Assembly (NCBI RefSeq): GCF_947169325.1
Contig: NZ_CAMVPN010000001.1
Span: 16,089-80,088, forward strand
Source: an uncultured Methanobrevibacter sp.
GTDB lineage: Archaea > Methanobacteriota > Methanobacteria > Methanobacteriales > Methanobacteriaceae
Length of the DNA: 64,000 bases
Reading direction: 5' to 3'
Part shown: piece by piece, positions 1 through 64,000 of the stretch
Layout: each line of letters starts with the position of its first letter
How positions within the stretch are numbered: position 1 is the stretch's first letter
The notes under the pieces: model-generated
Seen by the model: the letters and a program-made list of their open reading frames with translations, nothing else
Database searches by the model: none
What the model was told of the DNA's origin: nothing
Program-made: the position numbers and the translations under genes

Positions 1-2401
1 TCGATTTCTATGTTGTAGGCGTTGTTCATGAAGATGGAGTCCTTGATTATGTTGCTTTGATCAGATTTTTCTATGTAAACTGTGTTGGGTCCTCTGTTGT
101 TGATGTAAATTCCTGTTATTGTTGTGTTGGTTAGTGTGTTGCGGAAGGTGTTTGCTCCTCCGTATCGTGCTTTGTTGCTTGTGTAGTTTCCGTTGATTGT
201 TGTGTTGGTTAGTGTGCCGTAGAAGTGGTTTGCTCCTCCAATACTTGCGGTGTTGTTGTTGTATGTTCCTGTTATTGTTGTGTTTAAGGTCTGTATGAAG
301 TGGTTTGCTCCTCCGTTAAGTGCGTAGTTGTTGTTGTATGTTCCATTTATTGTTGTGTTTGTTAGTGTGCCGTAGAAGGCGTTTGCTCCTCCTTCTATTG
401 TTGCGGTGTTGTGGTTGTATGTTCCGGTTATTGTTGAGTTTGTTAGTGTATTTGTGAAGTGGTTTGCTCCTCCTTCTAGTGTTGCGGTGTTGTGGTTGTA
501 TGTTCCAGTTATTGTTGTGTTGGTTAGTGCATATACGAAGTGGTTTGCTCCTCCTCTGGTTGCGGTGTTGTTGTTGTATGTTCCGGTTATTGTTGAGTTT
601 GTTAGTGTGTTGTAGAAGTGGTTTGCTCCTCCTTCTATTGTTGCGGTGTTGTTTTCAAAGCTGCAGTTTAAGATGTAGGCGTTGCTGCTTTCCCAGTAGA
701 TTGCTCCTCCGTTGCCTGTGGTGTTGCCGTTTGCTAAGATGAGGTTTTTGATTGTTGTGTTGTCTGAGGTGATCTTAAATATTCTTGTGGATTGGTTTGC
801 GTTGATTGTGTGTCCGTTTCCGTTTATTGTAAGCGGTTTGTCGATGATGATTCCTTCGGTTATTGTGTCGAAGCCTTGGGTGTATGTGTGGCTGCGGTTC
901 AGGTTAATTGTGCTGTTTTTCTGGGCGTTGTTGATTATGCTTTGCAGGATGTCGAAGTCTCCTGTGCCTTTTGTATATGATGCTGTTTCATAGCTTGCTT
1001 TCAGGCTTATTTTTTCATCTTCAGGTGTGATTGGGATGTTTAGATTTCCGTTTTTCATGGTTTGTGTGTCAGGTACTTTTATGTTTTTTCCGGTGAGTGT
1101 CATGTTTATGTCCGGCAGTTTGCAGTTGTCGTCTTTGCTTGTTTGCTTGTTTTTGTAGAGGTTGTTTAGGCTTACTGTTGCATCGGTGTCGTTTAGGGTG
1201 ATGTCGAGGAAGTACCAGTTGTCTGCTGTGATTCTCCATGAGTTGGTTATGTCGGTGTCGTAGTTTGATGCGGTGTTTCCAAACCAGCAGTTTGTGACCT
1301 GAATGTTTCCGTTTCCGACATATATGTTGCCTGTGTTGTTTATGAAGATGGAGTCCTTGATTAAGCTGTTTTGATTAGATTCTACTATGTAAACTGTGTT
1401 GGATCCTCTGTTGTTGATGTAAATTCCTGTTATTGTTGTGTTGGTTAGTGTGTTGCGGAAGGTGTTTGCTCCTCCTATATCTGCTTTGTTGTGGTTGTAG
1501 TTTCCGGTTATTGTTGTGTTGGTTAGTTTTTCGTTGAAGTTGTTTGCTCCTCCTCTTTGTGCGGTGTTGTTGTTGTAGTTTCCGTTTATTGTTGAGTTAG
1601 CTAGTGCTTTCTCGAAGTGGTTTGCTCCTCCGTTAAGTGCGTCGTTGTTGTTGTATGTTCCATTTATTGTTGTGTTTGTTAGTGTGTTTTGGAAGTGGTT
1701 TGCTCCTCCGTATGTTGCGGTGTTGTTGTTGTATGTTCCGTTTATTGTTGTGTTTGTTAGTGTGCTCCAGAAGTAGTTTGCTCCTCCATTATCGTGTGCT
1801 TTGTTGTGGTTATAGTTTCCGTTTATTGTTGAGTTAGCTAGTGCTTTATCGAAGTAGTTTGCTCCTCCGTTGTATGTTGCGATGTTGTTTTCAAAGCTGC
1901 AGTTTAAGATGTGGGCATTGTTGCTCGCCCAGTAGATTGCTCCTCCCTTGCCTTGGGTTTTGCCGTTTATGAGAGTGAGGTTTTTGATTGTCACGTTGTC
2001 TGAGGTGATCTTAAATATTCTTGTGGATTGCTGTGCATTGATTGTAAATCCGTTTCCGTTTATTGTCAGTGGTTTGTCGATGATTATTCCTTCGGTTATT
2101 GTGTCAAGGCCTTGGGTGTATGTGTAGCTGCGGTTTAGGTTTATGGTGGTGTTTTCCTGGGCTTTGCTGATTATGTTTTGCAGGAGTTCGAAGTCGCCTA
2201 TGCTTTTTGTGTATGATGCTGTTTCATAGCTTGCTTTCAGGCTTATTCCACTTCCTGTAGGTGTGATTGGGATGTTTAGGTTTCCGTTTTTCATGGTTTG
2301 TGTGTCGGGTACTTTCATGTTTGTTGCGGTGAGTGTCATGTTTATGTCCGGCAGTTTGCAGTTATCGTCTTTGATTACATTTCCGTTTTTGTAGAGGTTG
2401 T
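1..2401 (-). pseudogene. adhesin-like surface protein, distal portion (two further ~1.24-kb repeat modules of GGAN-type beta-helix repeats). It is out of frame with ORF 2402..3394 and its 3' end lies beyond the window start.
   Basis: My manual minus-strand translation is open from ~2400 to position 1. It reads ...LNNLYKNGNVIKDDNCKLPDINMTLT...GGAIYW...NGGANYF...NCWFGNTASNYDTD...LDITLNDTDATVSLNNLYKN.... It is absent from the ORF track, presumably because there is no in-window stop. It repeats the architecture of ORF 2402..3394. Confidence 0.6.
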
Positions 2402-3394
2402 TTAGCTTACTGTTGCATTGGTGTCGTTTAGGGTGATGTCGAGGAAGTACCAGTTGTCTGTTGTGATTCCTTGTGAGTTGGTCATGTCTGTGTTGTAGTT
2501 TGATGCGGTGTTTCCAAACCAGCAGTTTGTGACCTGGATGTTTCCGTTTTTGACTCGTATATTGTTGCCGGTGTTGTTTATGAATATGGAGTCTTTGATT
2601 ATGTTGCTTTGATCAGATTCTTGTATGTAAACTGTGTTGGATCCTCTGTTGTTGATGAATGTTGCAGTTATTGTTGTGTTGGTTAGTGCTTTCTCGAAGT
2701 GGTTTGCTCCTCCTCCGTATTCTGCGGTGTTGTGGTTGTAGTTTCCGGTTATTGTTGTGTTTGTTAGTGTGCCGTAGAAGGTGTTTGCTCCTCCCTGGTC
2801 TGCGGTGTTGTGGTTGTAGTTTCCGTTTATTGTTGAGTTAGTTAGTGCTTTATCGAAGTTGTTTGCTCCTCCGAGTGTTGCTGTGTTGTTTTCAAAGCTG
2901 CAGTTTAAGATGTGGGCATTGCTGCTGTCCCAGAAGATTGCTCCTCCGAAGTCGTTGGTGTTGCCGTTTATGAACGTGATGTCTTTTAAAACCACATCGT
3001 CATGTTGTATGTATAATATCCTTGATTTTTTCTGGGCGTCCAGGACGGTGCCTGTTTTGCCGATAAGGTTAATGGATTTAATCACAATGATTTCATTTCC
3101 ATCTCCAAAATATGTGATTCCATCAAGGTAGACGGTGCCTCCGTCGTCTGCACGCAAAATCGCATTTTGGATGTCTTTGAAGCTGTTTCCGGTCACGTTG
3201 ATTTCCTTTGCCTTGAGCATGGGAGTATCCTCTGCGGCGAGGATTTCATCGGCGGGTTCGTAGTTCATCATTTCAATTTCGGTTGTATCCTGTGCCATGC
3301 TGGCATCTGTGGTGTTGTCAGCAGCGCTTGAGGCTGTGATTGCAAGCAGGCCTACAAGAAATATTGCAAGCAGTATTGTTGTTTTTTTTAGCAA
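2402..3394 (-). CDS. adhesin-like protein, N-terminal ORF with signal peptide and beta-helix (GGAN/GGAIF) repeats, truncated by a 1-nt frameshift
   Basis: The 330-aa ORF starts MLKKTTILLAIFLVGLLAITASSAADN (signal peptide) and carries repeats of the type NNTA..GGANxF...LTNTTITGNYNHN. It ends ...LDITLNDTNATVS* exactly where the downstream paralogous repeat reads ...DATVSLNNLYKN. Confidence 0.75.
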   Translation of the reverse strand: MLKKTTILLAIFLVGLLAITASSAADNTTDASMAQDTTEIEMMNYEPADEILAAEDTPMLKAKEINVTGNSFKDIQNAILRADDGGTVYLDGITYFGDGNEIIVIKSINLIGKTGTVLDAQKKSRILYIQHDDVVLKDITFINGNTNDFGGAIFWDSSNAHILNCSFENNTATLGGANNFDKALTNSTINGNYNHNTADQGGANTFYGTLTNTTITGNYNHNTAEYGGGANHFEKALTNTTITATFINNRGSNTVYIQESDQSNIIKDSIFINNTGNNIRVKNGNIQVTNCWFGNTASNYNTDMTNSQGITTDNWYFLDITLNDTNATVS

Positions 3395-3607
3395 ACTTGA
3401 TTCCTCCAGTAAAAAATTATCTTAAACTGATATGTTATTTGAACAACATCCATATTAATGTTATCCATTAAATATGATTTTCAATTGTTTTTGCAATTTG
3501 GACCCCATTATTTAGACAATCGGGCAATATGTTGTCAGTGATGCCGATTGCATAAATCCGGCTTCAAGCAAAAACCTTATTTTTATGAAACTAGATATAA
3601 TATATTC

Positions 3608-4201
3608 ATGACGGTAATGAGAAAACTTTCAGTGGTAACTATGGATAAGGACAGGATAGATGATGTAAACAGGGTGATATTCAAATATTCCGATTTCGCC
3701 TCCCAGTCATCATCACATCTCATTTTCGATGTGGAGCCGATAAGCATTGACGACATTGTCGAAGACCTCACCTTCTTTAATATCACAGGTGAAAGCGATG
3801 CAATAATCGATGCAAAATTAAAGGAAATGGTCAAGGAGCTCAATGAGCTCGGAACCGATTATTCAATAAGGAACATGGATACCGGAAAGTTCTACACCAC
3901 AATAGAATCTGTCGGAGCCATAAAAATCAGCCTGGAAAATCTCAAGACAATACCGAAAGGAACCTACAAACAGATAGACCAGTGGAAAAACGTGATAACC
4001 GAATACGGATATTGCAAGGGCTACAAGCCGCTATTCCGTCCGATTGAAGGAATTTTAATTGAAGATCTGGAAGTTAAAGAGGAAATCATCTATCTCTTTT
4101 CCACACCTGCCGAAAACATGGCGAAGCTCATTGACTATATCTCCGAAAAGATATCCGAAATCAATCCTGAACTTAAGATAGAATCAGTGATTTATAAATG
4201 A
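3608..4201 (+). CDS. hypothetical protein
   Basis: The track ORF 3548..4201 starts at TTG, and the first ATG is at 3608 (MTVMRKL...). I recognise no motif. The composition is coding-like. Confidence 0.45.
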   Translation: MTVMRKLSVVTMDKDRIDDVNRVIFKYSDFASQSSSHLIFDVEPISIDDIVEDLTFFNITGESDAIIDAKLKEMVKELNELGTDYSIRNMDTGKFYTTIESVGAIKISLENLKTIPKGTYKQIDQWKNVITEYGYCKGYKPLFRPIEGILIEDLEVKEEIIYLFSTPAENMAKLIDYISEKISEINPELKIESVIYK

Positions 4202-4329
4202 GTGCACGCTTAAGCAACGTCACTCTGTCCTTTTCTATTTTTTAAAGTGCAGTTGCCGGATTGGGAAGTGTGGGAATCCTTTTTTAAAGGCAATCGGTAT
4301 TGATTGCGGCATTCATCTGCTTGTGTCTC

Positions 4330-5165
4330 TTTACATGCTTTTAGTAACATTGACGGTTGGGTTTTGCGGTTATGTATGCGGTTGTTAATGTAATTGTCTG
4401 TTTTTGTCATTTTTGCATATTTTTAGTAACAGTTTAGTGACATTAACGGTTGGGGTTTGCGGTATTGTCTTTGTTGGTGTTGGTTTTAATTGGCTGGTTT
4501 TGACATTAACGGCTGGCATTTGCGGTTTTAGAGGTGTTTGGATTTGAGGATATATATGCAGGTTCTGTTTTGCGGTTGTTAATGTGGAATAGTGGATGGT
4601 AATGTCGGTTTTGTCTTTTTTGGTTTGGTTCATGTTATTCACATTAACGGTCGGCTTTTGCAGTTTTTGATTTGTTTGGATTTTGGTATATTGTGTTTTG
4701 TCATTTTTATATGTATTTTATTGTTGTTTAATCGGTTTTGTTCGGCTTTGATTAATTTTAATAACATCATTGTGACATTAACGGCTGACATTTGCGGTTT
4801 TGGGACTGTTTGGTTTTGTGGATATATATGCAGGTCTAATTATTGGGTTGTTGATGCGTAATCGTGGATGGTAATGTCATTGTCCGTTTTTGTCATTTTT
4901 GCATATTTTTAGTAACAGTTTAGTGACATTGACGGTTGTGTTTTGTGGATTTGTCTTTGTCGGTGTTGGTTTTAATTGGCCGGTTTTGACATTAACGGTT
5001 GGGTTTGTTTGGTTTTGCGGATATATATGCAGGTTCTGTTTTGAGGTTGTTAATGTCGCTTTTTGGTTGGATGCAGCTGTTATCTGTTTTGTTTTGGTTG
5101 TGTTGGTTTTAATTGGCCAGTTTTAGTGACATTGACGGTTGTGTTTTGCGGTTGTTAATGTCAAT
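4330..5165. repeat. G/T-rich noncoding repeat array (TGACATTAACGG family): two ~485-bp tandem units built from ~130-bp subrepeats
   Basis: tgacatt[ag]acgg occurs at about 4350, 4439, 4501, 4641, 4774, 4924, 4988 and 5127. The subunit is gttggttttaattggc.ggttttgacattaacgg...tttgcgg...ggatatatatgcagg...gttgttaatgtggaat.gtggatggtaatgtc. The block tttttgtcatttttgcatatttttagtaacagtttagtgacatt.acggttg is duplicated at ~4394 and ~4880. Confidence 0.85.
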
Positions 5166-5203
5166 TTCACTTGCCTTCATTGCCCTTGGCGGCCATGTCT
5201 ATT

Positions 5204-5228
5204 TTTTATATATCTTGAATTCAAGATA
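5204..5228 (+). promoter_or_regulatory. TATA-like box (TTTTATATAT) abutting an 18-bp perfect palindrome TATCTTGAATTCAAGATA, upstream of the STAND gene
   Basis: TTTTATATAT lies at 5204..5213 and the palindrome at 5211..5228, 57 nt upstream of the ATG at 5285. GGAG lies just before the ATG. Confidence 0.4.
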
Positions 5229-5284
5229 GTTAATCAGAAATGATTATTGGCAAACTCATTTTCTAGGATAATGGAGAAAAGATC

Positions 5285-8200
5285 ATGGCAACATTCAGGG
5301 TATTTATTTCATCAAGTTTTCTTGATTTTCAAAATGAAAGAAATGCGCTTCACGAAACGGTTTTTCCAAAGCTTGAAAAGCTCTGCGCTAAGCATGGAGC
5401 TTATTTTCATGCGGTTGATTTGAGATGGGGAATATCTGAAGATGAAGGCAGGGCATACAACACTCTTGACATATGCCTAAATGAGGTGAGAAGGACAGCC
5501 CGGATAACTCCAAGGCCCAACTTCCTAATCCTTGCAGGCGACAGGTATGGATGGAGACCTCTTCCTCTTCAAATACGTGAAAAGCTATTTAAGAAGTTAA
5601 TCCGGGCATCTTCAGATGACGACAGGGGAATAATCGAATCCGAATGGGTCAGGGATTCAAATGCCATGGATCCGATTTACGTCCTCAAAGACAGGAGGGA
5701 AGCATCAGAAAATGAAGTTTCCATCAGATCGGCGCTGGATAGGACAACTGAGAAAGCGGATTTAAGCGAAAGGGAAGTGATTGAGATTTCCGCTTCTGCA
5801 ACACACAGGGAAATCCTTGCACGTGAAGAGCTTCCCGAATACATTTCAGGAAACGTTCACTGCGTCATCAGAAACCTCAACGCAGTTCCGGCGAACCTTC
5901 TTCAGGAATTCTATGATGTTGGATTCAACGGTGATTTGGACTATCCTGCCATGAGAATGTCATCACACCTCAAGGACATCCTGAAAAAGGCATTTCCGGA
6001 TGCCTACACATACGCTGCCGACATTTCCGGAGACGGGAAATTCAGTGATGAGGTGATTATTGAAAAGTTTTGCGATGAAGTGTATCGCAGGCTTGAGAAG
6101 AACATCCTTGCTGAGCTTGAAAAGATGGAGGAGCATCCGATGGCCGATGAAGTGCGCCATCACTGGAATTACGCCGGCAAATGCCATGAAAACTTCCAAT
6201 TGGGAAGCCGTTCGAAACTGAAGCTACCTGAAATGTCAAGGTTTAGGGGCCTTTGGAAGGAGGATGTTGTCCTCATTGGAGATGAAGGCTGCGGCATGAG
6301 CATGCTCATGGGGGAACTTGCCTTTAGAGTAAGGCGCAAATCCAAAAGGTCCACGGTCATCCCCCGTTTCATTGCCGAGAGCGGAAATGCCGCAGACATA
6401 AACGGCCTTTTGAGGAGTGTGCTTGCAGAAGCGGGAGTGGAAAATGCCGACTCCATTTCAGACCCCCAGCTCTACATCCAAAACAATCCTTTCACATCAC
6501 CTGTGGTTATCCTGATTGACGGTGTTGAGAATGCAAAAAATCCGAAATGGCTTGTGCGCTATCTTATGGACCTTGAAGATGCGAATCTTCGCATTTACAT
6601 GTCAATGACACGTGATTTCTACGCTTCATTTCCGGACAATGTCAAAAGAAGGCATCGCCTTGTTGAAGTGCCTCCCCTTGATGTGAAGGATGCCTCTGAA
6701 ATTCTAAAGCATTCGCTTGCCCTTAAGGCAAGAAGGCTCACACGAATGCAGAGCGATGCAATCCTTGATGCATTCGCCAAAAAGAGGGACTTGAAGTTTT
6801 TAAACGACATGATTCATGATGCCTCAACCTGGAGAGGGGACATGACTCCTCAAATATCTCTGCATTCCCACAGTGATGTGCTTGATGACTATTTCACTGG
6901 ACTTGGAGATGAAAGGCGGGTGAACAGGCTTCTGTGCCTTCACACTGTGAGATTCATTCTCGCTTCAAGGGAGGGACTCTCTGATGATGAGCTGTTGGGA
7001 CTGCTTGCAGGCCAAAAGGAAGTCATGGATGAACTCAAGATGCACAGTTTCCATGAGTTCAGCGAAGGAAAGATTCCTTTCATGTATCTTTCACGCTTTC
7101 TTGAAACATTAAGGCCATTTCTCAAGGAGAACCTAAGCGAAGGAAAGATTGTTCTTCGCTTTGCGGATTCAGTTGCCGTTGATGCCGCCTCAAAATACGC
7201 ATGGAACGGGCAGGATGGGGATTTGCAAATCAGGAAAACCCGCATTGCAATGGCAGACTACTTTGAAGAGAAACTTGGCGACATTTTTCGAACCATGATT
7301 GCGGCAATCGCCGATTCTTTTGGAGGATCTATTGCAGACTACAGAACAAGGCTCAACTCCAGAATCGCCCTTGAATATCCATGGCAGCTTCTTGAGGCGC
7401 AAGAGTATGAAAGGCTCTATCACTTCATCTCAAACAGACAATACTTCACTTTTCTCTGCGACAGGAATCTGGCATACATGCTGAGCTATTGGACTGCTGT
7501 TGAAAAGCACACTGACCATTCAATCAGGGACAGCTTCAGCGACATCTTCGAAAAGGCCCAGCATGAAGAGGAGATTGATGACAGCATACTGAGACCTCTT
7601 TTGGACCTCATGACAGCTCACGGAGGATTGGGCGATGAGATTTCCATCATAAGTATGGCCGATACAAAAGGAGCATTTGCGCAAAACTCAGACTACGTGC
7701 ATGGCCAAAGCCTGCTTGATGAGGCAAGATACGCCGAAGCTCTTGAACATGGCGAAAAGATGATGGCCGCTTCAGCTGAAGGCACCATTCAGAGATTCGA
7801 TGCCATTTACCTCAAAGCCCAGGCACTATACAGGATGGAAAAATACGAGGATGCTCTTTCAGTTTTCAAGGAACTTGAAAACCTCGCCAATAGCCTTCAG
7901 GAGCGATCAAGGATTTTTTCAGCCGTAAAATGGCAGGCCTCATGCTACAAGGCCATGGGCATGCAGGACGAAGCCATGGACAGATACATGATGCTTGAAG
8001 ACTATGTGGATGAGGATTCAGACGCCAGTGAAGCGATAGTCGCACTCTTTGAAGCGGCCACCGGAATTGCAATGTTCAAAAACATGTATGAAGGCGCTGA
8101 AAGGCTCACAGCAGCAATGAACATGGCAGAAAAGCTTGGAAACCGCACATGGCTTGACACAATATATCACACTGCTGTAATGCTCTTTTCCCTGACCGGG

Positions 8201-8980
8201 GATCGTCCCGAACAGGCGGAGGAAGTCTTTAAAAAATGGATCGCGCTGAAGCTTGAAGACAACCCTGATTTCGACATTCCAAATGACATCCTAAGCAATT
8301 ATTTCAATGCGGTATACAAGCTCTATACTGAAGAGACAGGATTTTCAATAGAGATGTACGACGTCATGAAAAGGACAGGTGCAATACATGAGGAACTCAG
8401 TCGTGACGGGACTTCCCATGGAAGGCTGATTGCAAAGTCATACGAATATATTCTCGACAATATGCTTCCTGCATTGAGCTATTATGTGGAACACCGCAAT
8501 GGAAATGCGGAATGCTTTAAAAACGCAATGAACAAGGTGATTGAGGAAAGATTCGAGGGATACATGGATGGAACAAACGAAAACTACCGGAAAATCATAG
8601 ACTTGATTCACACTCAGGATGCAGGAGGGCAATTGTCTGACGAGGACCTGCGCACAATGAACTTCTTCCTTATGGGGATGGCCCTTAAACTGGGATTCAA
8701 GGACTTTTTAGCCCTGACAATAGTTGATGAAAACAAAGAATGTGCCAGAATGGTCCTTGGAATTTACAATAATGTATATGTCAGGCAGGTTGACTGGTGG
8801 AGGGAAAACATCCCCTACAACGCCTATAAACTGCGTATGAAGTACAACGGTATGGTGGATAAAATGTATGATGGCGTGAATGCGGAAGTTGAAAAAATGC
8901 TTGAAGGGGAAGATTCGAATTTTAGAGCAGTGCATGACCGCCTGCTTCAACAGAAAAAGGAGCACGATTCGGATAGGTGA
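5285..8980 (+). CDS. STAND-type protein: DUF4062-like N-domain, P-loop NTPase-like core with Walker A Lys replaced by Met, and C-terminal TPR-like helical repeats
   Basis: The N-terminus FRVFISSSFLDFQNERNALHETVFPKLEKLC...VDLRWGI...LILAGDRYGWRPLP matches my recollection of the DUF4062 (NWD1/TEP1-type) N-domain. The P-loop-like segment is VVLIGDEGCGMSML, with the Met codon at 6296..6298. The Walker B-like segment is PVVILIDGVEN. The C-terminal helical repeats include YLKAQALYRMEKYEDALSVFKEL. Confidence 0.75.
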   Translation: MATFRVFISSSFLDFQNERNALHETVFPKLEKLCAKHGAYFHAVDLRWGISEDEGRAYNTLDICLNEVRRTARITPRPNFLILAGDRYGWRPLPLQIREKLFKKLIRASSDDDRGIIESEWVRDSNAMDPIYVLKDRREASENEVSIRSALDRTTEKADLSEREVIEISASATHREILAREELPEYISGNVHCVIRNLNAVPANLLQEFYDVGFNGDLDYPAMRMSSHLKDILKKAFPDAYTYAADISGDGKFSDEVIIEKFCDEVYRRLEKNILAELEKMEEHPMADEVRHHWNYAGKCHENFQLGSRSKLKLPEMSRFRGLWKEDVVLIGDEGCGMSMLMGELAFRVRRKSKRSTVIPRFIAESGNAADINGLLRSVLAEAGVENADSISDPQLYIQNNPFTSPVVILIDGVENAKNPKWLVRYLMDLEDANLRIYMSMTRDFYASFPDNVKRRHRLVEVPPLDVKDASEILKHSLALKARRLTRMQSDAILDAFAKKRDLKFLNDMIHDASTWRGDMTPQISLHSHSDVLDDYFTGLGDERRVNRLLCLHTVRFILASREGLSDDELLGLLAGQKEVMDELKMHSFHEFSEGKIPFMYLSRFLETLRPFLKENLSEGKIVLRFADSVAVDAASKYAWNGQDGDLQIRKTRIAMADYFEEKLGDIFRTMIAAIADSFGGSIADYRTRLNSRIALEYPWQLLEAQEYERLYHFISNRQYFTFLCDRNLAYMLSYWTAVEKHTDHSIRDSFSDIFEKAQHEEEIDDSILRPLLDLMTAHGGLGDEISIISMADTKGAFAQNSDYVHGQSLLDEARYAEALEHGEKMMAASAEGTIQRFDAIYLKAQALYRMEKYEDALSVFKELENLANSLQERSRIFSAVKWQASCYKAMGMQDEAMDRYMMLEDYVDEDSDASEAIVALFEAATGIAMFKNMYEGAERLTAAMNMAEKLGNRTWLDTIYHTAVMLFSLTGDRPEQAEEVFKKWIALKLEDNPDFDIPNDILSNYFNAVYKLYTEETGFSIEMYDVMKRTGAIHEELSRDGTSHGRLIAKSYEYILDNMLPALSYYVEHRNGNAECFKNAMNKVIEERFEGYMDGTNENYRKIIDLIHTQDAGGQLSDEDLRTMNFFLMGMALKLGFKDFLALTIVDENKECARMVLGIYNNVYVRQVDWWRENIPYNAYKLRMKYNGMVDKMYDGVNAEVEKMLEGEDSNFRAVHDRLLQQKKEHDSDR

Positions 8981-8998
8981 TTTACTTTTCGCAACGTT

Positions 8999-9022
8999 CT
9001 GCATTTTAATGCAGTCTTTTTA
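8999..9022 (+). terminator. hairpin CTGCATT-tt-AATGCAG followed by a T-run
   Basis: A 7-bp perfect stem 19 nt after the stop at 8980 is followed by tctttttatt. Oligo-T is the usual archaeal termination signal. Confidence 0.45.
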
Positions 9023-9062
9023 TTCATGAGTGGTGGGGTCTGCTTTGTTTTAAGTCGGTAGT

Positions 9063-9290
9063 GTTGGTTTTAATTGGTTGGTTTTGACATTAACGGTTGT
9101 GTTTTGCGGTTTTAGAGGTGTTTGGTTTTGCGGATATATATGCCGGTCTAATTATGGGGTTGTTAATGTGGAATCGTGGATGGTAATGTCATTATCATGA
9201 TTGTTGGTGTTATCTGATTGGCTTTTATGGGGAAGTATAAGTTGGTTTTGACATTAACGATTGGGTTTTGCGGTTTTTGACTTGTTTGCT
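9063..9290. repeat. TGACATTAACGG-family repeat: one full ~135-bp unit plus a partial unit
   Basis: Positions 9063..9200 read gttggttttaattggttggttttgacattaacggttgtgttttgcggttttagaggtgtttggttttgcggatatatatgccgg...gttgttaatgtggaatcgtggatggtaatgtc. A second core, tgacattaacgattggg, lies at ~9250, and cgttaatgtcac lies at ~9336. Confidence 0.85.
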
Positions 9291-9416
9291 GTTATGGACA
9301 TATCCTTGCAAAAATTTAGTTTGAGTTTGGCCAGTTCAGTCGTTAATGTCACATTACCACCGGCTTTTAACAAGTTATATTACCATAGCCCAACAATATA
9401 TAATTGGGGGATTGAA

Positions 9417-10013
9417 ATGGAAGATAAGAATATTATAATTGTTCTATTGGTGATAATTGCCATAATTTTGGCATTCATTGTTGGATATATGTTTATGCCG
9501 TCCTTGAATGCTAAAAAAGACTGTAAAATAACCATAACCAGCAATTCAAGTTTATACGATGGGGACACCATAACATTCAAGCTAACTGACATGGAGGGTG
9601 CAGGAATATCAAATCAAAATGTCAGCATCACTCTTATAGGGGAAGACGGAACAGAGGATTCCTATTCGATAATCACAGATAACAATGGTGGCGGGGGACT
9701 TAAATTAAATGAAATTACAGGAAATTATGTAGTCAACTGCACTTATGCAGGCAATGAGAATTTCTCAGCAAACAGCACTTCACAGGATCTGGAAATCAGG
9801 GAGAAGGTTTCCGAAAGCGAAGTGCAGCAGCCAACTCAGGAATCTTCAAGCCAATCAAACGAGATTCACTATGATGAGGAAATCAACGTTTATTATGACA
9901 GCAATGGAATAGTGGTTGATCCCGATGGCGAACATCCTATGGAGGTTGGAAAGCAATATTCCGACCTTGTTGAAAGGCAGGAAAAATGGAAACGTGGAGA
10001 ATTGGAAATGTAA
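9417..10013 (+). CDS. small membrane-anchored protein with an Ig-like (adhesin-type) domain
   Basis: The ATG at 9417 is preceded by GGGGGA. The N-terminal TM segment is IIIVLLVIIAIILAFIVGYMF. It is followed by ITITSN..GDTITFKLTD..G.GISNQNVSITL...GNYVVNCTYAGNENFSANS, which resembles the Ig-like repeats of the large surface proteins in this window. The track ORF starts upstream at TTG 9261, inside the repeat. Confidence 0.6.
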   Translation: MEDKNIIIVLLVIIAIILAFIVGYMFMPSLNAKKDCKITITSNSSLYDGDTITFKLTDMEGAGISNQNVSITLIGEDGTEDSYSIITDNNGGGGLKLNEITGNYVVNCTYAGNENFSANSTSQDLEIREKVSESEVQQPTQESSSQSNEIHYDEEINVYYDSNGIVVDPDGEHPMEVGKQYSDLVERQEKWKRGELEM

Positions 10014-10084
10014 TTCTCTCTTTTTCTTTTTTTGTTAATTTAATTTGAAATGTCTTTTTTCATAGAGCTATTATGCAGGGTTAT

Positions 10085-10215
10085 GTTGCTTTTAATTGAC
10101 TGGTTTTGACATTAACGGTTGGCATTTGCGGTTTTAGGGTTGTTTGGTTTTGTGGATATATATGCAGGTTCTGTTTTGCGGTTGTTAATGTGGATTCGTG
10201 GGTGTTAATGTCATT
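10085..10215. repeat. TGACATTAACGG-family repeat, one ~130-bp unit
   Basis: The sequence is gttgcttttaattgactggttttgacattaacggttggcatttgcggttttagggttgtttggttttgtggatatatatgcaggttctgttttgcggttgttaatgtggattcgtgggtgttaatgtc. It has the same orientation as the other copies. Confidence 0.85.
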
Positions 10216-10484
10216 GTAGGTTTTTGGTTGTGTTTTGTCGGTGTGCATTGTTTTAGTAACATTTTTATGAGTTAAAATATGGTTTTGTTGATGTTTATCG
10301 GATTTCACATAATACAAAAAAATGATTAATTAAATTAATCAAGTAAGTTGTTAACTGCTAAATTATGCAATGATTTTTTAATTTGATTACTTTGTGTTTT
10401 CAGCTATTTCTTTTAATAACTCTATAATTTCATTATTCTGTTGTATAATCTGATTATTTTGTTGGCTTAAAACATCTAATTTTA

Positions 10485-10934
10485 TTAATTGGATGCTAGA
10501 AACCTCCCATTTACTTTTTCTATTCTTGAGATTCCATATGTAACATATGCTCTGTATACTTTGTCTGCTTGTTTTGCTTCATCATGATATATTTTAAATA
10601 TTTCATCGTTAGTGAATCCATATTCTTCATTAATTTTCTCTCTTTTATCGATTTTGTTTAGATATTCTTGTTCTCTTTCTTCTTTTATTTTTTTATTTTC
10701 TTCTTTTATTCTTCTGATTTCTTCTTCGTTATGTATGGTGTATGTTCCACAATTTGGGCAAATTTCACTGTCTTTATATATTTTCCCACAGTTTTGGCAG
10801 ATTATTGATGGTTTATTTTTGTCCTGTTTATCTTTTTCTTCTTCGTAATGGGGGTTGGATGTTCCACATTTTGGGCAATTTTCGAGGTCTTTATATATTT
10901 TTCCACAGTTTTCACAGATTATCGTTGATGTCAT
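10485..10934 (-). CDS. double zinc-ribbon protein, function unknown
   Basis: There are two CxxC-x(n)-CPxCG units: ICENCGKIYKDLENCPKCGT and ICQNCGKIYKDSEICPNCGT. They are followed by a charged helical region. The gene is very AT-rich. Confidence 0.6.
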   Translation of the reverse strand: MTSTIICENCGKIYKDLENCPKCGTSNPHYEEEKDKQDKNKPSIICQNCGKIYKDSEICPNCGTYTIHNEEEIRRIKEENKKIKEEREQEYLNKIDKREKINEEYGFTNDEIFKIYHDEAKQADKVYRAYVTYGISRIEKVNGRFLASN

Positions 10935-11127
10935 TTTTAATCCCTTATTGAGTTTTTTTGTTTATGTATATTTGTTATACAAGTATGAATATTTTATCTT
11001 TAATATTATGTATATAATTTATTTAATACTCTTGATCATCAGTTTTTAATATATGTTTATATATAAATTGTAGTGATTATGAAAAATTGTTGTCATTTCG
11101 TAAAATTGCTTTGGGGAGGTTTTTAAT

Positions 11128-12912
11128 ATGGAAGTTAATTCATTTTATAATTATTTAATATCTGAGGGTTATTGCTTTGATAAAGAATTAATTGAAAATT
11201 ATTTGTTATCTTTAAAAGTAAAACCCTTTGTTATTTTAACTGGAAATTCTGGAACAGGTAAAACAAAATTGTCACAATTGTTTGCTAAATTCACTAATTC
11301 GGGATTAATTTCCCTTAAACCCGAAGAGGATTATGTGAAAGTTAAAGGGAATGTAAATTATTCTTCATGGAATAGTATGGGTTGGACTCTTGAAAAAAAT
11401 TATTTTCGTGGTTTTTTACCCATTAAAGAGTGTGAATCAAAATGTGAATTAGTAGTTGATGGAATTCCTGCAAAGGGGGGAATAGGTTTAACAATTCAAT
11501 TAGATTACACTAATCCTGTTTTAATGGACCATTTGAAGAACTTATGTGATGAACTAGGCATTAAAAAATTTTCTCAAAAAGAATATCCGATTGATATTTT
11601 TATAAACGTAGAGGGCATTAAAAAAATCATGGATGATGCTCTACCCATTGATGATTCAATTTATCTCACTCAAAATTCTAATAAATCTGCACAGGAAGAC
11701 CGTCAATGGAATATGGACCATGATTTTTTCAAATATTCTCCTTTCAGAAAAGGGAAAGTGGATTGTAAAATAATTGTTGATGGGATACTGTCTGATGCTA
11801 AACTTAGGGTGTTATCTAAATTAACTTTTTCTAAGAATGAGAGGTTACAAACGTACCTTAAAGAACATGATGGCGAAAAGGTAAATATAAAATTAAATTT
11901 AGTGGATTTTAATTTTGAAGAATTCGAACCGGAATGGGATATTGTTGATTCAATAAGCATTAGATCTGATTTAACGGGAGGATCTGAGGATAAGTATATC
12001 ATTGTCCCTGTTGGAGCAAACTGGACAGACAATACAAATATTGTAGGGTATTATAATGTAATAACAGAGGATTATCAATCAACTCCTGCTTATGATCTTA
12101 TTGAAGATGCACAAATTAACATGGGATGCCCATATTTCCTTATTTTAGATGAAATGAACTTATCTCATGTTGAAAGATATTTCGCTGACTTTTTATCTGC
12201 TATTGAAAGTGGTGAAGAAATTCCCTTGTATGGTGAGGATAAGACATTAACATTACCAAATAATCTTTTTACAATTGGAACAGTCAATGTTGATGAAACC
12301 ACTTACATGTTTTCTCCTAAAGTTTTAGATAGGGCAAATACTATTGAATTTGATACATTAAGCGCATGGGATTATATGGTTTCTGGTCTGGATGGTGATG
12401 ATTTTAAAGGGAACATTGAGTATTTACAGTCCCCTTTAGTTGATTCTAATATTTCAGAATTAAATATTCAAGATTTAAAGGACATATTATCGGAAATTAC
12501 ATACAATAACGATAGTTTATGGGACACATTAGCAATGGAACTCACAATATTTCAGGAAACTCTTAAGGGATCCAGTTTTGACTTCGGATTTAGGGTAATC
12601 AACGAAATCTTAAGATTCATGGTTGTAGCATGGAGATATGAAAACTCTCCAGATGAATGGGATAACTGGGAGAGATACTTTGATGCTCAAATTAAACAAA
12701 AGATCCTTCCAAAGTTGCATGGGTCTGAAAAAGCTATCGGTAATGTCTTAACTAAGTTATTCAACTTGTGTTTGGAAGAAAGAAACAATAATGAAAACCC
12801 TAAAAACATTGACATTAACAAAGAGGATTGCAGATATTACACTTCCGCAGTAAAACTTCAGAACATGTCCAAAGTATTGTCAGATCAAAGATACGTTTCA
12901 TTTATAAATTAA
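11128..12912 (+). CDS. McrB-like AAA+ (AAA_5-type) NTPase with a ~240-aa internally duplicated insert after Walker A
   Basis: The RBS is GGGGAGG. Walker A is FVILTGNSGTGKTKL. Next come VPVGANWTDNTNIVGYYN, then Walker B PYFLILDEMNLSHVERYFADFLSAIES, then FTIGTVNVDETTYMFSPKVLDRANTIEF. This is the McrB/AAA_5 pattern as I recall it. A nuclease partner lies 8 nt downstream. Confidence 0.75.
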   Translation: MEVNSFYNYLISEGYCFDKELIENYLLSLKVKPFVILTGNSGTGKTKLSQLFAKFTNSGLISLKPEEDYVKVKGNVNYSSWNSMGWTLEKNYFRGFLPIKECESKCELVVDGIPAKGGIGLTIQLDYTNPVLMDHLKNLCDELGIKKFSQKEYPIDIFINVEGIKKIMDDALPIDDSIYLTQNSNKSAQEDRQWNMDHDFFKYSPFRKGKVDCKIIVDGILSDAKLRVLSKLTFSKNERLQTYLKEHDGEKVNIKLNLVDFNFEEFEPEWDIVDSISIRSDLTGGSEDKYIIVPVGANWTDNTNIVGYYNVITEDYQSTPAYDLIEDAQINMGCPYFLILDEMNLSHVERYFADFLSAIESGEEIPLYGEDKTLTLPNNLFTIGTVNVDETTYMFSPKVLDRANTIEFDTLSAWDYMVSGLDGDDFKGNIEYLQSPLVDSNISELNIQDLKDILSEITYNNDSLWDTLAMELTIFQETLKGSSFDFGFRVINEILRFMVVAWRYENSPDEWDNWERYFDAQIKQKILPKLHGSEKAIGNVLTKLFNLCLEERNNNENPKNIDINKEDCRYYTSAVKLQNMSKVLSDQRYVSFIN

Positions 12913-12920
12913 AGATTTAA

Positions 12921-14798
12921 ATGATTGAGCAAAAGGTAATTATTCATTTAACGGATGAATTTTCAAATGAAATCGGAATTTTAAGCGTTAGCTCTCTGGA
13001 TTATCGTGCCAATAAGGAGTTTACAACTCCTTTATCTCATACGATAACGTTGGAAAGCATTCCGTTTGTTGATGAGCCGGATAATTTAACTCCAATTCAG
13101 TATTGGGAGAATAATGAATCTAATTTTGCCAATTTGATGTTTCTGGAAGAAACGGAATATCAGGTACTGTTTGAATCCGATGATGTTGATGCAACATATG
13201 ATGTATTGCATTCACTAACTAAAATCAACGATAATCATTTCAAGCCATTTAGATTTGATTTGGGAGACAATAAGAAATATATGGTTGCAGGAACGCTGAA
13301 TTTCAGAAGCTATGTTGGTAAATCCTTTTTTGACGTTAAAAAAGACAACATTAAATCAATCAAAATTCCAATAGAGGTTAGGTCCAAAAAGATCGATTAT
13401 TTTAGTCAATATTCGGCAATGATTGCTGATTTATCACAGCATGCCTTAAGTCTTATTTTTGAAGTTAATTCTCCATTGTATCAGGAATTTGATTTGGATA
13501 ATCGACCAAAAGAGACATTATATGAAGATTTCATGTTTCTTGAATATTTGTTCAGACCGGAAAATTTGCCATCAATATTTGAATATTTGTCAAAAAACCT
13601 ACATTCACAACTTAAGGAACATGCTGAAACGGTGCCGTTGTCATTCGCTTCAAATGTTAATCAGAATACCTTAAAAAATATTGTATCAAAGCCAAATAAT
13701 TTATTTAAATCAGATGCTGATTTTGAGATTGTCCGTAAATTGAATGGATATATTCCTTATGAAATTGACCAAATAAAACATGAGGACATTATTGACATTC
13801 CCGAAAACAGGTTTTTCAAATACTTTTTGGAGCTAATTCAGGGGCTAATTGAAAAGTTGTTGGCAAGTTCAAAGGAAGGCTACATTAACGATAAGCTATT
13901 GTCATTTAGAGATGAAATCGGTTATTTTTTATCTGCAAAATTCTTTAATCACATCTCAACAATGGATTATGTTCCATTTAACTCACAAATCCTTCAGAAG
14001 AAGGAAGGTTACAGAGAAATCTTCCATTATTTTTTGATGCTTGAATTCTCATTCAGATTAAGTTGGGATGAGGTAAGCAGTCAATTCAAAGGATTTGAGA
14101 AAAAACTGAGTGAATTATATGAATATTGGTGTTATTTCAAACTTTTAAAGGTTTTAAATGATTTGAGTGTTAAGAAAATCAATTTTGAAGATGTGTTTGA
14201 GATTAATAGGGACAACTGGTCAATTGGAATCAAAAAAGGTGTCAAATCACTCAAGAGATTCAAACTGTTTTTGCATGACAATGAAATTGACATAAATCTG
14301 TTTTATAATTTGAGATTTTCGGATAACTCTCATTACCGTTCCTATTCGCTCGCATTCAAGCCTGATTACACATTGCTTGTTACAATCGGTGAATTTGAAC
14401 ATTATGTTCACTTTGATGCTAAATATCGTTCCGAACTTGAGATTGTTGATTTTTACTCAAAAATCGAAACATCAACAGACCTGGATGAGGAAATAGAAAG
14501 AAGGGATTCTCTTGAAGAAAAAGAATATGTCTTTAAGGATGGGGACATTTATAAGATGCACACTTACAAGGATTCAATTTTAAAAACTGAAGGTTCTTAC
14601 GTTTTATATCCTGGAAGCAAAACAAAACGATTCAGGGAATCTGATTTGATCATTCCTTCTGTAGGGGCATTCTCATTAACTCCTGGAAATGATAATGTTG
14701 AAGAGAATAACCTCGAAGTATTCATCAAAGAAGTGCTTAAAACCCTTTTGTTTAATCATGGTTTGGTTACTCGTGATTGGGTCAGTTCTAATGTATAA
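12921..14798 (+). CDS. McrC-like / DUF2357-type PD-(D/E)xK nuclease subunit
   Basis: The C-terminal nuclease motifs are FKPDYTLLV ... VHFDAKYR ... YKMHTYKDSIL ... SYVLYPG. The gene lies immediately downstream of the McrB-like NTPase and shares its AT-rich composition. Confidence 0.65.
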   Translation: MIEQKVIIHLTDEFSNEIGILSVSSLDYRANKEFTTPLSHTITLESIPFVDEPDNLTPIQYWENNESNFANLMFLEETEYQVLFESDDVDATYDVLHSLTKINDNHFKPFRFDLGDNKKYMVAGTLNFRSYVGKSFFDVKKDNIKSIKIPIEVRSKKIDYFSQYSAMIADLSQHALSLIFEVNSPLYQEFDLDNRPKETLYEDFMFLEYLFRPENLPSIFEYLSKNLHSQLKEHAETVPLSFASNVNQNTLKNIVSKPNNLFKSDADFEIVRKLNGYIPYEIDQIKHEDIIDIPENRFFKYFLELIQGLIEKLLASSKEGYINDKLLSFRDEIGYFLSAKFFNHISTMDYVPFNSQILQKKEGYREIFHYFLMLEFSFRLSWDEVSSQFKGFEKKLSELYEYWCYFKLLKVLNDLSVKKINFEDVFEINRDNWSIGIKKGVKSLKRFKLFLHDNEIDINLFYNLRFSDNSHYRSYSLAFKPDYTLLVTIGEFEHYVHFDAKYRSELEIVDFYSKIETSTDLDEEIERRDSLEEKEYVFKDGDIYKMHTYKDSILKTEGSYVLYPGSKTKRFRESDLIIPSVGAFSLTPGNDNVEENNLEVFIKEVLKTLLFNHGLVTRDWVSSNV

Positions 14799-14840
14799 AT
14801 TTATAACGTAAGCTGCCAAATATTTAACCAGGAGATTAAC

Positions 14841-15233
14841 ATGAAAACCTTAAACGTTGTTGCAGCTATTATCAAAAAGGATAACAAAATCCTGGCCACA
14901 AAAAGAGGCTACGGCGAATTCATCAACATGTGGGAGTTTCCGGGCGGAAAGATTAAAAAAGATGAATCCAAGGAGGATGCTCTCATAAGGGAAATCAGAG
15001 AGGAACTGGACTGCACAATAAAACCCATAAAATTCGCCCTGGACCTTGAATACCAATATCCTACTTTTTATCTTAAGATGTCCTGCTTTGAAGCGGTAAT
15101 CACCGAAGGAACTCCAAGGCTTCTCGAGCACAATGACGCCAGGTGGCTTTCAAAAGAAGAGCTTGGCACTGTCAACTGGATTCCTGCAGACATCAAAATC
15201 ATCGAATACCTGAAGGAGACTATGGGTGACTAG
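14841..15233 (+). CDS. Nudix hydrolase, MutT/NudG-like (d)NTP pyrophosphohydrolase
   Basis: The Nudix box is GGKIKKDESKEDALIREIREELD. The MutT-like N-terminus is VVAAIIKKDNKILATKRGYGEFINMWEFPGG. GGAG lies before the ATG. Confidence 0.85.
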   Translation: MKTLNVVAAIIKKDNKILATKRGYGEFINMWEFPGGKIKKDESKEDALIREIREELDCTIKPIKFALDLEYQYPTFYLKMSCFEAVITEGTPRLLEHNDARWLSKEELGTVNWIPADIKIIEYLKETMGD

Positions 15234-15235
15234 AC

Positions 15236-15424
15236 ATGGATACCGACAACATTGAAAACATTGAAAAGAGACTTGAGGATGCAACCGCTCTTAAATCAAA
15301 TCTTGAATCAAAGCTGGTAAAGCTTGGAGATTCACCGAGAGCGGAAATCTTCGAAGTCCAGCTGAACAAAATCAACGAACTTATTGACCATCTTGAAAAA
15401 GAAAAAATCGAGCTTTCCAAATGA
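15236..15424 (+). CDS. small coiled-coil protein (62 aa), translationally coupled to its neighbours
   Basis: It starts 2 nt after the Nudix stop, and its stop overlaps the next start (ATGA at 15421..15424). The sequence is heptad-like and charged: IEKRLEDATALKSNLESKLVKL...LNKINELIDHLEKEKIEL. Confidence 0.5.
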   Translation: MDTDNIENIEKRLEDATALKSNLESKLVKLGDSPRAEIFEVQLNKINELIDHLEKEKIELSK

Positions 15425-18357
15425 ATCCGGAAAATATACTCAAGGGCGCCGAGACCGCATTCATAAACCAGCTTTCAGGCTCAAGCGAGGATCTACGCCC
15501 CAAGCTTTTATACAATGACAGAAACAACAAGGTCATAAACTCCATAAGAGACGAGCTTAGGGGGTGTGACGAGTTCATCATTAGCTCCGCTTTCATCACC
15601 ATGGGAGGTATCACTCCTTTGCTTGAAGAGTTCAGGTATCTTGAAAGCAACAACATCAGGGGGAAAATCCTCACCACTGATTATCTCAACTTCACAGAGC
15701 CGAAGGCATTGCGAAAGCTAGCCCAATTCAAGAACATCGAGGTCAGGCTTTACAGCCAGGAGAAGGAAGGTTTCCACACCAAGGGCTACATCTTCAGAAA
15801 GGATGATGTCTACAAGGGAATTGTCGGAAGCTCAAACCTTACCATGAACGCACTTACAGTCAACAAGGAGTGGAACGTTGGTTTCACATCACTAGCCGAA
15901 GGGGAAATGCTTTTCCAAATCAAGAAGGAATTCCAGACACTTTGGGATGAGGCTGATGATTTAGACGATGCCTTAACAAAGTATGAAAAGATTTATGAGG
16001 ACAACAGACGCTTTACAGACATCCGGAAAATCACGGAAAGGATTAGGGATGACAATGTCACGCTCACTCCCAACTACATGCAGGAGCAGTTTCTTGAAAA
16101 CGTAAGGACTCTTGTAAAGCAGGGTGAAAACCGTGCAATCCTCGTATCTGCCACCGGAACGGGCAAGACCTACGCATCAGCGTTTGCAGTCAAAGACTTC
16201 AAACCCAAACGTTTCTTATTTTTGGTTCACAGGGAACAGATTCTAAAGCAGTCCATAAAGGCATACAAGCATGTCTTTGACGATCATGAAAACTTCGGCC
16301 TTTTAAGCGGAAACTCCAAGGACTATGACAAGCCTTATCTTTTCTCAACCATTCAGACCATGTCCAAGGAGGAGGTCTACACAAGATATCCAAAGGATTA
16401 CTTTGACTACATCATAATTGACGAGGGCCACAAGGCAGGGGCTCTCTCATACATCAATGTCGTAAACTACTTTGAACCGAAGTTTCTTTTGGGAATGACC
16501 GCTTCACCTGAGCGTACTGACGGTTTCAATATCTATGATTTGTTCGACAATAACATTGCCCATGAAATCAGGCTTCAGGAAGCCTTAGAAGAGGATCTGT
16601 TATGTCCTTTCCATTATTTCGGAATAACTGACGTTGAGTTTGAAAACGGCGAAATCGATGATAACTTTACCGATTTCAACTTGTTAGCATCAGATAGGCG
16701 TGTCGACTATTTGATAGAAAAGGCAGACTTCTACGGATACTCAGGCCCAAGAAGAAAGGCATTAGTCTTCTGCTCAAGAAAAAAGGAAGCAAAGCTTTTA
16801 TCGGAAAAGTTCAACCAGCGAGGATACAAATCCGTTGTCCTCACAGGTGACGACTCACAGGAAAAGCGCCAGGAAGCCATCGACAGGCTCACCAATGACG
16901 AAAACCCCGACAAGCTTGAATTCATATTCACGGTCGACATCTTCAATGAAGGGGTTGACATTCCAGAAATCAATCAGGTGCTTCTCGTAAGGCCGACAGA
17001 GTCTCCAATCATCTTCATCCAGCAGCTCGGAAGGGGACTTAGAAAGTACGAGAGCAAGGAGTATGTGGTAATCCTTGACTTTATCGGAAACTACAAGAAC
17101 AACTTCATGATTCCGATTGCCCTTTCAGGGGATCGGACCTATGACAAGGACAGAATCAGGAAATATCTCATTGAGGGAAACAGAATCATTCCTGGGGCTT
17201 CATCAATCAACTTCGATGAGGTTTCCAAAAAGCGCATATTTGATTCAATCAACAACACGTCATTTAACAGGAAGGCTCTCTTTAAGGATAAGTACATGAA
17301 CTTAAAATACAAGCTGGGCCGCATCCCTTCATTATATGACTTCGCCGTCAACGGAGACTTCAATCCTGAAATAATCCTCAACCACAAGGACTTCCCGACA
17401 TATCATGATTTCCTCACACAAATCGATGAGGATTACGATTCACACATTGACAATACCGATGCTCTCAAGTTCATCTCCAAAAAGCTGCTTAAGGGAATCC
17501 GCCCCCATGAGCTTGTCATTTTAGAATGTCTTAAATGCAACGGGTACTTCACATTCAGCCAAATTGAGAAGTGTCTTGAGGACAGCTTCTCTCTTAAAGA
17601 TCAGTTCGAGTCCATAAAGGGTGCAATCAATTTCTTAAGCCTTAACTTCTATCTCAAGGAAAAGGGCGAGGGATATCAGGCAAACACCATAGAAAAGCTT
17701 GTTGAAAACCCTGAAAACCTCTTTTTCAACTACGACGATGAGCCATTCGCAAAGCTGAAAGACAATCCGGACCATAAGTTTGAAATATCTCCGGGCTTTA
17801 GAGAGGCCCTTACAAGCCAGACATTTACAGACCACCTTAACGATGCCCTCAAATACGGATTTTTCAAATACCAGAACGTCTACAGGGACGAAAAGCCATT
17901 CAGGCTTTATGAGAAATACTCCCGTGAGGATGTCCTGAGGCTGATGAACTGGAAACGATTCATGAACGGCCAGAACATCGGAGGATATAAAATCAAATAC
18001 AATACCTGTCCGATATTCGTAACCTACAATAAGGCTGAAGACATATCAGAGACAATAAACTACGAAGACCACTTCATCAACAAGGAAACCTTCAACTGGA
18101 TGAGCAGAAACAACAGGAAAACCTCTTCACCTGAACTTGAACCGTTGATTAACTACAATGGCGTGGACACCCAGCTATTCATCCAGAAAAGCAACGATGA
18201 GGGAATTGAGTTCTACTACATCGGCAAACTGACTCCGCTTGCATACAAGCAGGTTTACAGAAACATCGACGGTAAAGACCAGCCTATCGTCAACTTCAGA
18301 TTCAAGCTTCATCCTGAAGTTAAGGACGAAATCTATTCATATTTCGTAAATGATTAG
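15421..18357 (+). CDS. PLD(HKD)-nuclease / SF2 helicase / C-terminal DUF3427-like fusion; candidate SauUSI-family type IV (modification-dependent) restriction enzyme
   Basis: The HKD motif is GFHTKGYIF...GIVGSSNLTMNAL. Helicase motif I is ILVSATGTGKTYASAF and motif II is IIIDEGHKAG. Later helicase motifs include LGMTASPER, FTVDIFNEGVDIPEINQV and QQLGRGLR. A ~350-aa C-terminal region follows. At 978 aa, the domain order matches my recollection of SauUSI. Confidence 0.75.
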   Translation: MNPENILKGAETAFINQLSGSSEDLRPKLLYNDRNNKVINSIRDELRGCDEFIISSAFITMGGITPLLEEFRYLESNNIRGKILTTDYLNFTEPKALRKLAQFKNIEVRLYSQEKEGFHTKGYIFRKDDVYKGIVGSSNLTMNALTVNKEWNVGFTSLAEGEMLFQIKKEFQTLWDEADDLDDALTKYEKIYEDNRRFTDIRKITERIRDDNVTLTPNYMQEQFLENVRTLVKQGENRAILVSATGTGKTYASAFAVKDFKPKRFLFLVHREQILKQSIKAYKHVFDDHENFGLLSGNSKDYDKPYLFSTIQTMSKEEVYTRYPKDYFDYIIIDEGHKAGALSYINVVNYFEPKFLLGMTASPERTDGFNIYDLFDNNIAHEIRLQEALEEDLLCPFHYFGITDVEFENGEIDDNFTDFNLLASDRRVDYLIEKADFYGYSGPRRKALVFCSRKKEAKLLSEKFNQRGYKSVVLTGDDSQEKRQEAIDRLTNDENPDKLEFIFTVDIFNEGVDIPEINQVLLVRPTESPIIFIQQLGRGLRKYESKEYVVILDFIGNYKNNFMIPIALSGDRTYDKDRIRKYLIEGNRIIPGASSINFDEVSKKRIFDSINNTSFNRKALFKDKYMNLKYKLGRIPSLYDFAVNGDFNPEIILNHKDFPTYHDFLTQIDEDYDSHIDNTDALKFISKKLLKGIRPHELVILECLKCNGYFTFSQIEKCLEDSFSLKDQFESIKGAINFLSLNFYLKEKGEGYQANTIEKLVENPENLFFNYDDEPFAKLKDNPDHKFEISPGFREALTSQTFTDHLNDALKYGFFKYQNVYRDEKPFRLYEKYSREDVLRLMNWKRFMNGQNIGGYKIKYNTCPIFVTYNKAEDISETINYEDHFINKETFNWMSRNNRKTSSPELEPLINYNGVDTQLFIQKSNDEGIEFYYIGKLTPLAYKQVYRNIDGKDQPIVNFRFKLHPEVKDEIYSYFVND

Positions 18358-18479
18358 AAACACACTTCAAACCATTCATTTTTTTAAAATACTAATTATT
18401 CTTACATTTTTTACCATTTCAATATGCAAGCAGACATTCAAAGCCGACAGAAAACTGTTGCCAAAAGCGTGATTATTTC

Positions 18480-18832
18480 GCAACAATCAAGTATGCGGGA
18501 AGCGAGTCCTACGTACCGTCAGAGGCCACAGCCAAGGTTACTGTTTCCAAGGCAAAACCTGTAATTACAGCCGCCAAAAAGACCTTCAAGGTAAAGGCTA
18601 AAACCAAAAAGGTAACTGCAACCCCTAAAAACAACAAGGGAAAAATACTCAAAAACACTAAAGTGGCCCTTAAGATAGGCAAAAAGACATTCACCACCAA
18701 ACAAGCAGCAAAGGTGTTGCCACATTTTCAGTAAAGCTTACCAAAAAGGATTCATACACCGGTACAGTTAAATATGCAGGAAGCAGCTACTACAAGGCTG
18801 TAAGCAAAACAGTGTCAATAAAAGTCAAATAG
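18480..18832 (+). pseudogene. remnant of an adhesin-like protein C-terminus (lysine-rich Ig-like module), frameshifted
   Basis: One frame reads ...IKYAGSESYVPSEATAKVTVSKAKPVITAAKKTFKVKAKTKKVTATPKNNKGKILKNTKVALKIGKKTFTTK. After a 1-nt shift near 18700 it continues SSKGVATFSVKLTKKDSYTGTVKYAGSSYYKAVSKTVSIKVK*. No upstream body or start codon is present. Confidence 0.65.
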
Positions 18833-18867
18833 GGGAATTCAAATTCTCCTTGATTTCTTTTTTTTAA
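18832..18867 (+). terminator. hairpin GGGGAATT-ca-AATTCTCC followed by a T-run
   Basis: The stem-loop lies directly after the TAG at 18830..18832 and is followed by ttgatttctttttttt. Confidence 0.4.
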
Positions 18868-18897
18868 AAAAATAGGTTAAAGTAAATGAATCAACAT

Positions 18898-21210
18898 TTA
18901 CTTTTTAATTTTTGAAGTCTTTTTAATGGTGTCCTTTAAATAGGTTGCCTGATAGGTGACTTTCTTTCCTACCTTAAGCTTTTTTAAGACACTTGATTTG
19001 ATGGTTACTTTTGCAACACCTTTTTTATTGGTTTTTGCTGTGTATTTCTTGCCATTGAATTTGAAAGTGACCTTCTTTTTCTTAAGGTATTTTCCATCAA
19101 CTTTAGCCAGGCTTGCAGTCAAGACAAGCTTTTTGGCGGATTTTTTAACGGTAGCGGATTTAAGGCTCACAACATGTTTCACAGTCAGTTTTGAAACGAC
19201 TGTCTTTTCCAGTGACTTCAATGTCAATGTGTATGTTCCAGGAGTCTTTGTCACTTTAAAGCTTACAACACCCTTACTATTGGTTTTTGGTGTTTGCAAT
19301 ACTTTGTTATTAATCAGAATAACCACCTTGGCTCCAACAGCAATCACTCCCTCTTTTTCATAAACGGTAATGATGCACTGTTTGTTTGATGTATATGCCA
19401 GATTAAGGTTTTTGACAATAATCTTTGCAGGAATTATGATGATTGTAACGTTTGACTCCTTTGTAAATCCGTTGTAGTTGTCGTCACCTGAATATACGAA
19501 TGTGAATACAATATCGCCCTTAAACTCGGACAGGTCAATTGAAGCGATACCTTTCACGATTTTGGCAACTCCAACCATGTTTCCGTCAACAAAAACGGCT
19601 AAGGTACCTGTGGCGTCTGATGGGAATCTTAAGCTGACCACTCCGTCATCATCGGTTTGCATCTCTTCGTGGACTATTGTTGAGTAGTCATCAGGAGAGC
19701 TGATTTGAGGTTTGCTGTTCCCGATTAAAACGCAATCGAAGATTATTCCTCCATAGATTGCGCCTCCTCCGGCATTAGCGTTATTGTTTTTAAAAGCAGA
19801 CTCCAAAACTCTTGCATCGGCGCCACTGCCGATGTATATTGCTCCACCGTATTTTCCGGAAGTGCAGCTTTTAAAGCTGCAGTTGTCAATGCTTCCTTCG
19901 GATTTGTCTTCAAAATAGATTGCGCCTCCATTGTATTTGGCACTGCATTTTTCAAAGGTGCAGTTTACAACATGAAGCCCTGTTCCGTTTTCATATTCAT
20001 TTTCCTCTTCAAGGCCTTCAAAGAATTCGAAATCATGTGCATAATTATAGATTGCGCCTCCGTCTTCATTGCTTACGCAATTTATGAAAATGCAACCGAT
20101 GAGATTTATTTTATGGTAATCGTCAATTTCTATAGTGGGTTTGGATTTGCAATCCTTAAAGGTGCAGTTGGTCACATTTCCTCCCCTGCCCCAAAATCTG
20201 ATGGCATTATTGATGCTGCCTTCAAAAGTGCAGTTGGTAATGTTGCCTATGCAGAAGTAATTGCATCGAACCCCACTATACTTGCCGCTGAAATCACAAT
20301 TTGTGAGATTTCCAGGACCTGTAAACTCCATGTCTCCACCATAATTCTCTTTAGTGTTCACGCCACAATCAATAAAGGAACAGTCTGCAATGGTTCCTGA
20401 ACCTTCAATTGCATTGCCGTATATTAGCTCACAGCCATCTCCGCAATGGGAAAAGGAACAGTTCCTGATGAGGGTGGAGTCCATATTGATGGCTCCTCCG
20501 TATACCAGATTGGAGTTATATCCGCAATATGTGAAAGTACAGTTGATTATTCTATCATTTTCTGAGCTTATTGCACCTCCATAAACCAAATCGCAACCGT
20601 AGCAGCAGTTCTTAAAGCTGCAATTCACAACATCAGTATTTTCCACACTTAAAACGCCGCCATAAATTATGTTTTTGGTGTTATACATGCAGTTTGTAAA
20701 GCTGCAGTTTATAATCCTGCCGGAATTCAGGGATACGATGCCGTCATAGAGGCATTCTTCGCCATCGGAGTTGTAATTGGAGCAGTCATTGAAACTGCAA
20801 TTTATTACGCTGCAGCCGCTTTCTTCAAATTTGCATGCTGTAACCGGAGCATTTATGAATTTAATGTTTTTCAATGCCACATTTTCACTTGAAACGTCGA
20901 ATATTCCTGTTTTTGAATTGGCATCAATTGTATGGCCCTTGCCGTCAATGGTCATTGCCTTTGAAATTGCAATGGAGTTGGTTGATTCCGTATTCTTATA
21001 GTCCTTATCCAGCTCCAAAACACCTCCGGGGGCAGTATTTCCAATCAATGTTGATAAATCGGAAAATGAGCCTGAAGAAGCGTTTTGAGTTAAAACTTCA
21101 TCCGATACGTCACTGATAATATCGGTATCATTCAAATCACTGGCTGAAACATTTGCGATAGTGAAAGCGCAGATGATCAGGCATATAATCAAGAATTTCC
21201 TGTTTAACAT
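18898..21210 (-). CDS. adhesin-like protein: signal peptide, Cys-rich beta-helix repeats, Ig-like domains, lysine-rich C-terminal module
   Basis: The signal peptide is MLNRKFLIICLIICAFTIANVSASD. The head module is MTIDGKGHTIDANSKTGIFDVSSENVALKNIKFINA. Repeats include NCSF.NC....YGGAI and GGAIY. The C-terminus is KLTVKHVVSLKSATVKKSAKKLVLTASLAKVDGKYLKKKKVTFKFNGKKYTAKTNKKGVAKVTIK...VTYQATYLKDTIKKTSKIKK. Confidence 0.85.
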   Translation of the reverse strand: MLNRKFLIICLIICAFTIANVSASDLNDTDIISDVSDEVLTQNASSGSFSDLSTLIGNTAPGGVLELDKDYKNTESTNSIAISKAMTIDGKGHTIDANSKTGIFDVSSENVALKNIKFINAPVTACKFEESGCSVINCSFNDCSNYNSDGEECLYDGIVSLNSGRIINCSFTNCMYNTKNIIYGGVLSVENTDVVNCSFKNCCYGCDLVYGGAISSENDRIINCTFTYCGYNSNLVYGGAINMDSTLIRNCSFSHCGDGCELIYGNAIEGSGTIADCSFIDCGVNTKENYGGDMEFTGPGNLTNCDFSGKYSGVRCNYFCIGNITNCTFEGSINNAIRFWGRGGNVTNCTFKDCKSKPTIEIDDYHKINLIGCIFINCVSNEDGGAIYNYAHDFEFFEGLEEENEYENGTGLHVVNCTFEKCSAKYNGGAIYFEDKSEGSIDNCSFKSCTSGKYGGAIYIGSGADARVLESAFKNNNANAGGGAIYGGIIFDCVLIGNSKPQISSPDDYSTIVHEEMQTDDDGVVSLRFPSDATGTLAVFVDGNMVGVAKIVKGIASIDLSEFKGDIVFTFVYSGDDNYNGFTKESNVTIIIIPAKIIVKNLNLAYTSNKQCIITVYEKEGVIAVGAKVVILINNKVLQTPKTNSKGVVSFKVTKTPGTYTLTLKSLEKTVVSKLTVKHVVSLKSATVKKSAKKLVLTASLAKVDGKYLKKKKVTFKFNGKKYTAKTNKKGVAKVTIKSSVLKKLKVGKKVTYQATYLKDTIKKTSKIKK

Positions 21211-21410
21211 GTTTGAACTCCGTAACTTTAGTTATATGTAATTAATTTTGGAAGTTAAATTATTTAAGAGTTTGAATAATTCATGTTGATGTCATGGCAA
21301 GAATATTGCTTTGACTTCACTAAATTGTTCCTTAAAAACCATTTATTAAATGATTTGCCTTTTAATTTAAAAATTAATGTTTATATTATTTTTATTACAA
21401 ATTTAGAGCC

Positions 21411-22244
21411 ATGAAAATTAGAAATGTTATTTTATATTTGATTATTTTTGTATGCAGTCTGTTGAATATGGATTCTGATTTCGAAGAGTATACACATTTG
21501 GAAAATAAGGATGTGGCCGTGATTAAAAAAGAGGATTTGCCTGAGGAATTCACCGACATGGCTTATGAAACTGTGGTTGATTTCATTCAAAAGACTAGAT
21601 GTCTTGATAAAGAATGGGCATTATTTTTTGATTATGTTACTGGTGAAATTCTTAAATGTGTTGTTGGAGAGCATGATAATGTTGATGTAACATGGGAGGA
21701 TGATGAATTTGAAGGTAAACAGATATCTTCTATTCATAATCATCCGAAAGAGGTTTTGTCTCCTCCATCAGGTAAGGATTTTGGAATCTTAAAAAGAGAT
21801 TTTGAGGATTATGAGTTGATTGCAGGATTTGAATATTTTTGGATTTTTAAAGTTAATGGAATACATGAAGGGTTAATTAATGAAATGTGTGGTGCTTCAG
21901 ATGCCGCTTTCATTTCCTCTTTTTTACATTGTATTAGCAGGTACAATGATAATGATGTGTTTAATAGAATGCATGATTTGAGATATGGCGGCGAATTATC
22001 AAAATATATAAATAATAAAAACATAAAGGATATACAATTAACTAGACTGGAGTATGATAATATGACAAACAAGTTAAATACTGCAGAATATGGTTGTCGA
22101 AAGCGAATAACTAATCCTGAAGTTATAAAATTCGCTAAAGAATTTGAAAAATGTCCATACACTCCAAGTGGTAAGGATATCATGTATGCATTCTACCAGA
22201 GTATTGGCATGGACGTTGAATATGATGAAATTTTTGCAGATTAA
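21411..22244 (+). CDS. hypothetical protein with a possible JAB/MPN (RadC-like) metalloprotease motif
   Basis: The segment SSIHNHPKEVLSPPSGKDF fits the HxH-x(8)-S-xx-D JAMM-like pattern (compare RadC HNHPSG..PS..D), with upstream Glu candidates (KEWALFFD). The N-terminal 19 aa are hydrophobic, and an alternative start is the ATG at 21468. The gene is AT-rich. Confidence 0.4.
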   Translation: MKIRNVILYLIIFVCSLLNMDSDFEEYTHLENKDVAVIKKEDLPEEFTDMAYETVVDFIQKTRCLDKEWALFFDYVTGEILKCVVGEHDNVDVTWEDDEFEGKQISSIHNHPKEVLSPPSGKDFGILKRDFEDYELIAGFEYFWIFKVNGIHEGLINEMCGASDAAFISSFLHCISRYNDNDVFNRMHDLRYGGELSKYINNKNIKDIQLTRLEYDNMTNKLNTAEYGCRKRITNPEVIKFAKEFEKCPYTPSGKDIMYAFYQSIGMDVEYDEIFAD

Positions 22245-22280
22245 GGGAGTTTCACTCTCTATTTTACTTTTTTTTTAGAC
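22245..22280 (+). terminator. hairpin GGGAGT-ttc-ACTCTC followed by a T-run
   Basis: It lies directly after the TAA at 22242..22244 and is followed by tattttacttttttttt. A near-identical element lies at ~22797..22838 after the duplicated small ORF. Confidence 0.4.
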
Positions 22281-22555
22281 TGGCATGCTTTCAGCTAAGA
22301 TTAGCATCTGATAACAAGAAGAAATCATATTTTTGAGCTAATTATGGTAGAGAGTATGGATTTTAAAAGCCAAAGGATTTCATAGGAATATAATTGATGA
22401 TGTGAGAAAAGCATCATTGTTTTCTTATATTTTCACATTAACGCAATGTAAACACTTTGAAAAACTCGAAAATGAATGAATGTGAAGATTCATTGTATGA
22501 GGGAATTATCAAATTTTATTAATAATAAAAACATAATGATATACAATTAACAAAA

Positions 22556-22789
22556 ATGGAGTATGTAACAATGTCTATTGATTCTAAATCCTGTACCGCA
22601 GAATTTGAACATTTTGAAAGCATTTCTAATCCGGATGATTTCTCAGCAATTCAAGATTTCATAGATAATCCTGATTTGGATGAAAATAAGCAAAGAATCA
22701 CTAAATTTTTTGCAAAAATGAATGTTGAAATAAATGCTGATGAGCTGGCTAATGAAATGCCGAAATATAAAAATCTCCTTAATTATTAA
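22556..22789 (+). CDS. small hypothetical ORF created by partial duplication of the 3' end of the upstream gene
   Basis: The 5' flank and start (attaataataaaaacataatgatatacaattaacaaaaatggagtatg) parallel 22005..22060 (ataaataataaaaacataaaggatatacaattaactagactggagtatg). The downstream hairpin and T-run are also duplicated. Confidence 0.35.
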   Translation: MEYVTMSIDSKSCTAEFEHFESISNPDDFSAIQDFIDNPDLDENKQRITKFFAKMNVEINADELANEMPKYKNLLNY

Positions 22790-23063
22790 AAAATGAGAGT
22801 TCAACTCTCTCTATTTTACTTTTTTTAGACTGACATGCGTTCAGGTGAGATTGGCATCTGATATATATTGGCATTCGCCTTTTACCTCATCAATGCAAAT
22901 GCTCGCCGTTAATGTCAATGCCGTATGATAATTCTTGAGGCATCAGATGGACATGCCAATTTAATCAACCGACTTTTCAATTTAACTCATGCCTTGATTT
23001 GTCCTCTGCAATGTGAAAATTAATGTAATATGAACTCCAAAACTATTATCACAGGTGCTTTTC

Positions 23064-26000
23064 ATGGACGTTAAAGACAATTCGCAAAAAACCCAAAACT
23101 TCAGCTATCTGGATGATTTAATCCACAGCGCAAAAACTGAAATCAAACTGGATGCAGACATAAAGTTCAGCCCGGAAGATGAGGCTGAATACTCAGAAGG
23201 CATAAAAATAGACGTTGACGGCATCACAATTGATGCAGGCGGACACACAATCGATGCCGGTGCAAGGATATTCGACGTAACCGCAGAAAGCGTCACAATC
23301 AAAAACGTCCACCTCAACACACTTGAAAGCGCAGTATATGTCCATGAAAATGCAGTATTGAAACTTGAAAATGTCTACGGGGCAGGCACAATAAATGACG
23401 GAACCCTTATTCTGATTGAATCCTACGACGACCCGCAGATTATAAACAACGGTCTTTTATACGTCTCGGAGGATGAAATCCACACAGGAATTGCAAACAA
23501 CGGCGAAATCTCACGCATCAGAAAGCTTAAAAATGAGGAGTCAAACTTCACATCTCTCAAGAGGATGATTGACGATACCTACGCCAGTCTGCTTAAGGAG
23601 GACGCCATTAAGGAGGATGCACTCATAAGGTTCAAGGGTGATGTTGTTCTCGACATGGCTGGTGATGAGTGCTTCAGCTTCAGGGAAGGCTTCGTTCTTG
23701 ACCGTGGAAACATCATAATCGACGGTCAGGGATACTCGATTGACGCAAACCATTTCACAAGGCTTTTCACCATCTCGGCTTCAAATGTGACAATCAGAAA
23801 CCTCACACTTAAAAACGCAAGGGCGGATGAAGGCGGAGCCGTCAAAAACACAGGAAAGGTTAACCTGTCATCGCTTACAATTGAAGGCTGCAGCCAGACC
23901 CAAAGTGGAGCCATATTTTTCAATGAAGGAGAAATCACGGCCGAAAGGATATTCATGCTCTCAAACAGGGGCGGGATATACAACAAAAGCGGAAAGGTCA
24001 CTTTGGACTACATAAACTTCACAGACAACTCCGCTGTCAATATCATCATGAATATGGGCGAAACAATAGTCATGAACTCAAGGTTTGTCGGCAAAAACGC
24101 CATTGACAATGACAGTGTGCTTAAATTATGCAACAACAACTTCGACGATGGACACATCCTCAACAGAAAGAATTCCCTTGTAAAGCTCTACAGAAAGACT
24201 TCACAAAAGTCAGAGGAAATCCACGAATCCACAAGCCTTGAAATCACAAACAAGGGAAAGATCAAGGCATACAACTTTGAAGGAAACATCATCCCTGCAA
24301 CATCAATAACCGAAGGAGGCGAAGTGGAGCATTTCACGCAGGACATCGTCAGAAGGGATGAGTTTTTCACCTCAAACTACGAATGGATTGAAATCAAGCT
24401 CATAGTGGGCTCAACCCTCAGGGACATGTTTTCGGAGAGAAACTACTTTTCAAACCATGTGTTTTCAGAACTTCAGGACTGGTGCAAGAAAAGGAGGATA
24501 CTTCTCAGAAACATTGACCTCAAATGCGCATCAAAAAAGAGCATAGACATCATAGATTCCTATATGGATGATGACAAATCATTTTTCCTCTGCTTTATCG
24601 GCCAGAAGCAGGACTGGTATTCGAACCTTGAAAAGCAGAGCGTATCGGCAACCCTGCATCCTATGGTGAGGATTCTTCGAGACGTTTCAAACGTGAAATT
24701 CGAAAAAAGGACATTATTCCTCTTCAGGCAAAACCCATTTGACAGCGTAAATCTCACGCAGGAGCAGAAATCAATATACTTCGGCAAAGCAGAAGACAGG
24801 TCAGAGGAGATTAAACAGTCAGTAACTGATGAGCAGTTCACGGCCTTCGACTATACCTGCCAATGGAACGGCGAGGGAATAGTGGCCGAGCTGGCCTCAA
24901 AGGACGGTGTGAGCGGAAGGCTTGAGAACTTTGAGCATGATGGCAAGCCCCTCAAGGACCTGATTTTAGATGAGCTCAAAAGACAGATTGAAGCCGCATT
25001 TCCAAACCAAAAGCCATTCAGGTCAGAGGACATCTACTTTGAGGATGCGATGATTCACAATCTTGAAATTGAATTCCGCTCAAGGAGCCTCACAGGAAAG
25101 AGACAGAAACTGAGGGAACTTGACTCCAAATTCTTAAATCATAAAAACAAGATCCTTGTGATTCACGGAGGCGAAGGGGTCGGAAAAAGCACACTTCTTG
25201 CAAAATGGCATCAGACACTTAAAAAGGACGGCCACAAATCAATAATCAGATTATGCGAAGCTACCCTTAAAAGCAGCACGTTTCAGGATTTATACCTGAG
25301 CATAGGCTCTGAAGCGGGAATATTCAACGGGGAGGAGGAAAAGATACGCAGTTCCGTCTTTGAATTCGACTATGATTTCTTCAGCAAGCTGAAGGATAAG
25401 GGAGTAGAGGTTCTCATCCTGTCGAATGTGGATAAGATAGGCAAGTTCGCTCCGACAAGGGTTCCGGAAGATTTCTACATTGTGCTTTCATCAGAAGACG
25501 ATTATGACATAGGAGTTGCCCATGACAGATTGGCTTTGGACGATTTGAAGTCAAGCGAAGTTTCATACGAGTTCATAGCGCCATATCTGGGCATCAATCT
25601 GGTCGAGATGAACAGACGTCAGAAAAACACGATTGTGGGAATGCTCAAGTCAAAATCCCCTCTTTTCGCAAGGATTGTGCTCAACGAGATGGGATGCCTC
25701 GAGTCCTATGACGAGATAGTCTCGAAGATTTCAAGCTTCGGCGAGACAGTATCGGACGCATTCAAGCGCCTTATTGAAATACTTAAGGAAGACAACATCT
25801 ACGGCGAGGAGTTCATAGCAAGCGTATTGACCAGACTTGCATTTGCCGGAAACGGACTGAGCGACAGGGAACTGGTTTCAAACCCAAACCAGCAGGAGCT
25901 TCTTAAGATATTCCTCAACAGGATTGAGGATTACATCTACATGAAGGACGACAAGTACTATCTCAGGTATGAGGAGTTCAGAAATACGATAATTTCCGAA

Positions 26001-26657
26001 TACAAAGGCCTTGAGGAAGATACAAGACGTGACCTGGTGGACCTTTACAAGGCGTCAATGCTGATGTCTGAAGGGGAGCTGTATCCTTTGATTGTTGGAA
26101 GTGACGATCTGCTCCATCAGCTGCAGGAGCTTAAGGATTATAATGGCATTCTTGAAGTGTTTAAAAATGACGAGCTTTTAAGCAAGGTCGAGCCGGATGA
26201 GTATGGATTGGAGTACAAGGGAGGAACGTTTTACCCTTATTCCGCCGACAGGCTCAAGCTGAATATAGATGATGCTAATGTCTTAAGGCAGATATCATTG
26301 ATGCTTCTTGAAAAGACTGATGTGAGACTCAGGGATGCTTTAAACAGGTACAGCGAACCAAGGTATGATTTAAGCTATAAGTTCCGCCAATACGACCCTG
26401 AAGAGTTTGCAAGATACAGGGATTCCTTTTACGAAACCACCTCCTATTTCAAGGCGGCTGCAACTTATGCAAAGGAAAGTTTAAAACTCGAAAAGGACAC
26501 TTCCTTAAATGACGAGTTCAAAAAGAAGTTCAATAAAGATTCAAACTATGTAAAATCATTCCTGATGAAGACTGCCGATAGCGGAGCCGACAATCTGGGA
26601 TTGTCCCACAATATCGAAGACCTTGCACTTGACGCATTGAACGCATCAAAATTCTAG
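23064..26657 (+). CDS. STAND-type protein: N-terminal cytoplasmic adhesin-head-like beta-helix modules (x2), degenerate DUF4062-like domain, P-loop NTPase with canonical Walker A, helical C-terminal region
   Basis: There is no signal peptide (MDVKDNSQKTQNF...). Two adhesin-head-like modules are present: GIKIDVDGITIDAGGHTIDAGARIFDVTAESVTIKNVHL and GNIIIDGQGYSIDANHFTRLFTISASNVTIRNLTLKNARADEGGAVKN. The DUF4062-like segment is IKLIVGSTLRDMFSERNYFSNHVFSELQDWCKKRRILLRNIDLK...FFLCFIGQKQDWY (~24381..24640). Walker A is ILVIHGGEGVGKSTLLAKW, with the Lys codon at 25185..25187. The track start is GTG 23055 and the first ATG is at 23064. Confidence 0.75.
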   Translation: MDVKDNSQKTQNFSYLDDLIHSAKTEIKLDADIKFSPEDEAEYSEGIKIDVDGITIDAGGHTIDAGARIFDVTAESVTIKNVHLNTLESAVYVHENAVLKLENVYGAGTINDGTLILIESYDDPQIINNGLLYVSEDEIHTGIANNGEISRIRKLKNEESNFTSLKRMIDDTYASLLKEDAIKEDALIRFKGDVVLDMAGDECFSFREGFVLDRGNIIIDGQGYSIDANHFTRLFTISASNVTIRNLTLKNARADEGGAVKNTGKVNLSSLTIEGCSQTQSGAIFFNEGEITAERIFMLSNRGGIYNKSGKVTLDYINFTDNSAVNIIMNMGETIVMNSRFVGKNAIDNDSVLKLCNNNFDDGHILNRKNSLVKLYRKTSQKSEEIHESTSLEITNKGKIKAYNFEGNIIPATSITEGGEVEHFTQDIVRRDEFFTSNYEWIEIKLIVGSTLRDMFSERNYFSNHVFSELQDWCKKRRILLRNIDLKCASKKSIDIIDSYMDDDKSFFLCFIGQKQDWYSNLEKQSVSATLHPMVRILRDVSNVKFEKRTLFLFRQNPFDSVNLTQEQKSIYFGKAEDRSEEIKQSVTDEQFTAFDYTCQWNGEGIVAELASKDGVSGRLENFEHDGKPLKDLILDELKRQIEAAFPNQKPFRSEDIYFEDAMIHNLEIEFRSRSLTGKRQKLRELDSKFLNHKNKILVIHGGEGVGKSTLLAKWHQTLKKDGHKSIIRLCEATLKSSTFQDLYLSIGSEAGIFNGEEEKIRSSVFEFDYDFFSKLKDKGVEVLILSNVDKIGKFAPTRVPEDFYIVLSSEDDYDIGVAHDRLALDDLKSSEVSYEFIAPYLGINLVEMNRRQKNTIVGMLKSKSPLFARIVLNEMGCLESYDEIVSKISSFGETVSDAFKRLIEILKEDNIYGEEFIASVLTRLAFAGNGLSDRELVSNPNQQELLKIFLNRIEDYIYMKDDKYYLRYEEFRNTIISEYKGLEEDTRRDLVDLYKASMLMSEGELYPLIVGSDDLLHQLQELKDYNGILEVFKNDELLSKVEPDEYGLEYKGGTFYPYSADRLKLNIDDANVLRQISLMLLEKTDVRLRDALNRYSEPRYDLSYKFRQYDPEEFARYRDSFYETTSYFKAAATYAKESLKLEKDTSLNDEFKKKFNKDSNYVKSFLMKTADSGADNLGLSHNIEDLALDALNASKF

Positions 26658-27078
26658 GCGTAATGATGTGTATGTTTTCTGGATGTTTCAATCGACATTA
26701 ACATGGCAGAATTGGTCATGTTGAAGGCATTTCATGTCACTTCTTGAATAGAATTTTTTTCCATTAATCAAGTTTCCGGCCTGCAATTCAACATTTTCAA
26801 GAACATGTTTCATGGTTGATTTAGGAGGTGTCATGATTTTTCATCATATATGTGGGGGCCATGATTTCAGGCCATGTTTAAAAAATTCATTTTGACTTTC
26901 TTTTTCATTTTCAGGGATTCTGCCTTAGTTATAGTATGAAAATTTTTTGCGAGTAAATCGGAATTTTTCACATTTTCCCCCTTTGGAGTGATGTGGAATC
27001 TCCGTTTTCAAGTTGAAAAATAATTTTTCAAAAAAGGTTCAAATGGGCTTCGTTTTTCAAAAATAGGCCGTCAGACGT

Positions 27079-27091
27079 TTACACTTGAAAT
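27079..27091 (+). other. ORB-like 13-mer TTACACTTGAAAT (copy 1)
   Basis: The exact 13-mer recurs at 27671..27683, and in reverse orientation at 44160..44172. It resembles the archaeal mini-ORB TTCCAGTGGAAA and, from memory, the Methanothermobacter 13-bp origin repeat. Confidence 0.4.
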
Positions 27092-27670
27092 TCACCTTTA
27101 AATTTTCATTTTACTGGGGGTCGGTATTGTGAAAAATTTTGAAAATGAACTCAAAAATGAAGAAAATTTTAGTGAATTGCATTCGCAAAAATATTCAGTG
27201 GAGATTATTGGGGTACTAAATGTCGATTAATTTTCAATGGTGCATTTGCCGAGTTGGAAGTGATTTTTGATTTAAAATTCTCAAATGAGATTATAATGCT
27301 TTCAATCAGTTAAAAACACTATTTCGTTCAATATCTAGAATTGAATTATTTTCCATTAATCTCTGTTTTCAAGCTTCAACCTCGAATATCCAAAAATCTC
27401 CGATGTGGGATGTTAATGTCAAATTCCATCTGGAGGATAATTGGTGAATTTGATATTTTCAATTTATCAAATTTTTGATTTTTCAGTCTTTAATTTCAAT
27501 TTCAGGGTGTTAATGTCAGTTACTGTATGGAAAAATTTTGCCAGTAAATCCTGATTTTTCACATGTTTTCCATTTTGGGCAGTGTTAATGTGGATTTTTG
27601 AAAATTAGGAATTCGTATTGGAAATGTCATTCAAAATCGTTTAATTTAAAAAAATAGGACTCTTCGGCCT

Positions 27671-27683
27671 TTACACTTGAAAT
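27671..27683 (+). other. ORB-like 13-mer TTACACTTGAAAT (copy 2)
   Basis: This is the exact repeat of 27079..27091, 592 bp downstream, in the second tandem unit. Confidence 0.4.
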
Positions 27684-28093
27684 GTACCTTTCCGTTATTG
27701 ACATGATTTGAACTTCAAATGATTTTGGCGAAAGTAATGGTTTGGTTTGGAGCGATTATTTGAAAATTTTATTTTTCATGAGGAAATCTTTTTTTGTATT
27801 TTGGGGTTTCATCTAATTAGAGATATTATTTTTTCTTGTCTCTAAATGTTTCCTCATTCATTTTTCGCAATCTCTCGGCATGATCCTTTTGTAGATTTTT
27901 TTTTAGTTCTATAGCTTTTTTCCTTGGCATGAACAACATTGTACCGCCTTCTTAAAATTATATATTTTTTAATATTTAATTTTTTCACTATTCCTTTTTA
28001 TCCATTTAAAATTATTTGATTTTGTTATTTGTCTAACATCAGTTTCAATACTAACTGTTTCTAATTCAGAGGATATTTTTTGTTTTAATCCAG

Positions 28094-28465
28094 TTAGTTT
28101 AATAGATGTTCTGCTAAATCACAAAAAATCATATTTGACAAATATTCAATGGATTCAGATGTATAAATTAGGGTGTCTTTTTTGTATTTTTCAATAGAAT
28201 TATTAATAGATTTGCATTGGTTTGTGATTAAAGGTTTGGAAATGTATATTATTTTTTCTATGTGTTCTGATGTGAAGTTATTCTTTTTTAGTTGTTTTTC
28301 TAATTTGTTAATGAATTGTTGGTGTGATTCTTCAATGAATCCTTTAACATTTCCTTCAAAATCTTCATTAACGCCTGTTAAAAAGGAATATGCCTCTTTT
28401 TTAATTGCAAATACTTTAATGAATGGATCTTCCCAATCCACTCTTGAGTCTACTTCTTCATACAC
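28094..28465 (-). CDS. hypothetical protein
   Basis: A 123-aa AT-rich ORF with no recognisable motif. It is transcribed divergently from the surface-protein gene at 28786. Confidence 0.4.
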   Translation of the reverse strand: MYEEVDSRVDWEDPFIKVFAIKKEAYSFLTGVNEDFEGNVKGFIEESHQQFINKLEKQLKKNNFTSEHIEKIIYISKPLITNQCKSINNSIEKYKKDTLIYTSESIEYLSNMIFCDLAEHLLN

Positions 28466-28716
28466 TAATTTCCCATTGTCATTGCATCAATATTTACTTT
28501 TTCATGTAATTTCAACTCGCAAGCAATTTCAAAAGTTATTCCGCGCAGATAATTTTCCAATAATCCAAAATATTGTAACTTTTTTTTAACACTAATTAAC
28601 AATCATTCTATTTTTTTTACTAAATTGTTAAATATTTTATATCAAATATTATAATTTCTTTTAAAATATTTACATTGTTTAAAAAATATGCTGATTTCAT
28701 TCGATTTAAATCATAA

Positions 28717-28728
28717 TTTATATATAAA
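28717..28728 (+). promoter_or_regulatory. TATA-box-like element TTTATATATAAA
   Basis: It lies 58-69 nt upstream of the ATG at 28786, in an AT-rich intergenic region. Confidence 0.3.
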
Positions 28729-28785
28729 ATAGCAATCTAAAATAAAAGTATATTCAATGGAATATATTTTTTATAGGGTTTTATT

Positions 28786-31700
28786 ATGAATTACAGAAAG
28801 ATAATGCTGGCAACGTTGCTGTTGCTAGCGGTTTTAACAATTGGGGCTGTCAGCGCAGCAGGTGATGTTGACGTTGTGGCAGCTGATGACGACGCTGGAG
28901 ATGTTATCGAATCTCCAGTTGATGAAGAGGTCGTCGCCGACGGCATCGAAGAGGATGTTATGGGCGACGTGCCTGAAGAGAAATACAATGTGACTATGGA
29001 GGTCACAGTGTATGACGAAGTATGTTATGATGAAAATGTCCAATTTTGGATTTCCGTTAATGGCGAAGGTCCTGGTGAGGAATTCGACGTTGGCGGTGAG
29101 ATTGAGGTTTATTCAAACGGCGAGCAGATCGATACTTTGGACGTCGAATATCCTAACTTCTATTATTTCTTCAACCGCTTCGGAGAACATGACTTCAGGG
29201 CGGTGTATACCGGAAGCGAACTGTTCAATCCGGCTGAAATCACCTTCAAATATAATATAACAAACTCCATGTATCGCATTTCAACAAACTATGAAGTCGA
29301 GTATGGAAGTCGCTATTTCTATGTTTATAGTCCGGTATTGAATCAAAGCGATATTGTAATTACCATAAACGGCAAAAAATTCAATGTAATTAGCGATGAG
29401 GAAATGGGAGAATATTACTGCAATGCATCAGAATTGAATTTCGGATTGAATACAGTACACATCTATTATCCGGGCGATAGGAAATTCGGTGAATATTCTG
29501 CCGATGCTAATATCACAGTGAAAGCGCCTATCAAATCTGAAGGAAGCGGCATCTGGGGAGAACCTTACAAGTATTATGTCAATCTGCCTAAGGATGCAAC
29601 AGGTACTTTGAGTGTCTATGAAATTGATTATAATGGGGAAGACGGTGAAGTTTACAATCTACTTGGCAGCGGCGAAGCAAAAGACGGTGTCGCCACTGTT
29701 GTATTGAACGATTTGAAAGTGGGCGTAAACCAGCTTTTCGTTTCCTTCAACGGCTCCTATGAGGTTCAGGAAGAGTATTATTCCATGTATATCTCTCCTC
29801 TAGTCAATCTTCCAAAATCAATGATTGCCGGCAGTGAGGAATATATTACAGTATCTGTCTCTGAAAATGCAAATGGTCTTGCAGAAGCATTTTACCTGCT
29901 TAGTCAGGACTATGAGTTTGAGGGGGATTATGTGGTTTTCGCTACTGCAGAAGTTGTAAACGGTCAGGCTAAAATCCCATTGTCCAGTTTAAACAAAGGC
30001 GAATATTCAATTGTGGTGAATTATTACTATGATAAGGTGAATAAGGATGATTTTGACAGAACCTGGCACACCATGTATGTGGTCGACAAATATGACATCA
30101 ACGTTAACATAACATATGTTACAGAAAAAGCAATAAAGGACAATCCAAGCAATTATGTCGAATTCACCATAGCAAGATATGCCGACGGTAATCTCACATT
30201 GTATGTGGATGGAAAAGCGGTGGAAACCACCCAAACAGAGGGTTATGACTTTACAAGATACTTCTACCTCAACACCACAGGACTCGCCCTGGGTGAACAC
30301 TCACTTTCAGTTAACTTCACAAGCGAATATCAGGGAATGTCCTCAGATTCAGCAAAATTCAATGTGGTTTCAGGAGCAATCTACATTCCGGACAGGATGG
30401 TTCTAAACAACAGGACCCACGTCTCAGCAAACGACATAGAAGTTCGCGTAAATGATGATGCCAAAGGAACAGTCACAATCCTGGTTGACGGCAAGACATA
30501 TCTCACAGAAAAGATTGACGCTGGTGCTACCGAACAGACCCAGTACGTATATTCATTGGCTGAAATTTCCCGTGAAATGCACAACGTGACTGTAATCTAT
30601 GACGATGACAGATACGGAATCGCCACACAAAGCAAGGAGGTCTTTTTCGGATATGCAATTTCAATGGAAGGAAATTACCTCTATGGTGAAGACAACATCA
30701 TCGAAGTCTATGTGCCAAGCGATTTGGGAAACGGCGAGTTGACAATAACTGTTGACGGAAAGATAATGGACTTTGTGAGAAACTCATCAAAATTCACAGT
30801 CAATCCGTCCAGGCTCTCAATTGGAAACCACACAGTCGTGGCCAAATACTCAGGTGACGATTTCTATCCTGCCGATGAATTCAAATATGTCCTTGAAGTT
30901 TACCCTGAAATTCAGCTGGTATCAAATAATATGCTTGTTGGAGATGATAATGGAACCTATCTGATGTTGCCTGATGATGCAAAAGGCAAGTTCAATGTAA
31001 AGGTCATAAAGGAAACAGAAGATGAGGAAGGATTTATGGTGAATGTCGTAGTAGACAGCAAACTCGTTTCATTTGAAAACGGCAAGGCATATTACTCATT
31101 CGCCAATTTAAGTATTGGGGAATATAATTTCGAGGCTTCATACACCGGTGATGATTATGACGTTGAGGAAGTATCAACCTATATTTGGATTGACTGTGTA
31201 GACTGGGGCAGATATTACACAAACCTTGGTGATAACAAGACAATATCCTTCGTTTCAGCTGAAAAGGGACCTGGTCAATTGAGAATTGTTCTTTCAATAA
31301 TCACAGATGATGATAGTGAGTTTGAAAATGTATACAAAACTGTCGTTGTTCCAATCGTTGACGGCAGGGCCAGCTATTCATTCACAAGTCTGCCGGCCGG
31401 CTACTATCATGTCTTTGCAACCGAAGAAACTCTCGACGGAGAAGCTAAAGATTTCCAAAGAGGGGCCTATTTCCGTGTTCAGTATCCATATGGTCAATCC
31501 AGCATTGAAAACTCAGAGATCGGCAAGATTGAACCTGTCAGCATAGAATTACCTTCCGATGCCAATGGAAAAGCCACAGTGACAGTATATGCAAACTACT
31601 CAAAAGGCGAACCTGACGCAATCAAGACATTCGAAGTCACAGTCGACGGCACAATATCATTTGACTTAAACGAAATAATTGCAGAACCTGGCTTCTACGG

Positions 31701-33084
31701 ATACAGCGTTATCTACAATGGAAACTACGGTGAATTCGAAAGATATTTCCAAGGATTCAGAGTCTCCACACTACCTAAGGTTGCAGCTCCTGAAATTGTA
31801 ATCGGCGTTGAGGACAGTGTCGTTGAAGGAAGCGACCTTGAAGTTGAAGTGACAGTTGAAGGCGCAACCGGTACTGTCCGCATAAACGGTGAGGAAAAAC
31901 TTCTAAACAACAGCAAAGCTTCAGCAACCCTCAAAAACGTTAGCGTTGGTGAGTTGCTGATTACAGTCGATTACCTGGGCGATGACAGATACCTGAACTC
32001 AACCAACTCCGCTAAAGTCACAGTATATGCCAAAAAGGACGCTGAATTGACAGCTACTGGTGCAGACATCACTGCCGGTGACGTTGCCATAATCAGCATC
32101 TCCATCAGCAAGAATGCAACAGGCAAAATCACAGTAAACGGTGAGGAAGTAGCAGTAGTCAACGGAGCCGCCAAATACGAAGTAAAAGACCTGACTGCAG
32201 GCAACTACACATATGCAGTCGCATACGAAGGTGATACATACTTCAAGGCGGATGAGAAAACCGCAATGGTTAAGGTTTCAAAAGCCAAAGCAAACATCAA
32301 TGTCACAGTAACCGAAAAGGTAAAGTTCGGCGATGACGTGGTCATAAACATAACCTCTCCGAAATCCGAAGGAAAGATTACACTGACACTCGACAAGGTC
32401 AATTACAAGACTCCTGTTGACAGTGGAGCTGCAAGCGTTTCAATCCCTAACCTTAAGGTTGCAAGCTATGATGCTTTCATATCCTTTGAAGGGGATGCAA
32501 AATACCTGGCTGAAAACAGAACAGTTTCATTTACAGTATTCACTGACCCTGAAATCCAGGCCAAGGACACAAGCGTCCAATACACTGCAAACGCCAAATA
32601 CTCAGTTACAGTGTACGGCACTGACGCAAACCCTGCTCCAAACACTGAAGTCATCTTCAAGATTGCAGGAAAACAGGTCGGAAAAGCAACCACCAACAGC
32701 AATGGTGTTGCAACCTACACTGTCAAAAACGTTCCGGGCACATACAAGATCAGCGCAACAGCTCTTGGAAAAACACAAACCAAAAAGCTGACAGTAAAAC
32801 ACATAGTGACCATCAAGACCACAAAACTTAAAAAATCGGCCAAAAAGCTTACTCTGCAGGCAACATTGGCTAAGGTCAACGGCAAATATCTTGCTAAAAA
32901 ATCAATCACATTCAAAATCAACGGCAAAAAGGTGGCAACTGCAAAAACCAATTCAAGAGGTGTTGCAAAAATCACCATAAAAAACCCTAATGTGGTTAAG
33001 AATGCTAAAGTCGGCAATAAGATGACCTATCAGGCGACATACTTGAAGGACACTGTCAAAAAGACTGCCAAAATCTTAAAATAG
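28786..33084 (+). CDS. giant surface protein with signal peptide, acidic linker, ~12+ Ig-like repeats and a lysine-rich C-terminal module (adhesin-like)
   Basis: The signal peptide is MNYRKIMLATLLLLAVLTIGAVSAAGD. The linker is D/E-rich. Recurrent repeat signatures are LP.DA.G...V.VDG......V.NG.A...L..L..G.H.V...Y.GD..Y. The C-terminus is KLTVKHIVTIKTTKLKKSAKKLTLQATLAKVNGKYLAKKSITFKINGKKVATAKTNSRGVAKITIK...MTYQATYLKDTVKKTAKILK. Confidence 0.9.
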   Translation: MNYRKIMLATLLLLAVLTIGAVSAAGDVDVVAADDDAGDVIESPVDEEVVADGIEEDVMGDVPEEKYNVTMEVTVYDEVCYDENVQFWISVNGEGPGEEFDVGGEIEVYSNGEQIDTLDVEYPNFYYFFNRFGEHDFRAVYTGSELFNPAEITFKYNITNSMYRISTNYEVEYGSRYFYVYSPVLNQSDIVITINGKKFNVISDEEMGEYYCNASELNFGLNTVHIYYPGDRKFGEYSADANITVKAPIKSEGSGIWGEPYKYYVNLPKDATGTLSVYEIDYNGEDGEVYNLLGSGEAKDGVATVVLNDLKVGVNQLFVSFNGSYEVQEEYYSMYISPLVNLPKSMIAGSEEYITVSVSENANGLAEAFYLLSQDYEFEGDYVVFATAEVVNGQAKIPLSSLNKGEYSIVVNYYYDKVNKDDFDRTWHTMYVVDKYDINVNITYVTEKAIKDNPSNYVEFTIARYADGNLTLYVDGKAVETTQTEGYDFTRYFYLNTTGLALGEHSLSVNFTSEYQGMSSDSAKFNVVSGAIYIPDRMVLNNRTHVSANDIEVRVNDDAKGTVTILVDGKTYLTEKIDAGATEQTQYVYSLAEISREMHNVTVIYDDDRYGIATQSKEVFFGYAISMEGNYLYGEDNIIEVYVPSDLGNGELTITVDGKIMDFVRNSSKFTVNPSRLSIGNHTVVAKYSGDDFYPADEFKYVLEVYPEIQLVSNNMLVGDDNGTYLMLPDDAKGKFNVKVIKETEDEEGFMVNVVVDSKLVSFENGKAYYSFANLSIGEYNFEASYTGDDYDVEEVSTYIWIDCVDWGRYYTNLGDNKTISFVSAEKGPGQLRIVLSIITDDDSEFENVYKTVVVPIVDGRASYSFTSLPAGYYHVFATEETLDGEAKDFQRGAYFRVQYPYGQSSIENSEIGKIEPVSIELPSDANGKATVTVYANYSKGEPDAIKTFEVTVDGTISFDLNEIIAEPGFYGYSVIYNGNYGEFERYFQGFRVSTLPKVAAPEIVIGVEDSVVEGSDLEVEVTVEGATGTVRINGEEKLLNNSKASATLKNVSVGELLITVDYLGDDRYLNSTNSAKVTVYAKKDAELTATGADITAGDVAIISISISKNATGKITVNGEEVAVVNGAAKYEVKDLTAGNYTYAVAYEGDTYFKADEKTAMVKVSKAKANINVTVTEKVKFGDDVVINITSPKSEGKITLTLDKVNYKTPVDSGAASVSIPNLKVASYDAFISFEGDAKYLAENRTVSFTVFTDPEIQAKDTSVQYTANAKYSVTVYGTDANPAPNTEVIFKIAGKQVGKATTNSNGVATYTVKNVPGTYKISATALGKTQTKKLTVKHIVTIKTTKLKKSAKKLTLQATLAKVNGKYLAKKSITFKINGKKVATAKTNSRGVAKITIKNPNVVKNAKVGNKMTYQATYLKDTVKKTAKILK

Positions 33085-33113
33085 GGATTCAAATCCCTTT
33101 CCTTTCTTTTTTT
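33084..33113 (+). terminator. hairpin GGGATT-ca-AATCCC followed by a T-run
   Basis: It overlaps the last base of the TAG (33082..33084) and is followed by tttcctttcttttttt. Confidence 0.45.
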
Positions 33114-33188
33114 AAAAAATATTTTTTACATATCATTTTATAAATGTTCAAGCCTATATTATATAATATATAATTAGGGGTTTTGACA

Positions 33189-36100
33189 ATGAAGATTGAT
33201 AAAATCATATTGATTAGTCTATTATTACTGATTTTAACGTTGGGTGCGGTAAGCGCATCGCAAGACACAGCAATTTCAGACAATGTCACATCTGCCGACG
33301 ATGTGGATATCGTGGCGGACGATGACGATGATGGAGAAGAGGATTTTGATGAATACGAGTATGGTACAGGAACCGTAAATCCTAACGTGGAAGTGAACTG
33401 GCCGGATGAAATAAAGGCAGGGGAATTTGCACAAATCACATTCAAGCTGCCTGAAGACATGAAATCCAAAGTGCTTCTTTTCATTAACAATGAAAGGGTG
33501 GACAGCGGTCAGGATGCAAGGGCAAACCTTCCTTACGAGGTCTTTATTGATGAATTCGGAAAGAACACAGTAAAATTCCAGTTCTACGGTGACGACAAAT
33601 ACTCTCCTGTTGCAAAGTCAAAGACATATAATATCAATGATTACTACTTCGACGCCAAAGTCGAAAACGAAAACGTGATCTACGGCCAGGTTGGAACCGC
33701 AAAAATCAGCTTCCCGTTCGGAGCAACCGGAACCATAACAGTAGGAAATGAAAAATATCAGATTAACGACGGGGAATCATCCATCACAGTTCCTTTGAAA
33801 AATCTCCAGCTCGGAACAAACCAGATACCGGTGTCCTGCTCCTGGAGTGACAAATACGGCTCCAAATCCGCAAAGCTCACAGTCAATGTCAAACCGGGAA
33901 TCATATATTCTCCTCAAATGAAGTTCAACAATGCCACATTCATCCTAAGACTGCCGGCCAATGCAGTAGGAAATCTTGAAGTCTCAGTCGACGGTGATGT
34001 CAAGACATCCAAGCTCACAAATGGATTGGCTGAAATCAGTTTAGACGGACTCGCACTTGGAGGCCACGACTTCAAGGCAAGATACACAGGTAATGACTAT
34101 GCATGCGAGAATGCCGAAGGTCACTTTGAAATAACTCCTGAGATAATAGTCAACAGTTTCAAAACCCCTCAGGATGAAAACAGCATTCAAATCAACCTTC
34201 CAAAAGGCGAAACCGGTAAAATGAACGTGAAGATTTCAAGATTCATTGAAGGTGAAGTGTCATTTGTGGCTGATGAAAAAACAAAAAGTGCACAGGTGGA
34301 AGACGGATTTGTAATGCCGCTTTCAACATTCTACTGGGGACATTACAGGTTTGACATCACATACTCTTCAAACAGCGGCTATTTCTATAGCATGTCTGCC
34401 GACGGATATGTCAAGGACATCTTTGAAATGAACATTACCGCTCCCGAAACCGTGCTTTCAAATCAGGCAAACATCCCAATCACAGTCGATTTCCTTACTG
34501 CAGAAGACGGCTTGATGACACTCTATGTTGACGGCGAATTTTATGACGTTCTCGAATGTGAAGATTTAAATTCACTTGAATTCAATATTGAAGACGGATT
34601 CAACACAGGAAACCATAATGTGACCCTAAGCTTTTCTGGAAACAACAGATATTCTCCATTGGAAAAATCAGTGAATTTAGTGGCCACAGATTTGGTGTTC
34701 ACCATTCCTGAGGCAATCGTAATAGGCGAGAATGATGAAATATCAGTCAAATCACTTCCAAGCGTAACAGGAAATCTGGTCGTGTATGTTGACGGCAAGG
34801 AATTTGGTCGTAAAGCAATTAAGAACGGATATGCAAGCGTAAGCATGGCATCACTTCCATTCAAAACTTACACAGTCAAGGTTTCATATGAGAAAGGAAA
34901 TCTCCCGTCAGTTTCAAAGACAGTTGTCATGAATGTTTCATACACATTCAAGCCGGCTGAAGAGACCGCAGCCTATTCAGATGATGAATTATATGTCATT
35001 GACATTCCTGAAGGATTAAGTACAGACAAGCTTGTCGTTAAAGTCGATAATGTCCAATATGAAGTAATCAAAAACGGCACTGAAGTCGGAATCAACGCAT
35101 CAGGCCTTGAAATGGGAAACCATGTAATATCAATATCACACCCTGGCGAAGGCAATTACTATCCTCTTTCAGTTGAAAAGACAATAAGTGTTGCCGGTAA
35201 AATCAACGTGCCTTCAGAAATCAAGATTGGTGAAGACAACCATATTTCACTGGTTCTGCCTAAAGATCCGCAGGGAAGACTGGTTCTCTCAGAATATGAT
35301 GAAAACTACAAGGTATATGCTGCAGTCACCAGTTTCGGATTCGCACCTTATGGCGACAAGTCAATAGCTGAAATTCCGCTCTCATATCTGGGATTCGGAA
35401 ACCACAAGATGAAGATAAGCTACTCAGGTACAGACTATGTTGTCGCTGACGAATACAAGGAAATATCAGTAAATCTTGATTTGAAATTCGATAAATACGT
35501 CCAATACGGCAAAAAGGCAACAGTGACAATAACACTGCCTTATGCTGAAGGTGCAGTTGACGTTTCACTTGACAGCGAATACTCAGATGTTGTGGAATTC
35601 GTAAATGGAGTTGCAACAATTGATTTCGGTAAACTCGGTGTCGGTCAGCATTATTTCGAATTGTCTTATTACGGAAGCTGCGCTTTTGACTATGAAGCTG
35701 AAATTCTCGTTTATCCGGCCATAAGCGTTCCGACATCAACAATCATTGACGGCGACAAGGCAATCACCGTGACTTCAGATGCCAATCCTGTCGGAAGCAT
35801 CATAGTTTACGATGGAGCCAACAAATTGAAATCAGTTGATTTGGATGGTGGAAAACAGTCAATATCACTTGCAGGCCTTTCTGCAGGTACACATAAGCTT
35901 TCAATAGTCTATGACGGATGGGACAGTCTTAAATATACTGCAAACTACACTGTAACCGCCAAAAAGGCATCAATATCTGGAAAGGACATGTCAATGTTTT
36001 ATCTTGACGGATCCAAGTTCAAAGTTCAGGTAAAGGACTATAAGGGCAAAGCGGTCAAAAAAGGTCAGAGCGTCAAGTTTTATGTTGACGGCAAACTTGT

Positions 36101-36500
36101 CACTACTGCCAAAACCGATGCTAAAGGTTATGCCTCTGTCGTATTGACACACGCTCCGGGCAAACATACAGTCAAGGCAGTGTATAAGGCAACCACACTC
36201 ACCAAGAAGGTTACCGTAAAGCAGGTCCTCACACTCAAGAAGGTTACAGTCAAGAAATCAGCAAAAAGCCTGAAATTGACAGCAACCCTCAAGAAGGTAA
36301 AGGGCAAAAGCATAAACAACGTGAAGATCACCTTCAAGTTCGGTAAACATAAATATGTTGTCTTTACAAGCTCAAAAGGAGTTGCAACAGCAACTGTTCA
36401 GGCTAATGTTCTTAAAGCTCTCAAAGTTGGAAATACTGTAAATTATCAGGCCACCTATGAGAAGGCAACCGTAAAACTAAGCGTTAAAGTTGCAAAATAA
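33189..36500 (+). CDS. giant Ig-repeat surface protein (adhesin-like), paralog of 28786..33084
   Basis: The ATG at 33189 follows AGGGG; the track start is TTG 33183. The signal peptide is MKIDKIILISLLLLILTLGAVSASQD. It has the same acidic linker, Ig-like repeat signatures and lysine-rich C-terminal module (VTVKKSAKSLKLTATLKKVKGKSINNVKITFKFGKHKY...VNYQATYEKATVKLSVKVAK). Confidence 0.9.
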   Translation: MKIDKIILISLLLLILTLGAVSASQDTAISDNVTSADDVDIVADDDDDGEEDFDEYEYGTGTVNPNVEVNWPDEIKAGEFAQITFKLPEDMKSKVLLFINNERVDSGQDARANLPYEVFIDEFGKNTVKFQFYGDDKYSPVAKSKTYNINDYYFDAKVENENVIYGQVGTAKISFPFGATGTITVGNEKYQINDGESSITVPLKNLQLGTNQIPVSCSWSDKYGSKSAKLTVNVKPGIIYSPQMKFNNATFILRLPANAVGNLEVSVDGDVKTSKLTNGLAEISLDGLALGGHDFKARYTGNDYACENAEGHFEITPEIIVNSFKTPQDENSIQINLPKGETGKMNVKISRFIEGEVSFVADEKTKSAQVEDGFVMPLSTFYWGHYRFDITYSSNSGYFYSMSADGYVKDIFEMNITAPETVLSNQANIPITVDFLTAEDGLMTLYVDGEFYDVLECEDLNSLEFNIEDGFNTGNHNVTLSFSGNNRYSPLEKSVNLVATDLVFTIPEAIVIGENDEISVKSLPSVTGNLVVYVDGKEFGRKAIKNGYASVSMASLPFKTYTVKVSYEKGNLPSVSKTVVMNVSYTFKPAEETAAYSDDELYVIDIPEGLSTDKLVVKVDNVQYEVIKNGTEVGINASGLEMGNHVISISHPGEGNYYPLSVEKTISVAGKINVPSEIKIGEDNHISLVLPKDPQGRLVLSEYDENYKVYAAVTSFGFAPYGDKSIAEIPLSYLGFGNHKMKISYSGTDYVVADEYKEISVNLDLKFDKYVQYGKKATVTITLPYAEGAVDVSLDSEYSDVVEFVNGVATIDFGKLGVGQHYFELSYYGSCAFDYEAEILVYPAISVPTSTIIDGDKAITVTSDANPVGSIIVYDGANKLKSVDLDGGKQSISLAGLSAGTHKLSIVYDGWDSLKYTANYTVTAKKASISGKDMSMFYLDGSKFKVQVKDYKGKAVKKGQSVKFYVDGKLVTTAKTDAKGYASVVLTHAPGKHTVKAVYKATTLTKKVTVKQVLTLKKVTVKKSAKSLKLTATLKKVKGKSINNVKITFKFGKHKYVVFTSSKGVATATVQANVLKALKVGNTVNYQATYEKATVKLSVKVAK

Positions 36501-36563
36501 TGATTAATTTCATTATTTTTTCTTTTTTTATTATTATATAGTAGTTGTAACATATTTTATAAT

Positions 36564-38747
36564 ATGTACAAATCAAAACTCATTTTAGTTTTCATATTTC
36601 TGATGGCTATTTGTCTCTTGGGTCCTGTTGCGGCTTCAGACAGTGTCAATGACACTCAAATCGCCGATGACATTAAGGTTTCATACAATGAATCCGTCTA
36701 TGAAAAGGATTTGGGATCAATCGACGTTGAATTGCCCGACAACACTTCAGGCAATCTCAAGGCAACAGTCAACAATGTGGAGTTTTACAATGAAAACATA
36801 TCCTCCTCAGTCAAGGTTGCAATAACAATCCCTAAGGAGGCAATTTCATTATATGTGGCAAACAAGGACTCAGACCATGCTAATTATTTCATCAATCTCT
36901 TTTTCAATGACATTAAAATCGCCAACTACACGCTGAAGGTCATGAGGTTTGCACCGAACTACACTGTCGGAGGCTTTGCCGAAGAGATTTTAAGGGATGA
37001 CCCTGAAGGTTATGTGTCACTGTACTTTCCTGAATCAGCAAACGGCGAAATCAGAATCTACATTGACGGTGAGTATGCTTTCAATCTCACTGCCAGCCAC
37101 TACACATTCCTCAACCAGACAAGGTTCAATTCCCTGGCTTTTGGAAATCATAACGTCACCATAGTCTATATGGGGGATAGCTATTACAGGAAATTCACTA
37201 AAACTTTCAATTTTACGGTGGTGGATATCCTTATGCACGTGCCTAAAAACATAGTTTTTGAACATGACGATTGCATAAGCATAAAAACCATCAAGAATCG
37301 TGATGGTATTGTCACTGTCTATGTGGATAATCGACTGGTTTTTAAAGATAAGCTGGAGGAAAATGGCGACCTCATACACTCCCTATTCAAGGACATGACC
37401 TGCGGTGAGCATACGGTGGAAGTGAGATACGATGCAGGCAAATTCAGCAGGTCTAAAATCGTTGATGTCAATGCAAGCTACTATGTCGACATCTCCCGCT
37501 TCGGCTCATTCATATATGGGGACTACAGCCAGATTATAGCAATCGTTCCGACAGACTTCAAAAAGAGCCTGATTAACATAAGCATAGACTCCGTGCCGTA
37601 CAAGGACTTCAGCATAGATAATTCAGGATGGATTGAGATTGACGTGTCAAGATTGGATATCGGAAACCATACCTTTGATTTCAGCTTCAAGGGTGATGAG
37701 AAATACTTCCCATGGAGGGAATCCCTGAACTTCACAATCCAGTACAAGATCATCACTCCGGCAGCAATACATTTCGATTTGGAAAATGAGGTGTCACTGG
37801 TATTGCCAAAATCAGCAAAAGGAAGCCTTGAAGTGTATGTTGACGGTGAACTTTACAAAAGCGCCAAGCTTGTTGGAGGGGAGGCCAAAATAAGGATTGA
37901 TAATCTGATTCCCGGCAGGTACAATCTCACTGCAGGATACACAGGCGATGATTTTAACGTAAGCGATGAATCAGCAGTGATTGAAATTCGCCCGGAAATC
38001 CAGTGTCCGTATGAGATGTATGTCGGAGAGGACAAATACATCACCGTAACCGCCATTAAAGAGGCAAAGGGAAAGGTAATCTTCGCCATTGGCGATGAGA
38101 ACTACACTGCAGAGCTTGCAAACGGTAAGGCAAGGATGTCACTTAAAAATATCCCTGCAGGAAATTATGACGATGTATGGGCATATTATATTGGGGATAA
38201 CGGATTTAATGCTACACTCCTTACATTCATTGAGATTTTGCCGGAGAAGATAACATTGACTGCCGTTAAGGTTTCAAGCCAAAACGCCCAGATGAAGGTC
38301 CATGTCAACGGAAAGCTTGTCAAAAACGCATATGTCACACTCAAGGTTGACAAGGCCACCAAAAAGGTGAAGACCAATTCAAAAGGCATTGCAACATTGA
38401 CATTGGCGCCGGGAAAGCACACAATAACCGCCAAATACAAAACCTCAAAGTCAACAAAAACCGTCAATGTCCATGTAATCACATTAAAGTCAGTTTCAGT
38501 CAAAAAATCAGCCAAAAAGCTGGTGCTTTCAGCCAAACTCAAAAAAGGCAAGACATTGCTTAAAAACAAAAAAGTCACTTTCAAATTCAACGGCAAGACA
38601 TATAATGCCAAAACCAATAAGAAGGGCATTGCAAAAGTAACAGTAAAATCAGGGGTTTTAAAAAAGCTCAAAGTTAAAAGTAAAGTAACCTATCAGTGCA
38701 GTTACCTTAAAGACACAGTCAAAAAGACTGCTGTAGTTAAAAAATAG
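36564..38747 (+). CDS. Ig-repeat surface protein (adhesin-like), third tandem paralog
   Basis: The signal peptide is MYKSKLILVFIFLMAICLLGPVAASD. It has Ig-like repeats, and the C-terminal module is VSVKKSAKKLVLSAKLKKGKTLLKNKKVTFKFNGKTYNAKTNKKGIAKVTVK...VTYQCSYLKDTVKKTAVVKK. Confidence 0.9.
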   Translation: MYKSKLILVFIFLMAICLLGPVAASDSVNDTQIADDIKVSYNESVYEKDLGSIDVELPDNTSGNLKATVNNVEFYNENISSSVKVAITIPKEAISLYVANKDSDHANYFINLFFNDIKIANYTLKVMRFAPNYTVGGFAEEILRDDPEGYVSLYFPESANGEIRIYIDGEYAFNLTASHYTFLNQTRFNSLAFGNHNVTIVYMGDSYYRKFTKTFNFTVVDILMHVPKNIVFEHDDCISIKTIKNRDGIVTVYVDNRLVFKDKLEENGDLIHSLFKDMTCGEHTVEVRYDAGKFSRSKIVDVNASYYVDISRFGSFIYGDYSQIIAIVPTDFKKSLINISIDSVPYKDFSIDNSGWIEIDVSRLDIGNHTFDFSFKGDEKYFPWRESLNFTIQYKIITPAAIHFDLENEVSLVLPKSAKGSLEVYVDGELYKSAKLVGGEAKIRIDNLIPGRYNLTAGYTGDDFNVSDESAVIEIRPEIQCPYEMYVGEDKYITVTAIKEAKGKVIFAIGDENYTAELANGKARMSLKNIPAGNYDDVWAYYIGDNGFNATLLTFIEILPEKITLTAVKVSSQNAQMKVHVNGKLVKNAYVTLKVDKATKKVKTNSKGIATLTLAPGKHTITAKYKTSKSTKTVNVHVITLKSVSVKKSAKKLVLSAKLKKGKTLLKNKKVTFKFNGKTYNAKTNKKGIAKVTVKSGVLKKLKVKSKVTYQCSYLKDTVKKTAVVKK

Positions 38748-38753
38748 TTAAAA

Positions 38754-38790
38754 AGACGGTTATTCCGTCTCTTCTTTTTCTTTTATTTTT
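38754..38790 (+). terminator. hairpin AGACGG-ttatt-CCGTCT followed by T-runs
   Basis: A perfect 6-bp stem 7 nt after the TAG (38745..38747) is followed by cttctttttcttttatttttt. Confidence 0.5.
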
Positions 38791-38972
38791 TCCTTAAGAT
38801 TTTCAATTCCAATAATCATAGTTTTCCTCCTTAGGGTTATTTTTTTGAAATAACTTTGGAGTGTTATTTCACTTATGTTATTCTATGACTTTTTTCATAT
38901 TTAAATTTTTAGGTATGCCTAAATTTATAATAATGGATTAAATTATATATCCCTAAGATAAACCTATAAGTA

Positions 38973-39908
38973 ATGAGCGAAAAGTACATCCGAGAAAACG
39001 TCAACTCCTGCAGTATAGTCAAGAACTCAAAAACATATGCCAAAATTGCCAATCTGGACGATGCGGTATTCATCAGGGATTTACTCATAGAAAACGACTG
39101 GAATCTTGATGAAATCCCTCAGACAGTCAAATTCAACGATAATTATCTTGTTTTAACAGTTCTTGATGGGAAAATCCATCTGATTGCCAAATACAAAAGC
39201 GAACCGTCACAGGAAACTATTAATAAACTGGTCAAAAGGCATAAAAGAAATCCGAACAACTCCAAATACGGTTTGAACATCACAAGGGTCTTCGACACCT
39301 TCGTAATCAAAAAGCAGATTGCAAGTGACGATTACATCTTCGGATATTACGATAATCTGGAGGATGCCCAGTTTGTGAGGAATTTCCTCATGGACCACTG
39401 CTGGAACGTAAACGAATTCGACATTGTCAACTTCTGCGATGAAACACAGACATATAAGGTCGTAAAGGTCATTGACGATAAGGTCTATGTCCTTGATTCG
39501 TCAAAAACAGATGATTTCGATTTGGATAATGTCTATAGCGAATTCCTCTCGAAAATATCAAAGCACAAGTTAGGGCTGGCCAGTCATCCGCACCTCGATG
39601 AGCTTAAAGGCTTGATTGGAGAGCTTGAAAGTGAACTGGGAGTAAAGGCAACTGATGATGTGTGGTCATTTTCGCACATTAACGATGAAAAGTCAGTACT
39701 TACGGATGTGATTTTCACCCTAACGCCATTCGAGCAGAGCGTTTATGATGCAATAGGTAATGAAGCCTCAATTGACGATATCAAAAAATCCCTTATCAGA
39801 TACCGCTCTAAAAACTTCGAGGATAAGATTACAAGAAACCTTGAAAGCCTGATTGACAAAGGTCTTGTTGAAAAAACAGATTCGGGATATAAAAAAACAA
39901 ATTTATAA
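38973..39908 (+). CDS. hypothetical protein with an internal duplication and a possible C-terminal winged-helix domain
   Basis: Two similar modules are present: LDDAVFIRDLLIENDWNLDEIPQ and LEDAQFVRNFLMDHCWNVNEFD. The C-terminus, SVYDAIGNEASIDDIKKSLIRYRSKNFEDKITRNLESLIDKGLVEK, resembles a wHTH. Confidence 0.5.
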   Translation: MSEKYIRENVNSCSIVKNSKTYAKIANLDDAVFIRDLLIENDWNLDEIPQTVKFNDNYLVLTVLDGKIHLIAKYKSEPSQETINKLVKRHKRNPNNSKYGLNITRVFDTFVIKKQIASDDYIFGYYDNLEDAQFVRNFLMDHCWNVNEFDIVNFCDETQTYKVVKVIDDKVYVLDSSKTDDFDLDNVYSEFLSKISKHKLGLASHPHLDELKGLIGELESELGVKATDDVWSFSHINDEKSVLTDVIFTLTPFEQSVYDAIGNEASIDDIKKSLIRYRSKNFEDKITRNLESLIDKGLVEKTDSGYKKTNL

Positions 39909-40012
39909 ATAGCGTCCAAACCAATATCATATTGTATTTGCAAAGGCAAATACTAGTTCTTTTTTGGTTTGAACTATGGGAAATTCACAAGAATTTCCCT
40001 TCAATTCAATAA

Positions 40013-40201
40013 TTATTCTCTATCAGACAGCAATTCTCCGGCCACTCCAATGCTTTCCTTTGGATAAGCCTGAACAAGTACGGTTATTGCTTCGATTGGC
40101 AAATCATATGCTTTTGCAACAACTTCAGATACTTCCTTAACCATTTCTCTTTTTTTCTCAATACTAATTCCGTCATTTCCAGCTATTGTTATTACAGGCA
40201 T
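40013..40201 (-). CDS. 4-oxalocrotonate tautomerase family protein
   Basis: The 62-aa protein starts MPVITI (catalytic Pro1 after Met removal) and shows a beta-alpha-beta pattern typical of the family. Confidence 0.75.
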   Translation of the reverse strand: MPVITIAGNDGISIEKKREMVKEVSEVVAKAYDLPIEAITVLVQAYPKESIGVAGELLSDRE

Positions 40202-40265
40202 TTTATCACCAATTAAAATTTATTACAAAGATAGTATAAATAAATTATTAAAAGGTTTTGATATT

Positions 40266-40724
40266 ATGCTTGGTGAAGAAGAACTTGTTAAGGTGTTTCC
40301 GGATTTCGCCGATTTGGTTCAGCCGTCCGGAATCGATTTGGAATTGGATAAGATTTATGTGCAGACCTCAGGAGGCTCACTTATTGACAACGAAAAGCAG
40401 CTGCCTGAAATTGAAGAGCTTGAAGGCGACATATACACGCTAAAGCCGCATACTGCATATCTTGCAAGCATCAAAAGGAAAATAAAGATTCCTAAAGGCT
40501 ACACTATGCTTTACCTTCCACGTTCAACCCTCCTGCGATCATTCATCTCAGTCCAGACTGCCGTTGGAGACCCAGGTTTTTACGGAACGCTGATGTTCAT
40601 GATCTACAATCACGGGGATTTCGAATATAAGATAAAATCCGGTGACAGGATTGCTCAGGCAGTCGTTTTCGACGTTAAGGGCTCAGGGGAGTATGACGGG
40701 TCATATCAGGAGAAGGAAGAATGA
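40266..40724 (+). CDS. dut: dUTP diphosphatase / dCTP deaminase-family protein
   Basis: The 152-aa protein carries PSGIDLELDKIY, IPKGYTMLYLPRSTLLRSF, VGDPGFYGTLMFMIYN and IKSGDRIAQAVVF. This is the archaeal Dcd/Dut-fold pattern. Confidence 0.7.
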   Translation: MLGEEELVKVFPDFADLVQPSGIDLELDKIYVQTSGGSLIDNEKQLPEIEELEGDIYTLKPHTAYLASIKRKIKIPKGYTMLYLPRSTLLRSFISVQTAVGDPGFYGTLMFMIYNHGDFEYKIKSGDRIAQAVVFDVKGSGEYDGSYQEKEE

Positions 40725-42253
40725 ATGTTGCAGACAATCTGGTCAAAATCCTTGAAGAGGAAGGCATCAAAGAGGTATTCGGAATACCTGGCGAGCAGAT
40801 AATGCCTCTCTACAAGGCGCTTAGCGAATCAGACATTACACACATTCTCACACGCCACGAACAGGCGGCTGCACATGCTGCAGACGGATATGCAAGGTCA
40901 AGCGGAAATGTTGGGGTGTGCATTGCAACGGCTTCTCCGGGAGCATTCAACCTTACGATGGCGGTTGCAACTGCATACAAGGACAACGTTCCGATTCTTG
41001 TCATAACCGGTGATAATGAGCTTAAATACAGGGGAAGTGACCATTTCCAGAGCCTGCCTCAGGTTGAAGTCTTTAAAAACATCACACGCGCTTCATACAA
41101 TCCTTTAAACGGAACCGAAGCGATGTACGTTTTAAGGGCGGCAATCTATGAGATCAAGTCATTTCCAAAAGGGCCTATCCACATCAACCTTTCAAAGGAT
41201 GTGCTGCTCTCAGAGGAGTTTCAGGACTTTGACTTGTGCTATCTGTGTGAGGATGACATGTCAAATCTCACAAAAGCTCAGGAGCTGATAGATTCTTCAT
41301 CCAAACCTTTATTCATCCTCGGTGCCGGTGCGATTTCAGAAAAATCCAACATCGAGCGCATTGCACGAAAATACAACATTCCGGTGACAACAACCTTCCA
41401 TGCAAAGGGCATAATATCAGAAAAGGACGATTTGAACCTTGGATTGGTTGGAATACGCGCAACCCCTCGTGCAAAATACGCATTTGAAAATGCGGACTGC
41501 ATAGTGGCACTTGGAATTAAGGCCAGCGAAAGAACTTTACCTGAAATCCCGGACAATCTGATTCATGTAAACATAAACAAGGACGTATTGGTAGGAAATT
41601 ACTCCATTCACGGCAAGGTTTCAGACTTTTTGGCAGAAGCCAGGTTTAAGAAGGTAGATTGGCTTGGCGAAATTCTTAAGATTGATAATAATATCGAAAT
41701 CGATGGTCTTGACGATGACATGTCACCTCAAGCGGCCATTAAAAGGATTCTTGATAAGTTCGATGACAATGTCATAGTTTCGGATGCTGGAAGCCACACC
41801 ACATGGACAACCCTTCTTAAAAAATCACTAAAGCCAAGGCAGCTGTTGTTTTCAGGCGGCCTTGCGCCGATGGGTTATGGTCTTCCGGCTGCAATCGGAG
41901 CTGCAATCGCAACAGGTGAAAAGATCATTGTCATTAACGGTGACGGAGACTTTCAGATGAACCTTCAGGAACTTGCAACATTAAAAGAGAACAATCTTGA
42001 TGTCATAGTGTTTATCCTCAACAATTCAGAGTATGGTATCATAAGGCAATGGCAGGAGCAGTTATATGATATGAAACCATATCAGGTCAGCTTGAAAAAT
42101 CCGGATTTCGTGAAGCTGGCTTCAAGCTATTCAATCGATGCCGTTCGTGTGGACAACATCAGCGATTTGGAATATGTCCTTGAGAGTAATCTGGCAGGTC
42201 CGCTGGTGGTTGAGGTTGTCGTTGGAAGTGAGGATATTCCCCTTCCCCGCTAA
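40721..42253 (+). CDS. thiamine-pyrophosphate-dependent enzyme, acetolactate synthase large-subunit-like
   Basis: The N-terminus is LVKILEEEGIKEVFGIPGEQIMPLYKAL...TRHEQAAAHAADGYARSSG. The TPP-binding segment is VINGDGDFQMNLQELAT...NNSEYG. The gene overlaps the upstream stop by 4 nt. Confidence 0.75.
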   Translation: MNVADNLVKILEEEGIKEVFGIPGEQIMPLYKALSESDITHILTRHEQAAAHAADGYARSSGNVGVCIATASPGAFNLTMAVATAYKDNVPILVITGDNELKYRGSDHFQSLPQVEVFKNITRASYNPLNGTEAMYVLRAAIYEIKSFPKGPIHINLSKDVLLSEEFQDFDLCYLCEDDMSNLTKAQELIDSSSKPLFILGAGAISEKSNIERIARKYNIPVTTTFHAKGIISEKDDLNLGLVGIRATPRAKYAFENADCIVALGIKASERTLPEIPDNLIHVNINKDVLVGNYSIHGKVSDFLAEARFKKVDWLGEILKIDNNIEIDGLDDDMSPQAAIKRILDKFDDNVIVSDAGSHTTWTTLLKKSLKPRQLLFSGGLAPMGYGLPAAIGAAIATGEKIIVINGDGDFQMNLQELATLKENNLDVIVFILNNSEYGIIRQWQEQLYDMKPYQVSLKNPDFVKLASSYSIDAVRVDNISDLEYVLESNLAGPLVVEVVVGSEDIPLPR

Positions 42254-42504
42254 ATTTTTTCAACAAAAGCCTTGACAATTTCATCTATTTCATCCCCTTC
42301 ATGTAGGGGGGCATAGTAATATTCATTATTTTCTTCATAAATTATTCCGACCGGCCGAAGTTCAGATGAACTTGCCTGGTCATTCAGGCATAGGATCTCC
42401 CTTCTGAAAACAAATGTTAGGCCGCAAAGTTCATGGAAAAGGTATTTGTTTTTCACGGTGAAGTTCAGGTGCTCCTCCATCAGATTCTGGATATGCTTAT
42501 CCAT
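42250..42504 (-). CDS. hypothetical protein, last gene of the GerW/YtfJ-like operon
   Basis: An 84-aa ORF whose start overlaps the upstream gene's stop (42497..42504). I recognise no motif. Confidence 0.4.
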   Translation of the reverse strand: MDKHIQNLMEEHLNFTVKNKYLFHELCGLTFVFRREILCLNDQASSSELRPVGIIYEENNEYYYAPLHEGDEIDEIVKAFVEKI

Positions 42505-43075
42505 TTCTTATCCCCCTTATTAATGTGCGAACTTCCTTTTTTGAAATCAGCCTGACTGCCGGAGGTATGACCTTAAGCAGATTGATGTCAAGTTCGTTAT
42601 CTCCTTTCACGTCAATGACGCTTCCATTAAATGAAGGCTCAGCAGACAGTCTTGCCTTTTCATGCGAACTGTTTAAAATAATCATAAGGCTCCAAATGTA
42701 TCCTATGTATTTGGCGGTGTCCACATAGGAGTCAAGGCCAAAAATGAGATGGTTTTCAAGTCTTGCAACATGAATGCATTTGGTAAATGACTCAAGAAAG
42801 TCCTTGAAGTATCCAAAGCACGGCTTGGCCAACTCGAGAATCTTTTTGACGTCGTGCCTTTCATGCTCTCTGTCCTCATCTTCCTTCTTGTCTTCATCTT
42901 CATCGGGAATGTGGACTGAGTAGACCTTGATTTTTCTTAAAATAAGTATCTTTAAACATCCCTGGAATTTGGGGCCGGTTTTATCGTAAATGAACGTGAT
43001 TCGGACCCCCAAATATAATAGGATAATTATGAATAAGATGATTATTAAGATAATCATCCCTAGGATGTTTAACAT
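42497..43075 (-). CDS. membrane-anchored protein, possibly DUF2953 (YtfI-like)
   Basis: The N-terminal TM segment is ILGMIILIIILFIIILLYLGV. It lies directly downstream of a GerW/YtfJ-like gene, as in the Bacillus ytfI-ytfJ pairing (recollection). Confidence 0.4.
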   Translation of the reverse strand: MLNILGMIILIIILFIIILLYLGVRITFIYDKTGPKFQGCLKILILRKIKVYSVHIPDEDEDKKEDEDREHERHDVKKILELAKPCFGYFKDFLESFTKCIHVARLENHLIFGLDSYVDTAKYIGYIWSLMIILNSSHEKARLSAEPSFNGSVIDVKGDNELDINLLKVIPPAVRLISKKEVRTLIRGIRNG

Positions 43076-43086
43076 ATATTTAATCC

Positions 43087-43542
43087 CTATTCTTCGTCGT
43101 CTATTTCAATGTCTTTAGTGGTGAATTCCGGTTCAATGTATTCTGATTCGTCATACTCTTCGGTGTCTGAGTTCATGTAGCTTTTAATCAGGTCACTGAT
43201 CATCAAACCTAAATCGGTCAGTGCCTTGTTGGTGTCGTTTCCTTTGCTTAAGCCAAGTACACGGATGCCGTCTGCACTGGTTCCTTTTTTAGGGATTACT
43301 ACCATGCATATTGGTTCAACACCTGCACCTGCACCTGCTGCATTTCCTTCATTGCCGATAAGATGTTCTCCAACACCGAATCCGACTCCCATCCTCATTA
43401 CTGGAATTATGATTTTGTCTTCTGTTTCGATTGGTGAACCGATTACATTGTCTACATTAATTAGTTTGTGCAATTCTTCAACGGTTGTTCTAATGTTTTC
43501 TGACATATTTTCACATCCTATTGTTGATTTAATATTTGGCAT
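43087..43542 (-). CDS. GerW/YtfJ-family protein
   Basis: The pattern is VIGSPIETEDKIIIPVMRMGVGFGVGEH...GNAAGAGAGVEPICMVVIPKKG...IRVLGL, the glycine-rich signature of YtfJ/GerW proteins as I recall it. Confidence 0.6.
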   Translation of the reverse strand: MPNIKSTIGCENMSENIRTTVEELHKLINVDNVIGSPIETEDKIIIPVMRMGVGFGVGEHLIGNEGNAAGAGAGVEPICMVVIPKKGTSADGIRVLGLSKGNDTNKALTDLGLMISDLIKSYMNSDTEEYDESEYIEPEFTTKDIEIDDEE

Positions 43543-43672
43543 TAATGTTTAAAATATTTTTATATTGTGCTTTTTTTTCATTGGTTCAATCGTATTAATG
43601 GGGTTCATTTCGATGTTAAAGTTTATATAGGTGGAGATATTATATTTAATTAATTGTTTCATTTTTAAATAT

Positions 43673-44011
43673 ATGCTAAAGAAAATCGGTTCTTTAATTC
43701 AAAAAATTACACTCATAGGGTGGTTTTCAGTGTCAGAGTTTAAAATAAGTGATGTTAATGATAATACTTTAAAAGAGAGATTAAAAGAACAAGCATTGGT
43801 TCTAGGTATTTCTGAGAATGATTTAATTGATAAACTTATCTGTTTAGGATTAAAACATTTAATTGATAAAAAAAGGTTTAGTTCTAAGCATTTAAGCCAT
43901 GATGAAATTAGGTGCATGCTGAAGAAAGATAAGGATAATGATTTCTTAAATGGTGTAGTGTATAATCAAGGGGACATTCAGATTTTGATTAATCTTGTCA
44001 GCAGTGCATAG
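43673..44011 (+). CDS. hypothetical protein, possible ribbon-helix-helix fold
   Basis: The ATG at 43673 lies ~45 nt downstream of the TATA-like TTTATATAGG (43622); the track start is GTG 43631. The segment FKISDVNDNTLKERLKEQALVLGISENDLIDKLICLGL is RHH-like. Confidence 0.35.
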   Translation: MLKKIGSLIQKITLIGWFSVSEFKISDVNDNTLKERLKEQALVLGISENDLIDKLICLGLKHLIDKKRFSSKHLSHDEIRCMLKKDKDNDFLNGVVYNQGDIQILINLVSSA

Positions 44012-44053
44012 TAACATTCCTTAAGTATTACTTTTCTTACTTATAAGACATAC

Positions 44054-44172
44054 TTTTCAAGTGTAACTTTTCCCTTATAAGATATACTTCAACTGTAAAG
44101 ACATATGTTTCAAGTGTAACTTTTCACTTATAACTTGTAACTTTTACCATAAGAGGTGCATTTCAAGTGTAA
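44054..44172 (-). repeat. three ORB-like elements (TTACACTTGAAA on the minus strand) at exact 53-bp spacing
   Basis: The elements are tTTTCAAGTGTAA at 44054..44066, gTTTCAAGTGTAA at 44107..44119 and aTTTCAAGTGTAA at 44160..44172. The conserved flanks are aagacata..tttcaagtgtaactt.tc. They are followed by TTATAACTT at 44128, 44181 (53 bp apart), 44213, 44259 and 44293. Confidence 0.5.
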
Positions 44173-44340
44173 CTTCTCAGTTATAACTTATCCTATGTAA
44201 AAAATATATTCCTTATAACTTATCATGAAAATTTTCCGCAATGCAAAAAATATATTACTTATAACTTATTACAAAAATCGCTTTCTTAGAAATTATAACT
44301 TATAACTAAAATTTCAACAAAAAAAGAAAAGTTGACAGAA

Positions 44341-45483
44341 TCATAAGTATGATTCTGCAATTGATGCAACACCAGCGCCTGCATCGTCGATTACGCCTAA
44401 ACCTTTCAGGGTCATACCGATAGCGGCGAATGTTTGGGTCAATTCCTTGTAGGAAATGCATCCCATGTGTCCGATTCTGAAAATGTTTCCTTTCAGGTGG
44501 TCTTGGCCTCCAGCCAATTCAACGCCGTATTTGTCACGGATTGTGCCTCTGAACTGGTCATCGGTGATTCCTTCAGGCATTTTTACAGCAGTTACTGTTG
44601 CAGATGACACTGCCTCATCAGCGAACAATTCAAGTCCTAAAGCTTTAACAGCAGCTACACTTGCTTTAGCAGCTTTGTGGTGACGTGCAACCCTGTTTTC
44701 AAGTCCTTCTTCCATAACTATCTTCAACGCTTCGTTCATTGCATATGTAAGTGTAACGGATGGGGTGTATGGAGTTTGAGGTGGAACTTTGTCTCCGCTT
44801 TTTTTAGCAGCTTTTAAATCTAAATAAAATGTATTGGTTTCTACTTTGTCAACTGCAGCCCATGCATCGTCGCTTAAGGTAATTGCGGCCATGCCCGGTG
44901 GTGCAGCCAAACATTTCTGAGATCCGGTAAGACAGACGTCAATGCCGAACTTTTCCACATCAACATAGTCTCCTCCAAGGGAAGATACGGTGTCCACGAT
45001 GTATAATGCGTCGTAATTTTTCATGACTTTACCGATTTCTTCGATAGGTGCAGCAACACCTGTGGAAGTTTCGTTGTGGATTACGCTGACAGCTTTGATG
45101 TCTTCATCAGCTTCCAATGCTTCTTCGATAGCTTCAGGAGTTACAGCTGTTCCCCATTCAACTGCCAATTCTTTGGATTCTATTCCATGGGTCTGTGCTA
45201 TTTTCATGAAACGTTCTCCGAATTTTCCGCCGACGACATTTAACATTTTTTCGCCAGGAGCTACAGTGTTGGCAATTCCGGCTTCCATTGCTGCAGTTCC
45301 AGATCCAGTTAATAAATAAGAATCATTTGGGGTTTGGAAAACTTTACTCATTAATTCAGTGGTTTCAGTTAAGATTTCACCATATTTAGCGCCTCTGTGG
45401 TTAACAACAGCTTTGGACATTGCATTGAGTACTCTTGGGTCTACTGTTGTCGGTCCAGGAAGCATTAATAAAATATCGTTCAT
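44341..45483 (-). CDS. class V pyridoxal-phosphate-dependent aminotransferase (serine-glyoxylate/aspartate aminotransferase type)
   Basis: Signatures are LMLPGPTTVDPRVLNAM, TGSGTAAMEA and the PLP-Lys motif CLTGSQKCLAAPPG. The length is 380 aa. Confidence 0.8.
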   Translation of the reverse strand: MNDILLMLPGPTTVDPRVLNAMSKAVVNHRGAKYGEILTETTELMSKVFQTPNDSYLLTGSGTAAMEAGIANTVAPGEKMLNVVGGKFGERFMKIAQTHGIESKELAVEWGTAVTPEAIEEALEADEDIKAVSVIHNETSTGVAAPIEEIGKVMKNYDALYIVDTVSSLGGDYVDVEKFGIDVCLTGSQKCLAAPPGMAAITLSDDAWAAVDKVETNTFYLDLKAAKKSGDKVPPQTPYTPSVTLTYAMNEALKIVMEEGLENRVARHHKAAKASVAAVKALGLELFADEAVSSATVTAVKMPEGITDDQFRGTIRDKYGVELAGGQDHLKGNIFRIGHMGCISYKELTQTFAAIGMTLKGLGVIDDAGAGVASIAESYL

Positions 45484-45717
45484 TATATTCCTCCGTGTAT
45501 TAGCTTAATTGCAAGCTATATATATCTCTTGTTTTTATACTTATTAAATATTTTTAATATGCAGATTTATTCAATTATGGGACAATTGAAGGGTACATTT
45601 TGTAATTTTGTTCAATTTTATAATGAATTTTTTATATAATGGTTATGATATGTCAAGTTGCATATGATTTAGTGGAAGGTTATTTCCATATTGCTATCGT
45701 CTGCATAACTCGAGTGC

Positions 45718-46404
45718 ATGAAAGCTATTTATAGTAGGTTAAATTCTATTAAATATATGATTAAAAGGATTTGCCTGTTTGTTGGGGGACTGTTCATAAT
45801 GTCCATTGGAGTGGCGTTTTCAATAACCTCAATGCTTGGAACAACTCCAATAAGCTCAATTGCCTATGCTCTGGCACTGATTACAAACATTGACATAGGA
45901 ATAACCACATTCGTATTCAATGCCGCCCTGATTTTCCTGCAGTTTCTGATATTGCGCTCAAGATTTCAAAAAAAGAGGCTGCTGCAGCTCATCAACTGCG
46001 TTCTTTTCGGATATTTCACTGACGTGGCACTCTATGTTGTATCATTCATCCCATTTGACGGTTCTGCAGTGATGTGCACACTTTATCTGATTGCAAGCAT
46101 CATATTAATAGCATTCGGGATATTCGTGTACATGCCTGCCAATATCGCACCTCTTCCGGGCGAAGGCGTAGTCGAATCAATAGCAATAGTGACAAACTGG
46201 AGATTTTCAACAATAAAGATTGCTGTTGATGCATCAATGGTTACAATCGCTCTGGTAATGTGCGGATTGTGGTATAGCAACGTATTTGGAGCTGTATACA
46301 TCGGTACCGTGATTTCAGCATTCATGATAGGCTTTACATTAAGGCAAATCAACAATCTCTATGCTCGTGTGACCGGTGAGGCCGTTAATGTGGTTAATCA
46401 ATGA
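45718..46404 (+). CDS. YczE/YitT-like integral membrane protein
   Basis: It has multiple TM segments and the N-terminal pattern RICLFVGGLFIMSIGVAFSITSMLGTTPISSIAYAL, typical of the YczE/DUF6198 family as I recall it. Confidence 0.55.
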   Translation: MKAIYSRLNSIKYMIKRICLFVGGLFIMSIGVAFSITSMLGTTPISSIAYALALITNIDIGITTFVFNAALIFLQFLILRSRFQKKRLLQLINCVLFGYFTDVALYVVSFIPFDGSAVMCTLYLIASIILIAFGIFVYMPANIAPLPGEGVVESIAIVTNWRFSTIKIAVDASMVTIALVMCGLWYSNVFGAVYIGTVISAFMIGFTLRQINNLYARVTGEAVNVVNQ

Positions 46405-46409
46405 AGAAA

Positions 46410-47345
46410 TTAACTGTTTAATAAAACTAACAATGAATTGAGTATTTTTTTAGCTTGAGGAGTATTTAAATCTTCCATCTCATTTAATTTTTCAATTTTT
46501 GATTTGTACTCTTTTTTAATTTTTTCTAGTTCTGCATCGGTTTTTGCTAGTTCTATATCGCTATTTGTTAGTTTTTGATTTAATTCTTTTATTTCTTGGT
46601 CTTTTTTTGAGAGTTCATCTCCATATTTATCATTCACGATTTCATCTATTTCGTCTTCATATTCTTTCATGTTCATCATCTCGATTAGTTTATTCTGTTT
46701 TTCTGTTCCGTTAACATGTTTTAAAATCATTGTCATTAATATGACTGCAACATCTCTTTTTAATGCTTTATCTGGAATTATTGCATCTTCAAATATACTT
46801 GCCAATGTTTCACAAATTGAAGGGGCACGTTCTTTTGAAATATATTTTGGAATGAATGCAATAGAGAGTGCTTCATCATTACTTAATATATTGTTTTGAT
46901 TAATGTTCTTAATAAGGTTTTTATATTTTTCTAAAAGTTCTTTTTCTGAGAAGTATACGTATATTGGACGAATAATGTCTGTTGGACTTGTTCCATACTC
47001 TTCTGGAAAATCAATGGGATCTTTCATACATATTACTGCAGTTAAAAAAGGCAATCCGTATATGAAACTTCCAAATGTTTTGTATTTTCCAAATTTCTTT
47101 AAAGTTTCATCATTTATTTTTTCTGATTCTTCTTCAAGATTTATTAACATTTCTCCTTCTTTTACTCTCACGGAATATAATTCATCCATTCTTCCAGTTT
47201 CCATATTGGGCAGGACGACTTCTGTGGGATATCTTCTTATATATTCTCCTGGTAACTTCAAATATTGATGTTGGCGTTTTCTAAACGCTAATGATGAATA
47301 TTTAATCGTTGCATCATTTATATGAAATGGTTTTTTAATTTTCAT
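46410..47345 (-). CDS. hypothetical protein, possibly an Rpn/YhgA-like PD-(D/E)xK putative transposase, with a C-terminal coiled coil
   Basis: The segment DELYSVRVKEGEMLINLEEESEKIND...FGKYKTF...GLPFLTAVIC loosely fits the D...(hh)E.QS pattern of Rpn-family proteins. The gene is AT-rich and has a K/E-rich C-terminus. I saw no flanking inverted repeats. Confidence 0.3.
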   Translation of the reverse strand: MKIKKPFHINDATIKYSSLAFRKRQHQYLKLPGEYIRRYPTEVVLPNMETGRMDELYSVRVKEGEMLINLEEESEKINDETLKKFGKYKTFGSFIYGLPFLTAVICMKDPIDFPEEYGTSPTDIIRPIYVYFSEKELLEKYKNLIKNINQNNILSNDEALSIAFIPKYISKERAPSICETLASIFEDAIIPDKALKRDVAVILMTMILKHVNGTEKQNKLIEMMNMKEYEDEIDEIVNDKYGDELSKKDQEIKELNQKLTNSDIELAKTDAELEKIKKEYKSKIEKLNEMEDLNTPQAKKILNSLLVLLNS

Positions 47346-47364
47346 GATATTCCTCTCATATTTG

Positions 47365-47380
47365 AAATTTCCGGAAATTT
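47365..47380. promoter_or_regulatory. 16-bp perfect palindrome AAATTTCCGGAAATTT
   Basis: It lies 20 nt upstream of the minus-strand start at 47345, in the divergent intergenic region shared with the gene at 47564. Confidence 0.3.
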
Positions 47381-47563
47381 TTTTTAAACTACATTAATGC
47401 AAATAATAGTTTTTAACCATTCCTATATAAGCTTTTCAAGCTAAAAAAGCAGTATTGACTTTTGTTTGTAATTTTACGCTCTTAAATCAATATTTATTTT
47501 TTCTCATAAACAATAAATTATTTAATTAATTAAAGCTAAAATTAATATCAGTGAGGTTTAAAT

Positions 47564-48283
47564 ATGGAATTTGGACTCTGGGAAAAATATTACACAGAAA
47601 TTCTAGATGATTTTGGGTTTTCACGTGAAAATGATGAAAAATCAGCAAAGCTATTGGATGAAATCCTATCAACCGAAGGATGTTTGACTTTAAATGATCT
47701 GGCTGAAATCGTGGGCTTTTCAGACAAGTTCATCGTATTTGGTGCCGGACCTTCAATCACCGAACACATACAGGATTTGAAGGAAAATTATGATTTGAGA
47801 GAGTACGTTCTTGTGGCAGCAGACGGTGCAACAACCGCACTGATTGAAGAGAGAATCTCTCCGGATATAGTTGTAACAGACCTTGACGGAAACCTTGATG
47901 ACATCATGCTCGCCAATATCAGGGGAGCCAATATAGCAATTCACGCTCATGGAGACAACATTGAAAAGATAGCTTCCTTGACTCCATTTTTCAACAACGT
48001 ATTGGGCACAACCCAGGCTCAGCCTATAGGAAACCTCTACAACTTCGGCGGATTCACAGACGGCGACAGGGCAATATTTCTCTCAGTGGCCCTTGGAGCA
48101 TCACAGATCATCCTTGCCGGAATGGATTTCGGTGATGTGGTTACAAAGTATTCCAGACCTAACTTGGAAAACGCCCTGGAGAAGGCTGATGACTTCAAAA
48201 GGAAAAAGCTCATCTACGCCGAAAAGTTCACCGACTGGGTGGTTGAAAACGAAAACGTTGAAATCATCAACATGAAAGAATAA
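47564..48283 (+). CDS. mptE: 6-hydroxymethylpterin diphosphokinase MptE-like (DUF115) protein
   Basis: The segment FIVFGAGPSITEHI...VLVAADGATTALIEERISPDIVVTDLDGNLDD...IAIHAHGDN matches the archaeal MptE/DUF115 pattern. Confidence 0.65.
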   Translation: MEFGLWEKYYTEILDDFGFSRENDEKSAKLLDEILSTEGCLTLNDLAEIVGFSDKFIVFGAGPSITEHIQDLKENYDLREYVLVAADGATTALIEERISPDIVVTDLDGNLDDIMLANIRGANIAIHAHGDNIEKIASLTPFFNNVLGTTQAQPIGNLYNFGGFTDGDRAIFLSVALGASQIILAGMDFGDVVTKYSRPNLENALEKADDFKRKKLIYAEKFTDWVVENENVEIINMKE

Positions 48284-48316
48284 TTTTTTATAATAATTTG
48301 TATATAAGTAGATAAT

Positions 48317-49426
48317 ATGGGAATTGAAGATATTTTGATGTATGATGAAAGCCTTTTTAATAACATAAACGCTTTTGACCCGGATTATATGCCTCCGAAC
48401 TACAATTTCAGGGACACTCAAATGGAAGGCATGGCAATGGCAATAAGGCCTGCCATGAGAGGAGGCCAGCCGTCAAATGCAATCATATTGGGCTCACCGG
48501 CAACAGGCAAAACAACAGCCATTAAGAAAGTCTTTGAAATGGTTGAAAAGACTACAGAAAAAGTCATATGTGTTTATGTCAACTGCCAGATTCATACAAC
48601 CCGTTTCGGAATATTTTCACAGGTCTATAAAAAGGTATTCGGATACCTTCCCCCTGAAACCGGAATTCCGTTTTCAAAAATATATGCCGAAATCATGAAA
48701 AATCTTCAAAAAAATGAAAAGTCCCTGATTGTAGCATTCGACGACATCAATTATCTTTTCCAATCAAAAAACGCAAACAAGGTAGTGTACGATTTGCTCA
48801 GGGCTTATGAGGAATATCCTGGAGTCAGAACATCTATTTTTGCAATCCTCTCTGATTTGGAGTTCAAGTATGCCTTTGACAAGAACGTCAATACCGTGTT
48901 CATTCCTCAGGAAATCATGTTTCCGCTTTACAAATACTCCGAAATCGAGGACATCCTAAGGGACAGGGCAAAGGCAGGATTTTTCCCAGGAGTGCTGAGT
49001 GATGACATTCTGGAGCAGATTGCCATGTATACGCTGGAAAATGGTGATTTGAGAGTTGGAATCAATCTTCTGAAATCATGCGGCAATATTGCGGAAGCTT
49101 CAGCAAGCCGTGAAATAACTCAGGAGCACTTCGACAAGGCCATAGACTCATTGGTTTCCATCAACGTTTCCGAAACATTGAAATCTCTCAACGACGTTGA
49201 AAAAGAGCTTTTGAAAATGATTGTTGACTATGATGGCATATATACGGCAGGAGATCTTTCAGAGGAATACAAACAAAAGACAGGCTCCAGTTATGCGTCA
49301 TTCAACAGGACCCTGGAAAAACTTGAATTCGTAAGATTAATCGATACCAAATTTACAGGAAAAGGATCAAGGGGTCAATCCAGGCAAATCATATTGCGCT
49401 TCAACCCCGAAGATTATCAAATCTGA
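48317..49426 (+). CDS. cdc6: Orc1/Cdc6 replication initiator
   Basis: The Orc1/Cdc6 N-terminal motif is PDYMPPNYNFRDTQMEGMAMAI. Walker A is ILGSPATGKTT and Walker B is LIVAFDDINYL. The C-terminal winged helix includes LKMIVDYDGIYTAGDLSEEYK...FNRTLEKLEFVRLI. Confidence 0.9.
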   Translation: MGIEDILMYDESLFNNINAFDPDYMPPNYNFRDTQMEGMAMAIRPAMRGGQPSNAIILGSPATGKTTAIKKVFEMVEKTTEKVICVYVNCQIHTTRFGIFSQVYKKVFGYLPPETGIPFSKIYAEIMKNLQKNEKSLIVAFDDINYLFQSKNANKVVYDLLRAYEEYPGVRTSIFAILSDLEFKYAFDKNVNTVFIPQEIMFPLYKYSEIEDILRDRAKAGFFPGVLSDDILEQIAMYTLENGDLRVGINLLKSCGNIAEASASREITQEHFDKAIDSLVSINVSETLKSLNDVEKELLKMIVDYDGIYTAGDLSEEYKQKTGSSYASFNRTLEKLEFVRLIDTKFTGKGSRGQSRQIILRFNPEDYQI

Positions 49427-49526
49427 CCTTTCCTGGGGAAATTAGTTTCTGTTAACATTAGAGTGTTTGCATGGTAAGCTCATCTAATGTGCAGCTAAGG
49501 GTTTGGTATTGTAAAATCAATTAATC

Positions 49527-49718
49527 CTAGATAATAAACGGATTTTGCGCTGCTACAACAGAAATAACAGATAAAAGTAATGCTGCTATGACCACGAGCA
49601 TTACCATGCAAGATTGAACATCTAAACCGCTGTATAAAACTTCATCTACTATTGAACTTCTTTTTCTTAAGTCCGCTTGAATTGTGGTGTCATTATTATT
49701 TCTCAACATTTTTATCAC
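49527..49718 (-). CDS. small hypothetical protein with a C-terminal TM segment
   Basis: A 63-aa ORF with the hydrophobic segment CMVMLVVIAALLLSVISVVAA. There is no other support. Confidence 0.3.
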   Translation of the reverse strand: MIKMLRNNNDTTIQADLRKRSSIVDEVLYSGLDVQSCMVMLVVIAALLLSVISVVAAQNPFII

Positions 49719-49799
49719 TATATTTTAAATTGTTTGAAGTCCATATATAAACAAAAGGCGAGAGAGCATTTGAAAAGTATTATTTGGAGGTAAATTTTC

Positions 49800-50213
49800 A
49801 TGAAAAAATATGATTATTTCGAAGTAACTGCCGACATTGGCATTAAGGCATATGGTAATGACCTAAATGAAGCCTTTGAAAATGCAGGAACTGCAATGTT
49901 TAATATCATAACGGATACAAAGGATGTCAGTGCTGAAAAGGAAATATCATTTGAAATAACCTCTGAAGACGAAGTTTCGCTTCTCTATGACTATTTGGAG
50001 GAGTTGCTGTTCCACCACGAGATAGAGTTCATGTTATTCAACGAATTTCATGTAAAAATTGATGAAAAATTGAATTTGAAGGCATCAATAAAAGGAGAGG
50101 CCATCGACTGGGACAAGCATGAGAGAAAAACCGAAATAAAGGCAATAACCTTCCATAAGATGGAAGTCATAAAAGGAGATTTCGTTGAAGTCCATGCAAT
50201 TTTGGATTTATAA
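49800..50213 (+). CDS. archease
   Basis: The protein starts MKKYDYFEVTADIGIKAYGNDLNEAFENAGTAMFNIITD and contains EIKAITFHKMEV. The length is 137 aa. RtcB lies nearby. Confidence 0.85.
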   Translation: MKKYDYFEVTADIGIKAYGNDLNEAFENAGTAMFNIITDTKDVSAEKEISFEITSEDEVSLLYDYLEELLFHHEIEFMLFNEFHVKIDEKLNLKASIKGEAIDWDKHERKTEIKAITFHKMEVIKGDFVEVHAILDL

Positions 50214-50245
50214 CTATAAATAATATAGGTAACATAAGTGATATT

Positions 50246-50566
50246 ATGAAAAGGACAAGAACCGTAACAAGAAACTTTGAGATGGCGATGGGTCTCATAG
50301 GGTCAGTCATAGGAGTGTTTTCAGGTTCCTTCCTGATATTTTTGGAACACATTGGCCAAGCACACGCTCCATTTTTAGGCATAGTGGCTATTATAGCATC
50401 CGTTTTAGGTTTTGCTTCTTCATACTACGTTAAAAAGAATCATGAACTTGCAGGCGTAGGATTCATAGTTGCAACAATGTTTGTTATAATAGGTTCTGAT
50501 TACATCAACATTTTAAGCGCATTATTCCTGATGCTTGCAGGTGTATCCGCTCTCTTTAGAAAATAA
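50246..50566 (+). CDS. small integral membrane protein (three predicted TM segments)
   Basis: The hydrophobic segments are MGLIGSVIGVFSGSFLIFL, LGIVAIIASVLGFASSYY and GVGFIVATMFVIIG...LFLMLAGVSALF. Confidence 0.55.
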   Translation: MKRTRTVTRNFEMAMGLIGSVIGVFSGSFLIFLEHIGQAHAPFLGIVAIIASVLGFASSYYVKKNHELAGVGFIVATMFVIIGSDYINILSALFLMLAGVSALFRK

Positions 50567-50863
50567 CTCTTTTTTTACAATATTGATTTTTTCTTATATT
50601 ATTAATCTGATGGATATCAAAACCTTTTTTAAGTATTATGTTCATAGTATATCTTAAATTGAAATTTCAAGTAAAATTACTTCTATTTGAAGTCAATTTT
50701 CTCACGTGAGAACAATATTTCAAAGTCAAAGCAATTTTATGCTCTGACGATAATTTTGCTAATTGTTGAAATAATGTTTGATTGGAATGAATTTGTATTA
50801 TTGGGATATTTGTTGCTTATGAAGGATGGAGAAGGATATGTTTAAAAACGATTTAAAAAAGAA

Positions 50864-51304
50864 ATGGATTATGCTTCTTTGTTAAATGAGGATAAGGGGT
50901 TATTTGAGGAGGAATTTTCTAGTTTAATTGATGATTTTCCTTTTGAAGATTATGAGGAAATTCATGATTTTTTCAGTGAAAATAGGGGGCTAATCGTTAT
51001 TTTGAAAAAAACCAGGCCTCTTTTAGAAAAACATGTCCCATATGCCTCATTTCATTTGGAATTGGATGTTGATCCATTGGTTACTCCACAATTGCTTTTG
51101 GTTGTTAAAGCATTGGATTATGATTTCAATAATGGATTTAAGGACTATATCAAATTCATTGACAGTGAACTTGATGATTTGCTCTTAAAACTTAATTTGA
51201 GTAGGAAATTTTTCATATTTGATACCAGCTGTAATGCTGCTGGAAAATCTGCTTTAAGTCTTAAAGAAGTTTCCAGACATTATTCCGGATATTATAATCA
51301 ATAA
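50864..51304 (+). CDS. hypothetical acidic protein
   Basis: A 146-aa ORF with no recognised motif. Confidence 0.4.
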   Translation: MDYASLLNEDKGLFEEEFSSLIDDFPFEDYEEIHDFFSENRGLIVILKKTRPLLEKHVPYASFHLELDVDPLVTPQLLLVVKALDYDFNNGFKDYIKFIDSELDDLLLKLNLSRKFFIFDTSCNAAGKSALSLKEVSRHYSGYYNQ

Positions 51305-51411
51305 TTTCTGCTTTTTTTCATATTGCATTTACTAATTGAAAAGAAATATGCAATTTTACCAAAACATTATTTAATCGTCACATATAAATATTAATACATA
51401 ATATTTTAGTG

Positions 51412-52866
51412 ATGCTTATGACTATTAAAGATGAAATTAAAAAAGTTAGGGATAATGTTTATGAAATTCCGGGCTCTTACAACAAGAAAATGAGGGCTTC
51501 CGGAAGATTTTACATTGCTGATGAATTTTTTGAAGATCTGGAGGAAGGAGCAGTCGAACAGATTGTTAATGTGGCCTGCCTTCCGGGTGTTCAAAGGTAC
51601 TCAATCGGACTGCCGGACATCCACTTCGGATATGGATTCCCGATTGGAGGCGTTGCAGCATTCAGCATGAGAAATGGTATCGTATCTCCTGGAGGTGTCG
51701 GATTCGACATCAACTGCGGAGTCAGACTCATCAAAACCAATCTCACAGTAGAGGACATCGAAGAGCAATTGGATGAGCTTACAGAAAAGTTGTTTAAAAA
51801 CATCCCGTCCGGTGTCGGAAGCAAAGGAAGAATAAAGCTTGACGAAAACCAGATTAACGATGTGCTCGATTACGGTGCTGAATGGGCAGTAAACAACGGA
51901 TACGGATGGCCGGAAGATTTGGAAGTTCTTGAAGAAAACGGAAGAATGGTCGACGCCGACTCAAGCATAGTTTCAGATAAGGCTAAAAAAAGAGGAATTC
52001 CGCAACTGGGTTCACTTGGTTCCGGAAATCACTTTCTGGAAGTCCAGTACGTTGATGAAATCTACGATGAAGAGGTTGCAAAGGTATTCGGACTTGAAAA
52101 GGGAATGGTTGTCGTAATGATTCATTCAGGTTCCAGAGGCTGCGGACACCAGGTATGTTCAGATTACCTTAGAGTAATGGACAAGGCCTACAAAAAATAC
52201 AAAATCCAGCTTGATGACAGGCAACTTGCATGCGCTCCTCTTGATTCAAAAGAAGCTCAAAACTACATTCAGGCAATGGCGGCAGCGGCCAATTATGCAT
52301 GGGCAAACAGACAGATGATGACTCACTGGATTCGTGAAACCTTCGAGGACGTCATGGGAAAAACCGCAAAGGAAATGGAAATGGACATTGTCTATGACGT
52401 GGCCCACAATATCGTCAAGATGGAAAGACATAAGGTATTTAACCGTGAAGAGGACTTATTGGTTCACAGGAAAGGAGCAACCCGTGCATTCGGTCCTGGA
52501 AGAGAAGAAGTTCCTGAAAAATACAGGGATGTCGGACAACCTGTGCTTATTCCAGGTACAATGGGAACAGCATCATATGTATTGCACGGAACCGAAACTG
52601 CAATGGAAGAGACTTTCGGCTCCACCGCACACGGTGCTGGAAGGGTGCTTTCAAGATCAAGAGCTAAAAAGGACTTCAACGCAGATGACATTACCAATGA
52701 CCTTGCTTCAAAAGGCATTAAAATCAAGGCTACAAGCAAAAGCGTGATTGAAGAGGAAGCTCCTGGTGCATATAAGGATGTAGACAGTGTAGTCAGAGTA
52801 TCTGACAGTACAGGAATCGCAAAACTGGTTGCAAAGGTCAAACCATTATCAGTATGTAAAGGGTAG
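51412..52866 (+). CDS. rtcB: RNA-splicing ligase RtcB
   Basis: Signatures are [52 protein letters not shown] and TAHGAGR. The track start is GTG 51409, with ATGs at 51412 and 51418. Confidence 0.92.
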
Positions 52867-52872
52867 TTTTAA

Positions 52873-53631
52873 ATGATCGGCATAATCGGCGGCAGCGGAG
52901 TATATGAAATCACTCAAAAGGCAGACTCCTGCGAGCAGAAATTAATAAAAACAGATTATGGGGAAGTGGAAGTTTCCCTTCTGGAGATATTTTCAAAGAA
53001 AGTGGCATTTATCCCTCGCCACGCCAAAGGACACTCCATCCCTCCACATAAAATTAACTTCAGGGCAAACATTGATGCATTAAAGGCAGTAGGTGTCACT
53101 AAAATTATTGCAACAAACTCTGTGGGCTCAATGAACGAAAACATGCCTCCTGGCTCTTTCGTAATACCTGATGACTTTCTTGATTTCTCACAGAACCGTG
53201 CAAAAACATACTTTGAGGACAAGGTCGTCCATGTGGACGTGACAGAACCGTATTGCCCATCCATAAGGGATGCATTGGCTGAATGCGGTGACGTTATTCT
53301 TGGAGGAACATATGTCTGCACTGAAGGGCCAAGATTCGAGACTCCTGCAGAAATCAAAATGTTTAAGATGCTTGGAGGAGACCTTGTCGGAATGACAGGC
53401 CTTCCGGAAGTCACACTGGCACGAGAAAGGGAAATGTGCTACAATTCAATATGCATAGTCTCCAATTACGCATCAGGAATATCCGAACATGAGCTAACCA
53501 TTGACGAAGTCTTTGAAATGGTTGCAAAAATGGAAGACGAGCTACTTGAACTGATTTATAATTTTATAAAAAACGTTGACGAGTCAAAAGATTGCATGTG
53601 CCGCCACGCATTGGATGGTGCAGAGGTTTAA
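52873..53631 (+). CDS. mtnP: S-methyl-5'-thioadenosine (purine nucleoside) phosphorylase
   Basis: Signatures are MIGIIGGSGVYE, FIPRHAKGHSIPPHKINFRANIDALKAVGV, NSVGS and CTEGPRFETPAEI..FK.LGGDLVGMTG.PE. Confidence 0.85.
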   Translation: MIGIIGGSGVYEITQKADSCEQKLIKTDYGEVEVSLLEIFSKKVAFIPRHAKGHSIPPHKINFRANIDALKAVGVTKIIATNSVGSMNENMPPGSFVIPDDFLDFSQNRAKTYFEDKVVHVDVTEPYCPSIRDALAECGDVILGGTYVCTEGPRFETPAEIKMFKMLGGDLVGMTGLPEVTLAREREMCYNSICIVSNYASGISEHELTIDEVFEMVAKMEDELLELIYNFIKNVDESKDCMCRHALDGAEV

Positions 53632-53671
53632 ATATCACAATTATTGATGTTTCCATTAAAATGGTGAGGTC

Positions 53672-53995
53672 ATGACAAACAGGATGGTAGTGTTCTTCTG
53701 CAGGCATCACAAATTCAGGGAAGTTGAAATAAGCGGCGTATTCGACATGGACTTCTTTGAAGAGGAAGGTGCTGTCAAATTCTATGACGCAAATCATGAG
53801 TTAAAACAAACAATTCCGCCAAATCCCTATGATAAGGATGATGATTTTGAATTGTGGAATGCCTTCAATCAGCTGTCCGCTTACATACGTCTTGACAGGG
53901 ATTTTGAAGAACTTCTGGCAGAATGTATCTACGGAATTGAAAATCTCAAAAGGTTAGGTTATAATCTTGAAATGGAAGCATTGACATGGGAGTAA
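53672..53995 (+). CDS. hypothetical protein
   Basis: A 107-aa ORF with no recognised motif. Confidence 0.4.
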   Translation: MTNRMVVFFCRHHKFREVEISGVFDMDFFEEEGAVKFYDANHELKQTIPPNPYDKDDDFELWNAFNQLSAYIRLDRDFEELLAECIYGIENLKRLGYNLEMEALTWE

Positions 53996-54002
53996 TGATA
54001 AA

Positions 54003-54572
54003 ATGAGCAAAGTTATTTTACTGAACGCATCTCCAAGGGCAAACTCAAACACCAAAATCGTGCTTGAAGAGTGTGCAAAGGAGATAGAAAAGGAAGGAGT
54101 CGAGGCTGAAATCATTTCACTAAGGGGAATGAAAATCCAATCATGCATAGCATGCGGAAAATGCGCAGAAACTGGAAACTGCGTGCTTCCGGATGGCCTT
54201 GATGAAATCATCGAAAAAATCCGGAATGCAGACGGATTCATCCCTGCAGCGCCGGTGTATTTCGGAACAGCAAGAGGCGACATAATGGCCGCACTTCAGA
54301 GAATCGGAAAAGTGTCCCGTGGAGGAGACAGGTTCCTTGACTGGATGGTCGGAGGCCCGATTGCCGTTGCAAGACGTGGAGGAGTCACATTAACGCTTCA
54401 GGAAATGCTGATGTTTTTTGCAATCAACAACATGATTGTTGCAGGAAGCACATACTGGAACATGGTTATTGCAGGAGCGGAAGGAACCGCAATGGAAGAC
54501 GAAGAAGGAATCCAGACAATAAGGCTCTTCGGCGAGAACGTCGCTAAAATCATCAAAAAGGTAAGGGATTAA
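54003..54572 (+). CDS. flavodoxin-fold FMN reductase / iron-sulfur flavoprotein-like protein
   Basis: The N-terminus is KVILLNASPRANSNTKIVLEE. The Cys cluster is SCIACGKCAETGNC, followed by DGFIPAAPVYFGTARG. Confidence 0.7.
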   Translation: MSKVILLNASPRANSNTKIVLEECAKEIEKEGVEAEIISLRGMKIQSCIACGKCAETGNCVLPDGLDEIIEKIRNADGFIPAAPVYFGTARGDIMAALQRIGKVSRGGDRFLDWMVGGPIAVARRGGVTLTLQEMLMFFAINNMIVAGSTYWNMVIAGAEGTAMEDEEGIQTIRLFGENVAKIIKKVRD

Positions 54573-54573
54573 A

Positions 54574-54894
54574 ATGAGATTGGCTGTTGTATCATCTGAT
54601 GGAGAAAACGTGGATTTGCACCTTGGAAAAGGCAGTTCCCTTTATATTTACGATTATGAAGATGAACTGACCTTTGTTGAACACAGGACCGTTGACATTG
54701 ATGTCGAATCAAAGCATCAGGGAAGCAAAGTGTTGAAAGCATGTGAAGACTGTGACGTTTTGATTGCTGTTGAATATGGTTTTAAATCAAAAATTAAGGC
54801 TGAAAATGCAGGCATCAAACTCGTAACCGATGAAGGTCCTGTTGATGATGTCTTAAAAAGGTACATTGACCACTACAACTTCATGAAAAATTAA
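54574..54894 (+). CDS. NifB/NifX-family (dinitrogenase FeMo-cofactor-binding-like) small protein
   Basis: The protein starts MRLAVVSSDGENVDLHLGKGSSLYIYDYED and continues CDVLIAVEYGFKSKIKAENAGIKLV. It starts 2 nt after the upstream stop. Confidence 0.6.
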   Translation: MRLAVVSSDGENVDLHLGKGSSLYIYDYEDELTFVEHRTVDIDVESKHQGSKVLKACEDCDVLIAVEYGFKSKIKAENAGIKLVTDEGPVDDVLKRYIDHYNFMKN

Positions 54895-54998
54895 CTTTTT
54901 TTCATTTCTTTTTTCGATAATCTTTATATAACATAAGTTATATAATATATCATGTTGCAATATAACAATTGTGATAATCAATGATGGGGGGATAATGT

Positions 54999-55784
54999 AT
55001 GTGTGAAATTTTTTGTTTTAACTCTAATACGCCAAAACAAGTAAATGAATGTTTGGAATGTTTCTATAATCATTCCGATCAACATCCGCATGGATGGGGA
55101 TTGGCTACAATGCAATCTGATGAATTTGTTATAACTAAAGAGCCTATAAAAGCAACATGTAGTCAACATTTGAAAGATATATTATCCAACCCCGTTGTTG
55201 GCAAGAATGTATTCGCTCATATCCGATTAGCAACTGTTGGTGAAATTATATCTCCCAATTGTCACCCTTTTACGGAAGCTGATGATAACAATAGGTCTTG
55301 GATGTTGATACACAACGGAACCATATTTGACTATCCCGAACTTGACAGATACAAGAATGTTGAGAATGGAGATACTGATTCTGAGCGAATACTTCTCCAT
55401 ATAATCGATAAGGTTAATGAGTTTGAAGATGCTAAAGGGGGATTATCTACAATTAAGGAGCGATTTAACTTATTAACTGAGATTGTATCTGATCTGTCCA
55501 AAAACAACAAGCTTAATTTGATGATTTATGATGGGGATTTGACTTATATCCATTCGAATATGAGAAAATCTCTTTATTATCTGAAAAATGATGACGGCTT
55601 TTTAGTGGCCACAACTCCATTGACTGACGATGACGGCTGGCTTGAGGTTGAACTGAACAAGCTGTTTGGCCTAATTGATGGAAATATCATTTTTGAAAGC
55701 GAAGAGCATGATAATGAATTTATTTTAACAGAAGTGCATGAAAAAATTTTACAGGATTACTTGGATTCATTGAATGGGGAGTAA
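54999..55784 (+). CDS. class II (Ntn, Cys2) glutamine amidotransferase-like protein (YafJ/EgtC-like)
   Basis: The protein starts MCEIFCF (nucleophile Cys directly after Met). Other signatures are HPHGWGLA, AHIRLATVGE....NCHPF, LIHNGTI and GDTDSERI. Confidence 0.7.
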   Translation: MCEIFCFNSNTPKQVNECLECFYNHSDQHPHGWGLATMQSDEFVITKEPIKATCSQHLKDILSNPVVGKNVFAHIRLATVGEIISPNCHPFTEADDNNRSWMLIHNGTIFDYPELDRYKNVENGDTDSERILLHIIDKVNEFEDAKGGLSTIKERFNLLTEIVSDLSKNNKLNLMIYDGDLTYIHSNMRKSLYYLKNDDGFLVATTPLTDDDGWLEVELNKLFGLIDGNIIFESEEHDNEFILTEVHEKILQDYLDSLNGE

Positions 55785-55786
55785 AT

Positions 55787-57199
55787 ATGCTAGAAGGGGA
55801 GATTACTCAAAAGATGATTCGAAGCAAGCTCTATGAGGAGTTTATTAAGCCAACGGATCAAATAAAAAATTTCATTGGAGTCGAAATTGAAATTCCAATA
55901 GTAAATCTTAACAAAGAGGCGGTAGATTTTGAAGTTGTCCATAATGTCACATCAGAATTCAAAAAGCAATATTCTGATTTTAATGATGAGGGAATAGATT
56001 ATGACGGCAACACCTTCGCCCTTAAAAACGATGGAAATGATGACATATTCTGCTATGACTGTTCATACAACAACATAGAATTTGCAATGGGCCGTGAAAA
56101 GGACCTGTTTTCAATTCATGAGCGCTTTTGTGAATATTATACATTCACAAAAGAAGCATTCGAGCAGTATAATCATACATTAACTGGAATGGGGATAAAT
56201 CCTTATAGAAAATATAATAATTTCAGCCCAATTCCTTCCGAAAGATACCTGATGCTTTATCATCATCTGAAATCCTTTACACGCTACGATGACCTTCCGA
56301 TGCATTTTCATAAATATCCGGAATATGGAATGTTTTCATCCGCTTCACAGGTGCAGCTGGACGTTTATCGAGATGATTTGGTTAAGACAATCAACGTATT
56401 TTCAAAAATAGAACCGATCAAGGCATTGCTGTTTTCAAACTCCGTGCTTTTTGGTGCAAAGTCCCGCAAGGCATGCTGCCGTGATGACTTATGGGAGTAT
56501 TCCACTCATGGGATAAACCCTCATAACGTGGGCATGTACGATGTTGATTTCAAGGACTTAAATGACCTTGGAGCATATATGGAATCGTTAAATATGTATT
56601 GCGTAATGAGAGATGGCGCATACATCAACTTCGAAACAATGAACCTGAGGGATTACTTTTCAAAGGAATCCATAACAGGTGAGATTTATGACAATGGGAC
56701 ATATAGGAAAATTGAAATAAAACCCTGTTTGGATGATATTAAATATCTAAGGCCATTCAAGTTCATCAACTTAACTTTCAGAGGAACTGTTGAGTTTAGA
56801 AGCGTATGCACACAACCAATTAAAGATTCAATGACTGTGGCAGCATTCCATTTGGGTCTTAAGGATAAATTGGATGAACTGGAAGAATTAATTAGTAATG
56901 ATAACATAATATATCATAAGGGATACACAGCAAGTGAACTTAGAAAACTGTTGGTATGTGACGAAATACCTTCTTTCATTGATAAGGGAGGTTTATGCAA
57001 GCTGACCAAGGAAATTGTCGATTTAGCTGATGACGGCTTAGCGGAAAGGGGAATCGGTGAAGAGAAATTCCTGAAACCGTTATATCTGCGCATCAAAAAA
57101 CATACAAATCCAGGAAAAAACATTATAGAATCATTGCAAAAGGGAGTATCTATAGAAAAGTTAATAAATGATTATGGTACTATTGATTGTGGGATGTGA
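55787..57199 (+). CDS. glutamate-cysteine ligase family (carboxylate-amine ligase) protein
   Basis: A 470-aa protein with the N-terminal motif FIGVEIEIPIV (compare G.E.E of GCS-type ligases). It lies 2 nt after the amidotransferase-like gene and directly abuts the GshA-like gene. Confidence 0.5.
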   Translation: MLEGEITQKMIRSKLYEEFIKPTDQIKNFIGVEIEIPIVNLNKEAVDFEVVHNVTSEFKKQYSDFNDEGIDYDGNTFALKNDGNDDIFCYDCSYNNIEFAMGREKDLFSIHERFCEYYTFTKEAFEQYNHTLTGMGINPYRKYNNFSPIPSERYLMLYHHLKSFTRYDDLPMHFHKYPEYGMFSSASQVQLDVYRDDLVKTINVFSKIEPIKALLFSNSVLFGAKSRKACCRDDLWEYSTHGINPHNVGMYDVDFKDLNDLGAYMESLNMYCVMRDGAYINFETMNLRDYFSKESITGEIYDNGTYRKIEIKPCLDDIKYLRPFKFINLTFRGTVEFRSVCTQPIKDSMTVAAFHLGLKDKLDELEELISNDNIIYHKGYTASELRKLLVCDEIPSFIDKGGLCKLTKEIVDLADDGLAERGIGEEKFLKPLYLRIKKHTNPGKNIIESLQKGVSIEKLINDYGTIDCGM

Positions 57200-58612
57200 A
57201 TGAATTTATTGAATCTATCAAAATTATCAACAGATGAATTATTGGCTGGTTCATTTGGGATTGAATGGGAGAGCTTAAGGGCTCGCGGTGAAGGTGAGTT
57301 GTCTTTAACGCCGCATCCAAAGGTTTTCGGAGATAAGCTTACAAATCCGCTGATTACAACTGATTTTTCGGAAAGCCAAATTGAAATGATTACTCCGACA
57401 TTTGACACTATAGACAAGGCTTTCGATACTTTTTCCCTGTTGGCTGACCTGGTCAATTCATCCCTTCCGGATGATGAATATCTCTGGTTTCAGTCAATTC
57501 CATGCATACTGCCTTATAATGATAAAATACCGATAGCGCAGTACTCCGATGAAGGAATGAGTTCTCAAAAATACCGTGAAGAGCTTGCTAAAAAGTACGG
57601 CGTCAAAAAGCAGATGATTTCGGGTGTTCACTTCAACTTTTCTTTTGACGATGATGTTTTAAGGAAACTTCAAAGGATTTCAAACTCTGATTTGAGCTTT
57701 CAGGAGTTCAAAAACGAAGTCTATCTTAAAATCACCAGAAATTACCTCCGGCACTGCTGGTTGATCATATATCTTACAGGTTGCTCAATAGGTTCTCACA
57801 ATACCTTTACAAAGGACTGCATTCACTTGATGGATGCAGAGGATGATTACGGAAGCCATTATTCAACCAAAGGGCCTTCATTCAGGAATTCTTCCTGCGG
57901 ATACAAGAACCTCAAAAGCTTATATCCTTCATATGCATCAGTTGAGGATTTCATAGCTGATGTTGAGGGATTCATCGAAAAGGGCGATCTCTCAGAGGCA
58001 AAGGAACTCTACACCCAAATCAGGCTGAAGCCGAAAGACCCTAAAGACTATTTAAATTCATTAAAAGAAGATGGGATACAGTATATTGAAATAAGGACAT
58101 TGGACATCAATCCGTTCTATCAGTGCGGTCTTGTAAGACATGACATGAAGTTTCTGCACATGTTCCTGCTCTATATGCTCGTCAAGGACGAGTCATCATA
58201 TGAAAAATGGCAGGAGGAAGCTCGAATCAACGAAGAGAATACTGCAGAGATGGCTTATGATGAGTCAATGAGACTGATAAGGGACGGTGAGGAAGTAACA
58301 TTTAAAAGCTGGGCTTCAGAAATCATAAATGAAATGTATGGGATGTGCGAGGTCTTCGGCATCGACGCAGGAAGGCCGACACTGAAGATGATGTGCAACC
58401 GCATAAGGGACCCAGGTCTCACATATGGCCAGAGACTTTTGAAAATGATTAGGGAAGATGGCTACATTAACACCCATGTGAAGCTTTCCATAAACAACAA
58501 AAGGACAAGTGTCAATAATATCAAAAATGTCGACCCGGATTCATACAAGGGTTTCGGCAAGTATGTAAATAGCGCCCTCAGGGGCAAATATTATCCCATA
58601 TGCTTCTTTTAG
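57200..58612 (+). CDS. gshA: glutamate-cysteine ligase, GshA type
   Basis: Signatures are FGIEWESLRARGEGELSLTPHPKVFG, NPLITTDFSESQIEMITP, EYLWFQSIP, KYREELAKKYGVKKQMISGVHFNFSF and IEIRTLDINPF. Confidence 0.75.
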   Translation: MNLLNLSKLSTDELLAGSFGIEWESLRARGEGELSLTPHPKVFGDKLTNPLITTDFSESQIEMITPTFDTIDKAFDTFSLLADLVNSSLPDDEYLWFQSIPCILPYNDKIPIAQYSDEGMSSQKYREELAKKYGVKKQMISGVHFNFSFDDDVLRKLQRISNSDLSFQEFKNEVYLKITRNYLRHCWLIIYLTGCSIGSHNTFTKDCIHLMDAEDDYGSHYSTKGPSFRNSSCGYKNLKSLYPSYASVEDFIADVEGFIEKGDLSEAKELYTQIRLKPKDPKDYLNSLKEDGIQYIEIRTLDINPFYQCGLVRHDMKFLHMFLLYMLVKDESSYEKWQEEARINEENTAEMAYDESMRLIRDGEEVTFKSWASEIINEMYGMCEVFGIDAGRPTLKMMCNRIRDPGLTYGQRLLKMIREDGYINTHVKLSINNKRTSVNNIKNVDPDSYKGFGKYVNSALRGKYYPICFF

Positions 58613-59056
58613 AAAATATATTGTAAACTTTTTTCGAGTCTATTGTAGCATTTTTCAAAACCTCTTCTAAATGGGTAATTTTCCAATCGGAGCATTTAAA
58701 TTCGAGTTTCATGAGGTCTTCTGAAATGGTTGAAAATTTTATTTTTCAAATCATTTCCAAATTTTCGCCTAATTTTTAAAAATTCAATAATCTTTATATA
58801 TCATGAATAAAATATGTAATTATAACCTTTATGGGCGGGTTTTAAAAATTAAAACTTAAATTACAAATATTTCTTTAAATAAAGAGAGTACAACTCTCGA
58901 TAGTCGAATAAACGATTATAATTCAATACTAATTTATAATCGTTTTTTGGGTTTATTTTGTAAAGTATTTCATAAACTACAAAATTTAAGGCTATTTTTA
59001 AAATTTTAATGGCGTTACGCTAGATTATTAGATAAATTTTATTAACGGTAGATATA

Positions 59057-59638
59057 ATGGCAAAAGCAAAATCAAGACGTAGAGTACGTGATACATGGAA
59101 AGAAAAGTCCTGGTACACTATCAAAACACCAGTGAACTTTGAAGACAAAGAAATCGGAGAAACTCCAGCAAAAGATCCAGAACTTCTCATTGGAAGAGGT
59201 GTAGAAGTTACCATGAGAGAATTAACCGGAGACTTCTCAAAACAATACATCAAACTCAGGTTTGAAATCGACAACGTTGCAGGAGACGTTGCAAACACAA
59301 AATTCACAGGTCACAAAACCACAACCGATTATGTCAGAAGCATGATTAGAAGAGGAACTTCAAGAATCGACGCTTCAGCAATCGTAAAAACAAAAGATGA
59401 CCGCAAATTAAAACTCCAAGTATTGGCTGTAACCATCAGAAGAGCTAAATCTTCTCAACAAAGATACATGAGAAAAACAATCGAAGATTTACTCATCGAA
59501 GCAGCAGCTGAAAGATCATTCGACGATTTGGTAAAAGTATGTGTCAACGGTAAATTGGCATCTGAAATTTACCACAACGCTAAAAAGATTTACCCTCTCA
59601 AAAGGGTTGAAATCATCAAAAGTAAAGTAATCAAATAG
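59057..59638 (+). CDS. rps3ae: 30S ribosomal protein S3Ae (eS1)
   Basis: The protein starts MAKAKSRRRVRDTWKEKSWYTIKTPVNFEDKEIGETPA and contains GRGVEVTMRELTGDFSKQYIKLRF. The length is 193 aa. Confidence 0.9.
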   Translation: MAKAKSRRRVRDTWKEKSWYTIKTPVNFEDKEIGETPAKDPELLIGRGVEVTMRELTGDFSKQYIKLRFEIDNVAGDVANTKFTGHKTTTDYVRSMIRRGTSRIDASAIVKTKDDRKLKLQVLAVTIRRAKSSQQRYMRKTIEDLLIEAAAERSFDDLVKVCVNGKLASEIYHNAKKIYPLKRVEIIKSKVIK

Positions 59639-59906
59639 GATTGCTTTTCACTTTTTTTCTTTTTTTGTTTCTATTGTAGAATGAATACTTTTTATTTAAT
59701 TTTTTCATATTTTTTCATATCTCTTTTTCTTTAGTGACATTTTTTAATTTTTTGTTTACTTTTCTTTAAAAATTCTGAAATTTTTTTAATATTTTTTTAA
59801 TATATTGGAAGAAAAGCATTATATATGTTATATATTATATATATGTACTGTATCGTCAGTTTTGAATTATCGTGAAAGTAAGATAAAAAAATTGAGGTTA
59901 ATATTC

Positions 59907-62900
59907 ATGAATAAAAAACAAATATTTCTTAGTATTTGTTTGTTCATAGTGTTTTTTTCTCTGCTTTCCGTTGCCTCAGCGAGTGACACGACAGATAACG
60001 TCACTATTACGGCCGTTAGTGATGATTCAAACACTATTTCTGTAACAAACAATCAAGATCATAATCTGGGAGCTAGCCCCGGATTCACTAGTTTAAATAC
60101 TACAATTTCTGATTCTCAGGCTGGGGAATCCATCACTTTGAATGAAGATTATTCCTATTCAGACAGTGATGGCGATTTTTCCGAAGGGATTATTATTGAT
60201 AAGAGTATAACCATTGATGGACAAGGTAATACTATAAATGCACAGAAAAAGGCTTCTATATTCAATATCCAGGGTAACTCTAAGGTCATTTTAAAGGATA
60301 TAATTTTTAGTAATGCTTTTGGTGTTAACGGTAGTGCAATCAAGCTTGATCCCTCAACACACCTTGAAATCATAAATTGTAAATTTAATGATAATGTAGC
60401 CCAAATGAGCGGGGGTGCTATTTACGTATCCAATTCAAGTTCACTAACCTCAAACTTGATTATAAATGGTTCAGAATTTAATAGAAACTCAGCACGCTTT
60501 GGTGGGGCGTTATACTTAACTGAAAATTCTCACGAGTTATCTATAATCGAAAATTCAAAATTCATAAAATGTACTTCAACAGGCGACGGTGGAGCCGCCT
60601 ATATTAGTGCAGATAATGTAGAACTGAAAAGTGTGGTATTTCAGGACAACGTCGCAGGAGACGACGGTGGTGCTGTATACTGGGAAGGAAATAACGGTAT
60701 CATTATTGATATCGCTTGTACAAACAACAAAGGAAACAGCAGCGGTACATCAAATACCCGTGGTGGGTCAATTATCATTACTGGATCAAACATCACTGTT
60801 TCCAACTCTAAATTCTCAAAAGGCTCTTCTTACGCTAATAGGAATAACACTACTAGAGTTGATGGTGGAGCCTTATTCGTAACAGGTAATGATGTAACTA
60901 TTAAAAACACTACTTTTGACCAGTGCAGTGCTGTCAATAACGGTGGTGCAGTATATGTAATCGGAAACAATGCCGAAATTATTGAATGTACATTTACTAA
61001 AAACACAGGTTCAGACGGTGCGGCATTATTTATAAATGGTACTGGCTGTAAATTAATCAATTCTACCTTTAATGGCAATACTGCTAATGATGACGGTGCT
61101 ATTTTCTGGCAAGGTGATAACGGATATATGTATAATATCACCTGTGTTAATAACAAAGGAGTAAGTCAAGGTTCAAATTCCCGTGGAGGTACAATCTGTC
61201 TTACAGGAAACAACGTAACTGTTGCAAAATCACGATTCACTTCTTCTGTTGCTACAATCGATGCCGGTAAAAACTCTTCTAAAGTTGATGGTGGAGCATT
61301 GTTCGTTACAGGTAATGATGTTATTATCATTGACACCACATTTGATAAATGTACTGCAGCCAATAACGGTGGTGCCCTATATGTCATTGGAAACAATACT
61401 GAAATTATAAACAATACATTTACCAATAACAAAGGTTTGGACGGTGCAGCATTGTTTGTAAATGGTACTGACTGTAAATTAATCAATTCTACCTTTAAGG
61501 ACAATATTGCAAATGATGATGGTGCAATCTTCTGGAATGGTGACAATGGATATATGTACAATATCACTTGTAACAATAACAAAGGAATAAGTGAAGGAAA
61601 CTCCAGTACTCGTGGAGGTACAATCTGTCTTACAGGAGACAATGTAACTGTTGTTAAATCCAGTTTCACTAAGAGTCAGGCTAATATAGGCAAAGATAAA
61701 GATGCTTCTAAAGTCGACGGTGGAGCCATATTCATCACAGGAAATGATGTAAATATTCTTGAAACTTCATTCTATGAGTGCTCAGCTGCACATGATGGTG
61801 GAGCATTATACATCATCGGAAACGATACTCAAGTCGTAAACTGTTATATCTATAAGTCTTCAGCCAGCGACGGTGGAGCATTATTCATAAATGGTTCCAG
61901 AATCAATCTTTTAAATTCCTCTACAGTTCAGAATTCAGCTGAAAACGGAGGGGCAATATATATTGAAGGACATGATGTTGTCATCTCAGAGTTACAATCC
62001 TCTTCAAACAATGCTAATACAAGAGGGGGTTCAATTTATGTTGAAGGATATGGGGCTTATATTGATAAATCCACATTTACAAGTAACACTGGCCTTATCG
62101 GTGGAGCTATCTACATTGCAGGAGATGATGTTGTTGTAGATAATTCCTCATTCAAATCCAACAACGGTAAAGGTAAGACAACTGCTGATGGAGGTTCCGG
62201 TGGTGCAATTTATATAGATGGTGAAGGAGCAACCATTTCAAACTCTGATTTTGATTCAGGTTATGCAGTTCGTTATGGTGGTGCCATTGCAGTATGGGGT
62301 GCAAATGCAAACATTACCTCTAATGAATTTAAAGATTGTTCTGTAAATGAATTTGATGGTGGAGCAATATTTGTTAAAGGTGTAAATGCAACAATATCAA
62401 AATCCAATTTTTCCGGAGACACTTCTAAAGTAGGTAATGGAGGAGCTATTGGTGTTGAAGGCGACGATGCCCATATTTTAGATTGTAATTTCACTGCATG
62501 TAAAGCCACATCCTCTAGTTCTCGTGGTGGAGCCATTGATATTCAAGGACATCGTACAATCGTGGATAACTCCATTTTTAAAGAATGTTATTCTCCTAAT
62601 GGTGGGGATATTTATGTATTCGGTAATAACGTAAAAATGCAGAATTCCCTATTTGATTCAAATACTGCTGTTAAAGGTGGAGCTATTTTCGTTTGGGGTT
62701 GGGGTGCTGTAATAGAAAACTCAAATTTCACAAACTGTAATGCTTCTGAGAGCGGTGGGGCTATCTATACCACTCAAAGTGGAGGTACAAATATTGTAAA
62801 TGACAATTTTGACAGTTGTGCTGCTATAGGTACTTCCAGTTCTAATGGTGGTGGGGCCATTTATGTAGAAGGTCCTGATACACATATTGCTTCATCTAAC

Positions 62901-64000
62901 TTCACAAACAATCGTGCTAATTTGGGCAGTGCCCGTGGTGGAACAATTTTCATTAAAGGTGAAGGAATATTCCTTGAAAAATCTCAGTTTAATAACAGTA
63001 TTGCTCATCAGGGAGGTATAATTCACATTGAAGGTGGAAATGCCATTATCAATGCGTCCACATTTTCAAATAGTTCATCAAAATCTGTCGGAGGGGCCAT
63101 TTCCGTTGTTGGAAGTAATGCAGTAATCGAATGGTCTCACTTTGAAAATTTCAAGGCAGGAGGTAACGGTGGAGCTATATATGTTGATGGTAAAGATACT
63201 AGTGTTTTACATTCTTCATTTGATAATTGTACCGTTGGCAATGCTAATGGTGGTGTAATCTTTATCAAGAATGTGGGAACCACTGTCGCATTTTCTAATT
63301 TCACCAACTCCAAGGCAGGTATTGCAGGAGCAATTTATATAGACGGTGAAAATACAACAATTTCCTATTGTAATTTGGAAAAAAACACTGCAAATTCTGC
63401 AGGTGCAATTAAAGTTTCAGGAAATGATACCATGATCTCTAATAGCAATTTCACTGATAACATTGCAAAATCTGGTTCCGGTGGTGCTTTAGATATGAGT
63501 GGAGACAATGCGTCTGTATACTACTCTTTCTTTGATGAAAATAGGGCATACAGTAATGGTGGAGCCATTAACTGGGATGGTGGTCACGGTTCTGATTCAA
63601 TTGTAGGATGTACTTTCACCAATAATGATTGTAATAACACTCAACAAGGTGGAGGCGCCATTTTCTGGACGGCTGGTGAAATTGGCCACATCGGAGCTGG
63701 TGGTTTAATCCAGGATTCAAAATTCATTAACAACACTGCTAATGGAAGACATGGTGGTGCTATTAACTGGTATCACGCAAAAGACAGTGTAATCAATAAT
63801 TGTCTATTTATTAACAATACTGCTGCATCTGATGGTGGTGCACTTTATACCGGTCACCAAACTGGTGGTGGTTTTAATTTAACTATGACCAACTGTCAGT
63901 TCTACAATAACACCGCCCATAAACATGGTGGGGCTATTGCAAATCAAATGGAAGGGTCCTGGATATATAACAATACATTTGATGGAAATAAAGCTCAAGC
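59907..64000 (+). CDS. very large adhesin-like protein (signal peptide plus many GGAIY beta-helix repeats), 3' end beyond the window
   Basis: The ATG at 59907 follows GAGG. The signal peptide is MNKKQIFLSICLFIVFFSLLSVASASD. The head module is GIIIDKSITIDGQGNTINAQKKASIFNIQGNSKVILKDIIFSNA. The in-frame check (MSGGAIY at 60405) holds. GGA(I/L)(Y/F) repeats continue to position 64000 with no stop, which explains its absence from the ORF track. Confidence 0.85.
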   Translation, partial: MNKKQIFLSICLFIVFFSLLSVASASDTTDNVTITAVSDDSNTISVTNNQDHNLGASPGFTSLNTTISDSQAGESITLNEDYSYSDSDGDFSEGIIIDKSITIDGQGNTINAQKKASIFNIQGNSKVILKDIIFSNAFGVNGSAIKLDPSTHLEIINCKFNDNVAQMSGGAIYVSNSSSLTSNLIINGSEFNRNSARFGGALYLTENSHELSIIENSKFIKCTSTGDGGAAYISADNVELKSVVFQDNVAGDDGGAVYWEGNNGIIIDIACTNNKGNSSGTSNTRGGSIIITGSNITVSNSKFSKGSSYANRNNTTRVDGGALFVTGNDVTIKNTTFDQCSAVNNGGAVYVIGNNAEIIECTFTKNTGSDGAALFINGTGCKLINSTFNGNTANDDGAIFWQGDNGYMYNITCVNNKGVSQGSNSRGGTICLTGNNVTVAKSRFTSSVATIDAGKNSSKVDGGALFVTGNDVIIIDTTFDKCTAANNGGALYVIGNNTEIINNTFTNNKGLDGAALFVNGTDCKLINSTFKDNIANDDGAIFWNGDNGYMYNITCNNNKGISEGNSSTRGGTICLTGDNVTVVKSSFTKSQANIGKDKDASKVDGGAIFITGNDVNILETSFYECSAAHDGGALYIIGNDTQVVNCYIYKSSASDGGALFINGSRINLLNSSTVQNSAENGGAIYIEGHDVVISELQSSSNNANTRGGSIYVEGYGAYIDKSTFTSNTGLIGGAIYIAGDDVVVDNSSFKSNNGKGKTTADGGSGGAIYIDGEGATISNSDFDSGYAVRYGGAIAVWGANANITSNEFKDCSVNEFDGGAIFVKGVNATISKSNFSGDTSKVGNGGAIGVEGDDAHILDCNFTACKATSSSSRGGAIDIQGHRTIVDNSIFKECYSPNGGDIYVFGNNVKMQNSLFDSNTAVKGGAIFVWGWGAVIENSNFTNCNASESGGAIYTTQSGGTNIVNDNFDSCAAIGTSSSNGGGAIYVEGPDTHIASSNFTNNRANLGSARGGTIFIKGEGIFLEKSQFNNSIAHQGGIIHIEGGNAIINASTFSNSSSKSVGGAISVVGSNAVIEWSHFENFKAGGNGGAIYVDGKDTSVLHSSFDNCTVGNANGGVIFIKNVGTTVAFSNFTNSKAGIAGAIYIDGENTTISYCNLEKNTANSAGAIKVSGNDTMISNSNFTDNIAKSGSGGALDMSGDNASVYYSFFDENRAYSNGGAINWDGGHGSDSIVGCTFTNNDCNNTQQGGGAIFWTAGEIGHIGAGGLIQDSKFINNTANGRHGGAINWYHAKDSVINNCLFINNTAASDGGALYTGHQTGGGFNLTMTNCQFYNNTAHKHGGAIANQMEGSWIYNNTFDGNKAQ

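Follow-up and report, generated by a model that had tools for sequence, protein, structure and literature searches.

A previously undescribed family of modular non-coding repeats at a hypervariable intergenic hotspot of Methanobrevibacter

Introduction

BOX elements of Streptococcus pneumoniae combine boxA, a variable number of boxB modules and boxC, occur in more than 100 dispersed copies and adopt a stable fold. The Correia elements (CREE) of Neisseria, which lie genome-wide in both orientations, have inverted ends of 26 bp and duplicate a TA target. REP units are tight G+C-rich hairpins that alternate in orientation within BIMEs, and REPINs are mobilised by RAYT transposases. The length of attC sites ranges from about 57 to 141 nt. 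Among Archaea, the tandem repeats of the Borgs of Methanoperedens form perfect, short-unit, head-to-tail arrays that evolve fast. To our knowledge, mobile and regulatory repeat families have been little described in methanogens, and gene exchange among archaeal defence islands is still largely an open question.

Here we analyse a repeat family in a 64-kb stretch of genomic DNA (the window, 64,000 nt in all) from an uncultured Methanobrevibacter of the ruminant gut. Like BOX, the family is an intergenic, non-coding mosaic of modules with complementary ends, variable length, no transposase of its own and copy numbers that differ between strains; unlike BOX, it has about ten copies, almost all within 6 kb, a weak fold, a G/T strand bias, an archaeal host and no sequence similarity. 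With Correia and the ERIC (IRU) elements of enterobacteria it shares a length of ~100–150 nt, apparently terminal inverted repeats, long and short forms set apart by an internal segment, a position between genes and, possibly, promoter-like AT-rich boxes. It departs from Correia in its 9–11-bp inverted ends, nearly single orientation and tandem units, and in having no target duplication. As with REP/BIME and REPINs, the latter being two inverted repeats and a spacer, short palindromic units are clustered extragenically and downstream of genes, but no RAYT or IS200-type gene was found with the Methanobrevibacter repeats. Direct ~60–140-nt repeats after genes, AAC...GTT inverted ends and strain-variable gene content recall attC sites, the Vibrio cholerae repeats and archaeal CALINs; unlike attC, the folded bottom strand is missing, the core consensus is partly matched, the window holds no integrase and units are stacked without a cassette. 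Borg repeats are likewise archaeal intergenic arrays with strong strand bias and rapid copy-number change between close relatives, whereas the units described here measure 37–190 nt, are 62–91% alike, modular and spread over three intergenic sites.

Results

The + strand carries five copies of a ~110–150-nt repeat unit, at 4477, 4749, 4948, 9061 and 10083. Taken as 148-nt copies (4477–4624, 4749–4896, 4948–5095, 9061–9208 and 10083–10230), they are 62–84% identical to the reference copy, the 4477 unit, which confirms an earlier note on this DNA that had described a ~130-bp unit in one orientation at five sites. The ~485-bp tandem duplication reported there is also present: 4380–4516 and 4866–5002 are 91% identical at an offset of 486 bp. 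Allowing at most one mismatch, the window contains 17 occurrences of GACATTAACGG where 0.8 would be expected, a count that none of 100 shuffles reached, and GTTGTTAATGTS occurs 12 times against 0.9 expected. The core box is longer than the 9-mer, at 24 nt (TTTGACATTAACGGTTGnnnTTTGCGGTTTT), and has 11–12 copies. The inverted partner of the 9-mer has ~12 copies, and the two orientations are equally frequent at ~12 each; three core boxes (4439, 4640 and 4925) have no inverted partner. In long units the partner GTTAATGTG starts 76 nt after the 9-mer and GGTAATGTC or GTTAATGTC 96–101 nt after it, as expected from the inverted copies that the note had placed ~70–100 nt downstream. Outside the arrays, six exact copies of the 9-mer compare with ~0.7 expected (a hand calculation from base composition).

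Each unit is a mosaic of conserved short boxes and of spacers that come in alternative versions (Table 1). Units fall into short (37 nt, 5126–5162), middle (4346–4392) and long size classes. Counted from the first base of B, a long unit spans 85 nt up to the last base of D and 105 nt if D' is included. Relative to the short form, the long form has ~50 additional nt, flanked by TTT(T)GCGGTT direct repeats. B boxes are spaced 93, 63, 138, 134, 151, 63 and 140 nt apart, and the material between them is itself repeated; the distance from B to the AT block varies (15, 21 or 36–38 nt), and adjacent units are often 15–55 nt apart with no cassette between them. The end pair TGACATTAACG / CGTTAATGTCA is present in eight units, and the conserved A module and tail E extend outside it. 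No direct repeat of 2–9 bp (target-site duplication) was shared by the flanks of eight units. A profile search placed 11–12 copies in 6 kb of the + strand and a single degenerate copy on the − strand, where the arrangement of a B box, ~45 nt and ATATATAT recurs; the same arrangement was seen at contig loose ends in X1, X2 and X3. A marginal profile match (E ~0.01–0.04) lies inside an adhesin-like gene, at 33856–33897.

The G/T-rich character of the repeats was evident in their composition (36% GC, GC skew +0.50, AT skew −0.46), with skews near zero in other local intergenic DNA. Over 1354 nt of repeats, the + strand had 13 T runs of at least five and 54 of at least four nucleotides, against a single A run of four or more.

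Table 1. Boxes of the repeat unit, and coordinates of repeat features and neighbouring genes in the window
Feature	Position	Strand	Description
A box			TTTTAATTGG
B box			TGACATTAACGG, then TTTGCGGTT
AT block			(AT)4-GC
D and D' boxes			GTTAATGTC, the inverse of B
E			T-rich tail
217-aa gene	3548..4201	+	Directly upstream of the array; conserved beside repeats in L033
First, middle-size unit	4339..4396	+	B AACATTGACGG 4346–4356; degenerate AT block ATGTATGC 4372–4379; D GTTAATGTA 4384–4392
Tail E, then partnerless B box	4393..4462	+	Tail ATTGTCTGTTTTTGTCATTTTTGCATATTTTTAGTAACAG; GACATTAACGG 4439–4449; duplicated at 4879–4948 within the 486-bp repeat
Long unit u4477	4478..4606	+	A TTGGTTTTAATTGG 4478–4501; B 4502–4512; AT block GGATATATATGC 4548–4559; D GTTAATGTG 4578–4586; D' GGTAATGTC 4598–4606; profile E = 8e-43
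Degenerate unit	4613..4735	+	B-like CACATTAACGG 4640–4650; AT block decayed; no D box; E = 3.5e-15
Long unit u4749, without A module	4750..4878	+	B 4774–4784; AT block 4820–4831; decayed D GTTGATGCG 4850–4858; D' 4870–4878
Second tail E and partnerless B box	4879..4948	+	GACATTGACGG 4925–4935; part of the 91%-identical duplication
u4963, internal 15-nt deletion	4964..5057	+	A 4964–4987; B 4988–4998; AT block 5019–5030; D GTTAATGTC 5049–5057
A module, then short unit	5098..5162	+	B GACATTGACGG 5128–5138; TTGTGTTTTGCGGTT; D GTTAATGTC 5154–5162
STAND-type NTPase gene	5285..8980	+	DUF4062, P-loop NTPase, NWD1-like winged helix, TPR (Pfam); repeats on both sides
Long unit u9061	9062..9190	+	A 9062–9085; B 9086–9096; AT block 9132–9143; D 9162–9170; D' 9182–9190
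u9225	9243..9351	+	Best inverted ends, TGACATTAACGA ... TCGTTAATGTCA, 11 bp perfect; interior diverged; E = 7e-28
Ig-like gene, small membrane-anchored protein	9417..10013	+	Weak Big_3_5 and Pilin_N matches; repeats on both sides
Long unit u10083 and tail E	10084..10264	+	Between convergent genes; A 10084–10107; B 10108–10118; AT block 10154–10165; D 10184–10192; D' GTTAATGTC 10204–10212; tail to ~10264, ending in TTTTAGTAACATT, a truncated B box
Isolated degenerate copy	22894..22931	−	GACATTAACGGCGAGCATTTGC, ~45 nt, ATATATAT; profile E = 1e-3

Array copies are confined to three intergenic spots around the STAND NTPase gene and the small Ig-like gene. The gene order (repeats, STAND gene, repeats, Ig-like gene, repeat) agrees with the earlier description of repeats bracketing these two genes. 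Just upstream of the array, at 1–3394 on the − strand, are C/A-rich, repeat-rich adhesin-like genes. The product of the 217-aa gene had no match in Pfam, NCBIfam, PHROGs or PADLOC, and its structure model had a mean pLDDT of 43, too low for use. A domain search of ORFs of at least 110 aa found no transposase, integrase or recombinase gene in the 64-kb window, and no candidate regulator gene was found beside the arrays. Farther along the window, a Cdc6-like gene (48317–49426) lies 38 kb from the repeats, and a motif cluster at 44054–44173 is a different, better candidate for a replication origin. IS605 OrfB genes were seen solely in other Methanobrevibacter loci that have no repeat.

The family is non-coding and matches no Rfam family, in keeping with the note's failure to recognise it. 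The window gave no gathering-score match to Rfam; at E up to 1, the region 3500–11500 gave a single match, which was irrelevant and outside the repeats, and tRNA and tmRNA scans returned nothing. Three protein searches found no homologue of the ORFs inside the repeats, as befits the by-products of composition that they had been suspected to be: the product of a − strand ORF matched itself only among 5.8 billion protein clusters, a full HMMER search of 1.84 billion representatives returned the window's own ORFs and two low-complexity false matches, and a search with an alignment of the + frame translations returned nothing. With tblastx there was no translated similarity to the window or to related loci, and nucleotide similarity to genes was also absent. 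A core-box pattern scan of 185,579 species-representative genomes, JGI metagenomes and IMG/VR found no locus with a second box. Its matches were isolated and inside coding sequence (a Bacteroidales gene, and a phage HAD-like gene in which GACATTGACGG encodes DIDG), and we take them to be chance. Blastn of the array against phage and plasmid collections gave nothing, and neither the window nor the pattern scans of genomes, metagenomes and viruses yielded a parent insertion sequence with the same inverted ends and a transposase. Full-text literature searches on the motifs and on Methanobrevibacter repeats returned primers and unrelated papers only; the family is previously undescribed. Among the collections searched, it was seen in ruminant-gut metagenomes only.

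Parts of the unit are found beside relatives of the Ig-like gene. Downstream of a homologue with 66% amino-acid identity (L028), the A+B block is 27/30 identical and the surrounding spacer has diverged, and a weaker A+B copy lies downstream of a homologue with 50% identity (L032). The Ig-like gene retains a 3' A+B module in three different genomic contexts. The other Ig-like homologue loci in Methanobrevibacter (L017–L027 and L029–L031) carry no repeat, and are too diverged to be counted as empty sites.

The locus is a hypervariable intergenic hotspot within a defence/adhesin island. In L033, a sister strain represented by the one 1.67-kb Logan contig from which a STAND-less arrangement is known, the 217-aa gene (contig positions 1–351, 95.7% identical to its 3' end) is followed by one unit, after which come units that correspond to the window from 9062 on; this strain lacks both the STAND gene and the greater part of the array. 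When we sought the STAND indel junctions in L033, the spacer alignments were non-significant (51 of 300 shuffles scored as well). Divergence of L033 from the window was 13–15% in the repeats versus 1.8% in the Ig-like gene and 4.3% in the 217-aa gene, and the boxes diverged about as fast as the spacers (13% vs 15%), far above the rate at synonymous sites in the genes on either side. At the 9061 position, L033 has a unit that is 85% identical to u4477, 84% to u10083 and ~81% to its positional counterpart; that same-position units in two strains best match different paralogues points to gene conversion or exchange.

Array length also differs between strains, with contigs that skip 178, 285, 277, 473 or 157 nt; those from runs X2 and X9 skip 4255–4432, where the first middle-size unit is missing. 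In other strains short units stand in tandem at ~4x single-copy depth. The depth of the B box in X2 and X3 was ~9–10x single-copy, roughly the window's own box count, and copy number is about ten per genome. In four metagenomes we found no listed difference from the window in B, TTTGCGGTTTT, TGTTTGGTTTTG, GGATATATATGC or GTTGTTAATGTGGAAT, and one listed difference (9181) in the stretch containing D'; differences were concentrated at 9097–9102, 9114–9118 and 9144–9158. Similarity between strains ends at unit ends (4610, 5161–5163, 9190–9193 and 10212), and in four other metagenomes it stops just after D' at 10212. Loose contig ends from other strains show D directly next to B, in the form GTTAATGT-CATTTC-ACATTGAC, which is an inverted repeat of 8-6-8 layout. 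A B box is also where several Logan contigs terminate.

The earlier note had envisaged a long hairpin enclosing the TATA-like ATATATAT, and had looked to compensatory changes in the inverted 9-mers as a check; neither was borne out. In DNA folds of both strands of six units, only the 9–11-bp terminal stem paired, closing a loop of 17–90 nt. Single-stranded DNA folds of ordinary units reached −2.5 to −4.8 kcal/mol, about as for shuffled sequence, with u9225 the exception (−10.5 to −12.7 kcal/mol). As + strand RNA, long units folded no better than shuffles (z = +0.4 to −1.5). RNA folds better than shuffled sequence were obtained for u9225 (z = −2.6) and for the short unit (−15.2 kcal/mol, z = −4.1; DNA fold −4.8 kcal/mol), and + strand G:U pairs lengthen the B/D stem to 14–16 pairs. 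The consensus RNA fold (RNAalifold) was −5.95 kcal/mol with a covariation term of 0.03. Between L033 and the window, substitutions hit both arms and left 6 of 9 Watson-Crick pairs in one case and 10 of 14 in the other; none was compensated and none restored a pair.

RNA-labelled libraries yielded three contigs, of depth 2–3, strandless and possibly DNA carry-over, which overlap two units (4484–4741 in X24 and 9231–9497 in X23). A search for RNA runs using 9 kb of the window's housekeeping genes found none. In units 4477, 4749 and 10083, a T5–T6 run lies within ~10–15 nt after D'.

Discussion

We tentatively favour, with somewhat less than even confidence, a lineage-restricted, low-copy family of non-coding modular repeats comparable to the BOX, Correia/ERIC and MITE classes. 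Copying at the DNA level was seen as the 486-bp duplication, the size forms, the apparent exchange between paralogues and the gain or loss of whole units between strains. Such copying maintains and reshuffles the family. We read duplications, gene conversion and indels, acting at a recombination hotspot, as the means of its propagation, and the short forms may derive from deletion between the TTTGCGGTT-type direct repeats, which are placed where the long form has its extra sequence. Of the roles proposed in the earlier note, MITE-like elements or recombination sites fit best, given the change in array length, the reshuffling of units and the one strain in which the STAND gene is missing together with the bulk of the array; the operator and small-RNA roles are less probable. 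The 10–11-bp inverted ends TGACATTAACG / CGTTAATGTCA could be recognised, as double-stranded DNA, by a protein that acts in trans from a gene elsewhere and is either a transposase/recombinase or a regulator that binds DNA. Such a reader would explain how the box consensus survives near a 50–66%-identical neighbour protein while copies decay. As a side effect, the dense oligo-T runs of the + strand should let the arrays stop + strand transcription coming from upstream genes.

Several observations sit poorly with a MITE-type element. The 64-kb window holds no transposase, integrase or recombinase gene and no unit has a target-site duplication. The A module and the tail are conserved as well, outside the inverted ends, and a classical MITE would not usually show this. 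A single copy departs from the common orientation, three B boxes stand without a D partner, and the contigs from RNA-labelled libraries overlap two units, which leaves some probability to a transcribed function. With ~10 copies, nearly all in one 6-kb stretch, local duplication alone, without any trans-acting enzyme, could account for the pattern.

A rather unlikely alternative, though the strongest of the rivals, is that the units are operator or promoter arrays, with B and D as transcription-factor binding sites, the A module (TTTTAATT) and the (AT)4 block as TATA-like elements; the arrays would tune expression of the STAND and Ig-like genes or drive antisense transcription, and a change in their length would alter the regulatory input. 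Invariant short boxes among variable spacers, a 9-mer equally frequent in both orientations and over-represented outside the arrays, and the partnerless boxes, which are expected of independent binding sites, are all consistent with this. So are the recurrence of the B box, ~45 nt and ATATATAT in unrelated contexts, the retention of A+B beside distant Ig-like homologues, and the position of the array, whose short unit stops 43 nt before the TATA-like box (5205–5214) that belongs to the STAND gene. However, B, AT block and D are variably spaced, no purine-rich BRE can be recognised beside either TATA-like element, and u10083, between convergent genes, has nothing downstream on the + strand to drive. 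In L033 the boxes are spared hardly more than the spacers, and there is no candidate regulator gene beside the arrays.

It is improbable that the units are small-RNA genes, in which the AT block would serve as a TATA box, transcription would start near D and stop at the next T5 run, and G/U-rich RNAs of ~40–110 nt would result; in a variant, a B...D stem would alter the stability of read-through mRNA, as in ERIC and Correia. The G:U-extended stem, the folds of the short unit and u9225, the T5–T6 runs past D' and the coverage of two units by RNA-labelled contigs speak for such genes. Yet long units fold no better than shuffles, Rfam gave nothing for them even at E up to 1, covariation is near absent from the consensus fold, and L033 loses Watson-Crick pairs without compensation. 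T runs are ubiquitous in so G/T-rich a composition, so the "terminator" spacing is uninformative, and the RNA-labelled contigs are shallow, strandless and possibly DNA.

More doubtful still are cassette recombination sites of the attC/CALIN kind, each cassette being a gene with its 3' unit, which has ...AAC and GTT... as its limits. A tyrosine recombinase from another part of the genome would then insert and excise cassettes at the D box. In its fullest form, which we consider just as much of a long shot, the units would serve a so far unrecognised system that captures gene cassettes in the variable islands of Methanobrevibacter, as its recombination sites; the system would be an integron analogue with a non-hairpin site. 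The STAND and Ig-like cassettes would each carry a 3' unit, and a distant enzyme would bind TGACATTAACG / CGTTAATGTCA as double-stranded inverted repeats and insert, excise and stack cassettes, its core perhaps being the 8-6-8 repeat of other strains, which is the kind of core site that tyrosine recombinases use. Like attC sites, the units do come after the + strand genes and point the same way; their length of 85–105 nt falls in the attC range, and their ends carry AAC...GTT. The 3' A+B module kept by the Ig-like gene, the presence or absence of the STAND gene and the end of strain similarity right after D' also accord with cassettes, and Archaea are reported to have integrons and CALINs, with one genome of Methanobacteriota among the carriers (PMC9668308). 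The single-strand fold that defines attC is nevertheless missing, with no second paired box and no extrahelical bases, and CATTAAC and GTTAATG match RYYYAAC and GTTRRRY at 5/7 positions each. No integrase lies in the 64 kb, many units are stacked 15–55 nt apart without a cassette, three boxes are partnerless, and neither limit of the STAND indel could be assigned to a D box.

Decayed gene fragments, for example of the C/A-rich adhesin-like genes at 1–3394, would account for the shared strand composition (GC skew ~+0.3 and AT skew ~−0.55 in the adhesin-like region), the − strand open frames of 78–85 codons and weak matches (69–75% over 32–35 nt) to 78-bp gene repeats, but this reading is effectively refuted: no search found a protein homologue, no gene in the window or related loci showed translated or nucleotide similarity, the profile search found no copy within the genes at 1–3394 and one marginal match at 33856–33897, and open frames lie on both strands, as they would with A missing from one and T from the other. 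The test by which the note would have exposed gene fragments, alignment to an intact coding sequence, therefore does not refute the view of a non-coding element.

Four further candidates were rejected. A CRISPR array or remnant is at odds with the irregular spacing and with inter-box material that is repeated, not unique spacers. For a diversity-generating retroelement or retron there is no reverse transcriptase, and differences are not adenine-specific. Replication-origin or centromere-like iterons would call for a neighbouring partner gene, which is absent, and another site is the better candidate for an origin. The + frame shared by putative type I toxin peptides is interrupted in u4477 and has no start signal.

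For annotation, the ORFs called inside the repeats are artefacts and should not be recorded as genes, and short-read assemblies of this methanogen lineage break at the repeat units. The repeat could serve as a strain-typing marker for rumen Methanobrevibacter. For the biology of the lineage, the stretch is a hotspot at which strains gain and lose a STAND defence gene, and the finding would carry more weight if the boxes proved to be the sites of a dedicated recombinase or regulator.

A local family of modular repeats

The G/T-rich repeats were recovered as direct repeats of 148 nt, whose copies at 4477, 4749, 4948, 9061 and 10083 are all on the + strand and 62–84% identical to the reference copy. 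The units described in the earlier note are confirmed, and its ~485-bp tandem duplication was recovered at 486 bp (4380-4516 v 4866-5002, 91% identity). The 11-mer GACATTAACGG occurs 17 times in the window with at most one mismatch (0.8 expected), a count reached by 0 of 100 shuffles, and its inverse GTTGTTAATGTS 12 times (0.9 expected). A unit profile search of the window placed + strand sites only at 4338-5153, 9049-9363 and 10070-10231, with a degenerate copy on the - strand (22894-22931) and a few marginal matches (E 0.01-10). The repeats are 36% G+C with a GC skew of +0.50 and an AT skew of -0.46, whereas both skews are near zero in other intergenic DNA of the window. Their + strand has 13 T runs of at least five nt and 54 of at least four, against a single run of A.

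The conserved core exceeds the 9-mer first described, its consensus across eleven copies being TtTGACATTaACGGTTGnnnTTTGCGGTTTT. Long units have ~50 nt more than short ones, the extra sequence being flanked by TTT(T)GCGGTT direct repeats, so duplication or deletion at such short repeats can convert one size class into another. Three B boxes lack a D partner (4439, 4640, 4925), and the 9-mer is approximately balanced in orientation, occurring as B about as often as D.

Features of the repeat neighbourhood and elements of the repeat unit, the latter in 5' to 3' order
Feature	Position	Strand	Sequence or content
Adhesin-like gene	1-3394	-	repeat-rich
217-aa gene	3548-4201		function unassigned
Repeat array	4339-5162
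STAND NTPase gene	5285-8980		DUF4062, P-loop, NWD1-type winged helix, TPR repeats
Two repeat units	9062-9351
Ig-like protein gene	9417-10013		small, membrane-anchored
One repeat unit	10084-10264
Zinc-ribbon gene	3' of unit 10084-10264	-
Defence genes	beyond zinc-ribbon gene		McrBC-like pair, NUDIX gene, type IV methyl-directed restriction enzyme
A module	first in long unit		GTGTTGGTTTTAATTGGnTGGTTTT
B box	3' of A module		GACATTAACGG
Linker	between B box and AT block		TTGnnnTTTGCGGTTTT, variable pentamer, TGTTTGGTTTTG
AT block	3' of TGTTTGGTTTTG		GGATATATATGC
Variable 14-mer	between AT block and D box		two versions, GGTCTAATTATGGG and AGGTTCTGTTTTGCG
D box	3' of variable 14-mer		GTTGTTAATGTGGAAT
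D' box	3' of D box		CGTGGATGGTAATGTC
Tail E	end of long unit, often present		T-rich, ATTGTnnGTTTTTG...TTTTAGTAACA
Short unit	5126-5162		B, TTGTGTTTTGCGGTT, D; nothing else

Variation among strains and relatives

Scans for the core box found it absent from 185,579 species-representative genomes, JGI metagenome contigs and IMG/VR, save for single matches that we took as chance, and the family was absent from GenBank phages and PLSDB plasmids. Repeat sequence is carried by many ruminant-gut runs (sheep, bovine and goat gut metagenomes), and a homologue of the Ig-like protein is annotated as Methanobrevibacter sp.; the host is a ruminant-gut Methanobrevibacter. B-box depth in two such runs (X2, X3) was ~9-10x single-copy, roughly the box count of the window alone, so the family is low-copy and largely local. 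Across four metagenomes the B box, TTTGCGGTTTT, TGTTTGGTTTTG, GGATATATATGC and the D box were free of listed differences and the stretch with D' had one (9181); differences clustered in the three variable spacers. Array length varied between strains, with contigs skipping 178, 285, 277, 473 or 157 nt, and in two further runs (X9, X10) the short unit occurred in tandem (...GTTAATGT-TATTGTTGGTTTC-ACATTGACGG...) at ~4x single-copy depth. Strain similarity repeatedly ended just 3' of D or D' (4610, 5161-5163, 9190-9193, 10212). One run labelled as a single organism, not a metagenome (X7), matched 4670-4968 and 5010-5160 at 99-100% identity, and its depth was zero across the 217-aa gene and, past the first ~280 bases, across the STAND gene; the repeat stretch may sit in another context there.

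A sister strain from another sample is represented by one 1,670-nt Logan contig (L033). The 217-aa gene is represented there by its 3' end (95.7% identity), followed by ~200 nt that include one middle-size unit (B, 15 nt, CATATATGCAGG, GGTAATGCA), after which the contig aligns directly to window 9062-10154 (91.7%). It lacks the STAND gene and most of the array, ~160 nt standing in place of window 4202 to ~9035; the junctions are approximate, as the spacer alignments are not significant. The two strains differ by 1.8% in the Ig-like gene (3.5% at third codon positions), 4.3% in the 217-aa gene (8.5%) and 13-15% in the repeat stretch, boxes and spacers alike. In L033, the unit occupying the 9061 position is 85% and 84% identical to window units 4477 and 10083 v ~81% to 9061, which argues for exchange or conversion of units between positions.

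At greater distance this divergence pattern is reversed. Downstream of an Ig-like homologue with 66% protein identity (L028), on a contig that terminates in the repeat, the A+B block is 27/30 identical, whereas the nearby spacer has diverged. A 50% homologue (L032) is followed by a weaker A+B copy, TTTTAATTGTTTTTCACATTAACG, and the block is absent beside the other Ig-like homologues examined (46-63% identity). Individual copies thus decay fast while a consensus persists across lineages, which is the signature of a family upheld through copying or through a trans-acting factor that reads its boxes, not through site-by-site purifying selection.

We tentatively favour, at somewhat less than even probability, a modular repeat restricted to this lineage and akin to BOX, Correia or MITE elements. 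Its copying dynamics are evident in the duplication, the size classes, the reshuffling between positions and gain or loss of units, and the variability between strains of the embedded STAND gene; a trans-acting protein may read the 10-11-bp inverted boxes as duplex DNA. Unlike classical MITEs, the repeats have no target duplication and no parent element was found, nearly all copies share one orientation, and copy number is low and local.

Alternative explanations

Operator or promoter arrays would be consistent with invariant boxes, their occurrence in both orientations, and an arrangement of B, ~45 nt and ATATATAT that recurs in other contexts. However, spacings are variable and unit 10083 lies between convergent genes, and we consider this reading unlikely.

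The inverted 9-mers had been proposed to pair into a long hairpin, but Watson-Crick pairing is confined to the unit ends (9-11 pairs, lengthened to 14-16 by + strand G:T or G:U wobbles). Single-stranded DNA folds reached -2.5 to -4.8 kcal/mol, with a short stem at the base of an open loop of 17-90 nt, and shuffles were equally good; unit 9225 was the exception (-10.5 to -12.7 kcal/mol). RNA folds of the long units on the + strand did not surpass those of shuffles (z +0.4 to -1.5), and the consensus fold of six units gave -5.95 kcal/mol. The covariation check suggested in the earlier note came out against the hairpin: the covariation term was 0.03, and the most direct test, in the two same-position L033 counterparts of 9086 and 9250, showed arm substitutions that take Watson-Crick pairing from 9 to 6 pairs in one unit and from 14 to 10 in the other, with no compensatory change. 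B/D pairing is therefore under no visible selection.

Small-RNA genes or RNA hairpins are improbable; the one observation in their favour is three contigs of depth 2-3 from RNA-labelled libraries (4104-4317, 4484-4741 and 9231-9497), the first of which sits just upstream of the array. Less probable still are attC-like cassette recombination sites, despite the agreement in orientation, size and AAC...GTT ends, the retention of a 3' unit by one gene and the variability of the STAND gene. Integron attC sites are defined by a folded structure, a test that these units fail, and no transposase, integrase or recombinase domain was found in any ORF of at least 110 aa across the 64-kb window. We attach the same slight probability to a cassette-capture system that would use the boxes as duplex recombination sites.

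Decaying gene debris is extremely improbable, since in a test set beforehand the repeats proved non-coding, with no coding homologue by protein searches or tblastx. Among 5.8 billion clusters, the 78-aa - strand ORF product matched nothing beyond the two ORFs of the window itself; the shared + frame alignment of units had no protein match; full HMMER with the 85-aa ORF against 1.84 billion representatives returned itself and two low-complexity false positives; and tblastx of the repeats against the remaining window and all fetched loci gave no match. Open frames on either strand follow from the lack of A in one and of T in the other, and the ORFs are by-products of composition. Three further candidates were rejected: a known RNA (no match to known RNA families), a CRISPR array (irregular box spacings, 63-151 nt) and a replication origin (Cdc6-like gene 38 kb off, with a better origin-like motif cluster at 44054-44173).

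Genomic setting

The neighbourhood of the repeats is a defence/adhesin island. Its 11128-18357 block encodes an McrB-like AAA_5 protein (PADLOC PDC-M26A) with a DUF2357/PD-(D/E)XK partner, a NUDIX protein (PDC-S07) and a PLD-helicase-DUF3427 type IV methyl-directed restriction enzyme. Another Methanobrevibacter contig (L025, 11874-15395) has the same NUDIX and DUF3427 pair a few kb away from an Ig-like paralogue, and the repeats are absent from it. On other Methanobrevibacter contigs, IS605 OrfB/TnpB-type genes lie no more than 1-2 kb from Ig-like homologues (L021 6454-7388; L023-L026 9962-11101), at loci from which B/D-box repeats are absent. The adhesin-like coding sequence extends past the window start and contains tandem repeats of 78 bp (26 codons), themselves arranged in higher-order repeats of 1236-1314 bp; its strand composition is skewed like that of the intergenic family, and the sequences are unrelated.

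At 44054-44173 (intergenic 44011-44341), AT-rich DNA has four - strand copies of a (G/T)TTACACTTGAAA(T/C) box in 120 bp, with repeats of TTATAAC (mostly TTATAACTT) interspersed among them, 4 kb from a Cdc6/Orc1-like gene (48317-49426). The box resembles the Methanothermobacter origin recognition box, and the cluster may be the chromosomal replication origin; a literature search on the motif gave no relevant result. The 2.1-kb stretch at 26660-28786, in which no gene is convincing, shares the family's 9-mer and contains a tandem duplication of ~592 bp (26729-27320 and 27321-27700), TTTACACTTGAAAT in two exact copies (27078, 27670), three GTTAATGT(C/G) boxes (27412, 27509, 27584) and an 11-bp perfect inverted pair built on the 9-mer, GACATTAACAT (26694) and ATGTTAATGTC (27410), ~715 bp apart. 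Around a short + strand ORF, 22250-22320 and 22800-22870 are ~65-nt direct copies (- strand CAGATGCyAATCTyAsCTGAAmGCATGyCAGTCTAAAAAAAGTAAAATAGAGAG...), each with a short inverted repeat adjoining a T run, and may therefore be terminator-like.

Biological meaning

The repeat family is undescribed, and its kind, species-specific intergenic repeats, is familiar. Oligo-T termination is known in archaea, and with their + strand T runs the arrays should stop transcription behind + strand genes, acting as one-way terminators, likely as a side effect.

Follow-up and report, generated by a model that had tools for sequence, protein, structure and literature searches.

A putative NIR(DUF4062)-STAND receptor of Methanobrevibacter with two N-terminal beta-helix modules and a degenerate NADase domain

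Within the window analyzed here, a stretch of 64,000 nucleotides from an uncultured Methanobrevibacter sp., a methanogen of the rumen or gut, one gene encodes a protein in which two beta-helix modules (the heads) precede a degenerate NIR/DUF4062 domain, a STAND NTPase, and a helical C-terminal domain. Judged from its sequence, this fusion would be an unusual variant of an already known type of antiviral receptor, the NIR(DUF4062)-STAND proteins, which have only recently been shown in bacteria to be NAD+-depleting antiviral receptors. DUF4062 has been described as a TIR-like NADase and Avs effector (bioRxiv 10.64898/2026.05.01.722283; 10.64898/2026.09.04.749371). We give about an even chance to the fusion being a cytoplasmic single-gene NLR-like switch in which the N-terminal beta-helices have taken over from the NADase as output or adaptor. 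The protein presumably acts in defense, and the role given to its heads is likewise presumptive.

Domain architecture of the fusion protein

The ORF opens with a GTG at 23055 or the ATG at 23064, from which its length was counted, and the identical protein is found in RefSeq as WP_298521298.1, named 'ATP-binding protein [uncultured Methanobrevibacter sp.]'. The first-pass annotation, made from the DNA letters, had stated that the first ~440 aa lack a signal peptide, and this was confirmed. For the first 45 aa the Kyte-Doolittle peak in 12-residue windows was 0.01, rising to 0.75 when the first 100 aa were considered, far below the >3 reached by the secreted adhesin-like proteins (ALPs) on the same measure. 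There is also no room for an upstream exon: only 10 codons separate the ATG from the in-frame stop before it, and stops are abundant in all three upstream frames. In all loci examined, in-frame stops lie just 5' of the start and there is no signal-peptide exon, and the start position is the same in homologues. None of the 19-aa windows scanned reached the level of a transmembrane (TM) segment, and the protein showed no M1-C match, no Big domains in Pfam, and no cell-anchoring domain. We infer that it is cytoplasmic. No PADLOC model recognized it (mad8 appeared at an E value of 0.002 only). The domain order that had been proposed was borne out by Pfam, alignments, Foldseek, and AlphaFold2 (AF2) (Table 1).

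Table 1. Features of the fusion gene and its downstream region (positions in the window)
Feature	Position	Strand	Basis or remark
Whole gene: beta-helix x2 / NIR(DUF4062), predicted to be dead / STAND NTPase / helical C-terminal domain	23064..26657	+	1197 aa
Head module 1 (aa 10-152), short right-handed beta-helix	23091..23519	+	PF20585, module HMM, AF2 pLDDT 80-95
N-cap helix NFSYLDDLIHS of head module 1, then IDAGGHTIDA	23097-23129 (helix)	+	
Second N-cap + linker helix NFTSLKRMIDD..., aa 161-178	23544..23597	+	AF2 model
Head module 2 (aa 186-424), longer beta-helix, PMP-type GGA[IV] + FxxN repeats	23619..24335	+	Module HMM, AF2, Foldseek
Junction motif GKIKAYNF, aa 398-405	24255..24278	+	Sequence comparison of fusions
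Degenerate NIR/DUF4062 (TIR-like NADase) domain, aa 441-600	24384..24863	+	Alignment to relatives and TEP1
STAND NTPase core, aa 691-830	25134..25553	+	Pfam, alignment, Foldseek
Walker A GGEGVGKST, aa 702-710, intact	25167-25193	+	
Walker B strand VLILSNVDK	25410-25436	+	Alignment to headless relatives
Helical/winged-helix arm + C-terminal helical (sensor-position) domain, aa 831-1197	25554..26654	+	AF2, Foldseek, relatives
Conserved ~200-nt non-coding element downstream of gene	26903..27117	+	Second copy 27494-~27700

Pfam PF20585 (Pectate_lyase_5) matched the protein in two stretches (33.2 bits, with a cut-off of 24.3), and a module HMM placed one match at aa 11-102 (i-E 1.2e-28) and another at aa 181-268 (1.8e-20). 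This HMM also recognized the secreted ALPs at 18898-21210 (minus strand, 4e-21) and 59907 (plus strand, 5e-22), and BLAST of each head module directly against the former gave an E value of about 5e-5. The alignment with the heads of these two ALPs, first drawn by eye, is thus supported by the HMM for both and by BLAST for the former, and the similarity of residues 1-440 to adhesin-like heads is significant by the HMM and PF20585. AF2 modeled aa 1-445 (pLDDT 85, pTM 0.82) as two beta-helices with the limits given in Table 1, for which right-handed beta-helix proteins were the only Foldseek matches. The junction motif is invariant in spirit in all fusions and missing from 84 other beta-helix proteins examined.

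Pfam PF13271 (DUF4062) gave no match in the fusion protein at E<=1 and was matched in its relatives P0003, P0046, P0047, and P0049-54. The label 'degenerate', already in the first-pass annotation, is correct because the region aligns, without a Pfam match, to the DUF4062 of close relatives and to the TIR-like crystal chain of TEP1 (11gz_A; E 1.6e-4 for the segment and 1.2e-30 for the family profile). The TEP1 residues R908, R954, R976, and E1008 correspond consistently to positions 15, 61, 83, and 115 of the chain, and the catalytic Glu is therefore taken as the second E of S-V-T-E-M-E. This position, equivalent to PsAvs2 E108 and KpSwz E97, is occupied by Q in this gene (L-E-K-Q vs T-E-M-E) and by K in P0002, and is absent in P0045; E->Q or E->A changes there abolish activity in PsAvs2, KpSwz, and TEP1. 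In addition, DLRWG has become DLKCA with a deletion of the BB loop and its Arg, GSRYG/GQRRG has become GQKQD, ~21 aa are missing directly upstream of the catalytic motif, and two of the three active-site Arg positions are lost. By this loss of catalytic residues, the NADase of this gene is predicted to be inactivated. In AF2, strands alternate with helices along aa 442-598, with a pLDDT of only 58-83.

A search with residues 441-1197 yielded 1360 relatives at E<=1e-3, the nearest headless ones being DUF4062+AAA_22/NB-ARC proteins and the distant ones DUF4062-NACHT-WD40, a relationship that assigns the core, at the level of sequence, to the NIR(DUF4062)-STAND family. At the P-loop, which is intact as had been claimed, AAA_22, AAA_16, nSTAND6, NB-ARC, and NACHT were all matched under their Pfam cut-offs, while close relatives exceed those of NB-ARC or NACHT. 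The STAND fold was recovered by Foldseek, with 6mfv (STAND-TPR, E 1e-7), Avs3 8dgc (E 1e-6), Dark 8y6q, and Roq1 7jlv as best matches, all with probability 1.0. In the Walker B strand a Ser stands where headless relatives carry the canonical Asp (LILDG.E), with the +3 Asp alone retained, and this substitution puts NTPase cycling in doubt; the first-pass annotation did not mention it. Residues 832-1197 are helical in AF2, in agreement with the C-terminal region described before, and this domain is common to headless DUF4062-STAND relatives. The full-length model had a pTM of 0.46, and its inter-domain geometry is unreliable.

Origin of the heads and history of the fusion clade

The nearest relatives of both head modules (40-58% identity, best P0005-P0036) belong to a large family of leaderless Methanobrevibacter beta-helix proteins ("MGFFDK..", "NFKYLDDLIHSG") that lack both a signal peptide and an M1-C/Big_1 anchor, with a TM segment in one member only. 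Residues 7-371 of the fusion protein are collinear with the N-terminus of these proteins. A neighbor-joining tree built from 143 modules placed all 15 that are borne by fusions in one clade with 83 leaderless modules and only 4 of the 42 from signal-peptide proteins, the other 38 lying outside, although bootstrap support was modest. The earlier proposal that a surface-protein domain had been placed inside the cell is not supported by this grouping, in which the STAND-borne copies nest among leaderless modules and not among secreted adhesin-like ones. With moderate bootstrap, the tree and identities suggest that the head segment is a copy of the N-terminus of the leaderless paralogue family. 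Members of this family may be exported non-classically via their conserved MGFFDK N-terminus. Within the "adhesin-like" repertoire of Methanobrevibacter, a large leaderless branch is thereby set apart from true surface proteins, a distinction that matters for vaccine targeting of rumen methanogens because such targeting assumes that ALPs are exposed.

The fusion architecture is rare, as the first-pass annotation had supposed, and sporadic, with about ten protein clusters at 32-94% identity; literature searches found no description of it. One member, ADC47149.1 of M. ruminantium M1, is annotated merely as 'adhesin-like protein'. The clade of fusions plus P0047 had 100% bootstrap, as did the subclade with a dead or absent NIR domain, a topology that shows a single origin of the fusion. 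The intact NADase motif SITEMEIEHA is retained in the basal members (P0003/M1, P0194, and P0046), and the NIR domain is deleted in P0004 and P0048, so that within the clade the NADase lost first its catalytic Glu and later the whole domain. Compared with a 94%-identical allele, dN/dS was 0.13 overall (heads 0.08-0.10, NIR-like 0.29, NTPase 0.04), indicating purifying selection in all domains. The fusion gene is also the fastest-diverging of its syntenic block (49% identity, vs 86-94% for three conserved non-ALP neighbors and 53-73% for ALPs), with heads no more divergent than the C-terminal domain. The clade would represent a natural experiment, in which a host-derived beta-helix was added at the effector end and the enzyme was inactivated and then lost, while the protein is still under selection.

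Genomic context and possible roles

The gene lies in a defense island with a type IV methyl-directed REase (718 bits), a PDC-M26A + DUF2357/PDDEXK_7 protein, and a second DUF4062-STAND-TPR; here and in two other loci (L001/L011) the fusion adjoins the type IV REase. A second, apparently active NIR-STAND is found 14 kb upstream, and another 6 kb upstream of the fusion in M1. Apart from these, at 6-14 kb and in two loci only, no genetically paired helper NLR was found, nor was any partner gene conserved across five fusion loci. Leaderless beta-helix genes adjoin the fusions in two loci (L011 and L003) and the locus in M1 shows synteny with a leaderless array, but there is none near the fusion in the window. 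In two other fusion loci the ~200-nt element lies between the fusion and the leaderless gene, 45-90 nt upstream of the latter.

In those bacterial NIR-STANDs that have been studied, binding of a phage protein at the C-terminal sensor is followed by oligomerization of the NTPase, and the clustered N-terminal NIR domains hydrolyze NAD+ (abortive infection). Under the reading that we prefer, about 430 residues forming two PMP-type right-handed beta-helix units would have been added once to the N-terminus in one Methanobrevibacter lineage. After this gain the NADase would have become dispensable, with its catalytic Glu changed to Gln here and the NIR domain deleted in sister lineages. The C-terminal helical domain would most likely bind the trigger, nucleotide-dependent oligomerization would follow, and the clustered beta-helices would serve as output or adaptor, in the form of a multivalent binding platform, NAD+ depletion no longer being the output. 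We know of no toxic or enzymatic output of beta-helix adhesive modules, and a binding role of the heads is therefore as compatible with a sensor as with an effector. If they are output or adaptor, they would represent a non-enzymatic kind of effector new to prokaryotic NLRs.

A sensing role, close to the decoy or sensor originally suggested for this gene, is possible if on the unlikely side: the heads would copy a leaderless host family bound or modified by an invader, and their engagement would release the STAND switch, and the output would come from oligomerization as such or from an unlinked helper, on the pattern of plant sensor NLR-IDs. The derivation of the heads from a multigene host family, the nature of PMP-type beta-helices as binding modules, the leaderless genes at the L011, L003, and M1 loci, and the NIR-STANDs upstream of the fusion here and in M1 all fit such a bait, as do the dead effector and non-canonical Walker B, since plant sensor NLR-IDs often have degenerate NTPase or effector motifs. 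However, we found no positive evidence for it. Phage genomes, PHROGs, and IMG/VR held no head homologue, and among viral proteins we found neither relatives of the leaderless family nor any known to target it. The heads are under strong purifying selection, diverge no faster than the C-terminal domain, and have not been kept similar to the neighboring leaderless genes (27-36% identity, low rank); a conserved partner gene is also lacking. They occupy the N-terminus, where STAND effectors are normally placed, whereas characterized Avs/NLR-like STANDs sense via the C-terminus, and the domain at that position is the one shared with headless relatives. Were the heads nevertheless bait, this would be an integrated-decoy receptor outside plants. 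A combined scheme strikes us as unlikely, namely a pseudo-NADase STAND receptor whose cytoplasmic beta-helix copies act as bait or homotypic adaptor, detecting or transmitting attack on the family; under it, no archaeal NLR with an integrated domain of host origin would have preceded this one, and the ordered NIR decay would reflect a division into sensor and executor such as plant paired NLRs have.

The co-localization of fusions with leaderless genes, their common ~200-nt element, the loss of the NADase death effector, and purifying selection throughout would also suit a non-immune assembly, chaperone, export, or regulatory ATPase docking on leaderless proteins by homotypic beta-helix contacts. 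We consider this quite unlikely given the defense-island locations beside the type IV REase, the intact NADase motif of basal members, the fast divergence of the gene, and the missing leaderless neighbor in the window; a sporadic distribution in about 10 clusters is unexpected for a housekeeping factor of a large family. The degenerate NADase motif, the non-canonical Walker B, and the bare 'adhesin-like protein' annotation of the M1 homologue could point to a chance fusion, a pseudogene, or a secreted ALP with a mis-called start. This is very improbable, being contradicted by the intact ORF conserved among clusters, the dN/dS values (none above 0.29 in any domain), the stops upstream of the start, and the absence of TM segments and anchor domains. 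The question of the role of the heads is testable because ADC47149.1 belongs to M. ruminantium M1, which is cultivable and prophage-bearing.

Comparison with known systems

The secreted Methanobrevibacter ALPs of the window share with the fusion a homologous PF20585-type head module, more distant from its heads than the leaderless ones, but differ in their signal peptide, wall-anchoring Big_3_5/Big_1 (M1-C) domains, and surface location. The leaderless family has the same collinear N-cap plus beta-helix unit, similarly lacks signal peptide and anchor domain (with the lone TM-bearing member), and its MGFFDK N-terminus is retained in one fusion (M1/P0003). Unlike the fusion, its members, 700-1900 aa long, consist purely of beta-helix units in tandem (PF20585 + PF13229 + Chlam_PMP), some with an LMWPc phosphatase, with no NTPase and no junction motif.

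Plant NLR-IDs (RGA5, Pik-1, and RRS1) resemble the fusion in having a host-family domain integrated in a STAND receptor and degenerate effector and NTPase motifs. Their integrated domain is a pathogen target, while for the fusion heads we found neither a viral homologue nor a candidate ligand; the fusion also has no genetically linked paired helper and carries its integrated domain at the extreme N-terminus, before the original effector. Compared with NIR(DUF4062)-STAND/Avs proteins (PsAvs2-NIR), the fusion, known here from its sequence and in an archaeal host, has the extra beta-helix residues before the NIR domain, the catalytic Glu -> Gln and Walker B Asp -> Ser changes, the loss of the BB loop and Arg residues, and a C-terminal domain that is neither TPR nor WD40 by Pfam. 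It shares with them DUF4062 directly upstream of a NACHT/NB-ARC-like P-loop NTPase, a helical arm followed by a C-terminal domain in the sensor position, location in a defense island, a single-gene organization, and fast divergence. The same NIR/DUF4062-STAND module is carried by human TEP1, NWD1, and NPHP3.

Domain architecture of the fusion protein

The fusion gene encodes 1197 aa counted from the ATG, and RefSeq lists the identical protein as WP_298521298.1 (“ATP-binding protein [uncultured Methanobrevibacter sp.]”), encoded by a contig of 158.7 kb. The sole Pfam family above its curated threshold was PF20585, the “putative pectate lyase-like adhesive domain” (33.2 bits versus 24.3), found in two stretches. 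P-loop families (AAA_22, AAA_16, NPHP3_N, nSTAND6, NB-ARC, and NACHT) matched aa 677 to 792 below threshold, Pfam reported no DUF4062 at E ≤ 1, and neither PADLOC nor NCBIfam assigned the protein to a family.

An HMM built from the first head detected modules at aa 11 to 102 (i-E 1.2e-28) and aa 181 to 268 (i-E 1.8e-20), and also matched the heads of the secreted adhesin-like proteins (ALPs) at 18898-21210(-) and 59907+ (both ca. 1e-21); BLAST of each module against the former gave E ca. 5e-5. AlphaFold2 modeling of aa 1 to 445 with 15 sequences (pLDDT 85, pTM 0.82) yielded an N-cap helix and short beta-helix (aa 10 to 152), a long helix (162 to 178), and a longer beta-helix (186 to 424), for which all Foldseek matches were of the right-handed beta-helix type (tailspikes, polysaccharide lyases, and autotransporter passengers), with weak E values of ca. 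1e-3. The full-length model, with unreliable inter-domain geometry (pLDDT 76.9, pTM 0.46), matched STAND-TPR 6mfv (E 1e-7), Avs3 with terminase 8dgc (1e-6), the Dark apoptosome, and the Roq1 resistosome.

Hydrophobicity of the first 100 aa was far below that of the ALPs of the window, and no stretch of transmembrane level was found along the entire protein. A hidden signal peptide or upstream exon was ruled out, since only ten codons separate the preceding stop from the ATG, every upstream frame is closed, and all homologues share the same start point with in-frame stops ahead of it. The head, secretion, and fold results thus uphold the first-pass annotation, which had described two modules akin to secreted ALP heads on a STAND-type NTPase lacking a secretion signal. 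Because it has neither signal peptide nor transmembrane segment and its core is ATP dependent, we infer that the protein is cytoplasmic.

NADase and NTPase motifs

An exhaustive HMMER search retrieved 1360 relatives of aa 441 to 1197 at E ≤ 1e-3. The closest headless ones (800 to 890 aa) combine DUF4062 and AAA_22/NB-ARC with a helical C terminus as in the target, and remote ones are DUF4062-NACHT-WD40/TPR proteins. DUF4062 (“NIR”) is a TIR-like NADase, the N-terminal effector in an Avs2 protein and other defence systems and active in human TEP1; one catalytic Glu is indispensable, PsAvs2 E108Q, KpSwz E97A, and TEP1 E1008A each being inactive (two 2026 preprints: 10.64898/2026.09.04.749371 and 10.64898/2026.05.01.722283).

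The crystal chain 11gz_A (TEP1, TIR-like) was matched by the NIR family profile at E 1.2e-30; the NIR segment of the target by itself matched this chain at 1.6e-4, in two pieces with the middle skipped. TEP1 R908, R954, and R976 are the Arg residues at chain positions 15, 61, and 83, which places E1008 at residue 115, where S-V-T-E-M-E has its second Glu. Relatives in the multiple alignment carry S-[IV]-T-E-M-E-I-E-H-A and the target L-E-K-Q, with ca. 21 residues missing directly ahead of the motif, so that the catalytic Glu is replaced by Gln. Simple deletion of the motif was discarded, as the TEP1 alignment gives an upstream deletion plus Glu to Gln at the catalytic position. Elsewhere in the domain, DLRWG has become DLKCA, GQRRGW has become GQKQDW, and a 7-residue BB-loop deletion takes out the R954 equivalent. 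The NADase of the target is therefore predicted to be dead, its validated catalytic residues having been lost. Cluster P0002 has Lys in the catalytic position, and in P0045 and P0195 no residue could be aligned with it.

In the NTPase, Walker A is canonical and the Walker B Asp is Ser (VLILSNVDK, versus LILDG.E in headless relatives). Other fusions differ: in P0003, P0004, and P0048 Walker A reads G.EGIGKNT, with Asn in the Ser/Thr position, and the Walker B strand of P0046 and P0194 is SDID. The NTPase motifs are thus variable inside the clade.

Origin of the heads and history of the fusion

The first-pass annotation took the heads to be a surface-protein domain redeployed inside the cell, an origin that the nearest matches and the module tree do not bear out; both point to a leaderless family. 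The best matches to aa 1 to 445 were proteins (P0005 to P0036) of 700 to 1900 aa, 40 to 58% identical over the N-cap, with no hydrophobic N terminus, and signal peptides were confined to weak matches. Many of these proteins, whose starts are delimited by in-frame stops, begin with MGFFDK[VIL]KKA, and the NFKYLDDLIHSG...IDGNGHTIDA unit is present in several tandem copies. None carries an M1-C/Big_1 anchor, and only P0019 has a transmembrane segment, at its C terminus. P0018, P0028, and P0013 are collinear with the target across aa 7 to 371, which indicates that the two-unit arrangement was copied en bloc, and the Methanobrevibacter ruminantium M1 fusion (P0003) retains the N terminus MGFFDKLKNAL.

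In a tree of 143 modules, all 15 fusion modules shared one clade with 83 leaderless modules and 4 modules of signal-peptide proteins, the remaining 38 of 42 signal-peptide modules lying outside. Bootstrap support was moderate: the closest non-fusion neighbor was leaderless in 89% of module-by-replicate cases, and the clade had ≤6 signal-peptide modules in 65% of replicates. This and the other tree are neighbor-joining trees of short or moderately sized alignments. A viral origin or mimicry of the heads found no match in tblastn of 50,697 phage records, PHROGs, or IMG/VR, and Foldseek searches of viral and PDB libraries turned up nothing beyond generic beta-helix likeness (E ca. 1e-3). Recent gene conversion with adjoining leaderless genes was ruled out by 27 to 36% identity and low rank.

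The leaderless family is large within Methanobrevibacter and shares an N terminus (MGFFDK.KKA) and a C terminus (C.F.DN.P.D); some members carry a fused LMWPc phosphatase (PF01451), and the genes form arrays beside an EF-G paralogue, LMWPc, and GlmS. The conserved N terminus may form an amphipathic helix or serve as an export signal of an unrecognised kind. In M. ruminantium M1, 62 of 105 “adhesin-like proteins” have a predicted extracellular location and anchor (PMC2812497), a figure compatible with a sizeable non-surface subset.

Heads joined to a STAND core occurred in about ten 90%-identity clusters among 5.8 billion: P0001 (the target), P0002, P0045, P0195, P0194, P0003, P0004, P0048, and the N-truncated P0046. 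P0003 includes the M1 protein ADC47149.1/WP_012956098.1, annotated “adhesin-like protein” or “DUF4062 domain-containing protein.” Scanning GTDB species genomes and JGI metagenomes by sequence pattern yielded zero fusions although M1 encodes one; these scans are insensitive, so rarity is here judged from the protein databases only. The junction motif G[KRI][ILVM][KR]A[YF][NDG]F was present in every fusion with a complete N terminus and in 0 of 84 other beta-helix proteins. In the tree of the NTPase and C-terminal region, the fusions and headless P0047 formed a clade (100% bootstrap), within which members with a dead NIR (target, P0002, P0045, and P0195) and without NIR (P0004 and P0048) formed a subclade (100%); P0003, P0194, and P0046, with intact motifs, were basal. 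Judged from the sequences, the fusion has a single origin, and this topology suggests that the heads were gained first, the NADase then inactivated, and finally deleted.

Genomic surroundings and role of the heads

Features of the window and of related loci in other genomes
Feature	Position	Strand	Remarks
ALP with signal peptide	3-3421	-	three head modules; two reading frames overlapping at 2405-2612; runs off window start
Second STAND protein	5285-8980	+	1231 aa; DUF4062 (31.8 bits), HTH_NWD1, NPHP3-type TPR
PDC-M26A (160 bits), then DUF2357 + PD-(D/E)XK protein	11128-14798	+	defence island
Type IV methyl-directed REase	15421-18357	+	PLD-helicase-DUF3427; PADLOC 718 bits
277-aa ORF	21411-22244
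72-aa ORF	22571-22789
Direct repeat	22247-22320, 22807-22863		88% identical; right after the stops of the two ORFs
Fusion gene	23055 (GTG) or 23064 (ATG) to 26657	+
ca. 200-nt element, window	26903-27117, 27494-~27700		in ORF-poor 2.1-kb gap downstream of the fusion gene
Big_3_5-rich ALP	28786-33084	+	1432 aa
ca. 200-nt element, locus L010	4247-4462
ca. 200-nt element, locus L011	14144-14325, 16647-16829
ca. 200-nt element, locus L003	5145-5312, 7084-7328

The surroundings of the target fit defence. The second STAND protein has the NIR motif I-I-E-S-E, in which both catalytic-motif Glu residues are retained, making it probably an active NIR NADase receptor, and the type IV REase is retained beside the fusion in L001 and L011. 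L001 and L002 (P0002) are syntenic with the window, and L011 (P0045) has the same NUDIX/type IV REase flank, with the fusion amid four leaderless beta-helix genes. A leaderless 248-aa beta-helix gene lies directly downstream of the fusion in L003 (P0004). In M1, an EF-G paralogue precedes it, with another NIR-STAND-WD40, an ATPase_2 gene, LMWPc, and GlmS nearby; the same backbone in another Methanobrevibacter bears an array of leaderless beta-helix genes. No partner gene or operon was conserved across the window, L001/2, L003/4, L005/8/9, and L011, and the 72-aa and 277-aa ORFs upstream of the target had no homologue in other fusion loci and no Pfam or PADLOC match. The repeat following these ORFs is a possible terminator or 3' element common to both.

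The split of the ALP gene at the window start is a frameshift, a pseudogene, or an assembly error. The Big_3_5-rich ALP gene and the 2.1-kb gap preceding it are missing from L001, corresponding to a ca. 6.4-kb insertion relative to that species.

The ca. 200-nt element is conserved, non-coding, and 73 to 78% identical between species, with invariant blocks AGTTAYTGTATG..TGCCAGTAA.TCGG.ATTTTTCACAT and TTTTCAAAAATAG...TTACACTTGAAATGYACCTTTAA and no match in Rfam. In L011 and L003 it precedes leaderless beta-helix genes or a DUF285 gene by 45 to 90 nt, and it is probably a promoter or leader; the two copies in the window are orphans.

Between the target and its 94%-identical allele in L010, the one pair compared, dN/dS was 0.13 overall; it was lowest in the NTPase (0.04), reached 0.10 and 0.08 in the two heads and 0.15 to 0.16 in the C-terminal region, and was highest in the NIR-like domain (0.29). 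No domain is decaying, and positive selection on the heads was not seen in this close pair. A pseudogene or mis-annotation is essentially excluded. Against L001, the REase, dCTP deaminase, and TPP enzyme are 86 to 94% identical and the ALPs 53 to 73%; the fusion, at 49%, is the fastest-diverging gene of the syntenic block. From the family, the island, and this fast divergence, we infer a role in defence.

Within such a role, we favor the heads as the output or adaptor of a STAND receptor: they sit at the effector end, the original effector was dispensable only once they had arrived, and the C-terminal domain in the sensor position is kept from headless relatives with a divergence equal to that of the heads. 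That they would instead serve as bait, as the first-pass annotation proposed, seems to us unlikely but worth keeping in view; the same position at the effector end and the retained sensor domain speak for an output. Less probable still is a non-immune role linked to the leaderless family, whose genes adjoin the fusion in some loci; the defence setting of the window speaks against it. Full-text literature searches found no description of a NIR-STAND/beta-helix fusion, a pseudo-NADase NIR-STAND, or a leaderless ALP branch as such; both parents of this architecture, NIR-STAND receptors (as of 2026) and beta-helix ALPs, are already known.

Follow-up and report, generated by a model that had tools for sequence, protein, structure and literature searches.

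A genus-specific tandem DNA module in Methanobrevibacter as a candidate Orc1/Cdc6 binding platform away from the replication origin

The longest gene-free stretch of the window, that is, of the whole 64,000-nucleotide segment of an uncultured rumen Methanobrevibacter sp. genome analysed here, runs from 26658 to 28093 and comprises 1436 nt without an open reading frame (ORF) of at least 60 aa on either strand; the second-longest ORF-free stretch measures 407 nt. A previous sequence-only reading had described this lack of ORFs for 26658-27825, which is correct, although the true extent is larger. Direct repeats with a period of 591/592 bp lie within the region, and sensitive BLASTN aligns two copies, A and B (Table 1), over 386 columns, of which 62.7% are identical (E 7e-20); the two-copy unit of ~592 bp that had been proposed is upheld, while the identity of about 70% judged by eye has to be lowered to this value. 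Each unit of the tandem pair terminates in the exact 13-mer TTACACTTGAAAT, at the two plus-strand positions where it had been reported. At 29-35% GC and with phased T-tracts, the region is comparable to other intergenic DNA, the genome having 36.7% GC.

The 13-mer occurs in 12 exact copies in this 2.61-Mb genome, against 0.33 expected, and all but two of these sites (10/12) fall outside ORFs of at least 80 aa. Its identity as an origin recognition box (ORB) was set empirically, from the distribution of arrays in complete genomes. Complete genomes from other genera of the order and class carry it in dense inverted arrays, confined to a single locus per genome; among related genomes, such single-locus arrays are present in G037, G033, G026, G028, G014, G018 and G044. 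In the main arrays of this and other genomes, the minus-strand copies come first and are followed by the plus-strand copies. On contig C6 of the present genome, one such array directly adjoins an orc1/cdc6 gene, which lies at C6:18647-19819 and is Cdc6-1-like. The match also reaches past the 13-mer (TTACACTTGAAATnCACCTnT), as it does in origin-type arrays: the 13-mer with a CACCTnT extension is common to the module ORBs and to the arrays at window position 44160 and at C6:20099-20434, and the CACCTCT extension is likewise seen in origin arrays. The earlier suggestion of an archaeal ORB is borne out by the inverted arrays and by the array beside orc1/cdc6, and the 13-mer is, on its distribution, the ORB of the whole order. 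This agrees with the probable match to the 13-bp Cdc6-1-binding repeat of the Methanothermobacter origin to which that reading had pointed. A full-text literature search with the motif letters returned unrelated papers only. As far as relayed in PMC4010727, oriC of the Methanobacteriales is Orc1/Cdc6-dependent and consists of 13-bp repeat arrays adjoining cdc6-1 (Capaldi & Berger 2004, Majernik & Chong 2008).

The ORB is one part of a longer unit. Only three full copies of this module exist in the genome, namely A, B and C55:10554-10923, and 56 copies were recovered among relatives within the genus. A strict module pattern was found in ~32 of 71 genomes of the genus versus one match, probably spurious, among 144 genomes that represent 24 further genera of the family; by this survey, it is a previously undescribed noncoding module of ~370 bp found only in this genus. 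Since ungapped copy-to-copy identity is misleading because of 1-nt register shifts, a tree was used to date the duplication. In this tree, copy A groups as sister with the upstream member of the tandem pair of another species, G068 (SH-aLRT 96), and the pairs of three further species also cluster according to position; going by this topology, the tandem duplication is older than speciation and both copies have been retained, apparently under selection. Across dozens of species, modules occupy two syntenic positions. Class I is flanked by an EamA-like gene on one side and a gene for a 630-aa glycosyltransferase (GT) on the other, and class II heads clusters of Big_3_5 adhesin-like and 311-aa genes. 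In genomes that lack the pattern, the module is missing at the GT locus in 10 of 10 cases and the EamA-like gene is missing in most as well, so that, judged from presence and absence, the class I module and the EamA-like gene behave as an indel cassette of ~1.35 kb and the module appears dispensable at the scale of the genus. No DNA-binding gene was found to be linked to the modules. In the named genome collection, a TPP-enzyme probe gave matches and a probe with the 311-aa protein gave none.

The architecture of the module is a T-rich block 1 followed, after 209-212 bp, by a palindromic TTACT-N17/18-AGTAA (block 3) and then, beyond a spacer, by the full ORB. The distance from block 1 to AGTAA is 209-212 nt in every module that has block 1, and the distance from palindrome to ORB is 127-129, 137-139, 149 or 159 bp. 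Block 3 is the best-conserved block other than the ORB, reading TTAcTGTAtg.aaAtt.ttT.CgAGTAA.TC.a.ATTTTt.aCA..TTT in a stack of 54 sequences, and the block 3 segment of copy B alone matched several other genomes of the genus. These blocks and spacings are conserved while the sequence between them has diverged to ~50-60% identity. Measured from AGTAAVTC to the ORB, with any value from 133 to 163 permitted, the spans of the 56 pattern matches fall at 140-142 (35 matches), 150-152 (17) and 162 (4), a reversed control pattern giving zero matches; spacings of 129 and 139 are both present inside the orthologous class I clade, and shared descent could be part of the cause of constant spacing inside clades. 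TT dinucleotides recur with a period of 9.75 bp at a mean power of 0.91 versus 0.22 in intergenic controls from the same genome, 0 of 2000 resamplings exceeding 0.38, and because the modules are homologous, these periodicity and spacing statistics rest on only ~4-5 independent length-change events. The quantised spacing together with T-tracts phased at ~9.75 bp points to a constraint on the DNA itself.

Table 1 Features of the duplicated region and of the ORB array and Orc1/Cdc6 gene elsewhere in the window
Feature	Position	Strand	Basis and remarks
Copy A (module A)	26729..27099	+	BLASTN vs copy B; HMM match 26742-27100, nhmmer 219 bits
Copy B (module B)	27321..27691	+	BLASTN vs copy A; HMM match 27334-27692, nhmmer 227 bits
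Block 1 of copy A, T-rich, TCTTGAATAGAATTTTTTTCC	26742..26762	+	Alignment/stack conservation; 210 nt 5' of AGTAA
Block 1 of copy B, TCTAGAATTGAATTATTTTCC	27334..27354	+	Alignment/stack conservation; 209 nt 5' of AGTAA
Block 3 of copy A, TTATAG-N17-CGAGTAAATC then phased T-tracts (ATTTTTCACATTTTCC)	26929..26985	+	Direct repeat D1
Block 3 of copy B, TTACTG-N16-CAGTAAATC then phased T-tracts	27520..27576	+	Direct repeat; stack
Full ORB of copy A, TTACACTTGAAATtCACCTTT	27079..27099	+	Exact 13-mer 27079-27091; extended match to origin-array ORBs; 127 nt past AGTAA
Full ORB of copy B, TTACACTTGAAATgtACCTTT	27671..27691	+	Exact 13-mer 27671-27683; extended match to origin-array ORBs; 128 nt past AGTAA
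9-mer GACATTAAC	26694..26702	-	Separate dispersed motif family, with GTTAATGTC at 27412-27420 and 27509-27517
Four-ORB array (44054, 44086, 44107, 44160), 53 bp apart, TTATAAC iterons	44012..44340	-	4 kb from orc1/cdc6 paralogue
Orc1/Cdc6 paralogue, cdc6-2-like	48317..49426	+	Pfam Cdc6_lid; NCBIfam NF001624, 541 bits

Several other motifs that had been pointed out in the region are present there and yet do not belong to the module. The TTCAA/TTGAA palindromes exist (TTTTCAAgTTGAAAA at 27004-27018 and ATTTGAAcTTCAAAT at 27706-27720), but as they lie at non-equivalent positions of the two copies and are unconserved in the 54-sequence stack, they are probably incidental. AAAAATAGG, 5' of the 13-mer, recurs in both A and B, but the stack shows no conservation of it in the family as a whole. 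The copies of GTTAATGTC are part of a separate dispersed family, which numbers 278 genomic copies where 32 would be expected and occurs in only 3 of the 56 modules; by these counts, the 9-mers are a distinct, species-specific dispersed motif that overlies the region.

A conserved noncoding sequence of fixed length, with a short inverted repeat and then a T-run inside block 3, might be taken for a noncoding RNA gene or for the source of a long structured leader, and an RNA locus had indeed been suggested. We consider this very improbable. RNAalifold returned an open chain with an energy of 0.00 and no consensus structure on both strands of three segments (49-51 sequences), Rfam gave no match at the gathering threshold and none when the cut-off was relaxed to E<=1, no tRNA or tmRNA was found, and a search for a positionally conserved TATA-like box yielded none, with no 5-nt bin common to more than 10 of 54 sequences. 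Compensatory changes are absent from the 5-bp stem, and length steps of ~10.5 nt with T-tracts at the DNA helical repeat are a signature of DNA rather than of RNA. Nor did the alternative of a degraded gene gain support from six-frame tblastn, which within this genome gave only the C55 paralogue (E 0.89). A 48-aa minus-strand ORF in copy A is broken by stops in copy B. An ATG...TAA micro-ORF of 5-6 codons in block 3 was judged a by-product of the palindrome because the position of its stop moves between copies.

The decayed gene is one form of a wider explanation, in which the region would be non-functional DNA, whether a former gene, the vestige of an origin from a plasmid or an integrated element, or a MITE-like selfish repeat duplicated by chance. 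The joint gain and loss of the class I module and the EamA-like gene as a cassette would fit this explanation, as would the location of class II copies in a variable adhesin island and the dispersed 9-mer family that overlays the region. However, a selfish repeat is difficult to reconcile with just three copies in the genome and two syntenic positions in dozens of species, and no terminal inverted repeats were found among the repeats in the region. The preservation of three blocks and their spacings amid diverged sequence and the retention of duplicate copies through speciation also argue against drifting DNA, while a gene origin is contradicted by zero translated similarity elsewhere in the genome and by spacing that varies by +/-1 nt, as a reading frame would not allow. 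We give this explanation very little credence.

The sequence-only reading had put forward the region as a candidate chromosomal or element origin, and here the evidence points the other way. There is one ORB per unit and no inverted partner; the two ORBs are direct, both on the plus strand and 592 bp apart, and no further ORB match with up to two mismatches occurs within 26658-28093. The genome encodes two diverged Orc1/Cdc6 paralogues, 27% identical by BLASTP, of which one abuts the C6 main array and the other, whose gene is the nearest to the region, starts 20.6 kb off at 48317. The contigs of this assembly are too short for skew analysis, the control array on the 56-kb contig C6 itself showing no inflection, and a 729-kb contig of the syntenic relative G014 was used instead. 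Its cumulative GC skew has a single minimum, at 390-402 kb, which is the position of the main array, and neither GC skew nor gene strand shows an inflection at the module at 598 kb; lack of a skew inflection was an outcome that the earlier reading had named as refuting an origin role. Within the window, GC skew is positive throughout, and the modules sit at conserved chromosomal positions and not within a mobile element. Taken at the level of sequence, the module is not a regularly used replication origin. Within the window, the ORB array at 44012-44340 is more origin-like than the duplicated region, and arrays of this kind, with 2-6 co-oriented ORBs at 53-54 bp, are kept at ~50 syntenic Methanobrevibacter loci. 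A caution for origin prediction follows, in that a lone ORB match, even an exact one, is no mark of an origin.

A rival reading is a secondary, dormant or conditional origin. ORB-bound Orc1/Cdc6 would load MCM, the T-tract region would unwind, and the tandem pair would provide two boxes. The module does contain an authentic full ORB, identical to origin boxes, its DNA is AT-rich and predicted to be bent, several species keep tandem copies, a conserved ORB array and an orc1/cdc6 paralogue are found 5-17 kb from the class II copies, and archaea with multiple origins are known (PMC4010727). Even so, we find it improbable, because a direct pair with one ORB per unit departs from every main array seen, all of which run from minus to plus, and the polarity of the module ORB is opposite to, and converges with, that of the nearby array. 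The skew of G014, sharply inflected at the main array, is flat in this respect at the module, and the class I copy is confined to a 450-bp intergenic gap between two genes. Moreover, a single origin has been reported for M. thermautotrophicus, and oriC of M. ruminantium adjoins cdc6-1 (PMC4010727, PMC2812497).

The position of the modules beside cell-surface genes raises the question of an ordinary cis-regulatory region, in which the blocks would be operator or enhancer sites for the glycosyltransferase or adhesin-like genes and the 13-mer would be bound by another factor, or by Orc1/Cdc6 acting as a transcription factor in the manner of Sulfolobales Orc1-2. In class I, exactly 81 nt separate block 1 from the start codon of the GT gene, and in class II the ORB lies ~45-250 nt 5' of co-directional genes; a promoter-containing region is always found on one or the other side of the module. 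Helical phasing is typical for looping repressors and activators, and a Saccharolobus Orc1/Cdc6 paralogue is a global transcription regulator (PMC6061795). Yet the end that faces the gene depends on the class, being block 1 in class I and the ORB in class II, and the class I ORB sits right next to the 3' end of a convergently oriented gene. The window copies have no gene start within 1 kb downstream, and a stop codon precedes copy A. Three blocks over 370 bp are large for an archaeal promoter, and the long retention of entire 590-bp tandem units would be unusual for an operator region. A purely cis-regulatory role has some appeal but is, in our judgement, unlikely.

On balance, we favour the view that two tandem copies of a genus-specific ~370-bp DNA module, duplicated long ago, make up the region, and that the module serves as an accessory, non-origin binding platform for Orc1/Cdc6. 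As one ORB is joined to two conserved blocks at helically phased distances, the initiator probably acts here away from the origin. In the mechanism that we envisage, Orc1/Cdc6 would bind the module ORB, and a second dimeric factor and/or archaeal histones would occupy the palindrome and phased tracts on a common face of the helix. The stretch between ORB and block 3, with T-tracts at ~9.75-10 bp and length changes in steps of about one helical turn, is predicted to be intrinsically curved, and wrapping or looping of the DNA may then give a defined nucleoprotein complex. The likeliest output of such a complex would be control of initiator availability or activity, or else local regulation or insulation of the neighbouring cell-surface genes.

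Methanobrevibacter is the main methane producer of the rumen. To our knowledge, archaeal Orc1/Cdc6 proteins have mostly been studied at origins, with the damage regulon of the Sulfolobales as the main described case of a role elsewhere. The module offers a sharply defined, conserved and tractable candidate for a non-origin Orc1/Cdc6 target in this genus, and the natural spacing variants of 128, 139, 149 and 159 bp, in single and tandem versions and with cultivable module-bearing strains in the M. thaueri/M. millerae group, are ready test substrates with which to address either regulation and titration of the initiator by chromosomal sites or its moonlighting as an architectural or transcription factor.

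With oriC of the Methanobacteriales, the module has its recognition element in common, namely the exact 13-mer with the CACCTCT extension. However, oriC arrays hold 5-12 boxes in inverted halves around an unwinding element, whereas the module has one box and no inverted halves; oriC is adjacent to orc1/cdc6, while the module is not and lacks a skew inflection; and the conserved blocks 1 and 3 are both absent from origin arrays. A second point of comparison is Sulfolobales Orc1-2, an Orc1/Cdc6 paralogue that regulates transcription globally through promoter motifs (PMC6061795, PMC9738581). A protein of this family at non-origin sites, here predicted, and the presence of two diverged paralogues are shared. 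The Orc1-2 motif, though, is short, promoter-proximal and distinct from the ORB, in contrast to a full origin-type ORB within a phased 370-bp unit that is not consistently promoter-proximal.

A parallel in function comes from E. coli, in which datA, DARS1 and DARS2 are non-origin chromosomal loci that tune the activity of the initiator DnaA, which they bind along with the DNA-bending protein IHF (PMC5742627, PMC4585315, PMC5010248). As with these loci, the module is noncoding, lies at a conserved position away from the origin, and pairs its initiator box with a second site at a fixed distance via DNA that is predicted to be bent, the datA/DARS loci carrying one or more such boxes. The sequence features that would mark a datA/DARS-type locus are found here, namely a non-origin initiator box, a second site, quantised spacing and TT periodicity above background. 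The analogy is functional only, since datA and DARS belong to another initiator family and another domain of life and the module has a single initiator box. We know of no datA/DARS-like locus in archaea. As a speculative extension, doubtful as it stands, the module could be an archaeal counterpart of datA/DARS, in which Orc1/Cdc6 and a partner on curved DNA would titrate or switch the initiator and so time initiation. Were this so, tandem copies would raise the capacity of the locus, and the same system would include the single ORBs that are concentrated and co-oriented in the origin-proximal chromosome region.

The longest stretch of the window without an ORF of at least 60 aa runs from 26658 to 28093 (1436 nt, the next longest being 407 nt) and contains two repeated units with a period of 591-592 bp, each closed on the + strand by the exact 13-mer TTACACTTGAAAT (at 27079 and 27671). 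A sequence-only reading had described a gene-free duplication with exact 13-mers here, and the ORF scan, repeat spacing, BLASTN and motif search bear this out, although the gene-free stretch is longer than claimed and the identity of the copies, put at about 70% by eye, is a little lower by sensitive BLASTN (62.7% over 386 columns, E 7e-20). The pair, copies A and B of a noncoding module of about 370 bp, lies 3' of the stop codon of a 1200-aa gene (23055-26657), which has an N-terminal pectate-lyase-like adhesive domain match, a weak AAA_22 match and no NCBIfam match. It is followed by a small minus-strand gene and then, 1.1 kb beyond, by a 1432-aa adhesin-like gene. Contigs C40 (39% identity) and C16 (32%) of the same assembly carry paralogues of this 123-aa ORF, which matches nothing in Pfam; it is probably a genuine gene and runs convergently with the module.

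Features of the tandem pair, its relatives and the Orc1/Cdc6-associated arrays (C6 and C55, other contigs of the assembly; consensus sequences from the ungapped stack)
Feature	Position	Strand	Details
Copy A	26729-27099		compared by BLASTN with copy B
Copy B	27321-27691		compared by BLASTN with copy A
Third full module	C55:10554-10923
EamA-like gene of class I cassette	C55:10943-11845		beside C55 module
123-aa ORF	28094-28465	-	between copy B and 1432-aa adhesin-like gene
ORB array, 3-4 co-oriented boxes	44012-44340 (four 13-mer copies at 44054-44172)	-	exactly 53 bp apart; TTATAAC iterons
Denser ORB array, at least 5 ORBs	C6:19820-20446	both	inverted pair at 20363-20385
Orc1/Cdc6 gene, 390 aa	C6:18647-19819		directly abuts C6 array; TIGR02928, 402 bits
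Block 1 consensus			TCTAGAAnnAAATTTTTTTCC
Block 3 consensus			TTAcTGTAtg.aaAtt.ttT.CgAGTAA.TC.a.ATTTTt.aCA..TTT
Full ORB consensus of modules			gcatTTACAcTTGAAATgcACCTCTc

The 2.61-Mb assembly (36.7% GC) contains 12 exact copies of the 13-mer where 0.33 would be expected; ten of these sites fall outside every ORF of at least 80 aa, and the shared sequence is longer, reaching TTACACTTGAAATgCACCTCTc. Complete genomes from other genera of the order and class carry one dense array of 8-12 copies, '-' then '+'. On a 729-kb contig of the congener G014, cumulative GC skew traces a V with only one minimum; the main array (402092-402424) sits at that minimum, and the bias in gene strand reverses at the same point. 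A single origin has been published for M. thermautotrophicus and, for M. ruminantium, an oriC directly upstream of cdc6-1, a second gene, cdc6-2, being located elsewhere (PMC4010727, PMC2812497); the placement of arrays next to cdc6 and the single skew minimum match these statements. The arrays beside orc1/cdc6 and the G014 minimum thus uphold the earlier ORB-like reading: the 13-mer is an origin recognition box (ORB), the predicted Orc1/Cdc6 site, on the basis of computed results and general knowledge rather than a published binding sequence.

The same reading had offered the pair itself as a candidate origin. This is not supported: each unit carries a single ORB, the two are in direct orientation and no orc1/cdc6 is adjacent. 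At the syntenic module of G014 (598 kb) there is no inflection of GC skew or strand bias, as read on the 729-kb contig, the contigs of our fragmented assembly being too short for skew analysis. GC skew is positive throughout the window, and the ORB of the module and the boxes of the nearby array point towards each other, an arrangement opposite to that in every main array. The probable chromosomal oriC is instead the dense array on C6, whose Orc1/Cdc6 is 27% identical to the paralogue in the window. The window's own array lies between convergent genes, 4 kb from that paralogue, and its type, with 2-6 ORBs on one strand at intervals of 53-54 bp, is conserved at some 50 syntenic loci of Methanobrevibacter. 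Since its G014 counterpart (603 kb) shows no skew or strand-bias inflection, it may also be a non-origin initiator site. Single exact ORBs crowd the origin-proximal part of the chromosome in G014 and in a second relative, G044, where all 14 copies on a 2.27-Mb contig fall within 16-625 kb; those on the right replichore all read '+', as do the boxes in the right half of the main array (orientation is mixed in a further genome, G018), many sites being probably orthologous and the independent observations few.

Searched with an HMM of the unit, the genome yields just three full copies, and the module recurs in ruminant-gut Methanobrevibacter, including M. thaueri MAGs. The pattern AGTAAVTC-N(112-142)-TTACASTTGAAAT gave 56 matches in 44 of 103 genus genomes and none in its reversed control; a family-wide search matched about 32 of 71 genomes from the genus, plus a probably spurious one among 144 from 24 other genera. 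A selfish repeat was rejected, the three genome copies occupying syntenic positions. Ungapped stacking of 56 modules, assembled using fetched loci, reveals three conserved blocks with poorly conserved DNA between. Block 3 encloses a micro-ORF of 5-6 codons (ATG...TAA/TAG; 26936-26956 and 27527-27547) that recurs in most modules (MKIFCE*, MEKFCQ*, MEIHT* and others), probably as a by-product of the palindrome because its stop shifts between copies. The 9-mer GTTAATGTC/GACATTAAC (26694, 27412 and 27509) has 278 genomic occurrences, where 32 are expected and its reversed control gives 69. Since only 3 of 56 modules contain it, it is a distinct dispersed motif, specific to the species, that overlies the pair.

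Wherever block 1 is present it lies 209-212 nt from AGTAA, and the distance from AGTAA to the ORB is 127-129 nt (32 modules), 137-139 (16), 149 (3) or 159 (3). An unbiased gapped search permitting spans of 133-163 returned only 140-142 (35), 150-152 (17) and 162 (4). As the orthologous class I clade holds distances of both 129 and 139, length changes only by steps of about one helical turn, though no more than some 4-5 independent changes underlie the pattern, the modules being related by descent. T-tracts 3' of block 3 recur every 9.75 bp (mean spectral power 0.91 versus 0.22 in 736 intergenic control segments from this genome); control means stay at or below 0.38 in every resampling, and 56% of modules lie above the control 95th percentile. 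Both the spacing and the curvature suggest that the DNA itself is under constraint. These DNA-helical features count against an RNA gene, which had been suggested for this noncoding locus; RNAalifold predicts an open chain on both strands, Rfam gives no match at the gathering threshold or at E<=1, and the modules contain no conserved TATA-like box. The possibility of a degraded gene, also raised earlier, fails on the lack of translated similarity, stops in all frames and spacing that varies by +/-1 nt.

Modules occupy two kinds of position. The class I modules, at 27 loci, are flanked by a divergent gene for a 630-aa glycosyltransferase, whose start is exactly 81 nt from block 1, and by a convergent EamA-like gene, whose stop codon is followed after 2-17 nt by the ORB. 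Class II modules, the window's type, precede genes in the same orientation whose products, of about 541, 712-758 or 308-312 aa, are Big_3_5 Ig-like, adhesin-like proteins and a conserved protein of unknown function; the latter two size families are orthologues of 36564-38747 and 38973-39908. The module can be absent: none is found at the glycosyltransferase locus in ten genus genomes without the gapped pattern, eight of which have this gene directly after a ~360-aa gene, while one (G060) keeps the EamA-like gene with a 646-nt intergenic region lacking a recognisable module. The EamA-like gene and class I module are present or absent together across species (C55 and relatives' loci L129-L138) as a ~1.35-kb indel between the ~360-aa and glycosyltransferase genes. 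A maximum-likelihood tree shows the tandem duplication to be old. All class I modules fall into a single clade (SH-aLRT 98). The sister of copy A is not copy B but the upstream member of the tandem pair in the relative G068 (SH-aLRT 96), and the pairs of three others (G067, G093 and G105) group by position. Both copies have thus survived speciation without losing the ORB, block 3 or the spacing.

We tentatively propose that Orc1/Cdc6 binds the single full ORB of the module, and that the curved DNA would gather block 1 and a palindrome-bound partner, a putative factor and/or histones, into one wrapped or looped complex. The output would most likely be one of two kinds: control of the initiator, for which E. 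coli datA/DARS offers an analogue (PMC5742627, PMC4585315), or an effect on the surface-protein genes nearby, which it would regulate or insulate, analogous to the action of Orc1-2 as a regulator (PMC6061795).
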